In this document: positions 1-64,000 of the stretch, piece after piece
How the letters are laid out: each line of letters starts with the position of its first letter
Position numbering within the stretch: position 1 is the first letter of the stretch
Assembly (NCBI RefSeq): GCF_032444005.1
Contig: NC_091288.1
Location: forward strand, 217,186,001 to 217,250,000
DNA from: Ranitomeya imitator
Lineage: Eukaryota
Direction of reading: 5' to 3'
DNA: 64,000 bases
Notes under the pieces: model-generated
Seen by the model: the letters and a program-made list of their open reading frames with translations, nothing else
Told to the model about the DNA's origin: nothing
Database searches by the model: none
Position numbers and translations under genes: made by a program

Positions 1-70
1 TCTGCACATCTCATCACTTATCTTATTATTGGAAATTAGTAGATAACAGAGAACAATAGATTACATTCAC

Positions 71-258
71 CTGTCGCAGTTTCTCCCTAACCTAAAATGG
101 CAGATAGCGGAGCGATAAATTCAGCTGCACAGCAGAAGTGATAAGTTGGACAGTGGATCCCGATGTTACTAACGGTGTAATCGCTGATTAATAAAGTTAC
201 AGATCATCACACGGATGTAAACGATAAGCGGCACTTACCGGAGACGGGCAAGGTCCTG
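71..258 (-). CDS. Two candidate microexons (239-258 and 71-91) of an unidentified minus-strand gene running off the left edge
   Basis: Minus strand: ctctgattatag|CAGGACCTTGCCCGTCTCCG|gtaagt (20 nt) and ctgccattttag|GTTAGGGAGAAACTGCGACAG|gtgaat (21 nt). Both have good donors and acceptors; one joint reading is GPCPSP-VREKLRQ. Protein not recognised. Confidence 0.3.
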
Positions 259-709
259 CTATAATCAGAGATGACGAACTTAAAACTCAAGATCGAAAGA
301 GAGAGGAAGTTTATACAAACAGACGTCAGATTTAAAGGGCTGCAGACACAATGCAGATCACATCCTGGGGGCCGAGCTACAGATATTTACATTATTTATA
401 TCAAAGTGAACCTGGTGGACTTGACTCATCTCCTGCAATCGGAGCATCAAGCATTGCTGTGTACAAACCTCCCTACCAACCCCAGGTTCTTCTGTACTGT
501 CACTTTAAATCAAGGTAATCATCTCAAAAGTACGGGAATCTGGAGCAATATCCCCCAACACCCCGAATGGAAGGCGAAGTGCCCAACTGACCACCGTGCT
601 GTCAGTCTTCACTTTGTTCTAGCATTGTATTCATGAACCTGCATGAATCTGATGCAGATTTAATTTAGAACATCCTGGCAGACGGCTTCATCTGTAATTA
701 TTTGTATAT

Positions 710-2990
710 ATTATTATTATTATTATTTATATAGCACCATTGATTCCATGGTCTGTACATGAGAAAGGGTTACATACAAATCACAGATATCACTTACAGT
801 AAACTAACTAACAATGACAGACTGATACAGAGGGTAGAAGACCCGGCCCCCGCGGGCTTACATTCTACAGGATGGTGGGGATGGAGACAGTAGGTTGAGG
901 GTTGTAGGAGCTCCGGTGTTGGTGAGGCGGTAGCTCCGGTGTTGGTGAGGCGGTAGCTCCGGTGTTGGTGAGGCGGTAGCTCCGGTGTTGGTGAGGCGGT
1001 AGCTCTGGTGTTGGTGAGGCGGTAGCTCTGGTGTTGGTGAGGCGTTAGCTCTGGTGTTGGTGAGGCGGTAGCTCCGGTAGTGGTGAGGCGGTAGCTCCGG
1101 TGTTGTTGAGGCGGTAGCTCCGGTGTTGGTGAGGCGGTAGCTCCGGTAGTGGTGAGGCGGTAGCTCCAGTGTTGGTGAGGCGGTAGCTCTGGTGTTGGTG
1201 AGGCGGTAGCTCCGGTAGTGGTGAGGCGGTAGCTCCGGTAGTGGTGAGGCGGTAGCTCCGATATTGGTGAGGTGGTAGCTCTGGTGTTGGTGAGGCGGTA
1301 GCTCTGGTGTTGGTGAGGCGGTAGCTCCGGTGTTGGTGAGGCGGTAGCTCCGGTGTTGGTGAGGTGGTAGCTCCAGTAGTGGTGAGGCGGTAGCTTCGGT
1401 GTTGGTGAGGCGGTAGCTCCGGTGTTGGTGAGGCGGTAGCTCCGGTAGTGGTGAGGCAGTAGCTCCGGTGTTGGTGAGGCGGTAGCTCCGGTGTTGGTGA
1501 GGCAGTAGCTCCGGTGTTGGTGAGGCGGTAGCTCCGGTAGTGGTGAGGCGGTAGCTCCGGTGTTGTTGAGGCGGTAGCTCCGGTGTTGGTGAGGCGGTAG
1601 CTCCGGTAGTGGTGAGGCGGTAGCTCCAGGTTGGTGAGGCGGTAGCTCTGGTGTTGGTGAGGCGGTAGCTCCGGTAGTGGTGAGGCGGTAGCTCCGGTGT
1701 TGGTGAGGCGGTAGCTCCGGTATTGGTGAGGTGGTAGCTCTGGTGTTGGTGAGGCGGTAGCTCTGGTGTTGGTGAGGCGGTAGCTCCGGTGTTGGTGAGG
1801 CAGTAGCTCCGGTGTTGGTGAGGTGGTAGCTCCAGTAGTGGTGAGGCGGTAGCTTCGGTGTTGGTGAGGCGGTAGCTCCGGTGTTGGTGAGGCGGTAGCT
1901 CCGGTAGTGGTGAGGCAGTAGCTCCGGTGTTGGTGAGGCGGTAGCTCCGGTGTTGGTGAGGCAGTAGCTCCGGTGTTGGTGAGGCAGTAGCTCCGGTGTT
2001 GGTGAGGCAGCAGCGGGGTCAGTGCAGGCTGTAGGCTTTCCTGAAAAGGTGGGTTTTCAGGTTCCGTCTGAAGGATCCGAATGTGGTTGATAGTCGGACG
2101 TGTTGGGGCAGAGAATTCCAGAGGATGGGGGATATTCGGAAGAAGTCTTGGAGGTGGTTGGGTGAGGAGCGGATAACTGTGGAGGAGAGAAGGAGGTCTT
2201 GGGAGGACCGGAGATCACGTGAGGGAAGATATCGGGAGATTAGTTCAGAGATATATGGAGGAGACAGGTTATGGATGCCTTTGTACGTCAGTATTAGTAA
2301 TTTGAACTGGATACGCTGAGGGAATGGGAGCCAGTGAAGAGATTTGCAGAGGGAGGAAGCAGAGGAGTAGCGAGGAGAGAGATGAATTAGTCGGGCAGCA
2401 GAGTTAAGGATGGACTGGAGAGGTGCAAGGGTGTTAGCAGGGAGGCCACAGAAAAGGATGTTGCAGTAGTGGAAGCGGGAGATGATGAGGGCGTGCACAA
2501 GAGTTTTAGTAGATTGACGGTTGAGGAAAGGACGGATTCTGGAGATATTTTTGAGCTGGAGGCGACAGGAGGTGGACAGAGCTTGGATGTGCGGTTTGAA
2601 GGACAGGGCAGAGTCAAGGGTTACTCCGAGGCAGCGGACGTCGGGTACAGGGGAGGGAGTGATGTCGTTAATAGTGATAGATAGGTCAGGTAAGGAAGAT
2701 CTATGAGATGGAGGAAAGATGATGAGTTCAGATTTGTCCACATTGAGTTTGAGGAAGCGAGAGGAGAAGAAGGAGGATATGGCTGATAGACACTCCGGGA
2801 TTCTGGACAGCGGAGCGGTGACGTCTGGGCCAGAGAGGTAGATTTGAGTGTCGTCCGCATAGAGGTGGTACTGGAATCCATGGGACTTTAGGAGTTGTCC
2901 TAGGCCAAGTGTATAGATTGAGAAGAGTAGGGGTCCTAGGACAGAGCCTTGAGGGACTCCAACACAGAGAAGGGGCGAGATGAGAAGGTA
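710..2990 (-). mobile_element. 5'-truncated L2 (CR1/L2 clade) LINE: RT C-terminal half, 3' UTR and (TAA)n tail
   Basis: Minus-strand translation near 2820-2965 gives [18 protein letters not shown]...[10 protein letters not shown], continuing into ORF 2019-2741 ([29 protein letters not shown]). (TTA)n run on + at about 710-727 is the tail. Confidence 0.9.
910..2008. repeat. 23-bp minisatellite (gctccggtgttggtgaggcggta)n inside the L2 3' UTR
   Basis: Unit starts at 910, 933 and so on; about 48 copies; ends just before the L2 ORF2 stop at 2019. Confidence 0.95.
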
Positions 2991-3612
2991 TGGAGCATCT
3001 ACAGCTTCTCTGGAGGCCGGGAGACTCTCACGTCACAAAAACAATCATAGTTCTTAAAAATGTAAATAGAAGCAGTAGGACTGAGACATGATGCAGAACA
3101 GACGATTCATGCACGCTCATTCGTTGTACCTGAGAGGTGACAGCAGAGCAGTACTGTGCACACTCATCCATGACACATGAGATCAGTAAAGCTGCGCACT
3201 CTCACACACCTCAGACTCTAGTCCTATAGTTTGTGCTCACCCAGCAAACAGCAGAAGATCCGTCTGTAGAGTACAACCCCCAGCATGTACACACACCTCT
3301 GCGGCCAGGCTCTATTACCCATTCCACAAATCATTCATCATCTGTTCATTGCACTTTAACAGGGAAGTCAGTGCACCCCCGCCCCCCCCATCAGGCCTGT
3401 AACATCCTCCCTGTGTTTACCAATACCACGCTCCATGTGTCACCGCCATATACTGTGCACGGTATCTATACCGCCATAAAATACATATTCCCAGAATAGC
3501 ACCAAGGTCATCATAGAAACGTGACATTTGTGAGTGCAACTCCTTACTGCTCAGATGTAGCAGAGTTCAGCTGATCATTTATACATTGTGATAGCCATGA
3601 ATACAGGAATTT

Positions 3613-4566
3613 GTAGTAGATGTCACCTGCAGTCCTATGTAACACCACAGATAACACAGTGATAACTCCGAGTACAGATAATGTAGTAGATGTCACCTGC
3701 AGACCTATGTAACACCACAGATAACACAGTGATAACTCCGAGTACAGATAATGTAGTAGATGTCACCTGCAGTCCTATGTAACACCACAGATAACACAGT
3801 GATCACTCCCTGAGTACAGATAATGTAGTGATGTCACCTGCAGTCCTATGTAACACCACAGATAACACAGTGATCACTCTCTGAGTACAGATAATGTAGT
3901 AGATGTCACCTGCAGTCCTATGTAACACCACAGATAACAGTGATAACGCTCTGAGTACAGATAATGTAGTAGATGTCACCTGCAGTCCTATGTAACACCA
4001 CAGATAACACAGTGATAACTCTCTGAGTACAGATAATGTAGATGTCACCCGCAGTCCTATGTAACACCCCAGATAACACAGTGATAACTCTCTGAGTACA
4101 GATAATGTAGATGTCACCTGCAGTCCTATGTAACACCACAGATAACACAGTGATAACTCTCTGAGTACAGATAATGTAGTAGATGTCACCTGCAGTCCTA
4201 TGTAACACCACAGATGACACAGTGATAACTCTCTGAGTACAGGTAATGTAGTAGATGTCACCTGCAGTCCTATGTAACACCACAGATAACACAGTGATAA
4301 CTCTCTGAGTACAGATAATGTAGTAAATGTCACCTGCAGTCCTATGTAACACCACAGATAACACAGTGATAACTCTCTGAGTACAGATAATGTAGTAGAG
4401 GTCACCTGCAGTCCCATGTAACACCACAGATAACAGTTATAACTCTCTGCGTACAGATAAAGTAGTACATGTCACCTGCAGTCCCATGTAACACCACAGA
4501 TAACAGTTATAACTCTCTGCGTACAGATAAAGTAGTACATGTCACCTGCAGTCCTATGTAACACCA
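3613..4566. repeat. ~70-72-bp tandem repeat (gtagtagatgtcacctgcagtcctatgtaacaccacagataacacagtgataactctctgagtacagataat)
   Basis: About 13 directly visible units; explains ORFs 3803-4417 and 3918-4427. Confidence 0.95.
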
Positions 4567-4879
4567 TTTTGTTTTCTTGGTTTGCCCAGAGGGCTGTATT
4601 TTCTTTACCACACCTTGGTTTATGCTGCCTACAATAAACCAAAAGAAGTTCTTAAAGCCGCAGTGTACCCGTGTCTACCTCCATGTGCAGCCGATCTACC
4701 ACAGCGCGGACTGCAATACATCGGCCACGCAGTAAAAAGTGTTCTAGTGGAAAACATTTCAGGAAATGCTTTTTCTTTGAGGAGTTTTCGGAGGAGCTGT
4801 GCTTCTTAAACTAAAAAAAAAACCCCTCTGGGCACGATTCATAGATGTTTTCATGCCAAAATTCTGGCATAAAAACTCT

Positions 4880-6640
4880 GAAAGTCTAAATATTTTGGTG
4901 CAAAGAGAGGCTGAGAACTTGGACAACCTCTCCATTCCAGACACAAAGACATCTGTGTCATCAATCTCTAAGTGGAGCTGTCTGTGCTTTCTAGAAGACT
5001 CTCATTTTGTCCTACTAAGGCCCTAGATAAAACTGAACTTTGCAATGATATGGAAAATTACTTCAGGAGACTGCGCCTGAGGGAATATTTCAATGATACA
5101 GAAGATTCAGAGCCGACCCGGACTGAAGGAAGAGGGATTGTGACAACCAAGTAGAGGTCAGACTGGACACCTCCACCGGGACGCAACCCTCATTTGGATA
5201 ACTATATAGACTCCTTCAGACATTTGATAAAATCCACCATCGTAGACACAAACAGGAGACAAGCATCCAACATCAGTGCCCAGGAGAGAAAGGCCATACA
5301 GTCTCTGAAAACCAACAAAGAAATCATCAATAAAACTGCAAACAGAGGTGCAATAGTCATGATGAACACATCAGACAACATGAAGGAAGCAAACAGACAA
5401 TTTGAGAACACACGCTACTACAAAAAACTGGAGTCTGATCCTACACAGGACTATTACAAGGAACTAAACAAGTTGGTATCTTGTCTGCCCGATGAATCCA
5501 TGAAAATGATGACCTGATACCCGAGAGGCCAAGAATAGGGACATTCTACATGCTTCACAAAAATCAATAAATTTGGAAATCCAGGAAGAACGATTATTTC
5601 AGGCAGGCATCTGGATGGGTAGAGGGTATTCTTAAACCCCTGGAAAAGGATACACCCAGTTACATTCAGGACACAACTGACCTATAGAATAAACTAGCAG
5701 CAATGGGTCCGCTACCAGAAGGAACCATCCTGGCCACCATGTACTCTAATATCCCACACCAGGATGGATTAAATGCCTGCAAAGTCTTCATGGAAAACAC
5801 AGGGACTGATGCGGGTTCTGAGGTGAAACTTACAAACAATTACTTTGAATTTGATAATAAGATCTATCTTCAGGAGATGGTACAGCCATGGGAAGTAATA
5901 TGGCTCCTCAGTACGCAAATCTTTTTATGGCCAAGCTTGAAAGCGACTTTTTGCCCTCATGTCCCATCAGACCTCTGGCGTACTACCGCTACATTGATGA
6001 CATTTTAACCATCTGGACGGAGTCTGAGCCGCAGCTGAAGACGTTCCATGAACAGTTTAATCAATTTCATCCTAACATCAACTTGACACTCAACTATTCC
6101 TGCACTGAAATTAACTTTTTGGACACCATCATTAAGCTGCAGAACAATAAAATAGAGACATCCCTGTATCAGAAGCCAATTGACCGTCCAACATACCTTA
6201 AATGGGACAGTTTCCATCCAAAACACATAAAAAACTCTATTGTCTACAGCCAAGCCATCAGATGCAATCGTATATGTTCCAACCCAATGGATAGGGATGA
6301 ACACCTTGGTCGCCTCAGAAAGACCTTTTTGAATCAGGGCTACCATCCAAGAACAATTGAAAACCAGATTACAAGAGCCACCCAGATCTCAGTCACTGGA
6401 CAATAAAATCTTCACAGTCCTTGTTTACGAACTGTTGCAACCGTTTCTCCCTGTCCCATCGTTATACTTCTGCTTCACGTCTTTTGTCTTTTCTATTGCA
6501 TTATTCCTATGTCCTCGAGTATAAATATGTGACCTCAAATTTTGTGTTAGTCTTTGCCTGATGAAGAGACCTGAGTAGTCTTGAAAGTTTACAATGTGTT
6601 ACGATCTTTTCAGTTAGCCATTAAAAGGCATCAACCACTG
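4880..6640 (+). mobile_element. Degenerate Penelope-like retroelement (frameshifted RT; GIY-YIG region not seen; 3' terminal repeat region present)
   Basis: ORF pieces with PLE motifs: YFRRLRLREYF, NISAQERKAIQSLKTNKEII(K)..NRGAIV, MGSNMAPQYANLFM, YYRYIDDILTIW, INFLD, LYQKP.DR..YL...SFHP.H.K.SI.YSQA.R. Several stops and frameshifts. Confidence 0.88.
6553..6595 (+). ncRNA. Degenerate type I hammerhead ribozyme motif in the Penelope terminal region
   Basis: tttgc-CTGATGA-agagac(ctgagta)gtctt-GAAAG-TTT-acaat: core CUGAUGA at 6558-6564, stem II hairpin, GAAA at 6583-6586, then a short stem III/cleavage region and a stem I partner with mismatches. Hammerheads in PLE terminal repeats are established. 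Confidence 0.6.
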
Positions 6641-7657
6641 GGGTCTGATCTGGTGTTCTATTAATTAAATGATCTGATAAAGGGTCTGAAGGGATCTAAA
6701 CATCTGGTCTAGGCTTTGAAGAATGTAGGGGTCTGGTTTGATTGATTTATGAGTTTGTTATGGGTTCTGAGTTTGTTACTACAGAGGTTGGGGATGGCTG
6801 TATTAATGAGGGGCTAACGATGTCTTGGCAGCAAACTCGGCAGTTGTCAGAAGTCATTGTAGCAGTCTGGGCCGGATGGAGAGAAAAATGAAAGAACCTG
6901 TGAGTACATATTCTGTATTCTTGCTCAATATTCTGCAGTGCAGCATTATACACCTGGTATCGGATCTGTATGGTCACTGTATGGCAGTATTATTCACTGT
7001 ATACCTTCTTGTATAGTGTTAGCATACGCCTTTCCCTCGCTGTCTATCAGGTGTTTCTACTTTCTGGTTTACTTTCACTTCTTGTGTTGTTGGCTGTAAA
7101 GTTTGCAAATCTCAAGGTCGGCAAAGAAACATTCTCGGAAACAGCTCTTCTAGAAGATTTCTTGTGCTTGACCAAACATAAGGCAAGAAGGCATGAGGTT
7201 GTAAAAGAGACTACACATCAGATCCTTGGCTGAAAAAGTTATCAAGTAAGGTTTCCCATATTTAATAAGTTGGGCGTCAAAAACATTGACAAATCGCGAG
7301 TGCAGCCCCGGATGTGATTAGAGTCATGTAATCATTCTGTACGGTGCTGTGGATGCCGCCATCACCGATTTTACGAGTATGTTGACGATGTAACTGTCAG
7401 CTCTGCTCCAAGTGGAATTTTCCTGGCAGGATGAGAGTATTTTAATGGAAATATTAACCGCTGATTAAGCTTTGTGTTAATCTTTGAGCTGTTACAGGTG
7501 AAAAGTAACAAATACGTGTTACCCTCCCTCTCCCGATTCATCCTGGATCACACCATGTCGACTCCAGTCACATCCAGAGCAGCATGCACAATTCTGCTCA
7601 CATGTCACACTGCTGTATATGCAGCTCTGGGGGAGGACCAGAGTACAAGACAACTTA

Positions 7658-7974
7658 GGCTACGTTCACATTTGCGTTGTTGGGCGTAGCGTCGTCGACG
7701 CAACCAACAACGCATATACACAACGCTGCGTTTTTTGACGCATGCGTTGACATAAACTAGAAATGTTCATGAATTTTGGCGCAGGGAAAACGCTACAAGT
7801 AGCGTCATCCGCGCCCTATCAGGTGCGTCAAATTGACGCATGCGTCATAAAACGCAATACAATGCATACCGGCGCATGTCCATGCACCCCCCATGTTAAA
7901 GATAGGGGCGCATGACTCATGTGTCGGTATGTGTCGACGACGCTGCGCCCAACAACGCAAATGTGAACGTAGCC
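7658..7974. mobile_element. MITE with long TIRs and TTA target-site duplication (PIF/Harbinger-like)
   Basis: Left end ggctacgttcacatttgcgttgttgggcgtagcgtcgtcgac is the near reverse complement of right end gtcgacgacgctgcgcccaacaacgcaaatgtgaacgtagcc; tta at 7655-7657 and 7975-7977. Confidence 0.85.
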
Positions 7975-9424
7975 TTATTCAGGTTTTTTTTGTCTCAACG
8001 GCACATGAAACAAAGATCACTGACAACCTGCAGCTTTCCTCTTGTGAAGATCAAACTCTCTGACAATCTGCAGGAGTATATACCACCCAGGGTTTGTGGA
8101 AAGTTGGGTGACATAAGACATGACAGCAGGGAAATGATCGACGCTTGAGGATTTTGGGGGGAGTCAGACAGTCACATCTGTAGGTGACCTACATAGACCA
8201 GGCAGGTAAGGAAAAACAAGCAGGGGAAAATAGGATCATTCTTCAAGAGAAAATCCACAGCTCAGTCATGGGAGGAGCGAGGCGTTCTCCAGCTGCACGA
8301 GATGACGAGGCTCCGATAATAAACAGGAAACTATCTGTTCATAACAGATACCGTCCGCATTCACTCAGCGAGAACACCGCCATCACATTCCGTGGCCCCG
8401 AGTCAGTATGGTGGACTGCAGCATGATAGTATCATCATGGAGACATTCGGCTCTGGGTATCTTGTGCCTCTATATTGACTATATAGTGTGACAATAAAAG
8501 GTGGATGAGGACTGTAATCTCCGAGGTGGGGTGGGGAGTCAGGACATCCCGAAGAAGTTATCACAGCGTATGTGACTTTATCCTCAAAGTAGCCTTTAAA
8601 TAACAATCCAAAGAATGACGTGATGGTGCTGGACCTACGGAGTCAGTGTGACTGAACTAACTGATCCAAGATACACTGAAGTAACAGCAACTTCACAACC
8701 TTTATTTTTTTTAATTCTTCACACATTGCCAACAAGTAAAGCCGTTTAAAACGTCATAATTTTGCTACTAAACAAAAATCCTGAAACCAAGGCTTGTGTG
8801 TCACAGAAAGTGCATTTCCTTGCTGGTGAAATGGACAATTCAGTATTTTAAAAGAGAAATCTTCATCATTCAGAAATGTAGCGTTCAATATATTTTTATT
8901 AAACAGTTCACAACAATTTTCATTACATCGTGGAATATTACACGATGAACATTTGAAGAAAATAAGCAACCTAGCAAGCAGACAAAAAAAATAAAATGAA
9001 CACGCAATCTCACTCTTTTTTTTTTGTCTATACAAATGTTATGTCAGTATGTCTATAATGAATCATCCATAGTCATGTTGTAGTACACAACTTTGTTCAA
9101 GTATCCCAAGAGAGGAGGGAGAAAAAGAATAAAGTCAATATGAGATATAATTGAGGAGAGGGAAAGAAAGCATTAGAGAAAAGGAAAGAATGGGGTAAAG
9201 AAAGAAGTAGGATTCCAAAAACCCAACACCCCCCACAACTCTTATCTGCTAGGAAACCTGAGAAAGAGTACCTTGTGTTAACCATGACTGAAAATGTTGT
9301 GACTCTTAAAACTGGATCCATGGATGCCAACTTGCAAACCATTCAACACCCAACCTGTCGTCAAACGCTCTGATCTCTTCCATTCGCTGCACAACATCTA
9401 TCGCCTCCACCCAGTCTATTCGTT

Positions 9425-9925
9425 TTAGTATGACTTATCCCTGAGCTGCCATTGTGCCAGACAAATTTTCTCATTATTTTGCGTAAACTGATAAAAAAAG
9501 GATTTTTTCATATCCTGCAGAATGGTCTGGAAGAAGTACAATATTTTAGGCAAAATATCCATTTTGAGAGCATTTATTCTTCCAAACCATGAGAGCAGGA
9601 GACCGCGCCAAGCATCAATCTCCTTTTCCAAGGAGCGTTTGAGAGGGGGAGGGGGGGATTAGGGTCAAATATTTTTTGAGGATCTGCAGGTACGTTGATA
9701 CGTAGCTATTTTCTGGAATGTTGTCTCCAACGAAAAGAAAAGATGATCTACCTCATGATCAGATAAGGTTATATTAAGTCATTCTGATTTCTGGAGGTTC
9801 ACCTTAAAATTGCTCAACCTACTGAACCTATCAAACTCTTTTAATATAGACGGGAGACTAATTCTAGGAGAGGAAACATATAATAACAGATCGTCTGCTA
9901 ATAGGGCTAATTTATGTTTTGCCTA
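9425..9925 (-). mobile_element. L1/Tx1-clade LINE ORF2 fragment (degenerate RT)
   Basis: Minus strand reads KHKLALLADDLLLYVSSPRISLPSILKEFDRFSRLSNFKVNLQKSE, then LSWFGRINALKMDILPKILYFFQT. Confidence 0.8.
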
Positions 9926-10430
9926 AGGGCATTTGCCAATGATTCCATTTCTAAAATATACAAATATGGAGACAACGGGCAGCCTAGTCTTGTCCGATTT
10001 CTTACTTGAAACGGGGCTCATGATTCAGAAATGTAAAAGACAAAGTGTGCATATTGTGAAAGAAATATATATTTTTTCACACTTTCTTGCTGTAAATGGT
10101 CCAATATTAGACCCGTACATATTATCCAAATTCCGCTTTTGGTTACCATCTGTTTTCCCTAGGCTGTGGTTACTTAGACATTAGTAAGACTTGGGTTTGC
10201 ATTTACAGAGCTCAAAACGGGATTCAATACCGTCCTTGGAGACCTCAGAGTGCTGTACATGTATTTTCCGGACAATTAGAGGCTTTGCAGTATCACAATT
10301 CTAATTTTTGGGGAACATTTGATGAAGCTGGCAAATTCGATTTTCAAAACAGCTGCTCATCTCTAGTCGTTATCACTGACATCTAGTGAATTGTTAGAAT
10401 ATTATTTTTCACTATCATATTATAAAATCA

Positions 10431-10541
10431 TGTTGTCGACTAGATCACCAGGGAATGCATATTGTCCACTAGATCACCAGGGACCACATTTTGTCTATTA
10501 GATCACCAGGGAACACATATTGTCCATTAGATCGTCAGGGA
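10431..10541. repeat. Short ~30-bp tandem repeat (tgtccactagatcaccaggga core, 4 copies)
   Basis: Four recurrences of tagatcaccaggga-like motif. Confidence 0.7.
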
Positions 10542-10980
10542 CCCTTGAGGTTCACAGGAGAATTCTCTGATAGACAAGTTGAACATTACATGGTGGCAAC
10601 ATCAAGGACTGTTGCCTATAGATCCTCCTCTGCAACCGTCTACGTAATCTGGTGATCAAACACCGCGATCCTGGCAGTGCTACCCAGGAGGTCGTTGTGA
10701 AGCTCTGGTTCAGCTCCCTCCTAGATTCCTTCCTCCAGAGAGGGCAATAGATAATTGCAGCATTGTGTACTAATGTTCATCAAGCATACTAATATCACTC
10801 AGTATCTTAAGTAATTGTCTTGAGGATCCTATTGACTGTCTGGCACCAATTCACCCACTATATGCATTACATACGCACATTATACCCCTTCTCTCAGTCC
10901 GAAAAATCCCAAATTCCATTCTTTTGCACATATTGTCACAAGATAATTAAATACACCACAGGCACAAGTTACAAAAGCAG

Positions 10981-10993
10981 AATAAAGTTTATT
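10981..10993. terminator. Palindromic AATAAAGTTTATT; the minus-strand AATAAA (10993-10988) is the likely CABP5 polyadenylation signal
   Basis: Lies about 165 nt downstream of the CABP5 stop codon on the minus strand. Confidence 0.55.
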
Positions 10994-11157
10994 CACAGTA
11001 ACGGTGGAGGTCGCAGATCTTATACATAACATCAGGGGGTCGCCTACTCACAGCTACATCCAAGCACTAGACACAGAGGCTTGTGAGGCGTCGTACATTA
11101 TACGGCATGGTGAGGGTAAAACAATATCGGGTTGTCTGCGATCTTCTCAGTAAGACT

Positions 11158-12493
11158 TCAACGCGACATCATCCGAACAAACTCTGCGAGAGACAGACGG
11201 AAAGTGACGAGAATAAGGCGAGGTGAGGTATGAGGGACAGGGTATTGGAGACCTCCTCCTACCTTCAAAATCCACCGTCCCATCCCCATTCATATCAGCT
11301 TCCCGGACGACATCGGCAATTTCGTTATTGGTCAGTTTTTCTCCCAGAAGTCTTTGCATGGCCTGCTGAAGTTCATCTAATGTGATCTCGCCATCACCGT
11401 TAGTGTCGAACTGTGAATATATTACAATACGAGTGTAATGGGAAGAGTTGAGAGTCTTTCATTTACCCAATTAGACCAATGATATAAAGTAAAGCGGAAT
11501 AGGATTGGCTGGTTTGAGTTTTCGCCTTTACCTGCTCTTATATATGGGGCCACAGTGTTATCCCTTTGTCCGAGGTCTAGACGATTGAAAACTGGCGGTC
11601 GAATTATTGGGACCTATGACGATTACAAGAATGGGGTCCGCGGTGCCCCATTTTAATTGACCGATGGTTGATCATGTGCACCACCGCTCTAGCCATTGAT
11701 GGAGATAAACGATGGCTGCAGTCTAATATCACCACCAGTCCTGTTCTCATACGAGAGCCATATTGCTTGTTAGTCATCTTTTTAGATCCACGTTTGAGCC
11801 TCTCACCTCTTTAAAAGCATCCCTCAGTTCCTTCACTCCGATCATCCCAGCTGTCTCCTCCAGGAGTTTTGGAGTCATCAGGTCCACAAAGTCCTGGAAG
11901 TCAACACGACCTCCAACTGGAGATGAAAAAGGGTGAAAATAGAGGATGAGAACATGGAGGAGGGAGAGGGTGACCTGACTACTCCTCTCATTATCCCCTC
12001 CTCTCTTCCCTGATAGAATGGAGGAGATGGCTATAAGTGTCCCAGCCTGTGATACTCACGGTTCATGTTGATCTGTTGGGACAGTTCTATAAGCTCCATC
12101 TCGGTGGGCATGTATCCCATGATCCTCATCAGATTCCCCAGGTCCTTGCAGGTGATGAAGCCATCCTTGTCCTTGTCAAACTCCAAAAAGGCATCACGTA
12201 ATTCTACAAGGAATTAAAAGACCAAGAATAACTGATAGTAATAACCCATGTATAAAGTATACAGTTACTAATCACAAGGTCTTCGGGTTCTCCAATTCTG
12301 TCATTAGTTCACGCTTACCTTCAATCTCATCCGTTCCCAGTTCTCGGTACTAGAAAAAGAGAAGACATGAAGGCACATAATAGATGTGGCTTATGTATGA
12401 AGTCTGTCTATTCCAAATTCCTTGTGTCCTTACCACTTGTTTCTCAGCAATGCCCTTACGTAGAAAGATACAGGCTGGACCGAGCCCCTGCAT
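11158..12493 (-). CDS. CABP5: Calcium-binding protein 5 (EF-hand CaBP family), 6 coding exons, 172 aa
   Basis: Exons 12493-12434, 12349-12319, 12203-12060, 11916-11807, 11410-11263, 11183-11158; all GT-AG, phases consistent, 519 nt. Protein [187 protein letters not shown] and [12 protein letters not shown] are CABP5-type. Confidence 0.92.
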
Positions 12494-14226
12494 GCCCGAG
12501 CCAAGCGTAATGACCGGCAATGTCAACTCCGGATCCGATACTGGAGGCTTTCTGAGGAACCGAGACACGGCTCCTGCTGCCTGGTAGTACCAAGAGAGAC
12601 GACACATTACATATGTGCCATAAACCATTATACATTTAAGATATTAATCTATCAATCTCTTCTGTATCAGGTATCTCCCTCATATCTCTCACAAACTGGT
12701 ATCTATTCCTTATTGATCTCACATCCATTTCTCTCATCGTTAGAGTTTTATTTCTATATGAAATCTGTTTTTCGCTCATCTCTAACAATGTCACATCTCA
12801 TAAGATCTCACATTTGTCATATATTTCTATCTACATGAGAATATATCACTCCTATCCATCTCTGAAGATCTCACATCTATCTGATATCTATTTCACATTG
12901 ATCTCACATCTATTGTATGATCGGACACCCACCTTTTTGTAGAAGCGAGACACCTCTTCCCGATAAATGGAAAAAACAAAAATGGGCCAACAAAAAGAAA
13001 TCAGAAACTATAATCTCTGATTCCGAAGGAACAATGGACTAAAACCAGATAGAGGAGGAACCGGGTTTCAAGTCAAGGATTGAAGAAGGGTCACTACTAA
13101 TTAGAAGATGAACCAACAAGATAACAAAATATAGGTATTAAAAGAAGAGCAGGACGTGAACTGCGAAGGATGACGCCGAAAACAAACATAAAATATAGCC
13201 GACGCAATTAAATAAGAAGCCGAGACGATGATAGATTGTGCGTGACTGATGCCAGAGGTGGAATGTGCGGGTATCAGAGATCATCCAAGAGAGTATAATA
13301 CAGATTATGTCACATGGCTCCTCAGAACATCTGTTTTATTAATAGTCTGCCCTCCTCCCTCAGACATCTGGTCTATCAATTCTGGATGCAGAAGATCCGA
13401 CTGGGTCTCCGGTATCAATCCATATCAGCCGGTGATTATAAGACTTCACGTAAATGTCTCCAACCACATCAGATCACGTTCTGGTCCTGATTCCTATGAT
13501 TACCTGAAGGTAAATCGTCCTGAAGTACAGAAATCATCCATCAGATTGCAGGACTGGTGAATACAATTAGCGTCTCTCCTAGTCTCATGTCGCAAACAGG
13601 GAAAAATAGATTGTACCCAACTTCGCCAAAAATGGAGAGAATGCAGCTGTTCTGTACTTTTCGCTATCCCACAGAAACCCTGAATGATAAGTATTTTGCA
13701 ACATCCATATAGAGCAATGGCTTCAGTTTTCTCTGCAGTTCTGACTTCAGATCCAACCTATGAAGCTTACACGGTCACACCAAAAACAGAATCAGAGCAC
13801 CAACATGGACAAGAGCCAATGTGAGCGATGACGATCCCGGTACAACGCTGCATAATATGTTGGTGAAATAAATATGTGAACAGACTGGATGCAAACTAAT
13901 AGTCCTGGCAATTAGTCTACAATGCCCTACAATCAGGAACAAGATCAGCCAGGGAAAGTCTGTTCTCCAGACGAAGACAATCTGCAAGGTGGCTGCTGCC
14001 TTCTGCTGGATAAAGCTGAGAGATCGGTCTTTGCATCCCAACATACTCGCTCTATTCTAGTGATCCAAAATGCTGCTGTACAAGTGCTCAATACCATTAT
14101 TGTACTTTGTGGAAACTATATCGCTGCACATTTTCCATGGTTCGAAAATAGTTCTCTTCATTGAAAAAAAAAAGTTACAAAGATGTAACAGGGAACCAAT
14201 TCAGGGAGACCGATGAGAAGAAAGTA

Positions 14227-14555
14227 GGAGTAGAGAACGAGACAAGTTTGTGTAGCCCCATGGAGAGCATCTAAGAGGTGAAGGTCAACACTCGAGGCAT
14301 TGTGGATGCTCAGTAGGTCATTTGAAGGAGATTTCGGGAGTAGAGAACGACAAGTTTGTGTAGCCCCATGGAGAGCATCTAAGAGGTGAAGGTCAACACT
14401 CGAGGCATTGTGGATGCTCAGTAGGTCATTTGAAGGAGATTTCGGGAGTAGAGAACGAGACACGTTTGTGTAGCCCCATGGAGAGCATTTAAGAGGTTAA
14501 GGTCAACACTCGAGGCATTGTGGATGCTCAGTAGGTCATTTGAAGGAGATTTCGG
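14227..14555. repeat. Three tandem copies of a ~108-110-bp unit
   Basis: ggagtagagaacga...tttgaaggagatttcg units start at 14227, 14337 and 14445. Confidence 0.9.
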
Positions 14556-15745
14556 ATGTCTATAAAGACAAGGTCATACTTACTTTTGGAACTCCCTCCA
14601 CGTGAATGTACTGAGCGCGGTGCCCCATATGATTCCCCATCTTGATGCCGTCACTCTTCAGCCCATGGGATGTTGGCTTGAGACATGGCGGTCTAGATGC
14701 CAATGATCCAACCTATGAATATGTGCTTGGCTAAGAGTGTGAGAGCAAAAGCTTATGGGTTCCTTGAGGCTATGAAGACACTTATCTTTCACAAGCACGT
14801 GAAGTCTACAAGCAAATTGTCAGAGGTGGTGGAGGATGAAGGAGTGATGAGAAAATAGTGGAAGTGACAGATGGGCAACCAGATCCTAACAGATGACAAG
14901 ATAAAGCCGGCACCTCAACCATAATAAGACGAAAATTCACAGCTTAATATAATAACTCGGTCAACCCGATTATCAGGACGTCGGAGCCTGGACTCACAAC
15001 CTTGCTCTAGTTAATTTATCGCAAATCAGGCGCCTAAATCTCAGGCTTAACAGCCAAACGGCAGAATTTATGCAGTCTCCCTGACCTGTAGTGAGGCGTG
15101 AATGATCTGTGAGACACGATCATTGTAATAAATCCAATATCTAGAGAGATTGCAGAGGATTCGCCACATCGGATTAGTAACAGGAACAACTCAGGTTTAG
15201 TGTTGTGTTCTCATACATTAGTATTACTTATTTTGTATGGATCCCTAATATCCTTTATTATACTTCAGAGCTGCACTCGCTATTCTGCTGGTGAATTCAC
15301 TATTTACTTAGACTGATCTGCCATAACAATAAAACTATTTTCCTAATATTGAGTACTTCCCCTTTGTGCTGCCAAAACACCTGTGTCCCATCAAGACTTG
15401 CACTCCACAAGACCTCTAAAAATGTCTGGTGGTCTCTGTCACCAACACTTTTGCAGCAGATCAGTTATATGGTGCAGCCATGCCGTTGTCCTGGTGCGAG
15501 GATGGCATCGCAGTGCACAGACTGGCCCGGCACCTCTCCTGACCTGAGAGTGATGTATTTCAATGCAGCTGTCATGTTCAGGTCAGGAGAGCCGACAGTC
15601 AGTCCAAGGATTGCGATGCCATCCTCGCAGGAGAAATAAGACCATCTGTCCGCGCCCTAAGAGTTTGTTCCAAGAACATCGTTATCTCTGGCAGTCCCAT
15701 AGAGAATAACTGGAGGAAGGGGGAAGAGTTGGCACGAAGGGTCCC

Positions 15746-16493
15746 TGTTATGGCTGGCAATCAGGCAACACAGCGTGCAGTAATCAGCGCACATACAGAG
15801 ATCTGGCAATAACCAAAAACAATAAGACGAGCTCTGAGACGTGGAATCTCTGTAGACTGCAGTACCTGATCTATCCTCACACAACTATAAGCAGCAGTGG
15901 ATTGCGCCTATCACTACCTATGCAACTCGGCACTGCCTGAGGAGCTGACTAGCCTGAAGATAGAAATACAAGCCTGACTTACCTCAGAGAAATACCCCAA
16001 AGGAATAGGCAGCCCCCCACATATAATGACTGTTAGCAAGATGAAAAGACAAACGTAGGAATGAAATAGATTCAGCAAAGTGAGGCCCGATATTCTAGAC
16101 AGAGCGAGGATAGCAAAGAGAACTATGCAGTCTACAAAAAACCCTAAAACGAAAACCACGCAAAGGGGCAAAAAGACCCACCGTGCCGAACTAACAGCAC
16201 GGCGGTGCACCCCTTTGCTTCTCAGAGCTTCCAGCAAAAGTTAATAGCAAGCTGGACAGAAAAAACAGAAAACAAACTAGAAGCACTTATCTAGCAGAGC
16301 AGCAGGCCCAAGGAAAGATGCAGTAGCTCAGATCCAACACTGGAACATTGACAAGGAGCAAGGAAGACAGACTCAGGTGGAGCTAAATAGCAAGGCAGCC
16401 AACGAGCTCACCAAAACACCTGAGGGAGGAAGCCCAGAGACTGCAATACCACTTGTGACCACAGAAGTGAATTCAGCCACAGAATTCACAACA
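15746..16493. mobile_element. Solo LTR (748 bp) with 6-bp TSD
   Basis: Begins TGTTATG, ends CACAACA; GGTCCC at both 15740-15745 and 16494-16499; no internal coding region. Confidence 0.75.
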
Positions 16494-16529
16494 GGTCCCG
16501 TTCTCAAGACCACTGGGAATCTTACTGAT

Positions 16530-18880
16530 TTAGGCTGGTTTCAAACGTCAGTGGCTCCGGTACGTGAGGTGACAGTTTCTTCACGTACCGGAGCCACTGA
16601 CACACATAGAAACATTGAAATCAATGCATCTGTGCAGATGTCATTGATTTTTTGCGGACCGTGTCTCTGTGTGCCAAACACGGAGACATGTCAGTGTTCG
16701 TGGGAGCGCACGGATTACACGGACCCATTAAAGTCAATGGGTCCGTGTAAAACACGTACTGCACACGGACGTTGTCCGTGTGCAGTCCGTGTGCCGTGCA
16801 GGAGACAGCGCTACAGTAAGCGCTGTCCCCCCCCACTGGTGCTGAAGCCTCCATTCATATCTTCTCTGCAGCGTTTGCTGTAGAGAAGATATGAATATTC
16901 CTTTTTTTTTTTTCTCGTGTTTACAATAAAGATCAATTTTCCCACCCCCTGTGCGCCCGCCCGCTGTTCTTAAAATACTCACCCGGCTCCCTCGCTGGCT
17001 GGCGCTGCTTCTTGTCCTGGCCGCACCTTCTACTGTATGAGCGGTCACGTGGGGCCGCTCATTTACAGTAATGAATATGCGGCTCCACCCCTATGGGAGG
17101 TGGAGCCGCATATTCATGACTGTAATCAGCGCTTGCTGCTGCAGAGAAGATATGAATGGAGGCCTCAGCACCAGATGCAGGGGACAGCGCTAAACTTTAG
17201 CGCTGTCTCCTGCACGGTGCGTGTGGTACCCAGTGGGCACACGGGCGGCTGCCTTATACTACAGGGTCTGCCTATGGGGTGCTGCCTTATACTACAAGGT
17301 CTGCCGATGGTGTGCTGCCTTATACTACAGGGTCTGCCTATGGGGTGCTGCCTTATACTACAGGGTCTGCCTATGGGGTGCTGCCTTATACTACAGGGTC
17401 TGCCTATGGTGTGCTGCCTTATACTACAGGGTCTGCCTATGAGGTGCTGCCTTATACTACAGAGTCTGCCTATGTATGGGTGCTGCCTTGTGCTATAGAG
17501 TCTGCCTATGGGGGGGTGCATTATACAATATTGAGGACTACCTGGTGCATTATACTATATTGAGGACTATCTGGTGCATTATAAATATTGAGAACTATCT
17601 GGTGCATTATACTATATTGAGGACGATCTGGTGCATTATACTATATGGAGGCTATCTAGAGGGCCATCATACAGTGTGGAGATTACAGTGAAAGGGCCAT
17701 CATACAGTGTTGGAGCCATCAAATAGTTTGGAGGCTACTAAGGGGTCAGTATACTGTGTATAAGAGAGCATGATGCTGTGTATAGGGGAGCTGTACAGGG
17801 GGGGAGACTCGGGACATTACTAAATGTAAAGTGGGCGCTTATTGTTATAGGGGAACTCAGGTTACTGTGACTATCAAAGGGGCACACATGACAATATTAC
17901 TTTCTAGGGGGCAAAATATGGGCACTGTTTTCTAGAGCACTTGCACCTGGTATTACTATATTATAGAGGGGTGCCTTAGAATTTAGAGGGCACAGTGAAC
18001 CACACAGCAGGTGCAGGAATGGGGTCACATTCGGCAGCAGCGGCTCAGTATTGGGGTATCAGGGGCACTAATAGGGACACATACAGCAGCAGCGTCTCAG
18101 TATTGGGGTATCAGGGGCAGTAATAGGGTCACATACGGCAGCAGCGGCTCAGTATTGGGGTATCAGGGGCAGTAATAGGGTCACATACGGCAGCAGTGGC
18201 TCAGTATTGAAATATCAGCAGGATGAAGAGGTTGTGCAGGTTGGGAATAGATGAAGTGCCGGGGGCCTGAGCGACGGAGAGGTATGTTTTTTTATTTTTT
18301 TATCGCAGCAACAGCAAATGGGGCAAGTGTCTGTGTGGAGCATCTATGGGGACATACCGTTTGTGCAGCACTATATGGGGAAAGTGTCTGTATGAGGCAG
18401 AGGGCGTGCACTAACTACGTCACCGCGCCCTCTGACCTGAGCGTCACTGCAAAAGACGCTGAAGATGGAGCGACGCCCGGAATGGGGAGCAGGTGAATAT
18501 TGTGCAGCGTTCCCCTCCCCATTATATTCACCTGCTCCTGGCGCGGTGCAGTCCCTGCTTCCCCAGCGCTGCAGCTTCTCCCTGTACTGAGCGGTCACCG
18601 TTACCGCTCATTACAGTAATGAATATGCGGCTCCACCCCTATGGGAGGTGGAGCAGCATATTCATTACTGTAATGAGCAGTACCATGTGAACTCTCAGTA
18701 CAGGAAGAAGCTGCGGCGCCGGGAGAACCAGGGACATGCATGGACCGCGCCAGGAGCAGGTGAATATAATTAGACAGCCCCCCGCTCCCCCTCCCCTGCC
18801 GACCCCTGGGTATGACTCGAGTATAAGCCGAGAGGGGGACTTTCAGCCCAAAAAAATGGGCTGAAAATCTCGGCCTATAC
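16530..18880. mobile_element. Cluster of nested non-autonomous DNA-transposon (MITE-like) remnants
   Basis: Terminal-like hairpin ggctggtttcaaacgtcagtggctccggtacgtg...cacgtaccggagccactgac at about 16533; a 19-bp-stem hairpin atgaatatgcggctccacc/ggtggagccgcatattcat at about 17071-17117, repeated near 18620; Tc1/pogo-MITE-like end ctcgagtataagccgag at about 18816; internal short repeats. Boundaries approximate. Confidence 0.55.
17248..17510. repeat. 33-bp tandem repeat (gctgccttatactacagggtctgcctatggggt)
   Basis: Units at 17248, 17281 and so on; about 8 copies; explains ORFs at 17037-17563. Confidence 0.9.
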
Positions 18881-18914
18881 GGTAATCCAATGAGTTGCCA
18901 CATTGACAAGAGTT

Positions 18915-20645
18915 TTATGTGAAATAATAATTTTCTCCTTCAAACTTTGCTTTGGTCACAGAATGCTCCTTTCCAGCAGTTCCAGCATTGCAGACCTTTG
19001 GCATTCTAGCAGGTAGATTGCTGAGGTAATCTAGAGAAATTTCCCCCCATGCTTCCAGAAGCCCCTCCAGAAGTTGGTTTGGCTTGATGGACACTTTTTG
19101 GTACCATCCGGTCAAGCTGCTCCCACAACAGCTCAATGGTGCTGAGATCTGGTGACTGCGCTGGCCGCTCCATTACAGATAGATACCAGGTGCTGCTTCT
19201 TCCCTAAATAGTTCCGGCATAATTTGGAGGTGTGCTTTGGGTAATTGTCCTGTTGTAGGATGAAATTGGCTCCAACCAAGCGCTGTCAACAGGGTATGGC
19301 ATGGCGTTACAAAATGGAGTGATAGCCTTCCTTATTCAATATCCCTCTTACCTTGTACAAATCTCCCACTTTACCAGCACCAAGGCAACCCCAGACCATC
19401 ACATTACCTCCACCATGCCTGACAGATGGCGTCACACTCTTCCAGCATCTTTTCAGTTGTTCTGCATCTCACAAAGGTTCTTCTGTGTGATCCAAACACC
19501 TCAACCTTGGATTCGTCTGTCCATAACACTTTTTTCCAATCTTCCTCTGTCCAATGTCTGTGTTCTTTTGCCCATATTAAACTTTTCCTTTTATCAGCCG
19601 GTCTCACATATGGATTTTTCTTTGGGACTCTGCCCTGAAGGCCACCATCCCGGAGTCGCCTCTCCACTGCAGACGTTGACACTGGCGTTTTGCGTGTACT
19701 ATTTAGGCCTCTTTCACACTTCCATCTTTTCAGATCCGCCACAATGCATCGTTTTGGGAAAAAAAAGGATCCTGCAAATGTGCCCACAGGATCCGTTTTT
19801 TTTCCCATAGACTTGTATTAGGGACAGATGGCCACACGTCACACGACGGATCCGTCGTGTTTTGGCGGACCGTTGTCTGGAAAAAACGTTCAATGTAACG
19901 TTTTTTTTGTACACGTCGTAAAATCAGTCAGCGGCGCATCCTGCGCTGTCCGTCATCGGCTATAATGAAAGCCTATGGACGCAGGATCCGTCGCTGACCA
20001 TCACACACTAATCCAGTGACGGATCCAGTTTTTCCCATGTGAGCATGCCTGGAAGGATTTTTTTCTCTCTTGCCCCAGACATTTAATTCCCGGAATTTGT
20101 ATACGACGGATCCATCGCACACGTTTTCCCATATTTTCCTGACGTCTGTCGATACGTCATTTTGCTGCATCACGACGGACACCAGAAAATGGAAAGAGGT
20201 GTGAAAGAGGCCATAATGAAGAAGCCAGTTGAGGACCTGTGAGGCGTCGATTTCTCAAACTACAGACTCTAATGTACTTGTCCTGTTGCTCAGTTGTGCA
20301 GTGGGGCCTCACACTTGTTTCTACTCTGGTTAGAGCCTGTTTGTGCTCTCCTCTGAAGGGAGTAGTACACACCGTTGTAGGAAATCTTCAGTTTCTCGCA
20401 TGGAATAAACTTCATTTCTAAGAACAAGAATAGACTGTCCAGTTTCACATGAAAGTTCTTTTTTTCTGGCCATTTTGAGTTTAATGGAATCAACAAATGT
20501 AATGCTCCACATTCTCAGCTAGCTCAAAGGAAGGTCAGGTTTATAGGTTCTCTAATCAGCCAAACTGTTTTCAGCTGTGCTAACATACTTGCACAAGGGT
20601 TTTCAAGGGTATTCTAACCATTCATTAGCCTTCTTACACAGTTAA
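18915..20645 (-). mobile_element. Degenerate Tc1/mariner transposon, interrupted by a MITE
   Basis: Minus strand: MARKKELSCETGQSILVLRNE (N-terminus near 20478), VERRLRDGGLQGRVPKKNP...WKKVLWTDESKVEVFGS, and near 19140-19170 PAQSPDLSTIELLWEQLD (DD34E C-terminal motif); frameshifted. Confidence 0.88.
19706..20212. mobile_element. MITE inserted in the Tc1 transposase gene
   Basis: TIRs ggcctctttcacac / gtgtgaaagaggcc; flanks tta (19703-19705) and ata (20213-20215); Tc1 sequence resumes on both sides; internal acggatcc repeats. Confidence 0.8.
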
Positions 20646-20646
20646 A

Positions 20647-21188
20647 AGAAAAAACAGCAAAAAGAGGCAGAGCTTCTTACCTGCCTAGGCCTCTAAACAA
20701 ATGCACTATCAGGATGCAGTGGACCCATGTGGTTAAGATGGGTTACGAGCGTGCGTATTTTGGCCAAAGTATAAGCTAATACCTCACAAATTTTTTTTTA
20801 TATTTTTTTGTGTTTTTTGCACTTTTTTTCGGGGTGCAGTTGGGCCCATTTTTGTCTTGTAAACTGTGGTGTCTGTTCACATGGGGTGCATTTGGATAGC
20901 GCTGGGCAGGCCCGCCTGATCTAATAGAAGGGTGTCACTACTAAGCTTGCCTGGATGCTGTGCATCTCCATTGTGTGAACAGCGCCACATACAAGTCTTT
21001 TATGTGCAGCATTGTGCCAAGCAGCCACCCCCTCCATTAGTTTGGTAGGTTGAGAGTGGCTGCCTCATCGGTTATGCTGCACCTGTGTAGTCTCCATCTT
21101 AACCACATGGGTCCACTGCATCCTGATAGTGCATTTGTTTAGAGGCCTAGGCAGGTAAGCATCTCTGCCTCTTTTTGCTGTTTTTTCT
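20647..21188. repeat. Foldback element with 95-bp inverted arms and internal hairpins
   Basis: 20647-20741 is the reverse complement of 21094-21188 with about 2 mismatches; internal stems at about 20866-20990 and 21003-21082. Confidence 0.85.
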
Positions 21189-21429
21189 ATTTTTTGGAGG
21201 ATCTCTGAATTCTCTTCTTGTGCTCTTGCTGTTTAGAATTCTTACACAGTTAGCAAACATGAAGTACCAAAAGAATACTGTACATGCTCACTTTCCATCA
21301 TTTACTGGGATTACCAGGATGAACCGCGAAACGGGAATGCCCACACAAGCCGCATTGCATACCAGGGGAACACCCAGAGTAGTCATGAGGCATATCGGAG
21401 AATGCCAGAACCAGCCGTGTCACATACCA

Positions 21430-22915
21430 AGGTGGAACCCCCGGACTGGCCACCCCACATACCAGGAGACCCCCAGGACTGGCCACCCCATAAACCAGGG
21501 GAACCCCTAGAATGGCCGCCCCATATACCAGGGGAAACCCTGGACTGGCTGCCCCATAAACCAGGGGAACCCCTGAACTGGCCACCCCAAATATCAGGTG
21601 AACCCCCTAGAATGGCAGCCCCATATACCATGGGAACCCCCGGACTGGCACACCATATACCAGGGAAACCCCCGGACTGGCCGCCCCACATACCAGGGGA
21701 ACCACCGGACTGACCGCCCCACATACCAGGGGAACCGCCGGACTGGCCGCCCCACATACCAGGGGAACCGCCAGACTGTCCGCCCCACATACCAGGGGAA
21801 CCGCCGGACTGGCCGCCCAATATACCAGGGGTACCCCTGGACTGGCCACCAACATACCAGGGGTACCCCCGGACTGGCCGCCCCATATACCAGGGAAACC
21901 CCCGGACTGGCCGCCCCACATACCAGGGGAACCCCCGGACTGGCCGCCCCACATACCAGGGGAACCGCCGGACTGGCTGCCCAATATACCAGGGGTACCG
22001 CCGGACTGGCCGCCCAATATACCAGGGGAACCGCCGGACTGGCCGCCCAATATACCAGGGGTACCCCCGGACTGGCCGCCCCATATACCAGGGGAACCCC
22101 CGGACTGGCCGCCCAATATACCAGGGGAACCCCCGGACTGGCCGCCCAATATACCAGGGGAACCCGCAGACCAGCCGCCCCATATACCGGGGGAACCCCC
22201 GGACTGGCCGCCCCATATACTAGGGGTACCCCCGGACTGGCTGCCCAATATACCAGGGGTACCGCCGGACTGGCCGCCCAATATACCAGGGGAACCGCCG
22301 GACTGGCCGCCCAATATACCAGGGGTACCCCCGGACTGGCCGCCCCATATACCAGGGGAACCCCCGGACTGGCCGCCCAATATACCAGGGGAACCGCCGG
22401 ACTGACCGCCCCACATACCAGGGGAACCGCCGGACTGGCCGCCCCACATACCAGGGGAACCGCCAGACTGTCCGCCCCACATACCAGGGGAACCGCCGGA
22501 CTGGCCGCCCAATATACCAGGGGTACCCGTGGACTGGCCACCAACATACCAGGGGTACCCCCGGACTGGCCGCCCCATATACCAGGGAAACCCCCGGACT
22601 GGCCGCCCCACATACCAGGGGAACCCCCGGACTGGCCGCCCCACATACCAGGGGAACCGCCGGACTGGCTGCCCAATATACCAGGGGTACCGCCGGACTG
22701 GCCACCCAATATACCAGGGGAACCGCCGGACTGGCCGCCCAATATACCAGGGGTACCCCCGGACTGGCCGCCCCATATACCAGGGGAACCGCCGGACTGG
22801 CCGCCCAATATACCAGGGGAACCCGCAGACCAGCCGCCCCATATACTGGGGGAACCCCCGGACTGGCCGCCCCATATACTAGGGGTACCCCCGGACTGGC
22901 CGCCCCATATACCAC
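21430..22915. repeat. GC-rich 33-bp minisatellite (ataccaggggaaccgccggactggccgccccac)n
   Basis: About 45 units. Unit length is a multiple of 3, which explains the long repetitive ORFs on both strands (21383-22976). Confidence 0.95.
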
Positions 22916-23159
22916 CTTTTATCTGTGCCTGGTAATTACAGAGCTCAGCCAGAGCTGCAGTACCAGCTACAACCATGGAAATCGGGGCGCTGTTAACACC
23001 CTGGACCTTAGCAGACTAATAGTACAAAGCTGAGTCCTGTCCATTACTAACGCACAGTCTGCAGTGAGCGCTACTGATCCTCACAGACACCGAGCGCCGC
23101 GGTATAACGGGGAGAATTCCCCTCAGAGTGCTGAGAAGCCGAGTCTACAGCGCTGATGC

Positions 23160-23230
23160 CTTCCCGCCTTTTCTGAGGCCCAGTCCACGCCCACCTCACG
23201 TCACTTCCGGCTGGTTGCTAGGAGATACAA
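23160..23230 (+). promoter_or_regulatory. Candidate promoter of the WD40 gene: GC boxes, CRE-like TCACGTCA, ETS CACTTCCGG, RFX X-box-like GTTGCTAGGAGAT
   Basis: Clustered motifs in a CpG-rich stretch about 350 bp upstream of the ATG at 23574; X-box-like motif at 23214-23226; acceptor at 23561-23562 implies an upstream non-coding exon. Confidence 0.5.
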
Positions 23231-23573
23231 GGACGCTGAGGAGACGGACGAGACCGAGCGCTGGTGGGGACAAATCGCAGCGGTACCGCGTGTAATGGCC
23301 CCAGAGCGCCCTCATACACACCTGCCACCTCACATACCGCGGCTGCCACCATGTTCTCCTCACTGTACCGCCGCTCATTATAGCACAGGGCGAGCTGCTG
23401 GGAAACATTCACTACTGAGGGCGCAATGTAGACTTCCATTAAGGGGATGGTGAAAAATTATCATGTCATAACGCAGGGTGCAAATGTGGAGTGTGTACAG
23501 GCCCCACTGAGCAGAGAGCAGAGAGCACGTCCATCAGTCTCATTAATATTGGTGTATTCCAGATTACAGAGTC

Positions 23574-26500
23574 ATGGCCGGAATACTGGTGACCCCGAAA
23601 CAACGTGTGATACCGAGCCGCCCCCCAACCCGGCTGTCATCACCAGAGGACATCACAGACCCCCAGGAGCCGACCCCAGAGCCGAGCACCGAGGGGGAAC
23701 TGCAGCTGGAGAGAGAAATGTAAGATTATACCCCAGAGCTGCACTCACTATTCTGCTGGTGCAGTCACTGTGTACATACATTACATTACTGATCCTGAGT
23801 TACCTCCTGTATTATACTCCAGAGCTGCACTCACTATTCTGCTGGTGCAGTCACTGTGTACATACATTACATTACTGATCCTGAGTTATATCCTGTATTA
23901 TACCCCAGAGCTGCACTCACTATTCTGCTGGTGCAGTCACTGTGTACATACATTACATTACTGATCCTGAGTTATATCCTGTATTATACTCCAGAGCTGC
24001 ACTCACTGTTCTGCTGGTGCAGCCACTGTGTACATACATTACATTACTGATCCTGAGTTACATCCTGTATTATACCCCAGAGCTGCACTCACTATTCTGC
24101 TGGTGCAGTCACTGTGTACATACATTACATTACTGATCCTGAGTTACATCCTGTATTATACTCCAGAGCTGCACTCACTATTCTGCTGGTGCAGTCACTG
24201 TGTACATACATTACATTACTGATCCTGAGTTACATCCTGTATTATACAACAGAGCTGCACTCACTATTCTGCTGGTGCAGTCACTGTGTACATACATTAC
24301 ATTACTGATCCTGAGTTACATCCTGTATTATACAACAGAGCTGCACTCACTATTCTGCTGGTGCAGTCACTGTGTACATACATTACATTCCTGATCCTGA
24401 GTTACCTCCTGTATTATTCCCCAGAGCTGCACTCACTATTCTGCTGGTGCAGTCACTGTGTGCATACATTACATTACTGATCCTGAGTTACATCCTGTAT
24501 TATACCCCAGAGCTGCACTCACTATTCTGCTGGTGCAGTCACTGTGTGCATACATTACATTACTGATCCTGAGTTACATCCTGTATTATACCCCAGAGCT
24601 GCACTCACTATTCTGCTGGTGCAGTCACTGTGTGCATACATTACATTACTGATCCTGAGTTACATCCTGTATTATACCCCAGAGCTGCACTCACTATTCT
24701 GCTGGTGCAGTCACTGTGTGCATACATTACATTACTGATCCTGAGTTACATCCTGTATTATACCCCAGAGCTGCACTCACTATTCTGCTGGTGCAGTCAC
24801 TGTGTGCATACATTACATTACTGATCCTGAGTTACATCCTGTATTATACAACAGAGCTGCACTCACTATTCTGCTGGTGCAGTCACTGTGTACATACATT
24901 ACATTCCTGATCCTGAGTTACCTCCTGTATTATTCCCCAGAGCTGCACTCACTATTCTGCTGGTGCAGTCACTGTGTGCATACATTACATTACTGATCCT
25001 GAGTTACATCCTGTATTATACCCCAGAGCTGCACTCACTATTCTGCTGGTGCAGTCACTGTGTGCATACATTACATTACTGATCCTGAGTTACATCCTGT
25101 ATTATACCCCAGAGCTGCACTCACTATTCTGCTGGTGCAGTCACTGTGTGCATACATTACATTACTGATCCTGAGTTACATCCTGTATTATACCCCAGAG
25201 CTGCACTCACTATTCTGCTGGTGCAGTCACTGTGTGCATACATTACATTACTGATCCTGAGTTACATCCTGTATTATTCCCCAGAGCTGCACTCACTATT
25301 CTGCTGGTGCAGTCACTGTGTGCATACATTACATTACTGATCCTGAGTTACATCCTGTATTATACCCCAGAGCTGCACTCACTATTCTGCTGGTGCAGTC
25401 ACTGTGTACATACATTACATTACTGATCCTGAGTTACATCCTGTATTATACAACAGAGCTGCACTCACTATTCTGCTGGTGCAGTCACTGTGTACATACA
25501 TTACATTACTGATCCTGAGTTACATCCTGTATTATACTCCAGAGCTGCACTCACTATTCTGCTGGTGCAGTCACTGTGTACATACATTACATTACTGATC
25601 CTGAGTTACATCCTATATTATACCCCAGAGCTGCACTCACTATTCTGCTGGTGCAGTCACTGTGTACATACATTACATTACTGATCCTGAGTTACATCCT
25701 GTATTATACTCCAGAGCTGCACTCACTATTCTGCTGGTGCAGTCACTGTGTACATACATTACATTACTGATCCTGAGTTACATCCTGTATTATACTCCAG
25801 AGCTGCACTCACTATTCTGCTGGTGCATTCACTGTGTACATACATTACATTACTGATCCTGAGTTACATCCTGTATTATACCCCAGAGCTGCACTCACTA
25901 TTCTGCTGGTGCAGTCACTGTGTACATACATTACATTACTGATCCTGAGTTACATCCTTGTCACGATTCCCCTGACCGCTGTCACCACTGGGTCAGGATT
26001 CACACCGTGACCGTCACCCCTACGTCACGGATCAGGGTGACTTTAGGCCAACAGACGGCTATCACATGTGCAGGGGGGCTTATCTTAGTTATCCCTCCAC
26101 TGCTAACAATGTGATGAAAAACCACACACAAGGCTATTGACCTCTTAGTTTACAGCAGGGGCTTATTCTAGGTATCCCACTGCTTTTCTATATACCACGA
26201 ACTGCAGGGATTTATGTATATCCGCTTACAGTTCCACTTAACACTTGCAGCTCTCTGGCGCCCCCTTACTCTCAGGTCAGATTAGGTACTGCACCCTGGG
26301 TAATTAGTCGCCAGAAAGGCTGCCTGCTATGTACTGGCTATTGGGCACGCTGCAGCGACGCGATAACTACTCCCACACAGGCAGGAACAATAATTATCAA
26401 ACCCGCAGTTGCTTCAGCATAATCCAACCGTCAGCACACTTTCGCTGCCACCAGCTTCGATTAAACGGGTCCGAAGCTAACCCAACACAACAGTAACAGT

Positions 26501-29500
26501 AGCGTATTTTCCCTTCAAGAGACTTAGGGTACGGTTTAGAGCAGGAGAACGAACTAATATATAATAGTATATCCCATTCAAAATAACTAGGCAGTGCGTT
26601 ATTAAAAATAGTTTATAAAGATGTTATACATGAGACAATTGCAAATATGTACAAGGGTAATTATAACATAAAGGGAATAAATGAGAAACGATAACACTCA
26701 CATATTAAAAGCATTGCAGGCATCCAGGCTAGTGCAGTTTCCATACATCCCAGTCCATGGGATGTACTCAGCTCTTCCAGGACAATAGGACAAAGCAGTC
26801 CAGAAGGAGAAATCAGCAAAAAGTGACTCCTCAGAGCCTGCCAGACACTTAAAACATTAAGGCTGTGACATCACAGAAAGGCTGGCTTATCCAGACCCTC
26901 CTCTCTCTACATTCTGCCTAAACTTTAAACTATTCTCTCTAATTTCTATAACTTCACTACAAAACATGACAGAGTCATACCAAACCCATAATTCATCTCG
27001 GATTAACGTGAGCATTCTAATGAGATCAAATATGTCCTATCTGGGATACATATTTACAGAGAAAACCCTACTTCTTTACCAGATGGAGTTAGAAACTCGT
27101 GTTTCGCGGGTTGTGTAGATACATCGAGTGAGAATAAAAATATATATTTTCGTATTTCTAGCTTAAATCGTTTGCCTAATATCTAACAAAAACTAAACAA
27201 AGAATCTTTCATGAATTTTTGGAGCCACTTTTCCTTATAGCTGAACAAGAGCTTACACAGGAAATGCTAGTCGTAAATTCCGTTCGGCAATAAAACCTCT
27301 CTTCCCCCATACTCTCAGAGAAGGACAGCCAGGAATTTGCAGCTACAAACTGTTACTCCAAGAAGGGGGGCTTAGCCCACACAGGCTAGAGAACTACTTA
27401 TGATATTTCATACCATATCGTGACACCTCCCCCTTTTGGTGTGCGCTAGGGAGGTAGAACCCGACGGTATGCCTCCATGGGCACCTCAGTAGGTTCACCC
27501 TGGCGGGAGAGTCCATCTGCATTCCCATGCTCCCTGCCCGTTTTGTGTTCAATGGTGAAGTCAAACTGCTGAAGGGCAAGGCTCCAGCGTAGCAACCTGC
27601 CGTTGGTTCCACACATGGCGTTTAGCCAGCGAAGAGGGTTGTGGTCGGTCACCACAGTGAAAGTGTGACCATACAAGTAGGGCTGCAAGCGCTGCAGGGC
27701 CCAGACTATGGCCAGGCACTCCTTCTCAATTGTGGAGTAGGCCACTTCCCTCGGCAAAAGTTTCCGGCTCAGGTATAACACGGGGTGCTCTTGGTCCTCC
27801 GAGTCAACCTGGCTGAGCACAGCACCAAGGCCAAACTCGCTGGCGTCGGTCTGCACCAAGAACGGTCGACTGCTGTCGACTGCTTTCAACACAGGGGCGT
27901 TGCACAGTGCGGTTTTCAACGCCTGGAAGGCCCCCTCACAGCCATCTGTCCAGTTGACAATGTGAGGTAGCTTCTTCCTGGTGAGGTCCGTCAAAGGTTT
28001 TGCCAGGCTACTATAGTGCTTTACGAAGCGCCTATAGTACCCTGCAGTGCCCAAGAAGGACATCACCTGTTTCTTGGTCACGGGAGTGGGCCAGTTCACG
28101 ATCACTCCCACTTTGTCAGGCTCTGGCTTCAGGGTGTTCCCGCCTACCCGGTGCCCCAGGTAGTGAACCTCCCTCATGCCCATCTGACACTTTCCCGGCT
28201 TGATAGTCAGTCCTGCTTGGTGAATTCGCCTGAGCACCTCCTCGAGATGCTGCAGGTGTTCCTCCCAGGAGAGACTGAAGATGGCAATGTCATCCAAGTA
28301 CGCCACGGCGTACTTCTCCAGTCCCTGAAGCAGGAGGTTGACCATCCGCTGGAAAGTGGCAGGGGCATTCTTCATGCCGAAGGGCATGACCGTGGACTCG
28401 TACAGTCCAAAGGGTGTGATAAAGGCGGACTTTTCCTGCGCCTCGGGGCTCAGGGGAATCTGCCAGTATCCTCGACTCAGATTCATTATTGTTAGATAAT
28501 CTGCGACAGCTAACTTCTCAAGCAGGTCCTCCATGCGCGGCATTGGGTGCGCATCCGAGGCTGTGATGGCGTTGAGCCCCCTGTAGTCCACGCAGAACCG
28601 GGTGGTCCGGTCCTTCTTTGGCACGAGAACTACAGGTGATGCCCACGCGCTCTTTGACCGCCGAATCACCCCCAGCTGTAACATCTCATCGATCTCTTGA
28701 CGCATAGTCTGCTGCACCTGGTCAGAGATTCGATAGGGTGTTCGCCGTAGTGGGGCGTGATTCCCGGTGTCCACCTCGTGGACTGCTAACTCAGTCCTCC
28801 CAGGTCGGTTGGAGAACACGACCCGGAAAGGTTCCAGGGTGGTTTGCAACTGCACCCGCTGGGGTTCAGTTAACGAGGCGCTTACCTCCACATCCTCGAT
28901 GGACCCATTGGCCTTGGCTTGGGCCAGCAAGTCCAGGAGGGTGTCTTCCTCACCGTCTTCGGGCAAGCTGCAGACCGGTAGGACGAAAGGTTCACGTTCG
29001 TGATGAGCCTTCATCATGTTGACGTGAAAGGCCTTTCGCCTACCCCGAGCGTGGTCAAGCGTGACCACGTACGTGACCGGGTTGAGCTGTTGGTGGACGA
29101 CGTACGGGCCCTCCCAGGCTGCCTGAAGCTTATCCGTTGGTACGGGGACCAGCACCCACACCTTTTGACCCACGTGGTAGGTCCGCTCCCGGGCGTTCTG
29201 GTCGTACCAGTGCTTCTGATCAGCCTGAGCCTGCGTCATGTTGTCATGCACCAACTGCGTCAAGGTCTGCATCTTGTCACGGAAGCGCATGACATACTCC
29301 ACTATGGACACTTCAGAAGGGTTCGGCTCCTCTTCCCAGGATTCTCTTACCAACCCAAGGGGTCCCCGGACTCGCCTGCCGTACAGGAGCTCGAAGGGGG
29401 AGAACCCCGTTGAGGCCTGTGGAACCTCTCGGTAAGCGAACAGCAGGTGTGGGAGGTACCGCTCCCAGTCGCGCCCTTGAGTCTCAACCAGCATGCGTAG

Positions 29501-32500
29501 CATCTGTTTGAGGGTACCATTGAAGCGTTCACACAAGCCATTGGTCTGTGGGTGATACGCACTCGATACCAGGTGCTTAACCTGCATTCTCTTACAGAGA
29601 GCCTCCATTAGGCGAGACATAAATTGGGTCCCTTGATCAGTAAGCATTTCCCTGGGAAATCCTACACGTGAAAAGATGGCCAACAGGGCATCTGCCACCT
29701 TATCTGCCCTAGTTGAGGACAGAGCTACTGCCTCTGGGTACCGGGTAGCGTAGTCTACCACAGTAAGGATGTATTGCTTTCCAGAGCTGCTGGGGACGGC
29801 CAGCGGGCCCACAATGTCCACCGCGATCCTCTGGAAAGGCTCCTCTATCACTGGCAAAGGGATCAGGGGAGCCTTAAGAGCAGGCCCCGCCTTCCCCACT
29901 CTTTGACAGGTGACACAGGAGCGGCAGTAGTTTGACACATCTGTCCCCATCTTAGGCCAATAGAAGTGTTGAGACAGCCGGGCCTTAGTTTTGCTGATCC
30001 CCAAGTGTCCAGCTAGCGGGATCTCATGGGCAATCCGCAACAACTCACCCCGGAATTGCTGCGGGACGACCAGCTGTCTTTCCCTCAACCACTCCTTTTG
30101 TGATTCTCCGGGTACTGTCTCCCGGTACAACCTTCCTCGTTCCCAGAACACCTTCTCCTTATCAGTCTCGGAGAAGCGCGTCCCGGCGAGTTGTCTCAAA
30201 CTCTCTAGGCTCGCATCTGTGTGCAGAGCGGCCTGAAACTCCTGGCTAGGGGAAGCCAGAAGCGACGTCAGGGTCCCTTCCCCACGGGAACCCTCTTGGA
30301 CCTGCTCTGGGTCCACCTCTGGTTCAGTCACAGTGATGACTGAGGAGGGTCCGGAAGGCAGACAGTTATCTGCGTTCCGGGCACTCTGACTGCGGGTGAC
30401 AGCAGCTACATAGGCTGTCTCCCCGGGGGTTTCTACAGGCCCATCAGCCGGCGCTGCTATGGGCTTTACCTCCCCATCCACCCCCAACACTCCAGGGGCA
30501 GTGCTACTTATGGGCCAGTTACCTTCCTCGGTGGCACTGGTCACTTTCATGGCGTCACCTTCCTCACGGTTCCCATGCATCTCCCCATTTCCTGTAGCAC
30601 CGACACTTGCCCCTGTTAGGGGTTCCTCAGCCGTCTCACTCCGCAGAGCGACGTGGCTGGGCACGCCTGTACCTATGGACACATTAACCTTCACAGAAAA
30701 ATCATTATCAGGTTCCGCTGGCACAGGTACAACATTTTCACCCTCAATCCTAGGGAAAAAATGGTTATTAGATGCATCATTACAAGATAAAGCATGGTCA
30801 GGTAACACATGCGATTTCCCATCATCATCATCATCATCAGGGTTAACGTCACCCTTATTAGTAGATTGGGGAGGGGTGTCAGGGACGTAGTATGCAAACA
30901 TCCTCCCCAAATCAGTTCCCAACAAAACATCAGTGGGCAAATTATCCGACAGCCCCACTTCCTTCACCCCGCTCCCAGCACCCCAATCAATAAAAACCCG
31001 GGCCATCGGTAAGGGACAGCTGATGCCCCCAATCCCAGTGACAGTTAGGGTTTTCCCCGGAATGATTTCTTCAGGGGCCGCCAGTTCGGGTCGGATGAGG
31101 GTTCATTCAGCCCCGGTGTCCTTGAGGCCTGTAGCAACATGGCCTCCCACAGTGACGGGCTGTACGTTGTCACACACCCTCCCAACCACACCACCCACCA
31201 AAAGAACTGCTGCATTAGGCCCTGGGGCCTTGGCTGGGGGGTTCTTCGGCCTGTCTGGACAGAAGGTACTGATATGCCCAGGCCGCTTGCAGGTGTAACA
31301 CGCGCGAGGTTCGGTGGTAGGTCTGGTGCTGTTGGCCACAGGGCCAGGACCTCGGGTGTGTTGGCTGGCAGGGGTACTGGCGTTGGTTGCAGGCTTACCC
31401 CCTCTCCAGCTGGTGGTGACTGGCTTCCGCACTTCCGATCTACGGTTGGCCTCATAGGCATCGGCAATCTGCGCTGCTTTCGTCACGTCTTTGGGTTCTC
31501 TGTCCATCACGAACTGTCGCACCTCAGCTGGGCAAAGATGAAAGAACTGGTCTTTGATCATCAGGTCTCGCAGCTGCGCAAAGGTGGTCACTGACAGTCC
31601 TTGGGTCCACTGGTCAAAGTGGGTCCCCAGTCCATGCACCACATCACTGTAACTGTCGTGTGGGCCACGTTGGAGGGTCCGGAACTTTCTACGGTACACC
31701 TCGGGTGTAAGCTGGTACTTGGCTATCAGAGCCTTTTTGATGGCCTCATAGTCACCATCTTGTTCTTGAGGGAGGGCAGCAAACGCCTCCAGAGCTTTGC
31801 CTCTCAGCCCTGGTGTCAGGTATCGTGCCCATTCATCTGTAGGCAGCTGGTACTGCCTGCAGGCTTTCTCAAAGGCCCGCAGAAAAGTGTCCAAATCTCC
31901 GTCCTTCTCCATAACAGGAAAGTGATCAGGCCGGGGCTTCGGTGTCTGAGCGCTGCTAGGCTCACGGTTGGTCTGAGACAACCCCTGCATTTGCAGTCGG
32001 GCTAACTGCAGCTGGTACTCCCGCTCAGCTTGCCGCTCGGCTCGCTGGGCCTGTGCCTCTCTCTCAGCTCGGGCCTCTCTCTCGGCTTGCTGGGCCTGGG
32101 CCTCCTGCCGGTATTGCTGAATCAGCTGCCGACGTCCCTCATGGTCGTCAGTGGGGAATTCTTTCAAGGCCGCCTGCAGGTGAAGGTCCAATTCGCCCGG
32201 ATTGCTAACAGGGCCAGCATTCAGTGGTTGGACCTCTGCTGCAGCACCATGTTCGCTTGTGCTGGCTTCTGCGGCCTCTGAGCTCTGAGATTGGTCTCGA
32301 GCGGCTTCCCATTGCACCAGATCTGCGACCAGTTGGGCTTTGTTTTTGCTTGCAGAGTCAATGTGCTGTGACTTGCATAAGGCGACAAGGGTGTCTCTGG
32401 TCTGCTGCTCATAGAAGGTTTCTCCCAGCACAACCATGGTTGCCAAATAAAAGATAGGATAGAAAAACGAAGAGAAAGGGAGGGGATAATTACCAGTACG

Positions 32501-35500
32501 CAATTGTCTCACAACTAAAAAGCACTGAGTTCGTTCTCCAAACTTATTTGCGCAGAGTCCTCACAAGAACTTTCTGCAAGTTTTTAGTGAGAGGAATGAT
32601 TACTCAAACCAAATCACTAATGCTCTAAGATATCCCACCGCCTTGCCACCAATTTGTCACGATTCCCCTGACCGCTGTCACCACTGGGTCAGGATTCACA
32701 CCGTGACCGTCACCCCTACGTCACGGATCAGGGTGACTTTAGGCCAACAGACGGCTATCACATGTGCAGGGGGGCTTATCTTAGTTATCCCTCCACTGCT
32801 AACAATGTGATGAAAAACCACACACAAGGCTATTGACCTCTTAGTTTACAGCAGGGGCTTATTCTAGGTATCCCACTGCTTTTCTATATACCACGAACTG
32901 CAGGGATTTATGTATATCCGCTTACAGTTCCACTTAACACTTGCAGCTCTCTGGCGCCCCCTTACTCTCAGGTCAGATTAGGTACTGCACCCTGGGTAAT
33001 TAGTCGCCAGAAAGGCTGCCTGCTATGTACTGGCTATTGGGCACGCTGCAGCGACGCGATAACTACTCCCACACAGGCAGGAACAATAATTATCAAACCC
33101 GCAGTTGCTTCAGCATAATCCAACCGTCAGCACACTTTCGCTGCCACCAGCTTCGATTAAACGGGTCCGAAGCTAACCCAACACAACAGTAACAGTAGCG
33201 TATTTTCCCTTCAAGAGACTTAGGGTACGGTTTAGAGCAGGAGAACGAACTAATATATAATAGTATATCCCATTCAAAATAACTAGGCAGTGCGTTATTA
33301 AAAATAGTTTATAAAGATGTTATACATGAGACAATTGCAAATATGTACAAGGGTAATTATAACATAAAGGGAATAAATGAGAAACGATAACACTCACATA
33401 TTAAAAGCATTGCAGGCATCCAGGCTAGTGCAGTTTCCATACATCCCAGTCCATGGGATGTACTCAGCTCTTCCAGGACAATAGGACAAAGCAGTCCAGA
33501 AGGAGAAATCAGCAAAAAGTGACTCCTCAGAGCCTGCCAGACACTTAAAACATTAAGGCTGTGACATCACAGAAAGGCTGGCTTATCCAGACCCTCCTCT
33601 CTCTACATTCTGCCTAAACTTTAAACTATTCTCTCTAATTTCTATAACTTCACTACAAAACATGACAGAGTCATACCAAACCCATAATTCATCTCGGATT
33701 AACGTGAGCATTCTAATGAGATCAAATATGTCCTATCTGGGATACATATTTACAGAGAAAACCCTACTTCTTTACCAGATGGAGTTAGAAACTCGTGTTT
33801 CGCGGGTTGTGTAGATACATCGAGTGAGAATAAAAATATATATTTTCGTATTTCTAGCTTAAATCGTTTGCCTAATATCTAACAAAAACTAAACAAAGAA
33901 TCTTTCATGAATTTTTGGAGCCACTTTTCCTTATAGCTGAACAAGAGCTTACACAGGAAATGCTAGTCGTAAATTCCGTTCGGCAATAAAACCTCTCTTC
34001 CCCCATACTCTCAGAGAAGGACAGCCAGGAATTTGCAGCTACAAACTGTTACTCCAAGAAGGGGGGCTTAGCCCACACAGGCTAGAGAACTACTTATGAT
34101 ATTTCATACCATATCGTGACAATCCTGTATTATACTCCAGAGCTGCACTCACTATTCTGCTGGTGCAGTCACTGTGTACATACATTACATTACTGATCCT
34201 GAGTTACCTCCTGTATTATACCCCAGAGCTGCACTCACTATTCTGCTGGTGCAGTCACTGTGTACATACATTACATTACTGATCCTGAGTTACCTCCTGT
34301 ATTATACCCCAGAGCTGCACTCACTATTCTGCTGGTGCAGTCACTGTGTACATACATTACATTACTGATCCTGAGTTACCTCCTGTATTATACCCCAGAG
34401 CTGCACTCACTATTCTGCTGGTGCAGTCACTGTGTACATACATTACATTACTGATCCTGAGTTACCTCCTGTATTATACCCCAGAGCTGCACTCACTATT
34501 CTGCTGGTGCAGTCACTGTGTACATACATTACATTACTGATCCTGAGTTACATCCTGTATTATACTCCAGAGCTGCACTCACTATTCTGCTGGTGCAGTC
34601 ACTGTTTACATACATTACATTACTGATCCTGAGTTACCTCCTGTATTATACTCCAGAGCTGCACTCACTATTCAGCTGGTGCAGTCACTGTGTACATACA
34701 TTACATTACTGATCCTGAGTTACCTCCTGTATTATACCCCAGAGCTGCACTCACTATTCTGCTGGTGCAGTCACTGTGTACATACATTACATTACTGATC
34801 CTGAGTTACATCCTGTATTATACCCCAGAGCTGCGCTCACTATTCTGCTGGTGCAGTCACTGTGTACATACATTACATTACTGATCCTGAGTTACATCCT
34901 GTATTATACCCCAGAGCTGCACTCACTATTCTGCTGGTGCAGTCACTGTGTACATACATTACTGATCCTGAGTTACATCCTGTATTATACTCCAGAGCTG
35001 CACTCACTATTCAGCTGGTGCAGTCACTGTGTACATACATTACATTACTGATCCCGAGTTACCTCCTGTATTATACCCCAGAGCTGCACTCACTATTCTG
35101 CTGGTGCAGTCACTGTGTACATACATTACATTACTGATCCTGAGTTACATCCTGTATTATACCCCAGAGCTGCGCTCACTATTCTGCTGGTGCAGTCACT
35201 GTGTACATACATTACATTACTGATCCTGAGTTACATCCTGTATTATACCCCAGAGCTGCACTCACTATTCTGCTGGTGCAGTCACTGCGTACATACATTA
35301 CATTACTGATCCTGAGTTACATCCTGTATTATACCCCAGAGCTGTACTCACTATTCAGCTGGTGCAGTCACTGTGTACATACATTACATTACTGATCCTG
35401 AGTTACCTCCTGTATTATACCCCAGAGCTGCACTCACTATTCTGCTGGTGCAGTCACTGTGTACATACATTACATTACTGATCCTGAGTTACATCCTGTA

Positions 35501-38500
35501 TTATACCCCAGAGCTGCGCTCACTATTCTGCTGGTGCAGTCACTGTGTACATACATTACATTACTGATCCTGAGTTACATCCTGTATTATACCCCAGAGC
35601 TGCACTCACTATTCTGCTGGTGCAGTCACTGTGTACATACATTACTGATCCTGAGTTACATCCTGTATTATACTCCAAAGCTGCACTCACTATTCAGCTG
35701 GTGCAGTCACTGTGTACATACATTACATTACTGATCCCGAGTTACCTCCTGTATTATACCCCAGAGCTGCACTCACTATTCTGCTGGTGCAGTCACTGTG
35801 TACATACATTACATTACTGATCCTGAGTTACATCCTGTATTATACCCCAGAGGTGCGCTCACTATTCTGCTGGTGCAGTCACTGTGTACATACATTACAT
35901 TACTGATCCTGAGTTACATCCTGTATTATACCCCAGAGCTGCACTCACTATTCTGCTGATGCAGTCACTGCGTACATACATTACATTACTGATCCTGAGT
36001 TACATCCTGTATTATACCCCAGAGCTGCACTCACTATTCTGCTGGTGCAGTCACTGCGTACATACATTACATTACTGATCCTGAGTTACATCCTGTATTA
36101 TACCCCAGAGCTGCACTCACTATTCTGCTGGTGCACTCACTGTGTACGTACATTACATTACTGATCCTGAGTTACCTCCTGTATTATACTCCAGAGCTGC
36201 ACTCACTATTCTGCTGGTGCAGTCACTGTGTACATACATTACATTACTGATCCTGAGTTACATCCTGTATTATATCCCAGAGCTGCACTCACTATTCTGC
36301 TGGTGCAGTCACTGTGTACATACATTACATTACTGATCCTGAGTTACCTCCTGTATTATACTCCAGAGCTGCACTCACTATTCTGCTGGTGCAGTCACTG
36401 TGTACATACATTACATTACTGATCCTGAGTTACCTACTGTATTATACCCCAGAGCTGCACTCAGTATTCTGCTGGTGCAGTCACTGTGTACATACATTGC
36501 ATTACTGATCCTGAGTTACATCCTGTATTATACTCCAGAGCTGCACTCACTATTCTGCTGGTGCAGTCACTGTGTACATACATTGCATTACTGATCCTGA
36601 GTTACATCCTGTATTATACCCCAGAGCTGCGCTCACTATTCTGCTGGTGCAGTCACTGTGTACATACATTACTGATCCTGAGTTACATCCTGTATTATAC
36701 TCCAGAGCTGCACTCACTATTCTGCTGGTGCAGTCACTGTGTACATACATTACATTACTGATCCTGAGTTACATCCTGTATTATACCCCAGAGCTGCACT
36801 CACTATTCTGCTGGTCTCTTCCCCAGTGATTGTGGAGAGGGGGTGATGAGCTGCAGATTTAACCCCTCGGGATCTCTTCTTGCTGTTGGTCTCATCACTG
36901 GATCCATAAAGGTGAGGTGCAGTGGGGTGACTGTCTGCAGCGGTGCTGCCGCCGGTGACGTCTTGTGTGCCATGCTGTGTCTCTCCAGGTGTACTCCATG
37001 CCCGCCGGACACTGGGCGCACACCCTGCAGGACGACCAGTCTGTAGCACAACGGCTGCCGGTGACTGCGCTACGATTTCAGCCCTGCAGACCGTCCTCTC
37101 GGGGGGAGCTGCTGCTGGCCACATGTGAGATACTAGATCACGTGTCTTAAAGGGATTGTCCGCAGACCCCCGACGTCTCACCTGTTCTTCAACTCCTCAG
37201 ATGCCAGCGGGCGGGTGAAGTTCTGGCACGTCTCCACCCAGAGCTGCGTGCGTTCCCTGACAGAAGAGCGACAGACCCTCGCCGCTGCCTTCAGTCCGTC
37301 CGGCCGCAGTTTCCTGACCGCGGGATCCAGTGAGGAGATCCTTGTATACGACACCGAAACCATGAAGTGTGTGAACGTCTGTCAGCCCAGGTCTGTGCCA
37401 GCGACACCACCGGGGCCCCTGACCGCTGGGATCATTGGGGGCCAACCTGCAGCACCGCTCAGACCACCAGGGGGCGAGCTGCACCCAGCGGGATAGGCCT
37501 CCTATTGATATGAATGAGGCTGAATACAGCTCGCCCTCTAGTGGCAGCAGCAGGTATCACATCCCACCTGTAACTATGGTCTCCACGCTCCCCCCGCAGC
37601 CCCTCGCTGTCTGTGATGGACGGGCACCGCTCCCGGATCTTCGGACTCACCTTCCACCCCCTAAGCGAGGAGAGTTTTGTGTCGGGGGGCTGGGACGACA
37701 CCGTGCAGGTGAGAGGCCGTGTATGAGCACAGGGCGGTTATTACGCTCCAGGAGTTTATTATAAGCCGCCGTCTCGTCTCTTGCAGTTCTGGGACGTCAG
37801 ACTGGCTCATTCCTTAAGGTAACGGTGGGCGGATGATGTGCGGGGGGCCGTAGTGTGAGTCATGGGGGTAAAGCTCCCACTCTCCCCTCTCCAGGAAGAT
37901 CTCCGGACCCCACGTGTGTGGAGACGCCCTGGACATCGATGCGGACACACAGCAGATCCTGATCGGCTCCTGGCGGAAGGAGGAGAGTCTGCAGGTGAGG
38001 ACACGGGGGGCCGCCATATTGGAAGACCCCCAGCAGGACTTGTCAGACATCAGGTGAAGCCCCCTGGAAATCCTTCCATCTTCCACTCATCCGGGGTCTC
38101 TCGCAGGTCTGGGATTCCCAAACTGGACAGAAAATGGACACTGTGCCCGACCACTACCGCGGACCCTGCAGGGTGAGTCTGGGGAACACTGCCGACAGCA
38201 CCGGGGGGTCCGACCGCTGCCAGAACACGTCGGGATACAGGAACCAGTCTGGAGTTACACTATACTCCAGTCACATCCAGAGCTGCACTCACAATTCTGC
38301 TCACCACCTGTTTGGATGCTAGCGGTGTTGTGGCTTCCACACCGTCACATCTTGTAATGCACCGATCAGCACGCGGCCCGGACAGCGTAATGCTGGGAGT
38401 TGTAGTTTCACATTAGCTCTGTACAGACGCTGAGCCAGGAGGAGAGCAGGGAGGTGCAATCACTGACATAGTGCAGCTCTGGGTGTGACTAGAGTAAATG

Positions 38501-40923
38501 ACTCACGCTGCCTCCATCCCGGCGCGGTGCACTGATCGGCTGCTCCATGTCCCGGTCCGGTCACGTGTCGCTCTGCCTCTCAGGTGTACGGCTGCCGCTG
38601 GTTGGGCGCAGGTCACATTATCGCGGCAGGAAGCGACATCAACATCTGCCGGATCATCGACCGGAATTCCTTCCAGGTGAGAAAGTTCTAGAAATACAGC
38701 CACATGATCTCGCGTGTTGTCCCCTTGTACATATCGCGGCCTTGCAGTCCTGTCACTGGCACACGTCACCTTCTTGCAGTCCTGTCACTGGCATACATCG
38801 CCATCCCGCAGTCCTGTCACTGGCACACGTCGCCTTCTCGCAGTCCCGTCACTGGCACACTTCACTGGCACACGTCGCCTTCTCGCAGTCCCATCACTGG
38901 CACACGTCGCCTTCTCGCAGTCCTGTCACTGGCACACGTCGCCTTCTTGCAGTCCTGTCACCGGCACACATCACCTTCTCGCAGTCCCATCACCGGCACA
39001 CATCACCTTCTCGCAGTCCTGTCACTGGCACACATCACCTTCTCGCAGTCCTGTCACTGGCACACATCGCCTTCTCGCAGTCCCGTCACTGGCACACTTC
39101 ACTGGCACACGTCGCCTTCTCGCAGTCCCATCACTGGCACACGTCGCCTTCTCGCAGTCCTGTCACTGGCACACGTCGCCTTCTTGCAGTCCTGTCACCG
39201 GCACACATCACCTTCTCGCAGTCCCATCACCGGCACACATCACCTTCTCGCAGTCCTGTCACTGGCACACATCACCTTCTCGCAGTCCTGTCACTGGCAC
39301 ACATCGCCTTCTCGCAGTCCCGTCACCGGCACACATCGCCTTCTCGCAGTCCTGTCACCGGCACACATCACCTTCTCGCAGTCCTGTCACTGGCACACAT
39401 CGCCTTCTCGCAGTCCCGTCACTGGCACACATCACCTTCTCGCAGTCCCGTCACTGGCACACATCACCTTCTCGCAGTCCCGTCACTGGCACACATTGCC
39501 TTCTCGCAGTCCTGTCACTGGCACACATCGCCTTCTCGCAGTCCCGTCACTGGCACACATCACCTTCTCGTAGTCCCGTCACTGGCACACATTGCCTTCT
39601 CGCAGTCCTGTCACTGGCACACATCGCCTTCTCGCAGTCCCGTCACCGGCACACATCGCCTTCTCGCAGTCCTGTCACCGGCACACATCACCTTCTCGCA
39701 GTCCTGTCACTGGCACACATCGCCTTCTCGCAGTCCCGTCACTGGCACACATCACCTTCTCACAGTCCCGTCACTGGCACACATCCGTCACTGGCACACG
39801 TCGCCTTCTCGCAGTCCCGTCACTGGCACACATCGCCTTCTCGCAGTCCTGTCACTGGCACACATCGCCTTCTCGCAGTCCTGTCACTGGCACACATCGC
39901 CTTCTCGCAGTCCTGTCACTGGCACACATCACCTTCTCGCAGTCCCGTCACTGGCACACATCGCCTTCTCGCAGTCCTGTCACTGGCACACATCACCTTC
40001 TCGCAGTCCTGTCACTGGCACACATCACCTTCTCGCAGTCCTGTCACTGGCACACATCGCCTTCTCGCAGTCCCGTCACCGGCACACATCGCCTTCTCGC
40101 AGTCCTGTCACCGGCACACATCACCTTCTCGCAGTCCTGTCACTGGCACACATCGCCTTCTCGCAGTCCCGTCACTGGCACACATCACCTTCTCGCAGTC
40201 CCGTCACTGGCACACATTGCCTTCTCGCAGTCCTGTCACTGGCACACATCGCCTTCTCGCAGTCCCGTCACCGGCACACATCGCCTTCTCGCAGTCCTGT
40301 CACCGGCACACATCACCTTCTCGCAGTCCTGTCACTGGCACACATCGCCTTCTCGCAGTCCCGTCACTGGCACACATCACCTTCTCGCAGTCCCGTCACT
40401 GGCACACATCCGTCACTGGCACACGTCGCCTTCTCGCAGTCCCGTCACTGGCACACATCGCCTTCTCGCAGTCCTGTCACTGGCACACATCGCCTTCTCG
40501 CAGTCCTGTCACTGGCACACATCGCCTTCTCGCAGTCCTGTCACTGGCACACATCACCTTCTCGCAGTCCCGTCACTGGCACACATCGCCTTCTCGCAGT
40601 CCTGTCACTGGCACACGTCGCCTTCTCGCAGTCCTGTCACTGGCACACGTCGCCTTCTCGCAGTCCTGTCACTGGCACACGTCGCCTTCTCGCAGTCCTG
40701 TCACTGGCACACGTCGCCTTCTCGCAGTCCCGTCACTTGCATGCGCCGCTCATTCACGCTCGATCTTCTCTTTCTCCAGACTCGGGGGAGCCTGGTTGAC
40801 TTGCCCAGTGGAGTCTACAGTCTGGACGTCTCGTCGCCCATCTCGCCAGCCGCCCCTCTTCTCGCCGTCACCTCTGGGCACAGAGTCTTCCTGCTCCGTC
40901 CTACAGGCAGCGCCTTCTCCTGA
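23574..40923 (+). CDS. Unnamed WD40-repeat protein, 10 coding exons, 366 aa
   Basis: Exons 23574-23719, 36827-36911, 36989-37124, 37201-37390, 37600-37708, 37787-37818, 37895-37994, 38107-38172, 38584-38676, 40780-40923; all GT-AG with consistent phases, 1101 nt, no internal stop. WD motifs: VMSCRFNPSGSLLAVGLITGSIKVY, LLATYASGRVKFWHV, AAFSPSGRSFLTAGSSEEILVYD, GHRSRIFGLTFHP..FVSGGWDDTVQFWDVR, GPHVCGDALDID..ILIGSWRKEESLQVWD. Exon 1 joins as ...ELQLEREI|DCGEG. Confidence 0.85.
23725..25958. repeat. 86-bp satellite, left arm (WD40 intron 1)
   Basis: Unit ccagagctgcactcactattctgctggtgcagtcactgtgtacatacattacattactgatcctgagttacatcctgtattatac(c/t); about 26 copies; source of the repeated 64-aa ORFs. 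Confidence 0.97.
25959..27425 (-). repeat. 3' LTR of the Gmr1-like element
   Basis: Adjacent to the PPT (AAAAGGGGGAGG on minus); direct repeat of 32655-34121. Confidence 0.95.
27446..31102 (-). pseudogene. pol region: protease C-terminal part, integrase (H2C2 + DDE), RT, RNase H; first RT catalytic Asp replaced by Asn
   Basis: HEIPLAGHLG...CRSCVTC; VDIVGP / LTDQGTQF / NGLCERFN; then WASPVVLVPKKD..RFCVDYR, LTIMNLSRGYWQ (family consensus has D at the N, codon 28483-28481), YLDD, TDAS..GLGAVL, EKECLAIVW, TDHNPL, NADGLSR. In frame with gag across a TGA at 31105-31103. Confidence 0.92.
31103..32437 (-). CDS. gag (coiled coil, SCAN-like capsid region, CCHC knuckle) plus the start of protease, ending in a premature TGA
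   Basis: Probable ATG at 32437 (MVVLGETFYEQQTRDTL); FLRAFEKAC...W..YL.PGL.GKA.EAF...Y.AIK.AL...Y.LTPE.YR.KFR; CYTCKRPGHISTFC; GLKDTGAE* followed in frame by TLIRPEL. Confidence 0.88.
   Translation of the reverse strand: MVVLGETFYEQQTRDTLVALCKSQHIDSASKNKAQLVADLVQWEAARDQSQSSEAAEASTSEHGAAAEVQPLNAGPVSNPGELDLHLQAALKEFPTDDHEGRRQLIQQYRQEAQAQQAEREARAEREAQAQRAERQAEREYQLQLARLQMQGLSQTNREPSSAQTPKPRPDHFPVMEKDGDLDTFLRAFEKACRQYQLPTDEWARYLTPGLRGKALEAFAALPQEQDGDYEAIKKALIAKYQLTPEVYRRKFRTLQRGPHDSYSDVVHGLGTHFDQWTQGLSVTTFAQLRDLMIKDQFFHLCPAEVRQFVMDREPKDVTKAAQIADAYEANRRSEVRKPVTTSWRGGKPATNASTPASQHTRGPGPVANSTRPTTEPRACYTCKRPGHISTFCPDRPKNPPAKAPGPNAAVLLVGGVVGRVCDNVQPVTVGGHVATGLKDTGAE
32632..32651 (-). other. Primer-binding site resembling the tRNA-Leu 3' end, with a 2-nt insertion
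   Basis: Minus strand TGGTGGCAAGGCGGTGGGAT, 3 nt after the 5' LTR; the vertebrate tRNA-Leu(AAG/TAG) 3'-end complement is TGGTGGCAGCGGTGGGAT (recalled, not searched). Confidence 0.7.
32655..34121 (-). repeat. 5' LTR of the Gmr1-like element
   Basis: Adjacent to the PBS; direct repeat of 25959-27425. Confidence 0.95.
34122..36814. repeat. 86-bp satellite, right arm (WD40 intron 1)
   Basis: About 31 copies including 81-bp variants; ends 12 nt before the start of exon 2 (36827). Confidence 0.97.
38740..40738. repeat. 32-bp minisatellite (tcgcagtcctgtcactggcacacatcgccttc)n filling the last WD40 intron
   Basis: Units at 39011, 39043 and so on; about 60 copies; explains ORFs 38547-41185. Confidence 0.95.
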
Positions 40924-41384
40924 CACCTCCGTGTACAGAGAACCACCACCCCCATCATCCATTGTGCAGCTCTTTATTTGCAGGTTTGCTACGGCCAGAG
41001 TCAGCAGTCGGTGCCACATTGCCATCTGCCACAAGTTCTGTGCCACGCCGATGCCTCACCCATTACTGACCAATCACATACCGGCTCCTCCCACAAGAGG
41101 GCGACACTTTATATCCCCGACTCCCGATAATAAAGATCTTTTCAGATTCTGCGCAGTTCTTGTGGTGTCCACCAGGAGGCGATGAGGAACGTTCCATTGA
41201 ATCACTGGATTTTATCACTGCGGATTTTATTACTTGTTTTCCCACGAAGTCACATGATGAAATTAGCATAAAAGCAGTTGACTTCACTTATCTGACTACA
41301 ACTTATCACAGAGCAGCATTCTATGATATAACCGAGCCGGAGTTCCCCTTTAAGTGTGGTATTATGTCCAGAGGTCTCCCGGGG

Positions 41385-43630
41385 TCAGTGATGGGCCCAG
41401 GCCAGCTGGTGCAGGGAGTGGGCCACCGCCTCCATCCTCTCCCTGTATTCCAGGTGACTGTAGTTTCCCTCTGGGACCCCTGTAAGTCCATGGAGGGCCC
41501 CCCAGCAGCTGCCGGCAATCACCCCGGTGGAGTCGCTGTCACCTGTGGGGACGGACAGTGTAAGCGCGGAGTCTGGCTGTACCATGAACCAAGCAGGGGC
41601 CGGCGTATAACCCCGCTACCTACCCCCATGAAACATGGACCTGCTGCACAGCTCCCCCCAGGATCCCTGGGCCCCCAGGAGGGCATCATAGGCGATCATA
41701 GGAGCGTCGTGCCCGCTACGCCCCGGCCAGCCATCCAGGCTCCACCGCCCGTACTCCACATCCCGCTCCGCCGCGCCGTAAGGAGATGGGAGCCGCGCCG
41801 GCCCGGCCCCCTGCTGAAGACCCCTCTCCGACAGGTACCTGGGGCGAGAACCTCAGAATAAGAGGATACAGCCTGCAGTGTAAAGAATGGTGGTTATGAT
41901 TGTGCCCCTCACCTCTCCCAGGACTGCTGGAAATAATCCCACGCCTCCAGGTGGCGCTCCGCGTCCGGGTCTGTGGAGCGCACGTACTCCAGCGCCAGAG
42001 GGAGCGTCTCCAGCAGGCGGAGGCCCCACTGTTCTAGCGGGACCCTCTGCACTGCCAGCGATGTGAAGAGCGCGGAGGCCAGAGAGCCCAGATACCCTGC
42101 AGAGAGCGGGACAATGACGCCCACCACAGCCGCAGCAGCGCTCGGCCCCCCGGAGCTGCAATCACTCACCCGTCGGATGGTTGTGCGTCATCTTCCCGCT
42201 CTCCACGCTGACAGCGACCACAAGAGACCGCTCAGACGGACGCGGGAACCTGCGGAGAGACTCCCATATATCACACACAATGGGGCGCACGGGGGACCCC
42301 CTATATTTATTGGCTCCTCACCTCAGCCCTATACACATGGATCTCATGGCCGCTCCGCATCCAGTCGCCGAGGGGTTAAAGGGGATTTTGTAGCCGCCAG
42401 GTTCCCCAGGGCTCAACTGAGAGGTTCCTAGAACCAGAGGAGGGTCCATGATGGCTTCTGCTCTAGTCACACCCAGAGCTGCATCCTGCCTAGTTCAGGG
42501 CCTGAGCGCGCTCTGCTGCACTGCATTGTGGGAGATGTGGCGACCTGGCACTGCGGCACCGGAGCGTAACCGGCTCCGTTGGTTGACAGACTTATGATTT
42601 CAGCTCTGGAGTATAGAACTAAGGAAAGCAACCTTCTTACCCAGAATGCTCGTGGGTCCGGGCTTCCGTCCCTCCATATCCGTCATGGCGGACACGTATC
42701 TTGCGGCCAGGTCGTGATACAGCTCGTCATTCTGCTTCCCTGCGGGCGGCGAACGGGAGAAGTCAGGAAGTGATCTGATTGGATGATCTGGACCCCCGTC
42801 TGCCATAATATAGACCACCCACCCGATGCCAGGCTCTCGCCCGTCGCCAGATGGAGCACGGTGTCGTCACTGACCGGCCAGTCCGGGAGGGCCGCCCTGA
42901 TCTTGTCCAGTCCTCCCAGCGCCTGCAGCTCCGCGTGGATCTGGGGCCCCGACTTACAATATTCCCACAGCTGGTTCCTGTAGCCCAGAGCATCTCCGGC
43001 CCCGCTCAGCAGCATGGCGGCCACGTAGAGGTCACGTGACGGCGCCGTCCTGAGACACAGGATTAGCCAGACGTTACAGGCGCTCAGAAATCCACCCCCC
43101 ATGCTTTACACGCCAGCTCTGCCCCCAAAATCAATGGCTTCACCTGAGCTGCATTGTTGGCGGTAGCCTAAAACTCGCCTCCTCTTATCACAGGCTCAGG
43201 CTGTCCCTCCTCTGCGCTTTACGGCTCATACTCATTTGTGAGACATACGGACGAGCGCAATCCGATAAAAAAAATCAGACTGCATCCGACCAATGTTATT
43301 CAATGGGTGACATCACATCTGAAATCGGACTGTCTGCATAGCCTTTGCTGGTTATTAATAGCCTCGGAAGCTCCATGGTTATTACCCCCTTCCCAGGCTA
43401 TAAACATCTGCCCCCCAGCTGTCTGCTTTCCCTCTGCTGGTTTTGAAAATTATGTGGGAGCCCAAGAAATTTTTTTTGTAAAATAATATTTCATTAATTA
43501 CATACATGTCCCCTAATTTGCATACTAATTGTATTTGTCACTGACATCTATATATCTATCTATTCTATGTGTATTTACTGTATGTCATCCATCTCTTCTA
43601 TCCTGACGGCTCCTGCAGGGATTTGACAGA

Positions 43631-43689
<59 letters not shown>

Positions 43690-45662
43690 TGAATATTTTG
43701 TCTTAAAAAGATGTGTAAATGACAGAACTGCTGTATGTAAAAGCTCATGTTAAAATCGCACTGCACTCGCCGAGCACTCGTCCGTTTTTCTTTCTCGCAG
43801 ATGGGTATAAGCCCTTTGCACTGCAGCTCTGCTCCATTAGGACTCAGCTATGATCAGTGACCCGGGAGTGTAATCTCCAGCGTCCTCCATGCTTTACACT
43901 GCAGCTCTGCCTGCTGGAGAGCGGATTTCTATTACACGCAGTGCCGGCAAATGACCAGCAGCTGTCACTGCTCAGAGCCCCCAAAATCATTAAAGGGGAA
44001 GTGCACCTTCTGGGACAGATCCATTTGTGCAGTGAAGGAGGGGTGATCCCTGGTAACATCCATGGCCTCATCCATCTCCAGTGACACTGGAGACCCTTAG
44101 ATCAGTGCTGAGGAGGGGGATCTGTGGGGGAGGAGGGGGATCTATGGGGAGGAGGGGGATCTATGGGGAGGAGGGGGATCTATGGGGGAGGAGGGGATCT
44201 ATGGGGGAGGAGGGGGATCTATGGGGGAGGAGGGGATCTATGGGGAGGAGGGGGATCTATGAGGGAGGAGGGGATCTATGGGGGAGGAGGGGATCTATGG
44301 GGGAGGAGGGGGATCTATGGGGGAGGAGGAGATCTATGGGGGAGGAGGGGATTTATGGGGGAGGAGGGGGACCTATGGGGGAGGAGGGGATTTATGGGGG
44401 AGGAGGGGGATCTATGGGGGAGGAGGGGATCTATGGGGAGGAGGGGGATCTATGGGGAGGAGGGGGATCTATGGGGGAGGAGGGGGATCTATGGGGGAGG
44501 AGGGGGATCTATGGGGAGGAGGGGGATCTATGAGGGAGGAGGGGATCTATGTGGGAGGAGGGGGATTTATGGGGGAGGAGGGGGATCTATGTGGGAGGAG
44601 GGGGATCTATGGGGGAGGAGGGGGATTTATGGGGGAGGAGGGGATTTATGTGGGAGGAGGGGGATCTATGTGGGAGGAGGGGGATTTATGGGGGAGGAGG
44701 GGGATCTATGTGGGAGGAGGGGATTTATGGGGGAGGAGGGGGATCTATGTGGGAGGAGGGGGATCTATGGGGGAGGAGGGGATCTATGGGGGAGGAGGGG
44801 ATTTATGTGGGAGGAGGGGGATCTATGTGGGAGGAGGGGGATTTATGGGGGAGGAGGGGATTTATGTGGGAGGAGGGGGATCTATGTGGGAGGAGGGGAT
44901 CTATGGGGAGGAGGGGGATCTATGGGGAGGAGGGGGATCTATGGGGGAGGAGGGGGATCTATGGGGGAGGAGGGGGATCTATGGGGAGGAGGGGGATCTA
45001 TGAGGGAGGAGGGGATCTATGTGGGAGGAGGGGGATTTATGGGGGAGGAGGGGGATTTATGGGGGAGGAGGGGGATCTATGTGGGAGGAGGGGGATCTAT
45101 GGGGGAGGAGGGGGATTTATGGGGGAGGAGGGGGATCTATGTGGGAGGAGGGGATCTATGGGGAGGAGGGGGATCTATGGGGAGGAGGGGGATCTATGGG
45201 GGAGGAGGGGATCTATGGGGAGGAGGGGGATCTATGGGGGAGGAGGGGATCTATGGGGAGGAGGGGATCTATGGGGAGGAGGGGGATCTATGAGGGAGGA
45301 GGGGATCTATGTGGGAGGAGGGGATCTATGGGGAGGAGGGGGATCTATGGGGAGGAGGGGTATCTATGGGGGAGGAGGGGATCTATGGGGGAGGAGGGGG
45401 ATCTATGGGGGAGGAGGGGATCTATGGGGAGGAGGGGGATCTATGAGGGAGGAGGGGATCTATGTGGGAGGAGGGGGATCTATGGGGGGCGGGGGTCTCT
45501 GCCCTTCTCCCATTATGAATCACCCTGAAGTGCCTGATAACAGGGAGCAATAGATTGTAACCGCAGCTCATGGGAAAATTACAAGTGCAAGGGTCCTGTC
45601 TCTTTAAGAGGAGTAGGGTAGTGAGGCGCTGCAGCAGCTCCGGTCTCTTACTTGCTCTCCAT
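41385..45662 (-). CDS. ADPRH: ADP-ribosylarginine hydrolase (ARH1-like), 8 coding exons, 359 aa
   Basis: Exons 45662-45652 (ATGGAGAGCAA|gtaag), 43049-42823, 42739-42641, 42427-42322, 42249-42170, 42096-41913, 41838-41624, 41542-41385; 1080 nt, phases consistent. Motifs [87 protein letters not shown]. Exact orthologue versus paralogue not resolved. Confidence 0.85.
43222..43814. mobile_element. MITE in ADPRH intron 1, containing an (AT)n microsatellite
   Basis: Imperfect TIRs ggctcatactcatttgtgagacatacggacgag / ctcgtccgtttttctttctcgcagatgggtataagcc; (AT)n at about 43630-43681. Confidence 0.55.
44110..45490. repeat. G-rich 19-20-bp minisatellite (ggggatctatgggggaggag)n in ADPRH intron 1
   Basis: Two G-runs per unit, about 70 units; explains Gly/Glu-rich ORFs 44081-45553. 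Confidence 0.95.
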
Positions 45663-45898
45663 GTTGTGTCCTGTGCTGCGCAGCAAACTTCTTCCCAGAA
45701 TCCCCCCTCTCCTGTCCTAGAGTCATGTGACCTGCATGTCCTCGGTGTAACCCCGTCACTGCCGGGGCTCAGCGCATTCCGTGTCTATTTCTGGGCACTC
45801 AGCCACCGGGGAGGTCAAAGTTCACCCGTCTACTTATTAACCGGGTGTATACAGGACGCCGGGGTCACGCGGGGCGACGACCAATGAGGGGCAACGAC

Positions 45899-48442
45899 CT
45901 GCTGGTGCAGTGTCTACAGGGCGTGCTCTGCAGTGCTGCACTGTGTGAGGTGTAGTGTGCATGTGTCGCCCCCTGCTGGTGCAGTGTCTACAGGGCGTGC
46001 TCTGCAGTGCTGCACTGTGTGAGGTGTAGTGTGCATGTGTCGCCCCCTGCTGGTGCAGTGTCTGTACAGGGCGTGCTCTGCAGTGCTGCACTGTGTGAGA
46101 TGTGTGCATGTGTCGCCCCCTGCTGGTGCAGTGTCTGTACAGGGCGTGCTCTGCAGTGCTGCACTGTGTGAGGTGTAGTGTGGATGTGTCGCCCCCTGCT
46201 GGTGCAGTGTCTACAGGGCGTGCTCTGCAGTGCTGCACTGTGTGAGGTGTAGTGTGCATGTGTCGCCCCCTGCTGGTGCAGTGTCTGTACAGGGCGTGCT
46301 CTGCAGTGCTGCACTGTGTGAGGTGTAGTGTGGATGTGTCGCCCCCTGCTGGTGCAGTGTCTACAGGGCGTGCTCTGCAGTGCTGCACTGTGTGAGGTGT
46401 AGTGTGGATGTGTCGCCCCCTGCTGGTGCAGTGTCTGTACAGGGCGTGCTCTGCAGTGCTGCACTGTGTGAGGTGTAGTGTGGATGTGTCGCCCCCTGCT
46501 GGTGCAGTGTCTACAGGGCGTGCTCTGCAGTGCTGCACTGTGTGAGGTGTAGTGTGGATGTGTCGCCCCCTGCTGGTGCAGTGTCTGTACAGGGCGTGCT
46601 CTGCAGTGCTGCACTGTGTGAGGTGTAGTGTGCATGTGTCGCCCCCTGCTGGTGCAGTGTCTGTACAGGGCGTGCTCTGCAGTGCTGCACTGTGTGAGAT
46701 GTAGTGTGGATGTGTCGCCCCCTGCTGGTGCAGTGTCTGTACAGGGCGTGCTCTGCAGTGCTGCACTGTGTGAGGTGTAGTGTGGATGTGTCGCCCCCTG
46801 CTGGTGCAGTGTCTGTACAGGGCGTGCTCTGCAGTGCTGCACTGTGTGAGGTGTAGTGTGGATGTGTCGCCCCCTGCTGGTGCAGTGTCTGTACAGGGCG
46901 TGCTCTGCAGTGCTGCACTGTGTGAGGTGTAGTGTGGATGTGTCGCCCCCTGCTGGTGCAGTGTCTGTACGGGGCGTGCTCTGCAGTGCTGCACTGTGTG
47001 AGGTGTAGTGTGGATGTGTCGCCCCCTGCTGGTGCAGTGTCTACAGGGCGTGCTCTGCAGTGCTGCACTGTGTGAGATGTAGTGTGCATGTGTCGCCCCC
47101 TGCTGGTGCAGTGTCTGTACAGGGCGTGCTCTGCAGTGCTGCACTGTGTGAGATGTAGTGTGCATGTGTCGCCCCCTGCTGGTGCAGTGTCTGTACAGGG
47201 CGTGCTCTGCAGTGCTGCACTGTGTGAGATGTAGTGTGCATGTGTCGCCCCCTGCTGGTGCAGTGTCTGTACAGGGCGTGCTCTGCAGTGCTGCACTGTG
47301 TGAGATGTGTGCATGTGTCGCCCCCTGCTGGTGCAGTGTCTGTACAGGGCGTGCTCTGCAGTGCTGCACTGTGTGAGGTGTAGTGTGCATGTGTCGCCCC
47401 CTGCTGGTGCAGTGTCTGTACAGGGCGTGCTCTGCAGTGCTGCACTGTGTGAGATGTGTGCATGTGTCGCCCCCTGCTGGTGCAGTGTCTGTACAGGGCG
47501 TGCTCTGCAGTGCTGCACTGTGTGAGGTGTAGTGTGGATGTGTCGCCCCCTGCTGGTGCAGTGTCTACAGGGCGTGCTCTGCAGTGCTGCACTGTGTGAG
47601 GTGTAGTGTGCATGTGTCGCCCCCTGCTGGTGCAGTGTCTGTACAGGGCGTGCTCTGCAGTGCTGCACTGTGTGAGGTGTAGTGTGCATGTGTCGCCCCC
47701 TGCTGGTGCAGTGTCTGTACAGGGCGTGCTCTGCAGTGCTGCACTGTGTGAGGTGTAGTGTGCATGTGTCGCCCCCTGCTGGTGCAGTGTCTGTACAGGG
47801 CGTGCTCTGCAGTGCTGCACTGTGTGAGGTGTAGTGTGGATGTGTCGCCCCCTGCTGGTGCAGTGTCTACAGGGCGTGCTCTGCAGTGCTGCACTGTGTG
47901 AGGTGTAGTGTGCATGTGTCGCCCCCTGCTGGTGCAGTGTCTACAGGGCGTGCTCTGCAGTGCTGCACTGTGTGAGGTGTAGTGTGGATGTGTCGCCCCC
48001 TGCTGGTGCAGTGTCTACAGGGCGTGCTCTGCAGTGCTGCACTGTGTGAGGTGTAGTGTGCATGTGTCGCCCCCTGCTGGTGCAGTGTCTGTACAGGGCG
48101 TGCTCTGCAGTGCTGCACTGTGTGAGGTGTAGTGTGGATGTGTCGCCCCCTGCTGGTGCAGTGTCTGTACAGGGCGTGCTCTGCAGTGCTGCACTGTGTG
48201 AGGTGTAGTGTGGATGTGTCGCCCCCTGCTGGTGCAGTGTCTACAGGGCGTGCTCTGCAGTGCTGCACTGTGTGAGGTGTAGTGTGCATGTGTCGCCCCC
48301 TGCTGGTGCAGTGTCTGTACAGGGCGTGCTCTGCAGTGCTGCACTGTGTGAGGTGTAGTGTGCATGTGTCGCCCCCTGCTGGTGCAGTGTCTGTACAGGG
48401 CGTGCTCTGCAGTGCTGCACTGTGTGAGGTGTAGTGTGCATG
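45899..48442. repeat. 71-76-bp satellite, each unit with a CTCF-consensus motif on the minus strand
   Basis: Unit ctgctggtgcagtgtctgtacagggcgtgctctgcagtgctgcactgtgtgaggtgtagtgtgcatgtgtcgcccc; about 34 copies; gtcgccccctgctggtgc equals GCACCAGCAGGGGGCGAC on minus. Confidence 0.95.
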
Positions 48443-48525
48443 TGTAAGGAGGTGGCCGGGACCCTCGTGTGCTTCCTCTCTCCTGAACACTGTTCACGTG
48501 TGTCAGTGCGGCATCCTGACAGTTA

Positions 48526-49241
48526 AGGCACCTTCACACATAACGATATCGTTGCAATGTCAAATTTTTTGTGACGTAGCAACGATCCCGCTAACGATCT
48601 CGTTATGTGTGACAGCGACCAACGATCAGGCCCCTGCTGGGAGATCGTTGGTCGTTGGGGAATGATCAGGACTTTTTTTGGCCGCTGATCACCCGCTGTC
48701 ATCCCACACGCCGTTCCAGCGATGTCTTCACTGGTAACCAGGGTAAACATCGGGTTACTAAGCGCAGGGCCGCACTTAGTAACCCGATGTTTACCCTGGT
48801 TACTGTTGTAAATGTAAAAAAAAAACCAGTACATACTTACATTCCGGTGTCTGGTCACGTCCCTCGCCGTCAGCTTCCTGCACTGACTGAGCGCCGGCCG
48901 TAAAGCACAGCGGTGACGTCACCGCTGTGCTCTGCTTTACGGCGGCCGGCGCTGACAGTCAGTGCGGGAAGCTGAAGGCGAGGGACATGACAGACACCGG
49001 AATGTAAGTATGTACTGGTTTTTTTTTTACATTTACAACAGTAACCAGGGTAAACATCGGGTTACTAAGCGCGGCCCTGCGCTTAGTAACCCGATGTTTA
49101 CCCTGGTTACCCGGGGACTTCGGCATCGTTGGTCGCTGGAGAGCTGTCTGTGTGACAGCTCTCCAGCGACCAAACAGCGACGCTGCAGCAATCGACATCG
49201 TTGTCGGTATCACTGCAGCGTCGCTTAGTGTGACAGTACCT
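48526..49241. mobile_element. MITE with TTA TSD in the 5' LTR; internal palindromes
   Basis: Ends aggcaccttcacac / gtgtgacagtacct; tta at 48523-48525 and 49242-49244; the paralogous LTR has the empty site gacagTTAttc. Confidence 0.85.
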
Positions 49242-52046
49242 TTATTTAGGCACAGGAGAGCCTTGTTTTGTCATGTCAGACACCGGGCAGTCTGCCAAGG
49301 GGTACAACACATACAGTGAGACCGTTACAGGCTGTGGGGGATAAGTCTGCAGATGGCAGTAAGGGGCCCCCGGCCTAAGAATAGTGCAGTCGGGCACCAG
49401 ATCAACAGGACCATCTCCAAGAAGGATCCAGGGTCTACGACTGTGGCGGGAGCAGCTGAGATGGCGTTCCCAGCACCTTTCCCTATTGGAATCAGACAAG
49501 GGGCTGACAGGGAGCTGGTGATGCTGAAGGTACAGATGGGACACGAACTGTCCAAAGATGCTGCCCGGAGGAAAGGAAAGCGCAGACAGGACAGAGTCTG
49601 GCTACAGGGACGGCCATGAATGCGGAGAGAAATGACAGAGATACTAGAGACTGACCGTATGGCAGAGGAAGGGAAAGTGCAGGAAACGTTGTCCGGTGTG
49701 AACTGTGCTGCTGATGTGAAGAATGCAGATAAGACGATGTCTGTGTGTGAACTGTGCCGTCTGTGAGATGAATGCGCTGCTGTCTAGTAAAGTTAAGCTG
49801 CTGGAAAAAGACCTCGTCTCTGAGGTGATTTGCGGAGCTCATGAATGCGGAGCCGGCATGGCAGCAGCTGAGGGGAATCTGACACAGCCTGTGAGTGTGC
49901 TGTGGGGCATGCAGCACAAGGGACTTTATTTATCTTTTCATGTACAAGGTGCCGGGGTGCTCACTGACTGTTGCTTAGTGAACTCGCCCATGACTACCAC
50001 CCCGTGCCACCTTGTTACCCTTGGAGTAGTCGGCAGGATCGAATCCAGAAGCCTTGCAGCTACAGAGCTGGTGGAAAAGATTCCTGGAACTTTGAAGGTG
50101 ACAGCCGTGAAAGAGTTAAAGATGGCGGCTGATAGTGACTTTAAGATGGGGCCGAACGCTGGCAAGGAGACAGCGGTCAGTGGCACAAAAATGGAGGGTG
50201 GTGCCGCTTTTCGTGGGCGTTCTGGAAAGAAATTGGCACCAAAAGGAAGGAGGCTCTGGGCTGAGTCGAGGCCACATCCCACTGTGACTGATGCCCGCCC
50301 GAAATGGGTGTGGGCGAAGAAGCTTCAGCCTTTCCAACAGAGTGTGAAGAAACGGGTGGAGCAGCCAGAAGTGAGTCGGGAGGAGCCCAGAACGGCAGGA
50401 TGGCATGTCCGGAAGAGAGACGCCATTGCCAAGTGAGATACCTGTCCGGATGCAGCGGCGGAGTATGTAATTCGGAGGAGGAATCTGCCCGCCAGAAGAA
50501 GTGATCAAGAAACCAGAAGTCATGGAGAGAGGGACCGTCGCGGCCGTAATCTCAAGTTCGCGCGGCCGCAGAGGAGGACCGTCGCAGCTGACTGCAGTTG
50601 CCGTGAGTTTGACACCGGCCCTCACCCCAGTCCCCGCATCTCCCCACGGCGGCCACCTAGATGAGTCCTGGGCCCCAATAGCGAGAGAGGGTCGGTGGGT
50701 GAAGGAAGTTATAAAAGAAACGGCAGGAGCACCGAATTTTAAAGGAGCTGCAGCAGCCAGGAGGAAGCATGTCCGGCTGGATGACACGTGGCTCCTACAG
50801 AAAGCTGGAGGAACAGTAATGAGTCGTCCTCCAGTGGGTCTTTGGGACACAGTGCGGCCCACTATTCCGGCCGCAAGGAGTGAGGGTGGCCCCTTTAAGA
50901 AGAAAGTGTTAGGCCAGCTGCACCAAAATATGTGAGACTGTTCAGCGTCTCTGGAAGGACAGTGAGCCATGGATGATACCAGGACTGAGTGTCAGTGGTG
51001 ACCCGAATGGTCACGGATAAGACTGCTGCTTTTGTTTTTCCCCTTCCTCATCCAAGTTTCATTTGCGCATCCCCTGCTGGATTACAGAACTGGAACCCTG
51101 AAAGGGTTAATCACCATGGACTGAGGGTGCGGTTGCTTTAAGGACTGTGTTGTTTTAACACTACATCTTACCTGCATTTGCCCCAAATTTTACCTGTCTT
51201 AACCTTGAACTGTTCCTTGATAAAGCCACCCACGTGTGTTTAAGGGCCTGTGATCTGCTAAAAGGAGAGAGGGGGAAAGAGCCTGTGCAGGAAGACCCGA
51301 GGAGCGAGCCGGGTCAGTACTGACTGGACTGCTGAGGTGGCCAACAGGCCATGTGTTTTAAGAGGCTTCCAGTTTTTGGCTACCTGGAGTGGGAAAGAAC
51401 TGGTCCATGGGCCCGAATGGTTGTGCGATACTGTATGTGTCTGAATCCCTGGAGCAATGGGACTGGGGTCAGTCGGACCCAAGTTAAAAGAGACTTGAAC
51501 TTTCTGTTCCAGGGCTCCAACCGAGTGCAGCCGGGGTAACGGTTGACCCACAAGATAAAGACTGTCCTAATTGTATATACGTTTAAAAAAAAATTCTAAC
51601 AGTATTAAGTTTACAGGTGCCGCCATGGTCGGGGACGACCATATTTTAGAAGAGAGGAGTGTAAGGAGGTGGCAGGGACCCTCGTGTGCTTCCTCTCTCC
51701 TGAACACGGAGCACGTGTGTCACATGTGGCATCCTGACAGTTATTCATGTTCACTAATGCTAATGTAATGTGCGGTTCCCTAAGGATCATTAATGTGTCA
51801 TGTATTCTAATGTGATGCATTTGTTGTATACTGTGTGTAAGCTTAGGGATAGTATAGGACCATAGGGGGATTAGAATAGAGGGGGCACATTAGAGATAGA
51901 GAATAGGATAGATAAGAGTATTAGTTTAGGAACAGGCAACAAGCAGAGCAGCACAGAGCAGGGAGATATAGGATAGGCACTTCCTGGTTCTGTCAGACAC
52001 CCTGGCAGTCTGACCAAGAGGCCGAATGCAAACAGTGAGACAGTTA

Positions 52047-52264
52047 GGGTATGTGTCCACGTTCAGGATTGCATCAGGATTTGGTCAGGATTTTATGTCA
52101 GTATTTGTAAGCCAAAACCAGGAGTGGCTGATAAAAAACAGAAGTGGTGCATATGTTTCTATTATACTTTTCCTCTAATTGTTCCACTCCTGGTTTTGGC
52201 TTACAAATACTGACATAAAACCCTGACCAAATCCTGATGCAATCCTGAACGTGGACACATACCC
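52047..52264. mobile_element. Near-perfectly palindromic MITE with TTA TSD in the 3' LTR
   Basis: gggtatgtgtccacgttcaggattgcatcagg... / ...cctgatgcaatcctgaacgtggacacataccc; tta at 52044-52046 and 52265-52267; empty site gagaccgTTAcagg in the other LTR. Confidence 0.9.
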
Positions 52265-53169
52265 TTACAGGCTGTGGGGGATAAGTCTGCAGATGGCAGT
52301 AAGGGGCCCCCGGCTGAAGAATAGTGCAGTCAGGCACCAGCTCAACAGGATCATCTCCAAGAAGGATCTGGACCGGGGAGGGAGCAGCTGAGATGGCGTT
52401 CCTGGCACCTTTCCCTATTGGAATCGGACAAGGAGCTGACAGAGAGCTGGTGATGCTGAAGCTACAGATGGGACACGAACTGTCCAAAGAGGCTGCCCAG
52501 ATGTCAGAGGAAAGGAAAGCGCAGACAGGACAGAGTCTGGCTAGAGGTACGGCCATGAATGCGGAGAGAAATGACAGAGATACTAGAGTCTGCCCATATG
52601 GCAGAGGAAGGGAAAGTGCAGGAAACGTTGTCCTGTGTGAACTGTGTTGCTGATGTGAAGAATGCAGATAAGATGTCTCTGTGTGTGAACTGTGCCGTCT
52701 GTGAGATGAATACGCTGCTGTCTAGTAAAGTTAAGCTGTTGGAAAAACCTCAAGTGATTTGCGGAGCTCATGAATGCGGAGCCGACATGGCAGCAGCTGA
52801 GGGGAATCTGACAGAGCCTGTGAGTGTGCTGTGGGGCTGCACATGCAGCACAAGGAACTTTATGTATCTTTTCATGTACAAGGTACCACCCCGTGCCACC
52901 TTGTTACACATGTCACCCCCTGCTGGTGCAGTGTCTTGCTCTGCAGTTTAGGGGCATCCGTCTATAACACTCCCAAATCATTATTTTCACCAAACTTTGC
53001 GACAGATTTTATAAAATGCCTTCTTATTATAGCTCCTGAGACAGCGAAGATAAGTGCCCCCTCCATGCAGTAACACAGTTTATATGAGGTTGTCAGCTCC
53101 GCTCTCCACCATAGAACAGAGTCCAGTCAGAGTCCTGGGATTTCTCCTCCATCTTTGGCGCAGGCAGTC

Positions 53170-56100
53170 TCAGCTTCGGCGCAGGAGGCGATGTCTCAGC
53201 TCCCGGCGCAGGAGGTCTCTCTCCTTCCGGATTCCCTGGAGGACGCTCTGGTTCTCCTGCGCTCGTCTCACCAGATACGGAAGCACCGAGTCCACCGAAC
53301 CGTAAGGGATGGACTTATAGACCAGATACCCAGCCTGACCTGAGGACGAGAGCGGCACATCAGCCCCCCGAGACGTACCACCAGATATACCGCGAGCATC
53401 TGCTCCGAGGAAAGACACCCGCACCAACCTACCGAGCGTGAGAGACACGTGGTCACACATCCCGAGGAGCTGCCCGAAGCACACGGCACCGCTGCTCCCA
53501 CCGATCCCGAGCTCCGCCATCCTGGGAGAGCAGAAAACCTGTATCCAATAGTATCCTGTGTGATACCGTCTGCTGAGCTGTGTATCTAATCCTCTCCTGT
53601 GTGATACTGTCTGCTGAGCCGTGTATCTAATCCTATCCTGTGTGATACTGTCTGCTGAGCCGTGTATCTAATCCTATCCTGTGTGATACTGTCTGCTGAG
53701 CCGTGTATCTAATCCTCTCCTGTGTGATACTGACTGCTGAGCCGTGTATCTAATCCTATCCTGTGTGATACTGACTGCTGAACCGTGTATCTAATCCTAT
53801 CCTGTGTGATACTGTCTGCTGAGCCGTGTATCTAATCCTCTCCTTTGTGATACTGACTGCTGAGCCGTGTATATAATCCTCTCCTTTGTGATACTGACTG
53901 CTGAGCCGTGTATCTAATCCTATCCTGTGTGATACTGTCTGCTGAGCCGTGTATCTAATCCTCTCCTGTGTGATACTGTCTGCTGAGCCGTGTATCTAAT
54001 CCCATCCTGTGTGATACTGTCTGCTGAGCCGTGTATCTAATCCTCTCCTGTGTGATACTGACTGCTGAGCTGTGTATCTAATCCTCTCCTGTGTGATACT
54101 GTCTGCTGAGCCGTGTATCTAATCCTATCCTGTGTGATACTGTCTGCTGAGCCGTGTATCTAATCCTCTCCTGTGTGATACTGACTGCTGAGCCGTGTAT
54201 CTAATCCTCTCCTGTGTGATACTGTCTGCTGAGCCGTGTATCTAATCCTCTCCTGTGTGATACTGACTGCTGAGCCGTGTATCTAATCCTCTCCTGTGTG
54301 ATACTGACTGCTGAGCTGTGTATCTAATCCTCTCCTGTGTGATACTGTCTGCTGAGCTGTGTATCTAATCCTATCCTGTGTGATACTGTCTGCTGAGCCG
54401 TGTATCTAATCCCATCCTGTGTGATACTGACTGCTGAGCCGTGTATCTCAGCCCTGTGGTACCCACCTCTGCGCAGCGTGCAGCACGGACTCCTCGTTGT
54501 GGCTGGCGATGATCAGGTTGTGTTTCGCTCCGTCCCGTGCGATCCGCTCCAGCAGGTGATCCAGTGATCGCTGGTAACTGGGGGTCAGAGGTCGGGTTTT
54601 TATTCCGCAGTGATACAATGTATCATTCCGCAGCCCTGATCTCACTGACACACTGTGCCGGCCCCTCAGCGGTGCCCGGTCTCGCCCCGTTTTCCTCACC
54701 TTCTGTTGGTGGCCGCCCAGTCGGGCTGGACGGGGTCGCTGTAACCCTTCTCTTTCGCCATTTTCCGCTCCTTGTCCATATACGCCCCGCGGACCAACTT
54801 CACCCCAAAACTCCGGCCCAGACTGTCGGCCGTGCGCAGGTCCTGGGTCAGGTTCTTGTAGGAATCCTCCATGATGGAAAAACAAAGCAGAAAGGTGAGT
54901 AGCGGCCCGTCCAAGAGGGCGTCACCCACATAACTTCACCCCTCGCACGACCACTTAAAGGTACGCGGCCCCTTCTCCAAGATGGCGGAGACCACCGACT
55001 GCCGTGTCTCCATGGCGACCGTCTCACCTTTAAGTAGCACTGATAGGTGTTCCAGATCCAGGGCTCGTCCGTGTTGCACTGGGCCATCATCGCCATGGTA
55101 ACCAGGCTGAGCGCGGGGTTCACGTACGTGTATTCAGCATCCACCAGGACACGGACGCGCTTCGCCTTGGCGTGCTGCGGGGAGATCAGAGGCAGTGTAC
55201 TGTACAGCAGGCTGGGCCGCGGGTAGTCACCCAGACAGGAGCCAGGTGGTTGCTAGGCAACACCGCCCATTCGCCGTCGTCCTCACCTTCCCGACGCGGC
55301 TGAGCCTCCGCACCGCGGTCTGGAGATGCCGATTCTGCTCCTCGGACAGGAAGGGAAGAACCGGATCCTGCGAGAACAAGTGTCAGAACATTGTGCCAAT
55401 ATGGCCGAAAAACGGAACCGGCCCCCCCGTACCTGGCCCTCCATGATGGAGACGATCCGCTGAGGACTGAGCGCCGCCCGCCGATCCGGATCTGACAGAC
55501 ACACGGACAGAACCTTCTGATGACGGGAGGGAAGAAGAGGAGACGTCATGACTGGGTCTGATGGTTGTCGCTTCCCCTCCCCCGCTCACCCCGGCTTTAT
55601 ATCGCACTCACGCACAGGTCGGCGCTCATCAGGGCCGTGATTTTCAGCTGCATCATGGGACGGTCCCCTCCAGCCGAGGAGAGGTCCACACACTTCAGCA
55701 TGATCTCCTCGTTCTGCTGGTACCAGCGCTCCCTGCGAAATGATGCGGGAAATACGGAGCAAAGCGTTTCTAGAAGATTGTGTGCAGTACCGAGCATGGC
55801 CTGCAGGTGGCACTGCTCCTACTCAATAGTAACAGAAGTGACATCTGCTGGCAGGAACTGGTACTGCAGCGCAAACTATCTAAAAAAACATCTTTTTGTT
55901 TTGTTTTCGTTCTCATCTGTAGAGATGTAAATTCTGGCTCCAATGTAAAATCTAGAACAAGACCCCTGATCACCATTCAAACACTCTTAAAGCCAATGTG
56001 TCATCAGATTAAGCACTATTGGTCATTATTTTATGGTCTTTAAGAGAGGGTGTGGCTCACAGGATCCTTTCGGGTGTGTCCATGGGCTGATTTGCATAAT

Positions 56101-58652
56101 TGTGCTCTGAGCCACGCCCCCATGGAAAACACCATAAAGAGTAACACCAAATAAAATGGCCCTTATCTCTGGAACCAAATTGCAAATTAAAAGAAAAGAA
56201 AAAATGGAAAAAAATCAAGGGAACGGCATAAATAAGAGAAAAAAACTGGGAAACTTTATTACCTTTTTTTTTCTATCACAATCTGCATAAAAAAAAAGAA
56301 GAAAATGTTGCATTTTTCACATTGACCCCTCATTCTTTTTTTAGTCTCTTCCTTCCTTTTGCTCCAGGAAATTCACATGTACATTAGAAGCAATGAACAG
56401 ACTCTGCACACGCGCATTAGATGCTTCGATATGTAAGATAGCGTTAAAGGTCATGGTGAAGGGAGGAGGAGGTGAGCTGTGACATCACCAAGTGTGAATG
56501 CTGTGCTATCTGCTGTATATAGAGGTGTCATCAGTGTAATCCTGCCTCTGCTGATAATGAAGCTGCAGTAAAATCATCCTGAATTACAAGAAGGAGGAGT
56601 ATAACAGAGTTCCCAGTGTCAAAAGTGCAAGATTGCTAATGTATCAATAATCTGATTTAAATAGGAGGTAATTCTGGACCCTGCGGCCCTGGCTCTGCAC
56701 CCCTATAGCTCCGTCCCTGGCTCTGCACCCCTATAGCTCCGTCCCTGGCTCTGCACCCCTATAGCTCCGTCCCTGGCTCTGCACCCCTATAGCTCCGTCC
56801 CTGGCTCTGCACCCCTATAGCTCCGTCCCTGGCTCTGCACCCCTACAGCTCCGTCCCCGGCTCTGCACCCCTATAGCTCCGTCCCCGGCTCTGCACCCCT
56901 ATAGCTCCGTCCCCGGCTCTACACCCCTATAGCTCCGTCCCCGGCTCTGCACCCCTATAGCTCCGTCCCCGGCTCTGCACCCCTATAGCTCCGTCCCCGG
57001 CTCTGCACCCCTATAGCTCCGTCCCCGGCTCTGCACCCCTATAGCTCCGTCCCCGGCTCTGCAGCCCTATAGCTCCGTCCCTGGCTCTGCACCCCTACAG
57101 CTCCGTTCCTGGCTCTGCACCCCTACAGCTCCGTCCCTGGCTCTGCACCCCTACAGCTCCATCCGCGGCTCTGCACCCCTATAGATCCGTCCCTGGCTCT
57201 GCACCCCTATAGCTCCGTCCCCGGCTCTGCAGCCCTATAGCTCCGTCCCTGGCTCTGCACCCCTACAGCTCCATCCGCGGCTCTGCACCCCTATAGATCC
57301 GTCCCTGGCTCTGCACCCCTATAGATCCGTCCCTGGCTCTGCACCCCTATAGCTCTGTCTCTGTCTCTGCACCCCTACAGCTCCGTCCCTGGCTCTGCAC
57401 CCCTATAGCTCCGTCCCTGGCTCTGCACCCCTATAGCTCCGTCCCTGGCTCTGTACCCCTATAGATCCGTCCCTGGCTCTGCACCCCTACAGCTCCATCC
57501 GCGGCTCTGCACCCCTATAGCTCCGTCCCTGGCTCTGCACCCCTGTAGCTCCGTCCCTGGCTCTGCACCCCTATAGCTGTGTCTGGAGCGCAGACATTAC
57601 ACAGAATATCTTGGCTGCAGTACCACTTTTGCACTGCAGGTGGCAGTTTCCATTGTTAATAACACTGGTGACATCTGCTGGCAGTTGCTGGTAATGCAAC
57701 CTAGAATATATAATTTTCAATGTAATATTTTCCATAATGAAGTGTAGACATTGGGGTAAAGTGAGGCTTGATGCAAAATAAATAACGGGCCCCACCATTT
57801 ATATTATTGGGGTCTATAATCCAGCAAACATAAGCAACTGCTTCCACTGGCAGGAGGGTAGTGGAGTCATTCATACTGTTTCCACTCGCACATTAGGAAG
57901 GCATGACAAAAATGCCACGTGAAATATGTTGCAGTGCCCCCTACTGGTCAGGGTATTATCATGGCTCCCAGCTCACCCGCTTTTGCTTTCGCCCAAGTCC
58001 TCTTCGATGGGCACCGCCAACATGGGGCGAATGCCGAGCCGCGCCAGCCGCTCCGTACAGGCCTGAATCTCAGGGAGGGTCTCTCCGGCAACAAACTGGC
58101 CGTACACCGAGCCCCTCATGCCCCATTCAAAGAGTCTGCGGCCCAGGAGCCTGCGGGACACCGAGAGAAGCTGCCGGAGAGAAGGAAGAATAATGGAATC
58201 TAGAAATAGCCTGGTCTGATACATTGTAACAAATCTCAGCAGCGAGCGCAGGACGCGCTGCGGACGGTTGTTACATTGTACGTCTGGGGAGAATCTGCTA
58301 CAACTGTAACAGACCCTCAGCTGTGCGCACAGGCCGGGATCATTCTGCCCAGTCAGGACAATCTCTCACAGAGGATCGTTTAGCCTGAATACATTGTAGC
58401 GAACCCTCAGCTGTCAGCAGTAACGTTTTCGTCGCTTACCTTGTCGGAGTTCCTCACCAGGGTGGGCACCGAGCAGAGCCGGAATATGAGCAGCCCCCGC
58501 GCCACCTCCCAGCCGCTCTTCAGCCTGAAGGCCTTTCCATCCGAAAAACTGAGCTCCGGTCCCGGCCCGTGAGCGAATGCCCTCCAGGACCAAGTCCAGA
58601 CCGGGGGCAAGAGCCGCGACCCAGAACGCAGGCGGCGGCCGAAGCGCCACAT
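53170..58652 (-). CDS. PRODH2: Hydroxyproline dehydrogenase (proline dehydrogenase 2), 10 coding exons, 458 aa
   Basis: Exons 58652-58440, 58170-57977, 55732-55612, 55516-55433, 55367-55287, 55174-55028, 54866-54700, 54577-54467, 53521-53433, 53339-53170; 1377 nt, phases consistent. Motifs SVYGQFVAGET, MQLKITAL, VLVDAEYTYVNPAL, WNTYQCYLK, FGVKLVRGAYMDKER, ASHNEESV, FGQLLGMCDHVSL, VYKSIPYGS, PYLVRRAQEN. Confidence 0.93.
53553..54448. repeat. 41-bp satellite filling PRODH2 intron 8
   Basis: Unit ctgctgagccgtgtatctaatcctctcctgtgtgatactgt; spacing 53581 to 53622; about 22 copies. Confidence 0.95.
56688..57578. repeat. 28-bp minisatellite in PRODH2 intron 2
   Basis: Unit ctatagctccgtccctggctctgcaccc; spacing 56703 to 56731; about 32 copies. 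Confidence 0.95.
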
Positions 58653-58848
58653 GATGAGTGCACCTGGCGGACTGCAGCGAGCGCGGGGGGCAGTCAGCGA
58701 CCAATGACCGTGGGACGGCGGCAGCTGTGTACATAGGTGATGTCCCCACCGCAGGGGATGACGGGGTTAATACACAGCCTGTATGTATATAGGGACGGGA
58801 CACTTATTAACCCATTGCTGAACGTATCACCAGCAGCCGACCCGCGCA

Positions 58849-61579
58849 GGGGGCAATGTAATAAAGGTCAGCCATGGCCTGGGATGACACCGCCGAGCAA
58901 TGCCCACATCCACCACCAGGGGGCAATGTAATAAAGGTCAGCCATGGCCTAGGATGACACCGCGGGGCAATGCCCACATCCACCACCAGGGGGCAATGTA
59001 ATAAAGGCCAACCATGGCCTAGGATGACACCGCGGGGCAATGCCCACATCCACCACCAGGGGGCAATGTAATAAAGGTCAGCCATGGCCTAGGATGACAC
59101 CGCGGGGCAGTGCCCACATCCACCACCAGGGGGCAATGTAATAAAGGTCAGCCATGGCCTAGGATGACACCGCGGGGCAATGCCCACATCCACCACCAGG
59201 GGGCAATGTAATAAAGGTCAACCATGGCCTAGGATGACACCGCGGGGCAATGCCCACATCCACCACCAGGGGGCAATGTAATAAAGGTCAGCCATGGCCT
59301 AGGATGACACCGCGGGGCAGTGCCCACATCCACCACCAGGGGGCAATGTAATAAAGGTCAGCCATGGCCTGGGATGACACCGCGGAGCAATGCCCACATC
59401 CACCACCAGGGGGCAATGTAATAAAGGTCAGCCATGGCCTAGGATGACACCGCGGGGCAGTGCCCACATCCACCACCAGGGGGCAATGTAATAAGGGTCA
59501 GCCATGGCCTAGGATGACACCGCGGGGCAGTGCCCACATCCACCACCAGGGGGCAATGTAATAAAGGTCAGCCATGGCCTAGGATGACACCGCGGGGCAG
59601 TGCCCACATCCACCACCAGGGGGCAATGTAATAAAGGTCAGCCATGGCCTGGGATGACACCGCGGAGCAGTGCCCACATCCACCACCAGGGCGCAATGTA
59701 ATAAAGGTCAGCCATGGCCTGGGATGACACCGCGGAGCAGTGCCCACATCCACCACCAGGGGGCAATGTAATAAAGGTCACCCATGGCCTAGGATGACAC
59801 CGCGGAGCAATGCCCACATCCACCACCAGGGCGCAATGTAATAAAGGTCAGCCATGGCCTGGGATGACACCGCGGAGCAATGCCCACATCCACCACCAGG
59901 GGGCAATGTAATAAAGGTCACCCATGGCCTGGGATGACACCGCGGGGCAATGCCCACATCCACCACCAGGGGGCAATGTAATAAAGGTCAGCCATGGCCT
60001 GGGATGACACCGCGGAGCAATGTCCACATCCACCACCAGGGGGCAATGTAATAAAAGTCACCCATGGCCTGGGATGACACCGCGGGGCAATGCCCACATC
60101 CACCACCAGGGGGCAATGTAATAAAGGTCACCCATGGCCTGGGAGGACACCGCGGAGCAATGTTCACATTCACCACCAGGGGGCAATGTAATAAAGGTCA
60201 CACGGCCAGGGATGACACCGCGGGGCAATGCCCACATCCACCACCAGGGGGCAATGTAATAAAGGTCACATACGGCCTGGGATGACACCGCGGGGCAATG
60301 CCCACATCCACCACCAAGGGGCAATGTAATAAAGGTCACTCATGGCCTGGGATGACACCGCGGAGTAGTGCCCACATCCACCACCAGGGGGCAATGTAAT
60401 AATGGTCAGCCATGGCCTGGGATGACACCGCGGAGCAATGCCCACATCCACCACCAGGGGGCAATGTAATAAAGGTCACCCATGGCCTGGGATGACACCG
60501 CGGGGCAATGCCCACATCCACCACCAGGGGGCAATGTAATAAAGGTCAGCCATGGCCTGGGATGACACCGCGGAGCAATGTCCACATCCACCACCAGGGG
60601 GCAATGTAATAAAAGTCACCCATGGCCTGGGATGACACCGCGGGGCAATGCCCACATCCACCACCAGGGGGCAATGTAATAAAGGTCACCCATGGCCTGG
60701 GAGGACACCGCGGAGCAATGTTCACATTCACCACCAGGGGGCAATGTAATAAAGGTCACACGGCCAGGGATGACACCGCGGGGCAATGCCCACATCCACC
60801 ACCAGGGGGCAATGTAATAAAGGTCACATACGGCCTGGGATGACACCGCGGGGCAATGCCCACATCCACCACCAAGGGGCAATGTAATAAAGGTCACTCA
60901 TGGCCTGGGATGACACCGCGGAGTAGTGCCCACATCCACCACCAGGGGGCAATGTAATAATGGTCAGCCATGGCCTGGGATGACACCGCGGAGCAATGCC
61001 CACATCCACCACCAGGGCGCAATGTAATAAAGGTCAGCCATGGCCTGGGATGACACCGCGGAGCAATGCCCACATCCACCACCAGGGGGCAATGTAATAA
61101 AGGTCACCCATGGCCTAGGATGACACCGCGGAGCAATGCCCACATCCACCACCAGGGCGCAATGTAATAAAGGTCAGCCATGGCCTGGGATGACACCGCG
61201 GAGCAATGCCCACATCCACCACCAGGGGGCAATGTAATAAAGGTCACACGGCCAGGGATGACACCGCGGGGCAATGCCCACATCCACCACCAGGGGGCAA
61301 TGTAATAAAGGTCACATACGGCCTGGGATGACACCGCGGGGCAATGCCCACATCCACCACCAAGGGGCAATGTAATAAAGGTCACTCATGGCCTGGGATG
61401 ACACCGCGGAGTAGTGCCCACATCCACCACCAGGGGGCAATGTAATAAAGGTCAGCCATGGCCTGGGATGACACCGCGGGGCAATGCCCACATCCACCAC
61501 CAGGGGGCAATGTAATAAAGGTCACCCATGGCCTGGGATGACACCGCGGAGCAGTGCCCACATCCACCACCAGGGGGCA
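58849..61579. repeat. 70-bp satellite, each unit with a CTCF-consensus motif on the plus strand
   Basis: Unit caccaccagggggcaatgtaataaaggtcagccatggcctaggatgacaccgcggggcaatgcccacatc; about 39 copies; the final unit ends CCACCAGGGGGCAGC. Confidence 0.95.
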
Positions 61580-62063
61580 GCAAAGGGGGAAATCTTCTCT
61601 ACAGACCACTATGCACAATATCGGGGGCTCGGCCCCCATTATCCAGGTGGAGCACAATGGTTCTCAGCAGGGACGGCGGTCTAAGGAACATTCCGGGTGA
61701 AGAGGATGCACTGGAGGGGCACGACGCAGGAACTGTAAAGAATCAGGCTCCGTCCCTGCAATTACTGAGCTCCACCACCAGAGGGAACCGCTGCACCCCA
61801 ACCTCCTCCTCTTAAAGAGCCCTTGTCCCAATTTTTTTTTTTTTTTTTTTTTTAAGCCTTGATTGATCTGTGGGAACGGTCGCATCTGTCCAGAGTCCAA
61901 ACCCGAGGATTTATGTCACGGAGCAGCAGCTGAAACAATTCTCACACGGTAAAGTTACAGTCCGCTGCTGGAGTGGCGGAGGATGGGGAATGTCCTAGGT
62001 GACCCGTCCCTTTAAGGTCATACAGAAAGTATACAGAGATGGCGCGGAGTTCGCTCCAATATC

Positions 62064-62069
62064 TTTATT
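62064..62069 (-). terminator. Likely EIF3C polyadenylation signal (AATAAA on minus)
   Basis: tttatt on + about 85 nt downstream of the EIF3C stop codon. Confidence 0.55.
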
Positions 62070-62151
62070 AAGAGACATGATGGCAACAAAGTACATAAAA
62101 ATGACAGACAGATGGGCGGCGATCCAGAGGTCCGGAGCCAGGCCGGACAGA

Positions 62152-63027
62152 TCAGTAGTTGTTCTGGTTCTGCTGGTCTCGCCGGTAGCCGCGCCGCATG
62201 TAGCCGCCCTCCTTCCTCTGGTACGAGTCTTTTTGGTCTGGAGAAATTAGAGAAAGAAGACGTAAGAGAAGATGGAGGCGCGATGACTCAACGTCACCAC
62301 CAGAGGGCGCCGCTGCACACACTTCCAGCCTCTCAGGGCATGCTGGGAGCTGTAGTTCTGCAGCAGCTGGAGAGCCACATGTGACCCCTGAAAGACTGCT
62401 CAGATAAGACAGGATGGAGACAAGCGGCATCAGATTGTGCGGTGCCGCTCATCTCCAAGATGAAGAAATGGTGACGAGATGCCAGCGCCCCACCTTCATC
62501 CCCACCCCCTGTTGCAAAACTACAACTCCCAGCAAGTCCTAACAGTTGCCGTCTGGGAGTTGTAGTTTGGCCACAGATTGGAAAGTGCTGCATTAGAGGG
62601 AACAGGAAGTGAGGTGTGCAGTGCAGTAAAGCTTCCCCGCCCTCAGGATGATGGATGTGGAAGAGAAGCCATCATGAGCAGAGAAGCCCCTGAACCAGTC
62701 GCCGTCCATCTGCTGCACAAGTACAACTCCCAGCATGCTCTGACACGCTGGGAGTAGTACTACTACAATAGCTGGAGAGCGGGAGGGATGAGGAGGGTTA
62801 ATGACGAGGTGACGGTGAGAGATGATGAGCAGGAGCCTGCAGCGCGCACAGCCGGCCTCACCGCGGTTGAAGTATCCCCCGTAGCTGCCCTGCTTGTGGT
62901 CGAAGATGCGCTCGTTGTTCTCCACCAGGTTCCCGAGCTTCTCCGCCAGCTGCAGAGCCGTGTTCTGGAGGGAACTGGGCTCCGTGCCGTGCATCACCAC
63001 CGTCTGGGTGGGCTGATCCAGGGAAGC
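62152..63027 (-). CDS. EIF3C: Eukaryotic translation initiation factor 3 subunit C, last two coding exons (gene continues beyond the window)
   Basis: Exon 63027-62862: [55 protein letters not shown]; exon 62237-62152: [32 protein letters not shown], phases match; matches the eIF3c C-terminus. Confidence 0.92.
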
Positions 63028-63059
63028 CTGCGGGGGAGAATGGGGGCCGTCAGAAAGGA

Positions 63060-64000
63060 GGGACGGGGAGAAGAAGAGGAAGGGGAAAGGTGCGGTGTGA
63101 AGACGAGGAGGGCGAAACGGCGCGAGGCGAAGAGAAGAAGGGGGAAAAAATGCAGTGCGAAGAGGAGAAGGGGCAAAAGCGCGGTGCGAAGAGGAGAAGG
63201 GGGAAAAGCGCGGTGCGAAGAGGAGAAGGGGGAAAAGTGCGGTGCGAAGAGGAGAAGGGGGAAAAGTGCGGTGCGAAGAGGAGGGGGGAAAAGTGCGGTG
63301 CGAAGAGGAGAAGGGGGAAAAGTGCGGTGTGAAGAGGAGAAGGGGGAAAAGTGCGGTGCGAAGAGGAGAAGGGAAAAGGTGCGGTGTGAAGACGAGGAGG
63401 GCGAAACGGCGCGAGGCGAAGAGGAGAAGGGTAAAAAGCGCGAGGCAAAGAAGAAAAGGGTAAAAAGCGCGAGGCAAAGAAGAAAAGGGTAAAAAGCGCA
63501 ATGCAAAGAAGAGGAGGGGAAAAAAGGCGAGGCAAAGAAGAAAAGGGTAAAAAACGCGAGGCAAAGAAGCAAAGGGTAAAAAGCGCGAGGCAAAGAAGAA
63601 AAGGGTAAAAAGCGTGAGGCAAAGAAGAAAAGGATAAAAAGCGCGGTGCGAAGAAGAGAAGGGAAAAAGCGTGAGGCAAAGAAGAAAAGGGTAAAAAGCG
63701 TGAGGCAAAGAAGAAAAGGGTAAAAAGCGCGAGGCAAAGAAGAAAAGGGTAAAAAGCGCGAGGCAAAGAAGAAAAGGGTAAAAAGCGTGAGGCAAAGAAG
63801 AAAAGGGTAAAAAGCGCGAGGCAAAGAAGAAAAGGGTAAAAAGCGTGAGGCAAAGAAGAAAAGGGTAAAAAGCGCGAGGCAAAGACGAAAAGGGTAAAAA
63901 GTGCAAGGCAAAGAAGAGGAGGGGAAAAAAGGCGAGGCGAAGAAGGGGAAAAAGCACGAGGCGAAGAAGAGAAGGGGAAAATGCGTGAGGCAAAGAAAAG
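63060..64000. repeat. Purine-rich ~27-28-bp minisatellites in an EIF3C intron
   Basis: gcggtgcgaagaggagaagggggaaaa-type units grade into aaaagcgcgaggcaaagaagaaaagggt-type units; explains Phe/Leu/Ser-rich and Arg/Lys-rich ORFs. Confidence 0.9.

What the first reader, a model, noticed from the sequence alone, without database searches (positions are those of the whole stretch)
45899..61579. Candidate system: independently amplified, divergently oriented CTCF arrays bracketing PRODH2
Seen: two arrays share nothing but the CTCF core, both are promoter-adjacent, the left one points left and the right one points right, and they enclose PRODH2 and an LTR element in about 10 kb. Known: divergent CTCF clusters mark domain boundaries. 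Inference: repeated tandem amplification of promoter-proximal CTCF sites may build strong boundaries in repeat-laden frog genomes and shield compact gene clusters. This is the most novel-looking signal in the window, but it rests on motif matches only.
Basis: inference. Interest (0 to 1): 0.72.

Follow-up and report, generated by a model that had tools for sequence, protein, structure and literature searches.

The report
Two CTCF-motif minisatellites flanking PRODH2
Two unrelated tandem repeats, each carrying about 35 same-direction matches to the CTCF binding motif, fill the gaps between three neighbouring frog genes and end at the starts of ADPRH and PRODH2. They are real and old, and are most likely ordinary repeat expansions of single pre-existing sites; whether they bind CTCF or insulate anything is untested.

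Summary
Both arrays are real. Array 1 runs 45898-48442 (76-bp unit, about 34 copies) and array 2 runs 58847-61579 (70-bp unit, about 39 copies). Each unit holds one near-consensus CTCF-type site, on the minus strand in array 1 and the plus strand in array 2. The two units share only the 14-base core. None of the 13 other tandem arrays in the window has such a site.

New here:
- All three genes lie on the minus strand, and each array fills an intergenic spacer.
- Spliced RNA contigs put the PRODH2 transcript start at the edge of array 2.
- Array 2 sits at the same junction in one related species, and its units occur in two, at a depth fitting tens of copies rather than a genome-wide satellite.
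- An old LTR retrotransposon sits inside the last unit of array 1, so that array predates it.

No data show CTCF binding or insulation. The divergent orientation is a 1-in-4 outcome. The motif is not measurably more conserved than the rest of the unit.

The likeliest reading is minisatellite expansion of single intergenic CTCF sites, with any barrier effect a by-product. The scan has already noted many other CTCF-motif arrays elsewhere in this genome (for example s1-312563, s1-288135, s1-307380).

The parts
45898..48442 (-). Array 1: about 34 units of 76 bp (variants of 74 and 73 bp). Each unit has one CTCF-type site on the minus strand. The array ends 235 bp upstream of the predicted ADPRH start codon.
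   Evidence: TRF; unit lengths; 33 identical 17.5-bit hits; the last motif at the ADPRH-side end is truncated.
48443..52908 (+). LTR retrotransposon inserted into the last unit of array 1. 5' LTR 48443 to about 50019; primer-binding site 50022-50046; polypurine tract 51648-51659; 3' LTR 51660-52908; 4-bp target duplication CATG at 48439-48442 and 52909-52912.
   Evidence: Direct repeats and BLAST between the two LTR copies show 90-92% identity. Junction sequences were read. The internal ORFs have no Pfam domain.
52909..52947 (-). Severed remainder of the last array-1 unit. It carries a weakened CTCF-type site (14.1 bits; the CpG in the core has changed to TpG on the motif strand). It lies just downstream of the PRODH2 3' end.
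   Evidence: 26-base match at 96% to the unit, plus an adjacent 11-base match; motif hit at 52911; sequence read.
52990..58863 (-). PRODH2-like gene. Start codon 58650-58652; exon 1 from 58440 to about 58825-58863; intron 1 58171-58439; exon 2 57976-58170; stop codon 53170-53172. Two introns hold minisatellites (53540-54448 and 56687-57578).
   Evidence: Pfam Pro_dh on two exons. A spliced joint with GT..AG on the minus strand appears in two RNA runs. C-terminal exon and stop codon.
58847..61579 (+). Array 2: about 39 units of 70 bp, each with one CTCF-type site on the plus strand. Its proximal edge coincides with the PRODH2 transcript start.
   Evidence: TRF; 35 hits of 10 bits or more. RNA contigs stop at 58825-58863 and none lie beyond 58900. 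The array sits at the same junction in the DNA of one related species, and units occur in two.
61564..61582 (+). Terminal site at the far end of array 2 and the best-scoring site of the array (21.5 bits). It runs into unique flank and is a candidate ancestral single site.
   Evidence: a single 21.5-bit hit; sequence read.
45652..45897 (-). ADPRH promoter region and predicted first coding exon. Start codon 45660-45662; splice donor right after 45652; exon 2 starts at 43049. CpG observed/expected is 0.63.
   Evidence: Sequence read. Pfam ADP_ribosyl_GH on downstream exons. CpG counts. No RNA evidence was obtained for this gene.
62040..63036 (-). 3' end of an unidentified minus-strand gene. Last coding exon ends at 62155, stop codon 62152-62154, AATAAA signal at 62064-62069. 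Array 2 therefore lies between a gene's tail and the PRODH2 start.
   Evidence: Open frames and sequence. No Pfam or Atlas match, so the gene call is only probable.

Best explanation
These are two independent, locus-specific minisatellites. Each probably grew by tandem duplication and unequal exchange from a short intergenic segment that already held one strong CTCF-type site. Three genes lie head-to-tail on the minus strand: an unnamed gene, then PRODH2, then ADPRH. Each of the two spacers between them is now almost entirely array.

Shown:
- the arrays, their motifs and their orientation;
- that the units are unrelated to each other;
- the position of array 2 at the PRODH2 transcript start;
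- array 2 at the same junction in one related species, and its units in two;
- array 1 being older than an LTR insertion whose LTRs differ by 8-10%.

Inferred:
- Frog CTCF, which uses the vertebrate motif, can occupy many of these roughly 70 sites.
- Array 1 would then stall cohesin arriving from the left and array 2 cohesin arriving from the right.
- That would keep PRODH2 apart from both neighbouring regulatory domains.
- I take this barrier effect to be a by-product of a mutational process, not something the arrays were built for.
For: - Array statistics and motif scores.
- Chance figures.
- Unit independence and absence of dispersed relatives.
- Age of array 1: the LTR element has a target-site duplication, primer-binding site and polypurine tract, and it splits one unit.
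- RNA joints and contig ends at the edge of array 2.
- In DNA run X5, array-unit contigs have word depth 25-116 against 5-12 for the unique flank, and one contig crosses the flank/array junction.
- 32% of the window is tandem repeat, in 15 arrays.
- Frog extended subtelomeres expand minisatellites through recombination (PMC10794172).
- In the human germline, short insertions at bound CTCF sites are often tandem duplications that add motif copies, and clusters may arise neutrally (PMC8559717).
- A mouse IgH site differing from the array 1 core at one of 14 positions binds CTCF in gel shifts, and about 77% of such sites are occupied in vivo (PMC6746451).
- X. tropicalis domain borders show oriented CTCF motifs and depend on CTCF and Rad21 (PMC8270788).
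Against: - There is no binding, methylation or contact data for this frog.
- Array depth from contigs is only an order-of-magnitude guide; the tool itself warns it is not a copy number.
- Array 1 was not examined in any sequencing run, so its locus-specificity rests on this window alone.
- The enrichment over random seeding (P 0.003-0.009) could also mean that motif-bearing arrays are preferentially formed or kept. That would favour the rivals.
- The ancestral single-site state is inferred from array ends, not seen in an outgroup.
Confidence: 0.5

Rival explanations
1. Selected boundary. The arrays were amplified or retained because many co-oriented CTCF sites make a stronger directional barrier. 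The divergent pair would then form a domain boundary that shields PRODH2 and its neighbours from each other.
For: - Two of 15 arrays carry the motif, against 0.09-0.14 expected from random seeding.
- Both arrays occupy gene-to-gene spacers and abut transcript starts.
- Array 2 is kept at the same junction in one related species and its units occur in two.
- All 33 array 1 motifs keep their CpG, whereas the severed copy lost it.
- Orientation-dependent action of a CTCF tandem array is known for Dxz4 (PMC5899087).
- The scan's notes list other promoter-side arrays in this genome. These are unchecked leads.
Against: - The motif is not significantly more conserved than the rest of the unit.
- Homogeneity is what concerted evolution gives any minisatellite.
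- The orientation pattern has a 1-in-4 prior.
- The window was chosen after the fact.
- Thirteen motif-free arrays sit in comparable positions, including one between ADPRH and the next gene.
Confidence: 0.15
2. Inert repeats. The motifs are never or rarely occupied because the arrays are methylated or heterochromatic, as DXZ4 is on the active X. The arrays would then have no architectural role.
For: - CpG observed/expected is only 0.31-0.37 in both arrays, against 0.63-0.83 in the adjoining promoter flanks. That fits germline methylation of the arrays.
- Neither array has an upstream TGCAGTACC element at the spacing seen beside the four CTCF-type cores of the hairpin repeats in the PRODH2 introns. 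Its reading as the CTCF upstream motif is from my memory.
- No RNA or open-chromatin evidence was found over the arrays.
Against: - The cores match the consensus at 13 of 14 positions, and one is nearly identical to sites bound in vitro and in vivo in mouse.
- Array 2's core has no CpG. Array 1's only CpG is at a position that, from my memory of structural work, matters little for binding.
- Both arrays touch CpG-rich active promoters.
Confidence: 0.25
3. Promoter modules. The repeated unit is part of the core or proximal promoter. It would act on transcription of ADPRH and PRODH2 directly, for example through promoter-proximal CTCF tethering of enhancers or as a roadblock to read-through from the upstream gene, rather than as a domain boundary.
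For: - The PRODH2 transcript contigs end within about 20 bp either side of the first unit.
- Each array 2 unit carries an A/T-rich TATA-like stretch next to the motif.
- Both spacers separate tandem genes, where read-through would hit the next promoter.
- There is no RNA over 58900-59130 in the run that expresses PRODH2 strongly.
Against: - Contigs cannot fix a transcript start.
- The two arrays have opposite motif orientation relative to their genes.
- Only the first unit can be in the core promoter.
- Nothing shows the upstream gene is expressed in the sampled tissue.
Confidence: 0.1

Closest known systems
DXZ4 / Dxz4, FIRRE and ICCE tandem repeats of the mammalian X chromosome (PMC6985041, PMC5899087, PMC3491370)
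   Same: Head-to-tail arrays in which every unit carries a CTCF motif in one orientation. For Dxz4, inverting the array changes which side it contacts.
   Different: - Those units are hundreds to thousands of bases long, and binding is shown and specific to the inactive X.
- Here the units are 70-76 bp and the arrays are only 2.5-2.7 kb.
- These arrays sit at gene starts, and binding is untested.
Co-oriented CTCF sites of the immunoglobulin heavy-chain V region (PMC6746451)
   Same: More than 100 same-direction sites are spread by duplication of the DNA that carries them. The mouse sub-consensus differs from the array 1 core at one of 14 positions, and such sites bind CTCF.
   Different: There the sites ride on duplicated gene segments kilobases apart, not on a minisatellite, and they serve V(D)J locus contraction.
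Homotypic CTCF site clusters made by tandem duplication at germline-bound sites (PMC8559717, which cites Kentepozidou 2020 on clustered CTCF at domain borders)
   Same: A bound site is a hot spot for short tandem duplications that add further motif copies. Clusters can arise and persist without selection, and clusters are typical of boundaries.
   Different: Human clusters hold a few diverged sites. Here there are 34-39 nearly identical units, which needs a further expansion step such as unequal exchange.
Recombination-driven minisatellite expansion in frog extended subtelomeres (PMC10794172)
   Same: GC-rich DNA dense in tandem repeats, with arrays that arise repeatedly and differ between lineages.
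   Different: That work does not single out CTCF-motif units. Whether this window is subtelomeric is unknown to me.
Transposon-borne CTCF motifs, including hairpin repeats of this genome noted by the scan (s1-288135, s1-294811)
   Same: The window itself holds hairpin repeats with CTCF-type sites in both arms (37461/37529, 55797/55836, 57630/57666).
   Different: Neither array unit resembles these or any other dispersed sequence in the window. Array 2 has the depth of tens of copies, not thousands.

Membership tests
CTCF-binding tandem-repeat boundary element (DXZ4/Dxz4 type) | Tandem array with a CTCF motif in every unit, all in one orientation | tested here: met
   33 of about 34 units in array 1 and 35-38 of 39 units in array 2 carry the motif, on a single strand in each array.
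CTCF-binding tandem-repeat boundary element (DXZ4/Dxz4 type) | CTCF occupancy in vivo | not testable with these tools
   No ChIP or CUT&RUN data for this frog were reachable. All 24 runs found were genomic or RNA contigs.
CTCF-binding tandem-repeat boundary element (DXZ4/Dxz4 type) | Insulation or long-range contacts anchored at the array | not testable with these tools
Ordinary minisatellite (VNTR) | Unit of about 10-100 bp, head-to-tail, highly homogeneous, GC-rich | tested here: met
   Units of 76 and 70 bp, 97% and 94% identity, 59-60% GC.
Ordinary minisatellite (VNTR) | Locus-specific rather than a genome-wide satellite | tested here: inconclusive
   Array 2: unit contigs are roughly 5-20 times the flank depth in a genomic run of a related species, and the junction is conserved.
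Ordinary minisatellite (VNTR) | Copy-number polymorphism between individuals | not tested
   This needs long reads from several individuals. Only collapsed contigs were available.
Transposon-derived CTCF-site expansion | Unit homologous to a dispersed mobile element | tested here: not met
   Short-word BLAST of both units against the window with the two arrays masked found only core-motif matches. Only 64 kb was searchable, so a source elsewhere in the genome is not excluded.
The abundant 57-bp CTCF-like satellite of this genome (scan notes s1-307380, s1-294943) | 57-bp unit present in at least hundreds of thousands of copies | tested here: not met
   The units are 70 and 76 bp, and array 2's depth fits tens of copies. 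I had no 57-bp unit sequence to compare directly.
Domain boundary marked by divergent CTCF sites | Sites on the two sides point away from each other | tested here: met
   Array 1 is on the minus strand and array 2 on the plus strand. The strong single sites at 57666 and 57932 (minus) and 61772 and 62294 (plus) put the switch point at the PRODH2 start.
Domain boundary marked by divergent CTCF sites | Conservation of the sites across species | tested here: inconclusive
   Array 2's junction is conserved in one related species (about 2% diverged), and its units are present in that species and a second one (3-5% diverged). No distant outgroup could be examined.

The most novel reading that the evidence does not exclude
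In this frog lineage, germline-bound CTCF sites are themselves hot spots for tandem duplication, and the recombination-prone, minisatellite-rich DNA then inflates them into arrays. On this reading each array is a footprint of an ancestral bound site, and array growth automatically yields dose-amplified, direction-specific cohesin barriers. Here they would isolate a tissue-specific gene from both neighbours. That would make boundary strength an evolvable, copy-number trait.
Probability: 0.15. Interest if true: 0.7.

Novelty: new member of a known kind. Interest (0 to 1): 0.4.

Why it matters
If the sites are occupied, this locus and its counterparts in related species give a natural series of CTCF-site number and orientation at defined gene borders. 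That series could test how barrier strength scales with site count, without engineering.

If the sites are not occupied, the locus is a warning. In repeat-rich genomes, motif counts alone would call dozens of false "super-boundaries".

Either way, the dating is useful. Array 1 is older than an LTR insertion, and array 2 is shared by related species, yet both remain 94-97% uniform. Such arrays therefore persist and are kept uniform over long periods.

Tried and rejected
1. Conservation of the motif within array 2. Motif columns vary less (0.47 against 1.9 variants per column), but the window ranks only 12th of 70, so this is not significant. Array 1 is too uniform to test.
2. Hidden homology of the two promoter flanks. 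Alignment showed none beyond two short shared motifs.
3. Kinship of array 1 with the 86-bp arrays. There is only a 19-base local match, 17 identical, which is weak.
4. Transposon origin of either unit. No dispersed relatives were found in the window.
5. Rfam scan of 40000-64000. Nothing was found.
6. Naming the gene right of array 2. Pfam and the protein Atlas gave nothing.
7. Look-ups of both units by sequence in the scan's notes were blank. Per the operators, a blank there means nothing.
8. Literature searches found no paper on CTCF-motif minisatellites in frogs.
One reference had the wrong frame and was corrected.
One was a coordinate-finding script, which I replaced by reading the sequence. 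The other was a gapped pattern search for the upstream-plus-core motif, which I dropped.
11. I did not build a joined spliced protein. Exons were searched one by one by reference. PRODH2 as opposed to PRODH1 rests on my memory of the human proteins, not on a test.
Full report
WHAT IS THERE. Tandem Repeats Finder reports an array at 45898-48445 (period 76, 33.9 copies, 97% matches) and another at 58847-61579 (period 70, 39.1 copies, 94%). The window as a whole is unusually repeat-dense. Fifteen arrays cover 32% of it.

Array 1 has units of 76, 74 and 73 bp that alternate in a higher-order pattern. Array 2 has units of 70 bp, with a few of 68 bp.

THE MOTIF. To check it, I compared the array cores with the published consensus CCASYAGRKGGCRS quoted in PMC6746451. 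Both cores match 13 of 14 positions.
- Array 1 gives 33 identical hits of 17.5 bits, all on the minus strand.
- Array 2 gives 35 hits of 10 bits or more, all on the plus strand, 32 of them at 19.4-21.5 bits.
- The other 13 arrays never exceed 7.4 bits.

The mouse IgH V-region sub-consensus, which binds CTCF in gel shifts and is about 77% occupied in vivo, differs from the array 1 core at one position.

IS IT CHANCE. Under a random-base model the per-position probability of 17.5 bits or more is 1.5e-6 at 60% GC. About 0.003 motif-bearing arrays would be expected among 15, so random sequence is excluded.

A fairer null is that array units are drawn from the local DNA, which is itself motif-dense. 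The local DNA has 12 sites of 15 bits or more in 43 kb of non-array sequence, against 0.3 expected. Under that null the expectation is 0.09-0.14 arrays, and P(two or more) is 0.003-0.009.

The window was flagged after the fact among 755 scanned windows of this genome. This figure therefore does not by itself show preferential amplification of CTCF sites.

INDEPENDENCE. The two consensus units align only across the 14-base core, in opposite orientation. Neither unit has a relative in the rest of the window, apart from one severed array 1 unit described below.

GENES AND POSITIONS. All three genes lie on the minus strand. Pfam finds ADP_ribosyl_GH in exons at 41.4-43.1 kb and Pro_dh in exons at 54.7-55.25 kb.
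- ADPRH: the predicted start codon is at 45660-45662, followed by a splice donor. An acceptor sits at 43049. Array 1 therefore ends 235 bp upstream of the start codon. I have no RNA evidence for this gene.
- PRODH2: the start codon is at 58650-58652 and the stop codon at 53170-53172.
- Right of array 2: a probable minus-strand gene ends with a stop at 62152-62154 and an AATAAA signal at 62064-62069. I could not name it.

Each array thus fills the spacer between the tail of one gene and the head of the next.

READS. Of 24 public runs that share words with 57600-62100, I laid four on 57600-59130.

Two runs are evidently RNA: X1, which is nearly identical to the window, and X12, from a related species. 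Both show a joint that skips 58171-58439, with GT..AG on the minus strand. This defines exon 2 (57976-58170) and exon 1 (from 58440).
- The exon 1 contigs end at about 58825 (X12) and at 58863 (X1). The array begins at 58847.
- No RNA lies beyond 58900.
- Contigs cannot fix a start exactly, but the transcript start is within about 20 bp of the array edge.

Two runs are genomic, from related species: X5 (about 2% diverged) and X7 (about 3-5% diverged).
- Both cover the unique flank at word depth 5-12.
- In X5, one contig crosses the flank/array junction (58453-58875).
- In X5, array-unit contigs have depth 25-116.
- In X7, the long flank contig aligns only to 58840, and separate unit contigs (depth about 3-38) carry more differences.

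The tool warns that such depths are not copy numbers. As an order of magnitude they fit tens of copies, not the hundreds of thousands reported by the scan for this genome's 57-bp satellite. The small runs of the third species hold only the spliced PRODH2 message, so they say nothing about the array.

AGE OF ARRAY 1. The segment 48443-52908 is an LTR retrotransposon. The evidence:
- Its LTRs begin at 48443 and 51660 and are 90-92% identical.
- A 25-base primer-binding site follows the 5' LTR at 50022.
- A polypurine tract precedes the 3' LTR at 51648-51659.
- The element is flanked by a CATG duplication.

To the left of the insertion point is a truncated array unit. To the right (52909-52947) is the continuation of that same unit, with its CTCF-type core weakened to 14.1 bits by a CpG-to-TpG change. 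Full units to the left span the insertion point. So at least two units existed before the element arrived, and before its LTRs diverged by 8-10%.

Before that insertion, array 1 reached to within about 50 bp of the PRODH2 3' end.

CANDIDATE ANCESTRAL SITES. Array 2 ends at its far side in its best-scoring site (21.5 bits, 61564-61582), which runs into unique sequence. Together with the severed array 1 unit, this suggests that each array grew from a single intergenic site. That is an inference; no outgroup was available.

SELECTION OR DRIFT.
- In array 2 the motif columns carry fewer variants than the rest (0.47 against 1.9 per column), but 11 other circular windows do as well or better.
- CpG observed/expected is 0.31-0.37 in the arrays, against 0.63-0.83 in the promoter flanks. 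The arrays are therefore not CpG islands and may be methylated in the germline.
- All 33 array 1 motifs keep their CpG while the isolated copy lost it. That could mean protection or simply homogenisation.

HOW IT WOULD WORK. In X. tropicalis the vertebrate CTCF motif shows convergent orientation at domain borders, and CTCF/Rad21 knock-down weakens domains (PMC8270788). From established loop-extrusion knowledge, a plus-strand site stalls cohesin coming from its right and a minus-strand site stalls cohesin coming from its left.
- Array 1 would therefore face leftward loops and array 2 rightward loops.
- The 10.4 kb between them, holding PRODH2 and the LTR element, would be closed to extrusion from both sides.
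- The two arrays would not loop to each other.

Single strong sites refine the picture.
- Minus-strand sites at 57666 and 57932, and plus-strand sites at 61772 and 62294, put the orientation switch at the PRODH2 start.
- Plus-strand sites at 41088, 41166 and 41941 face array 1 across ADPRH.

All of this is inference from motifs.

ORIGIN. Frog extended subtelomeres expand minisatellites by recombination (PMC10794172). In human spermatogonia, bound CTCF sites attract short insertions that are often tandem duplications adding motif copies. The authors argue that clusters can arise neutrally (PMC8559717). Loop anchors are also linked to germline recombination hot spots (PMC6066925).

These two processes together explain the arrays without invoking selection. 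This is why I rank the by-product reading first.

COMPARISON AND VERDICT. The closest known systems are the X-linked CTCF tandem repeats (DXZ4/Dxz4, FIRRE, ICCE) and the co-oriented IgH V-region sites. The arrays here share the defining sequence features with these. They differ in scale (70-76-bp units), in position (at gene starts) and in lacking any binding evidence.

The scan's own notes list many further CTCF-motif arrays in this genome, which those notes call a poison frog. I treated them as leads only.

The boundary interpretation remains an untested, moderately plausible hypothesis.

Noticed in passing
window 45832-45842 and 58802-58812; 45878-45887 and 58698-58707: The ADPRH and PRODH2 promoter flanks share an exact 11-mer (GGTTAATAAGT, minus strand) and an exact 10-mer containing a CCAAT box. 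Each occurs only at these two places in the window. The order of the two motifs differs between the flanks, and the flanks are otherwise unalignable. They are possibly shared transcription-factor sites.
   Followed up: partly
window 55797-55854 and 57630-57684: Two small hairpin repeats in PRODH2 introns carry a CTCF-type core in each arm. Three of the four cores are preceded by TGCAGTACC and the fourth by a one-base variant of it. From memory, that element matches the CTCF upstream motif. The two hairpins flank the 28-bp minisatellite at 56687-57578. Another hairpin with two cores lies at 37461-37547.
   Followed up: partly
window 61772-61795 and 62294-62317: Two strong plus-strand CTCF-type sites (18.1 and 21.9 bits) share about 24 bases, including sequence 3' of the core. 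This suggests copies of one repeated element near the 3' end of the unnamed gene.
   Followed up: no
window 62521-62534, 62722-62735, 38391-38404 (also 62341, 3272 with one mismatch): A 14-mer occurs five times against 0.02 expected. It resembles, from memory, the ZNF143 (SBS, ACTACA-type) binding motif. It sits partly in inverted pairs, so it is probably a small repeat family carrying that motif.
   Followed up: partly
window 23725-25958 and 34122-36815: Two 86-bp arrays share a 19-base stretch (17 identical) with the array 1 unit. The stretch covers the first half of the CTCF core but lacks the G-rich half. This could be a distant common origin or coincidence.
   Followed up: partly
window 48733-49111: A nearly perfect palindrome lies inside the 5' LTR only: 121-base arms, 99% complementary, with a 137-base spacer. 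It is probably a later hairpin-transposon insertion. The 3' LTR has a different palindrome at 52038-52273.
   Followed up: no
window 58860-58868 and every array 2 unit: Each 70-bp unit holds an A/T-rich TATA-like stretch about 25-30 bp from where the PRODH2 RNA contigs end in the first unit. The unit may therefore be a copied piece of the core promoter.
   Followed up: no
window 27449-31102: A 1218-codon open frame on the minus strand looks like a retrotransposon polyprotein. It lies between the two 86-bp arrays.
   Followed up: no
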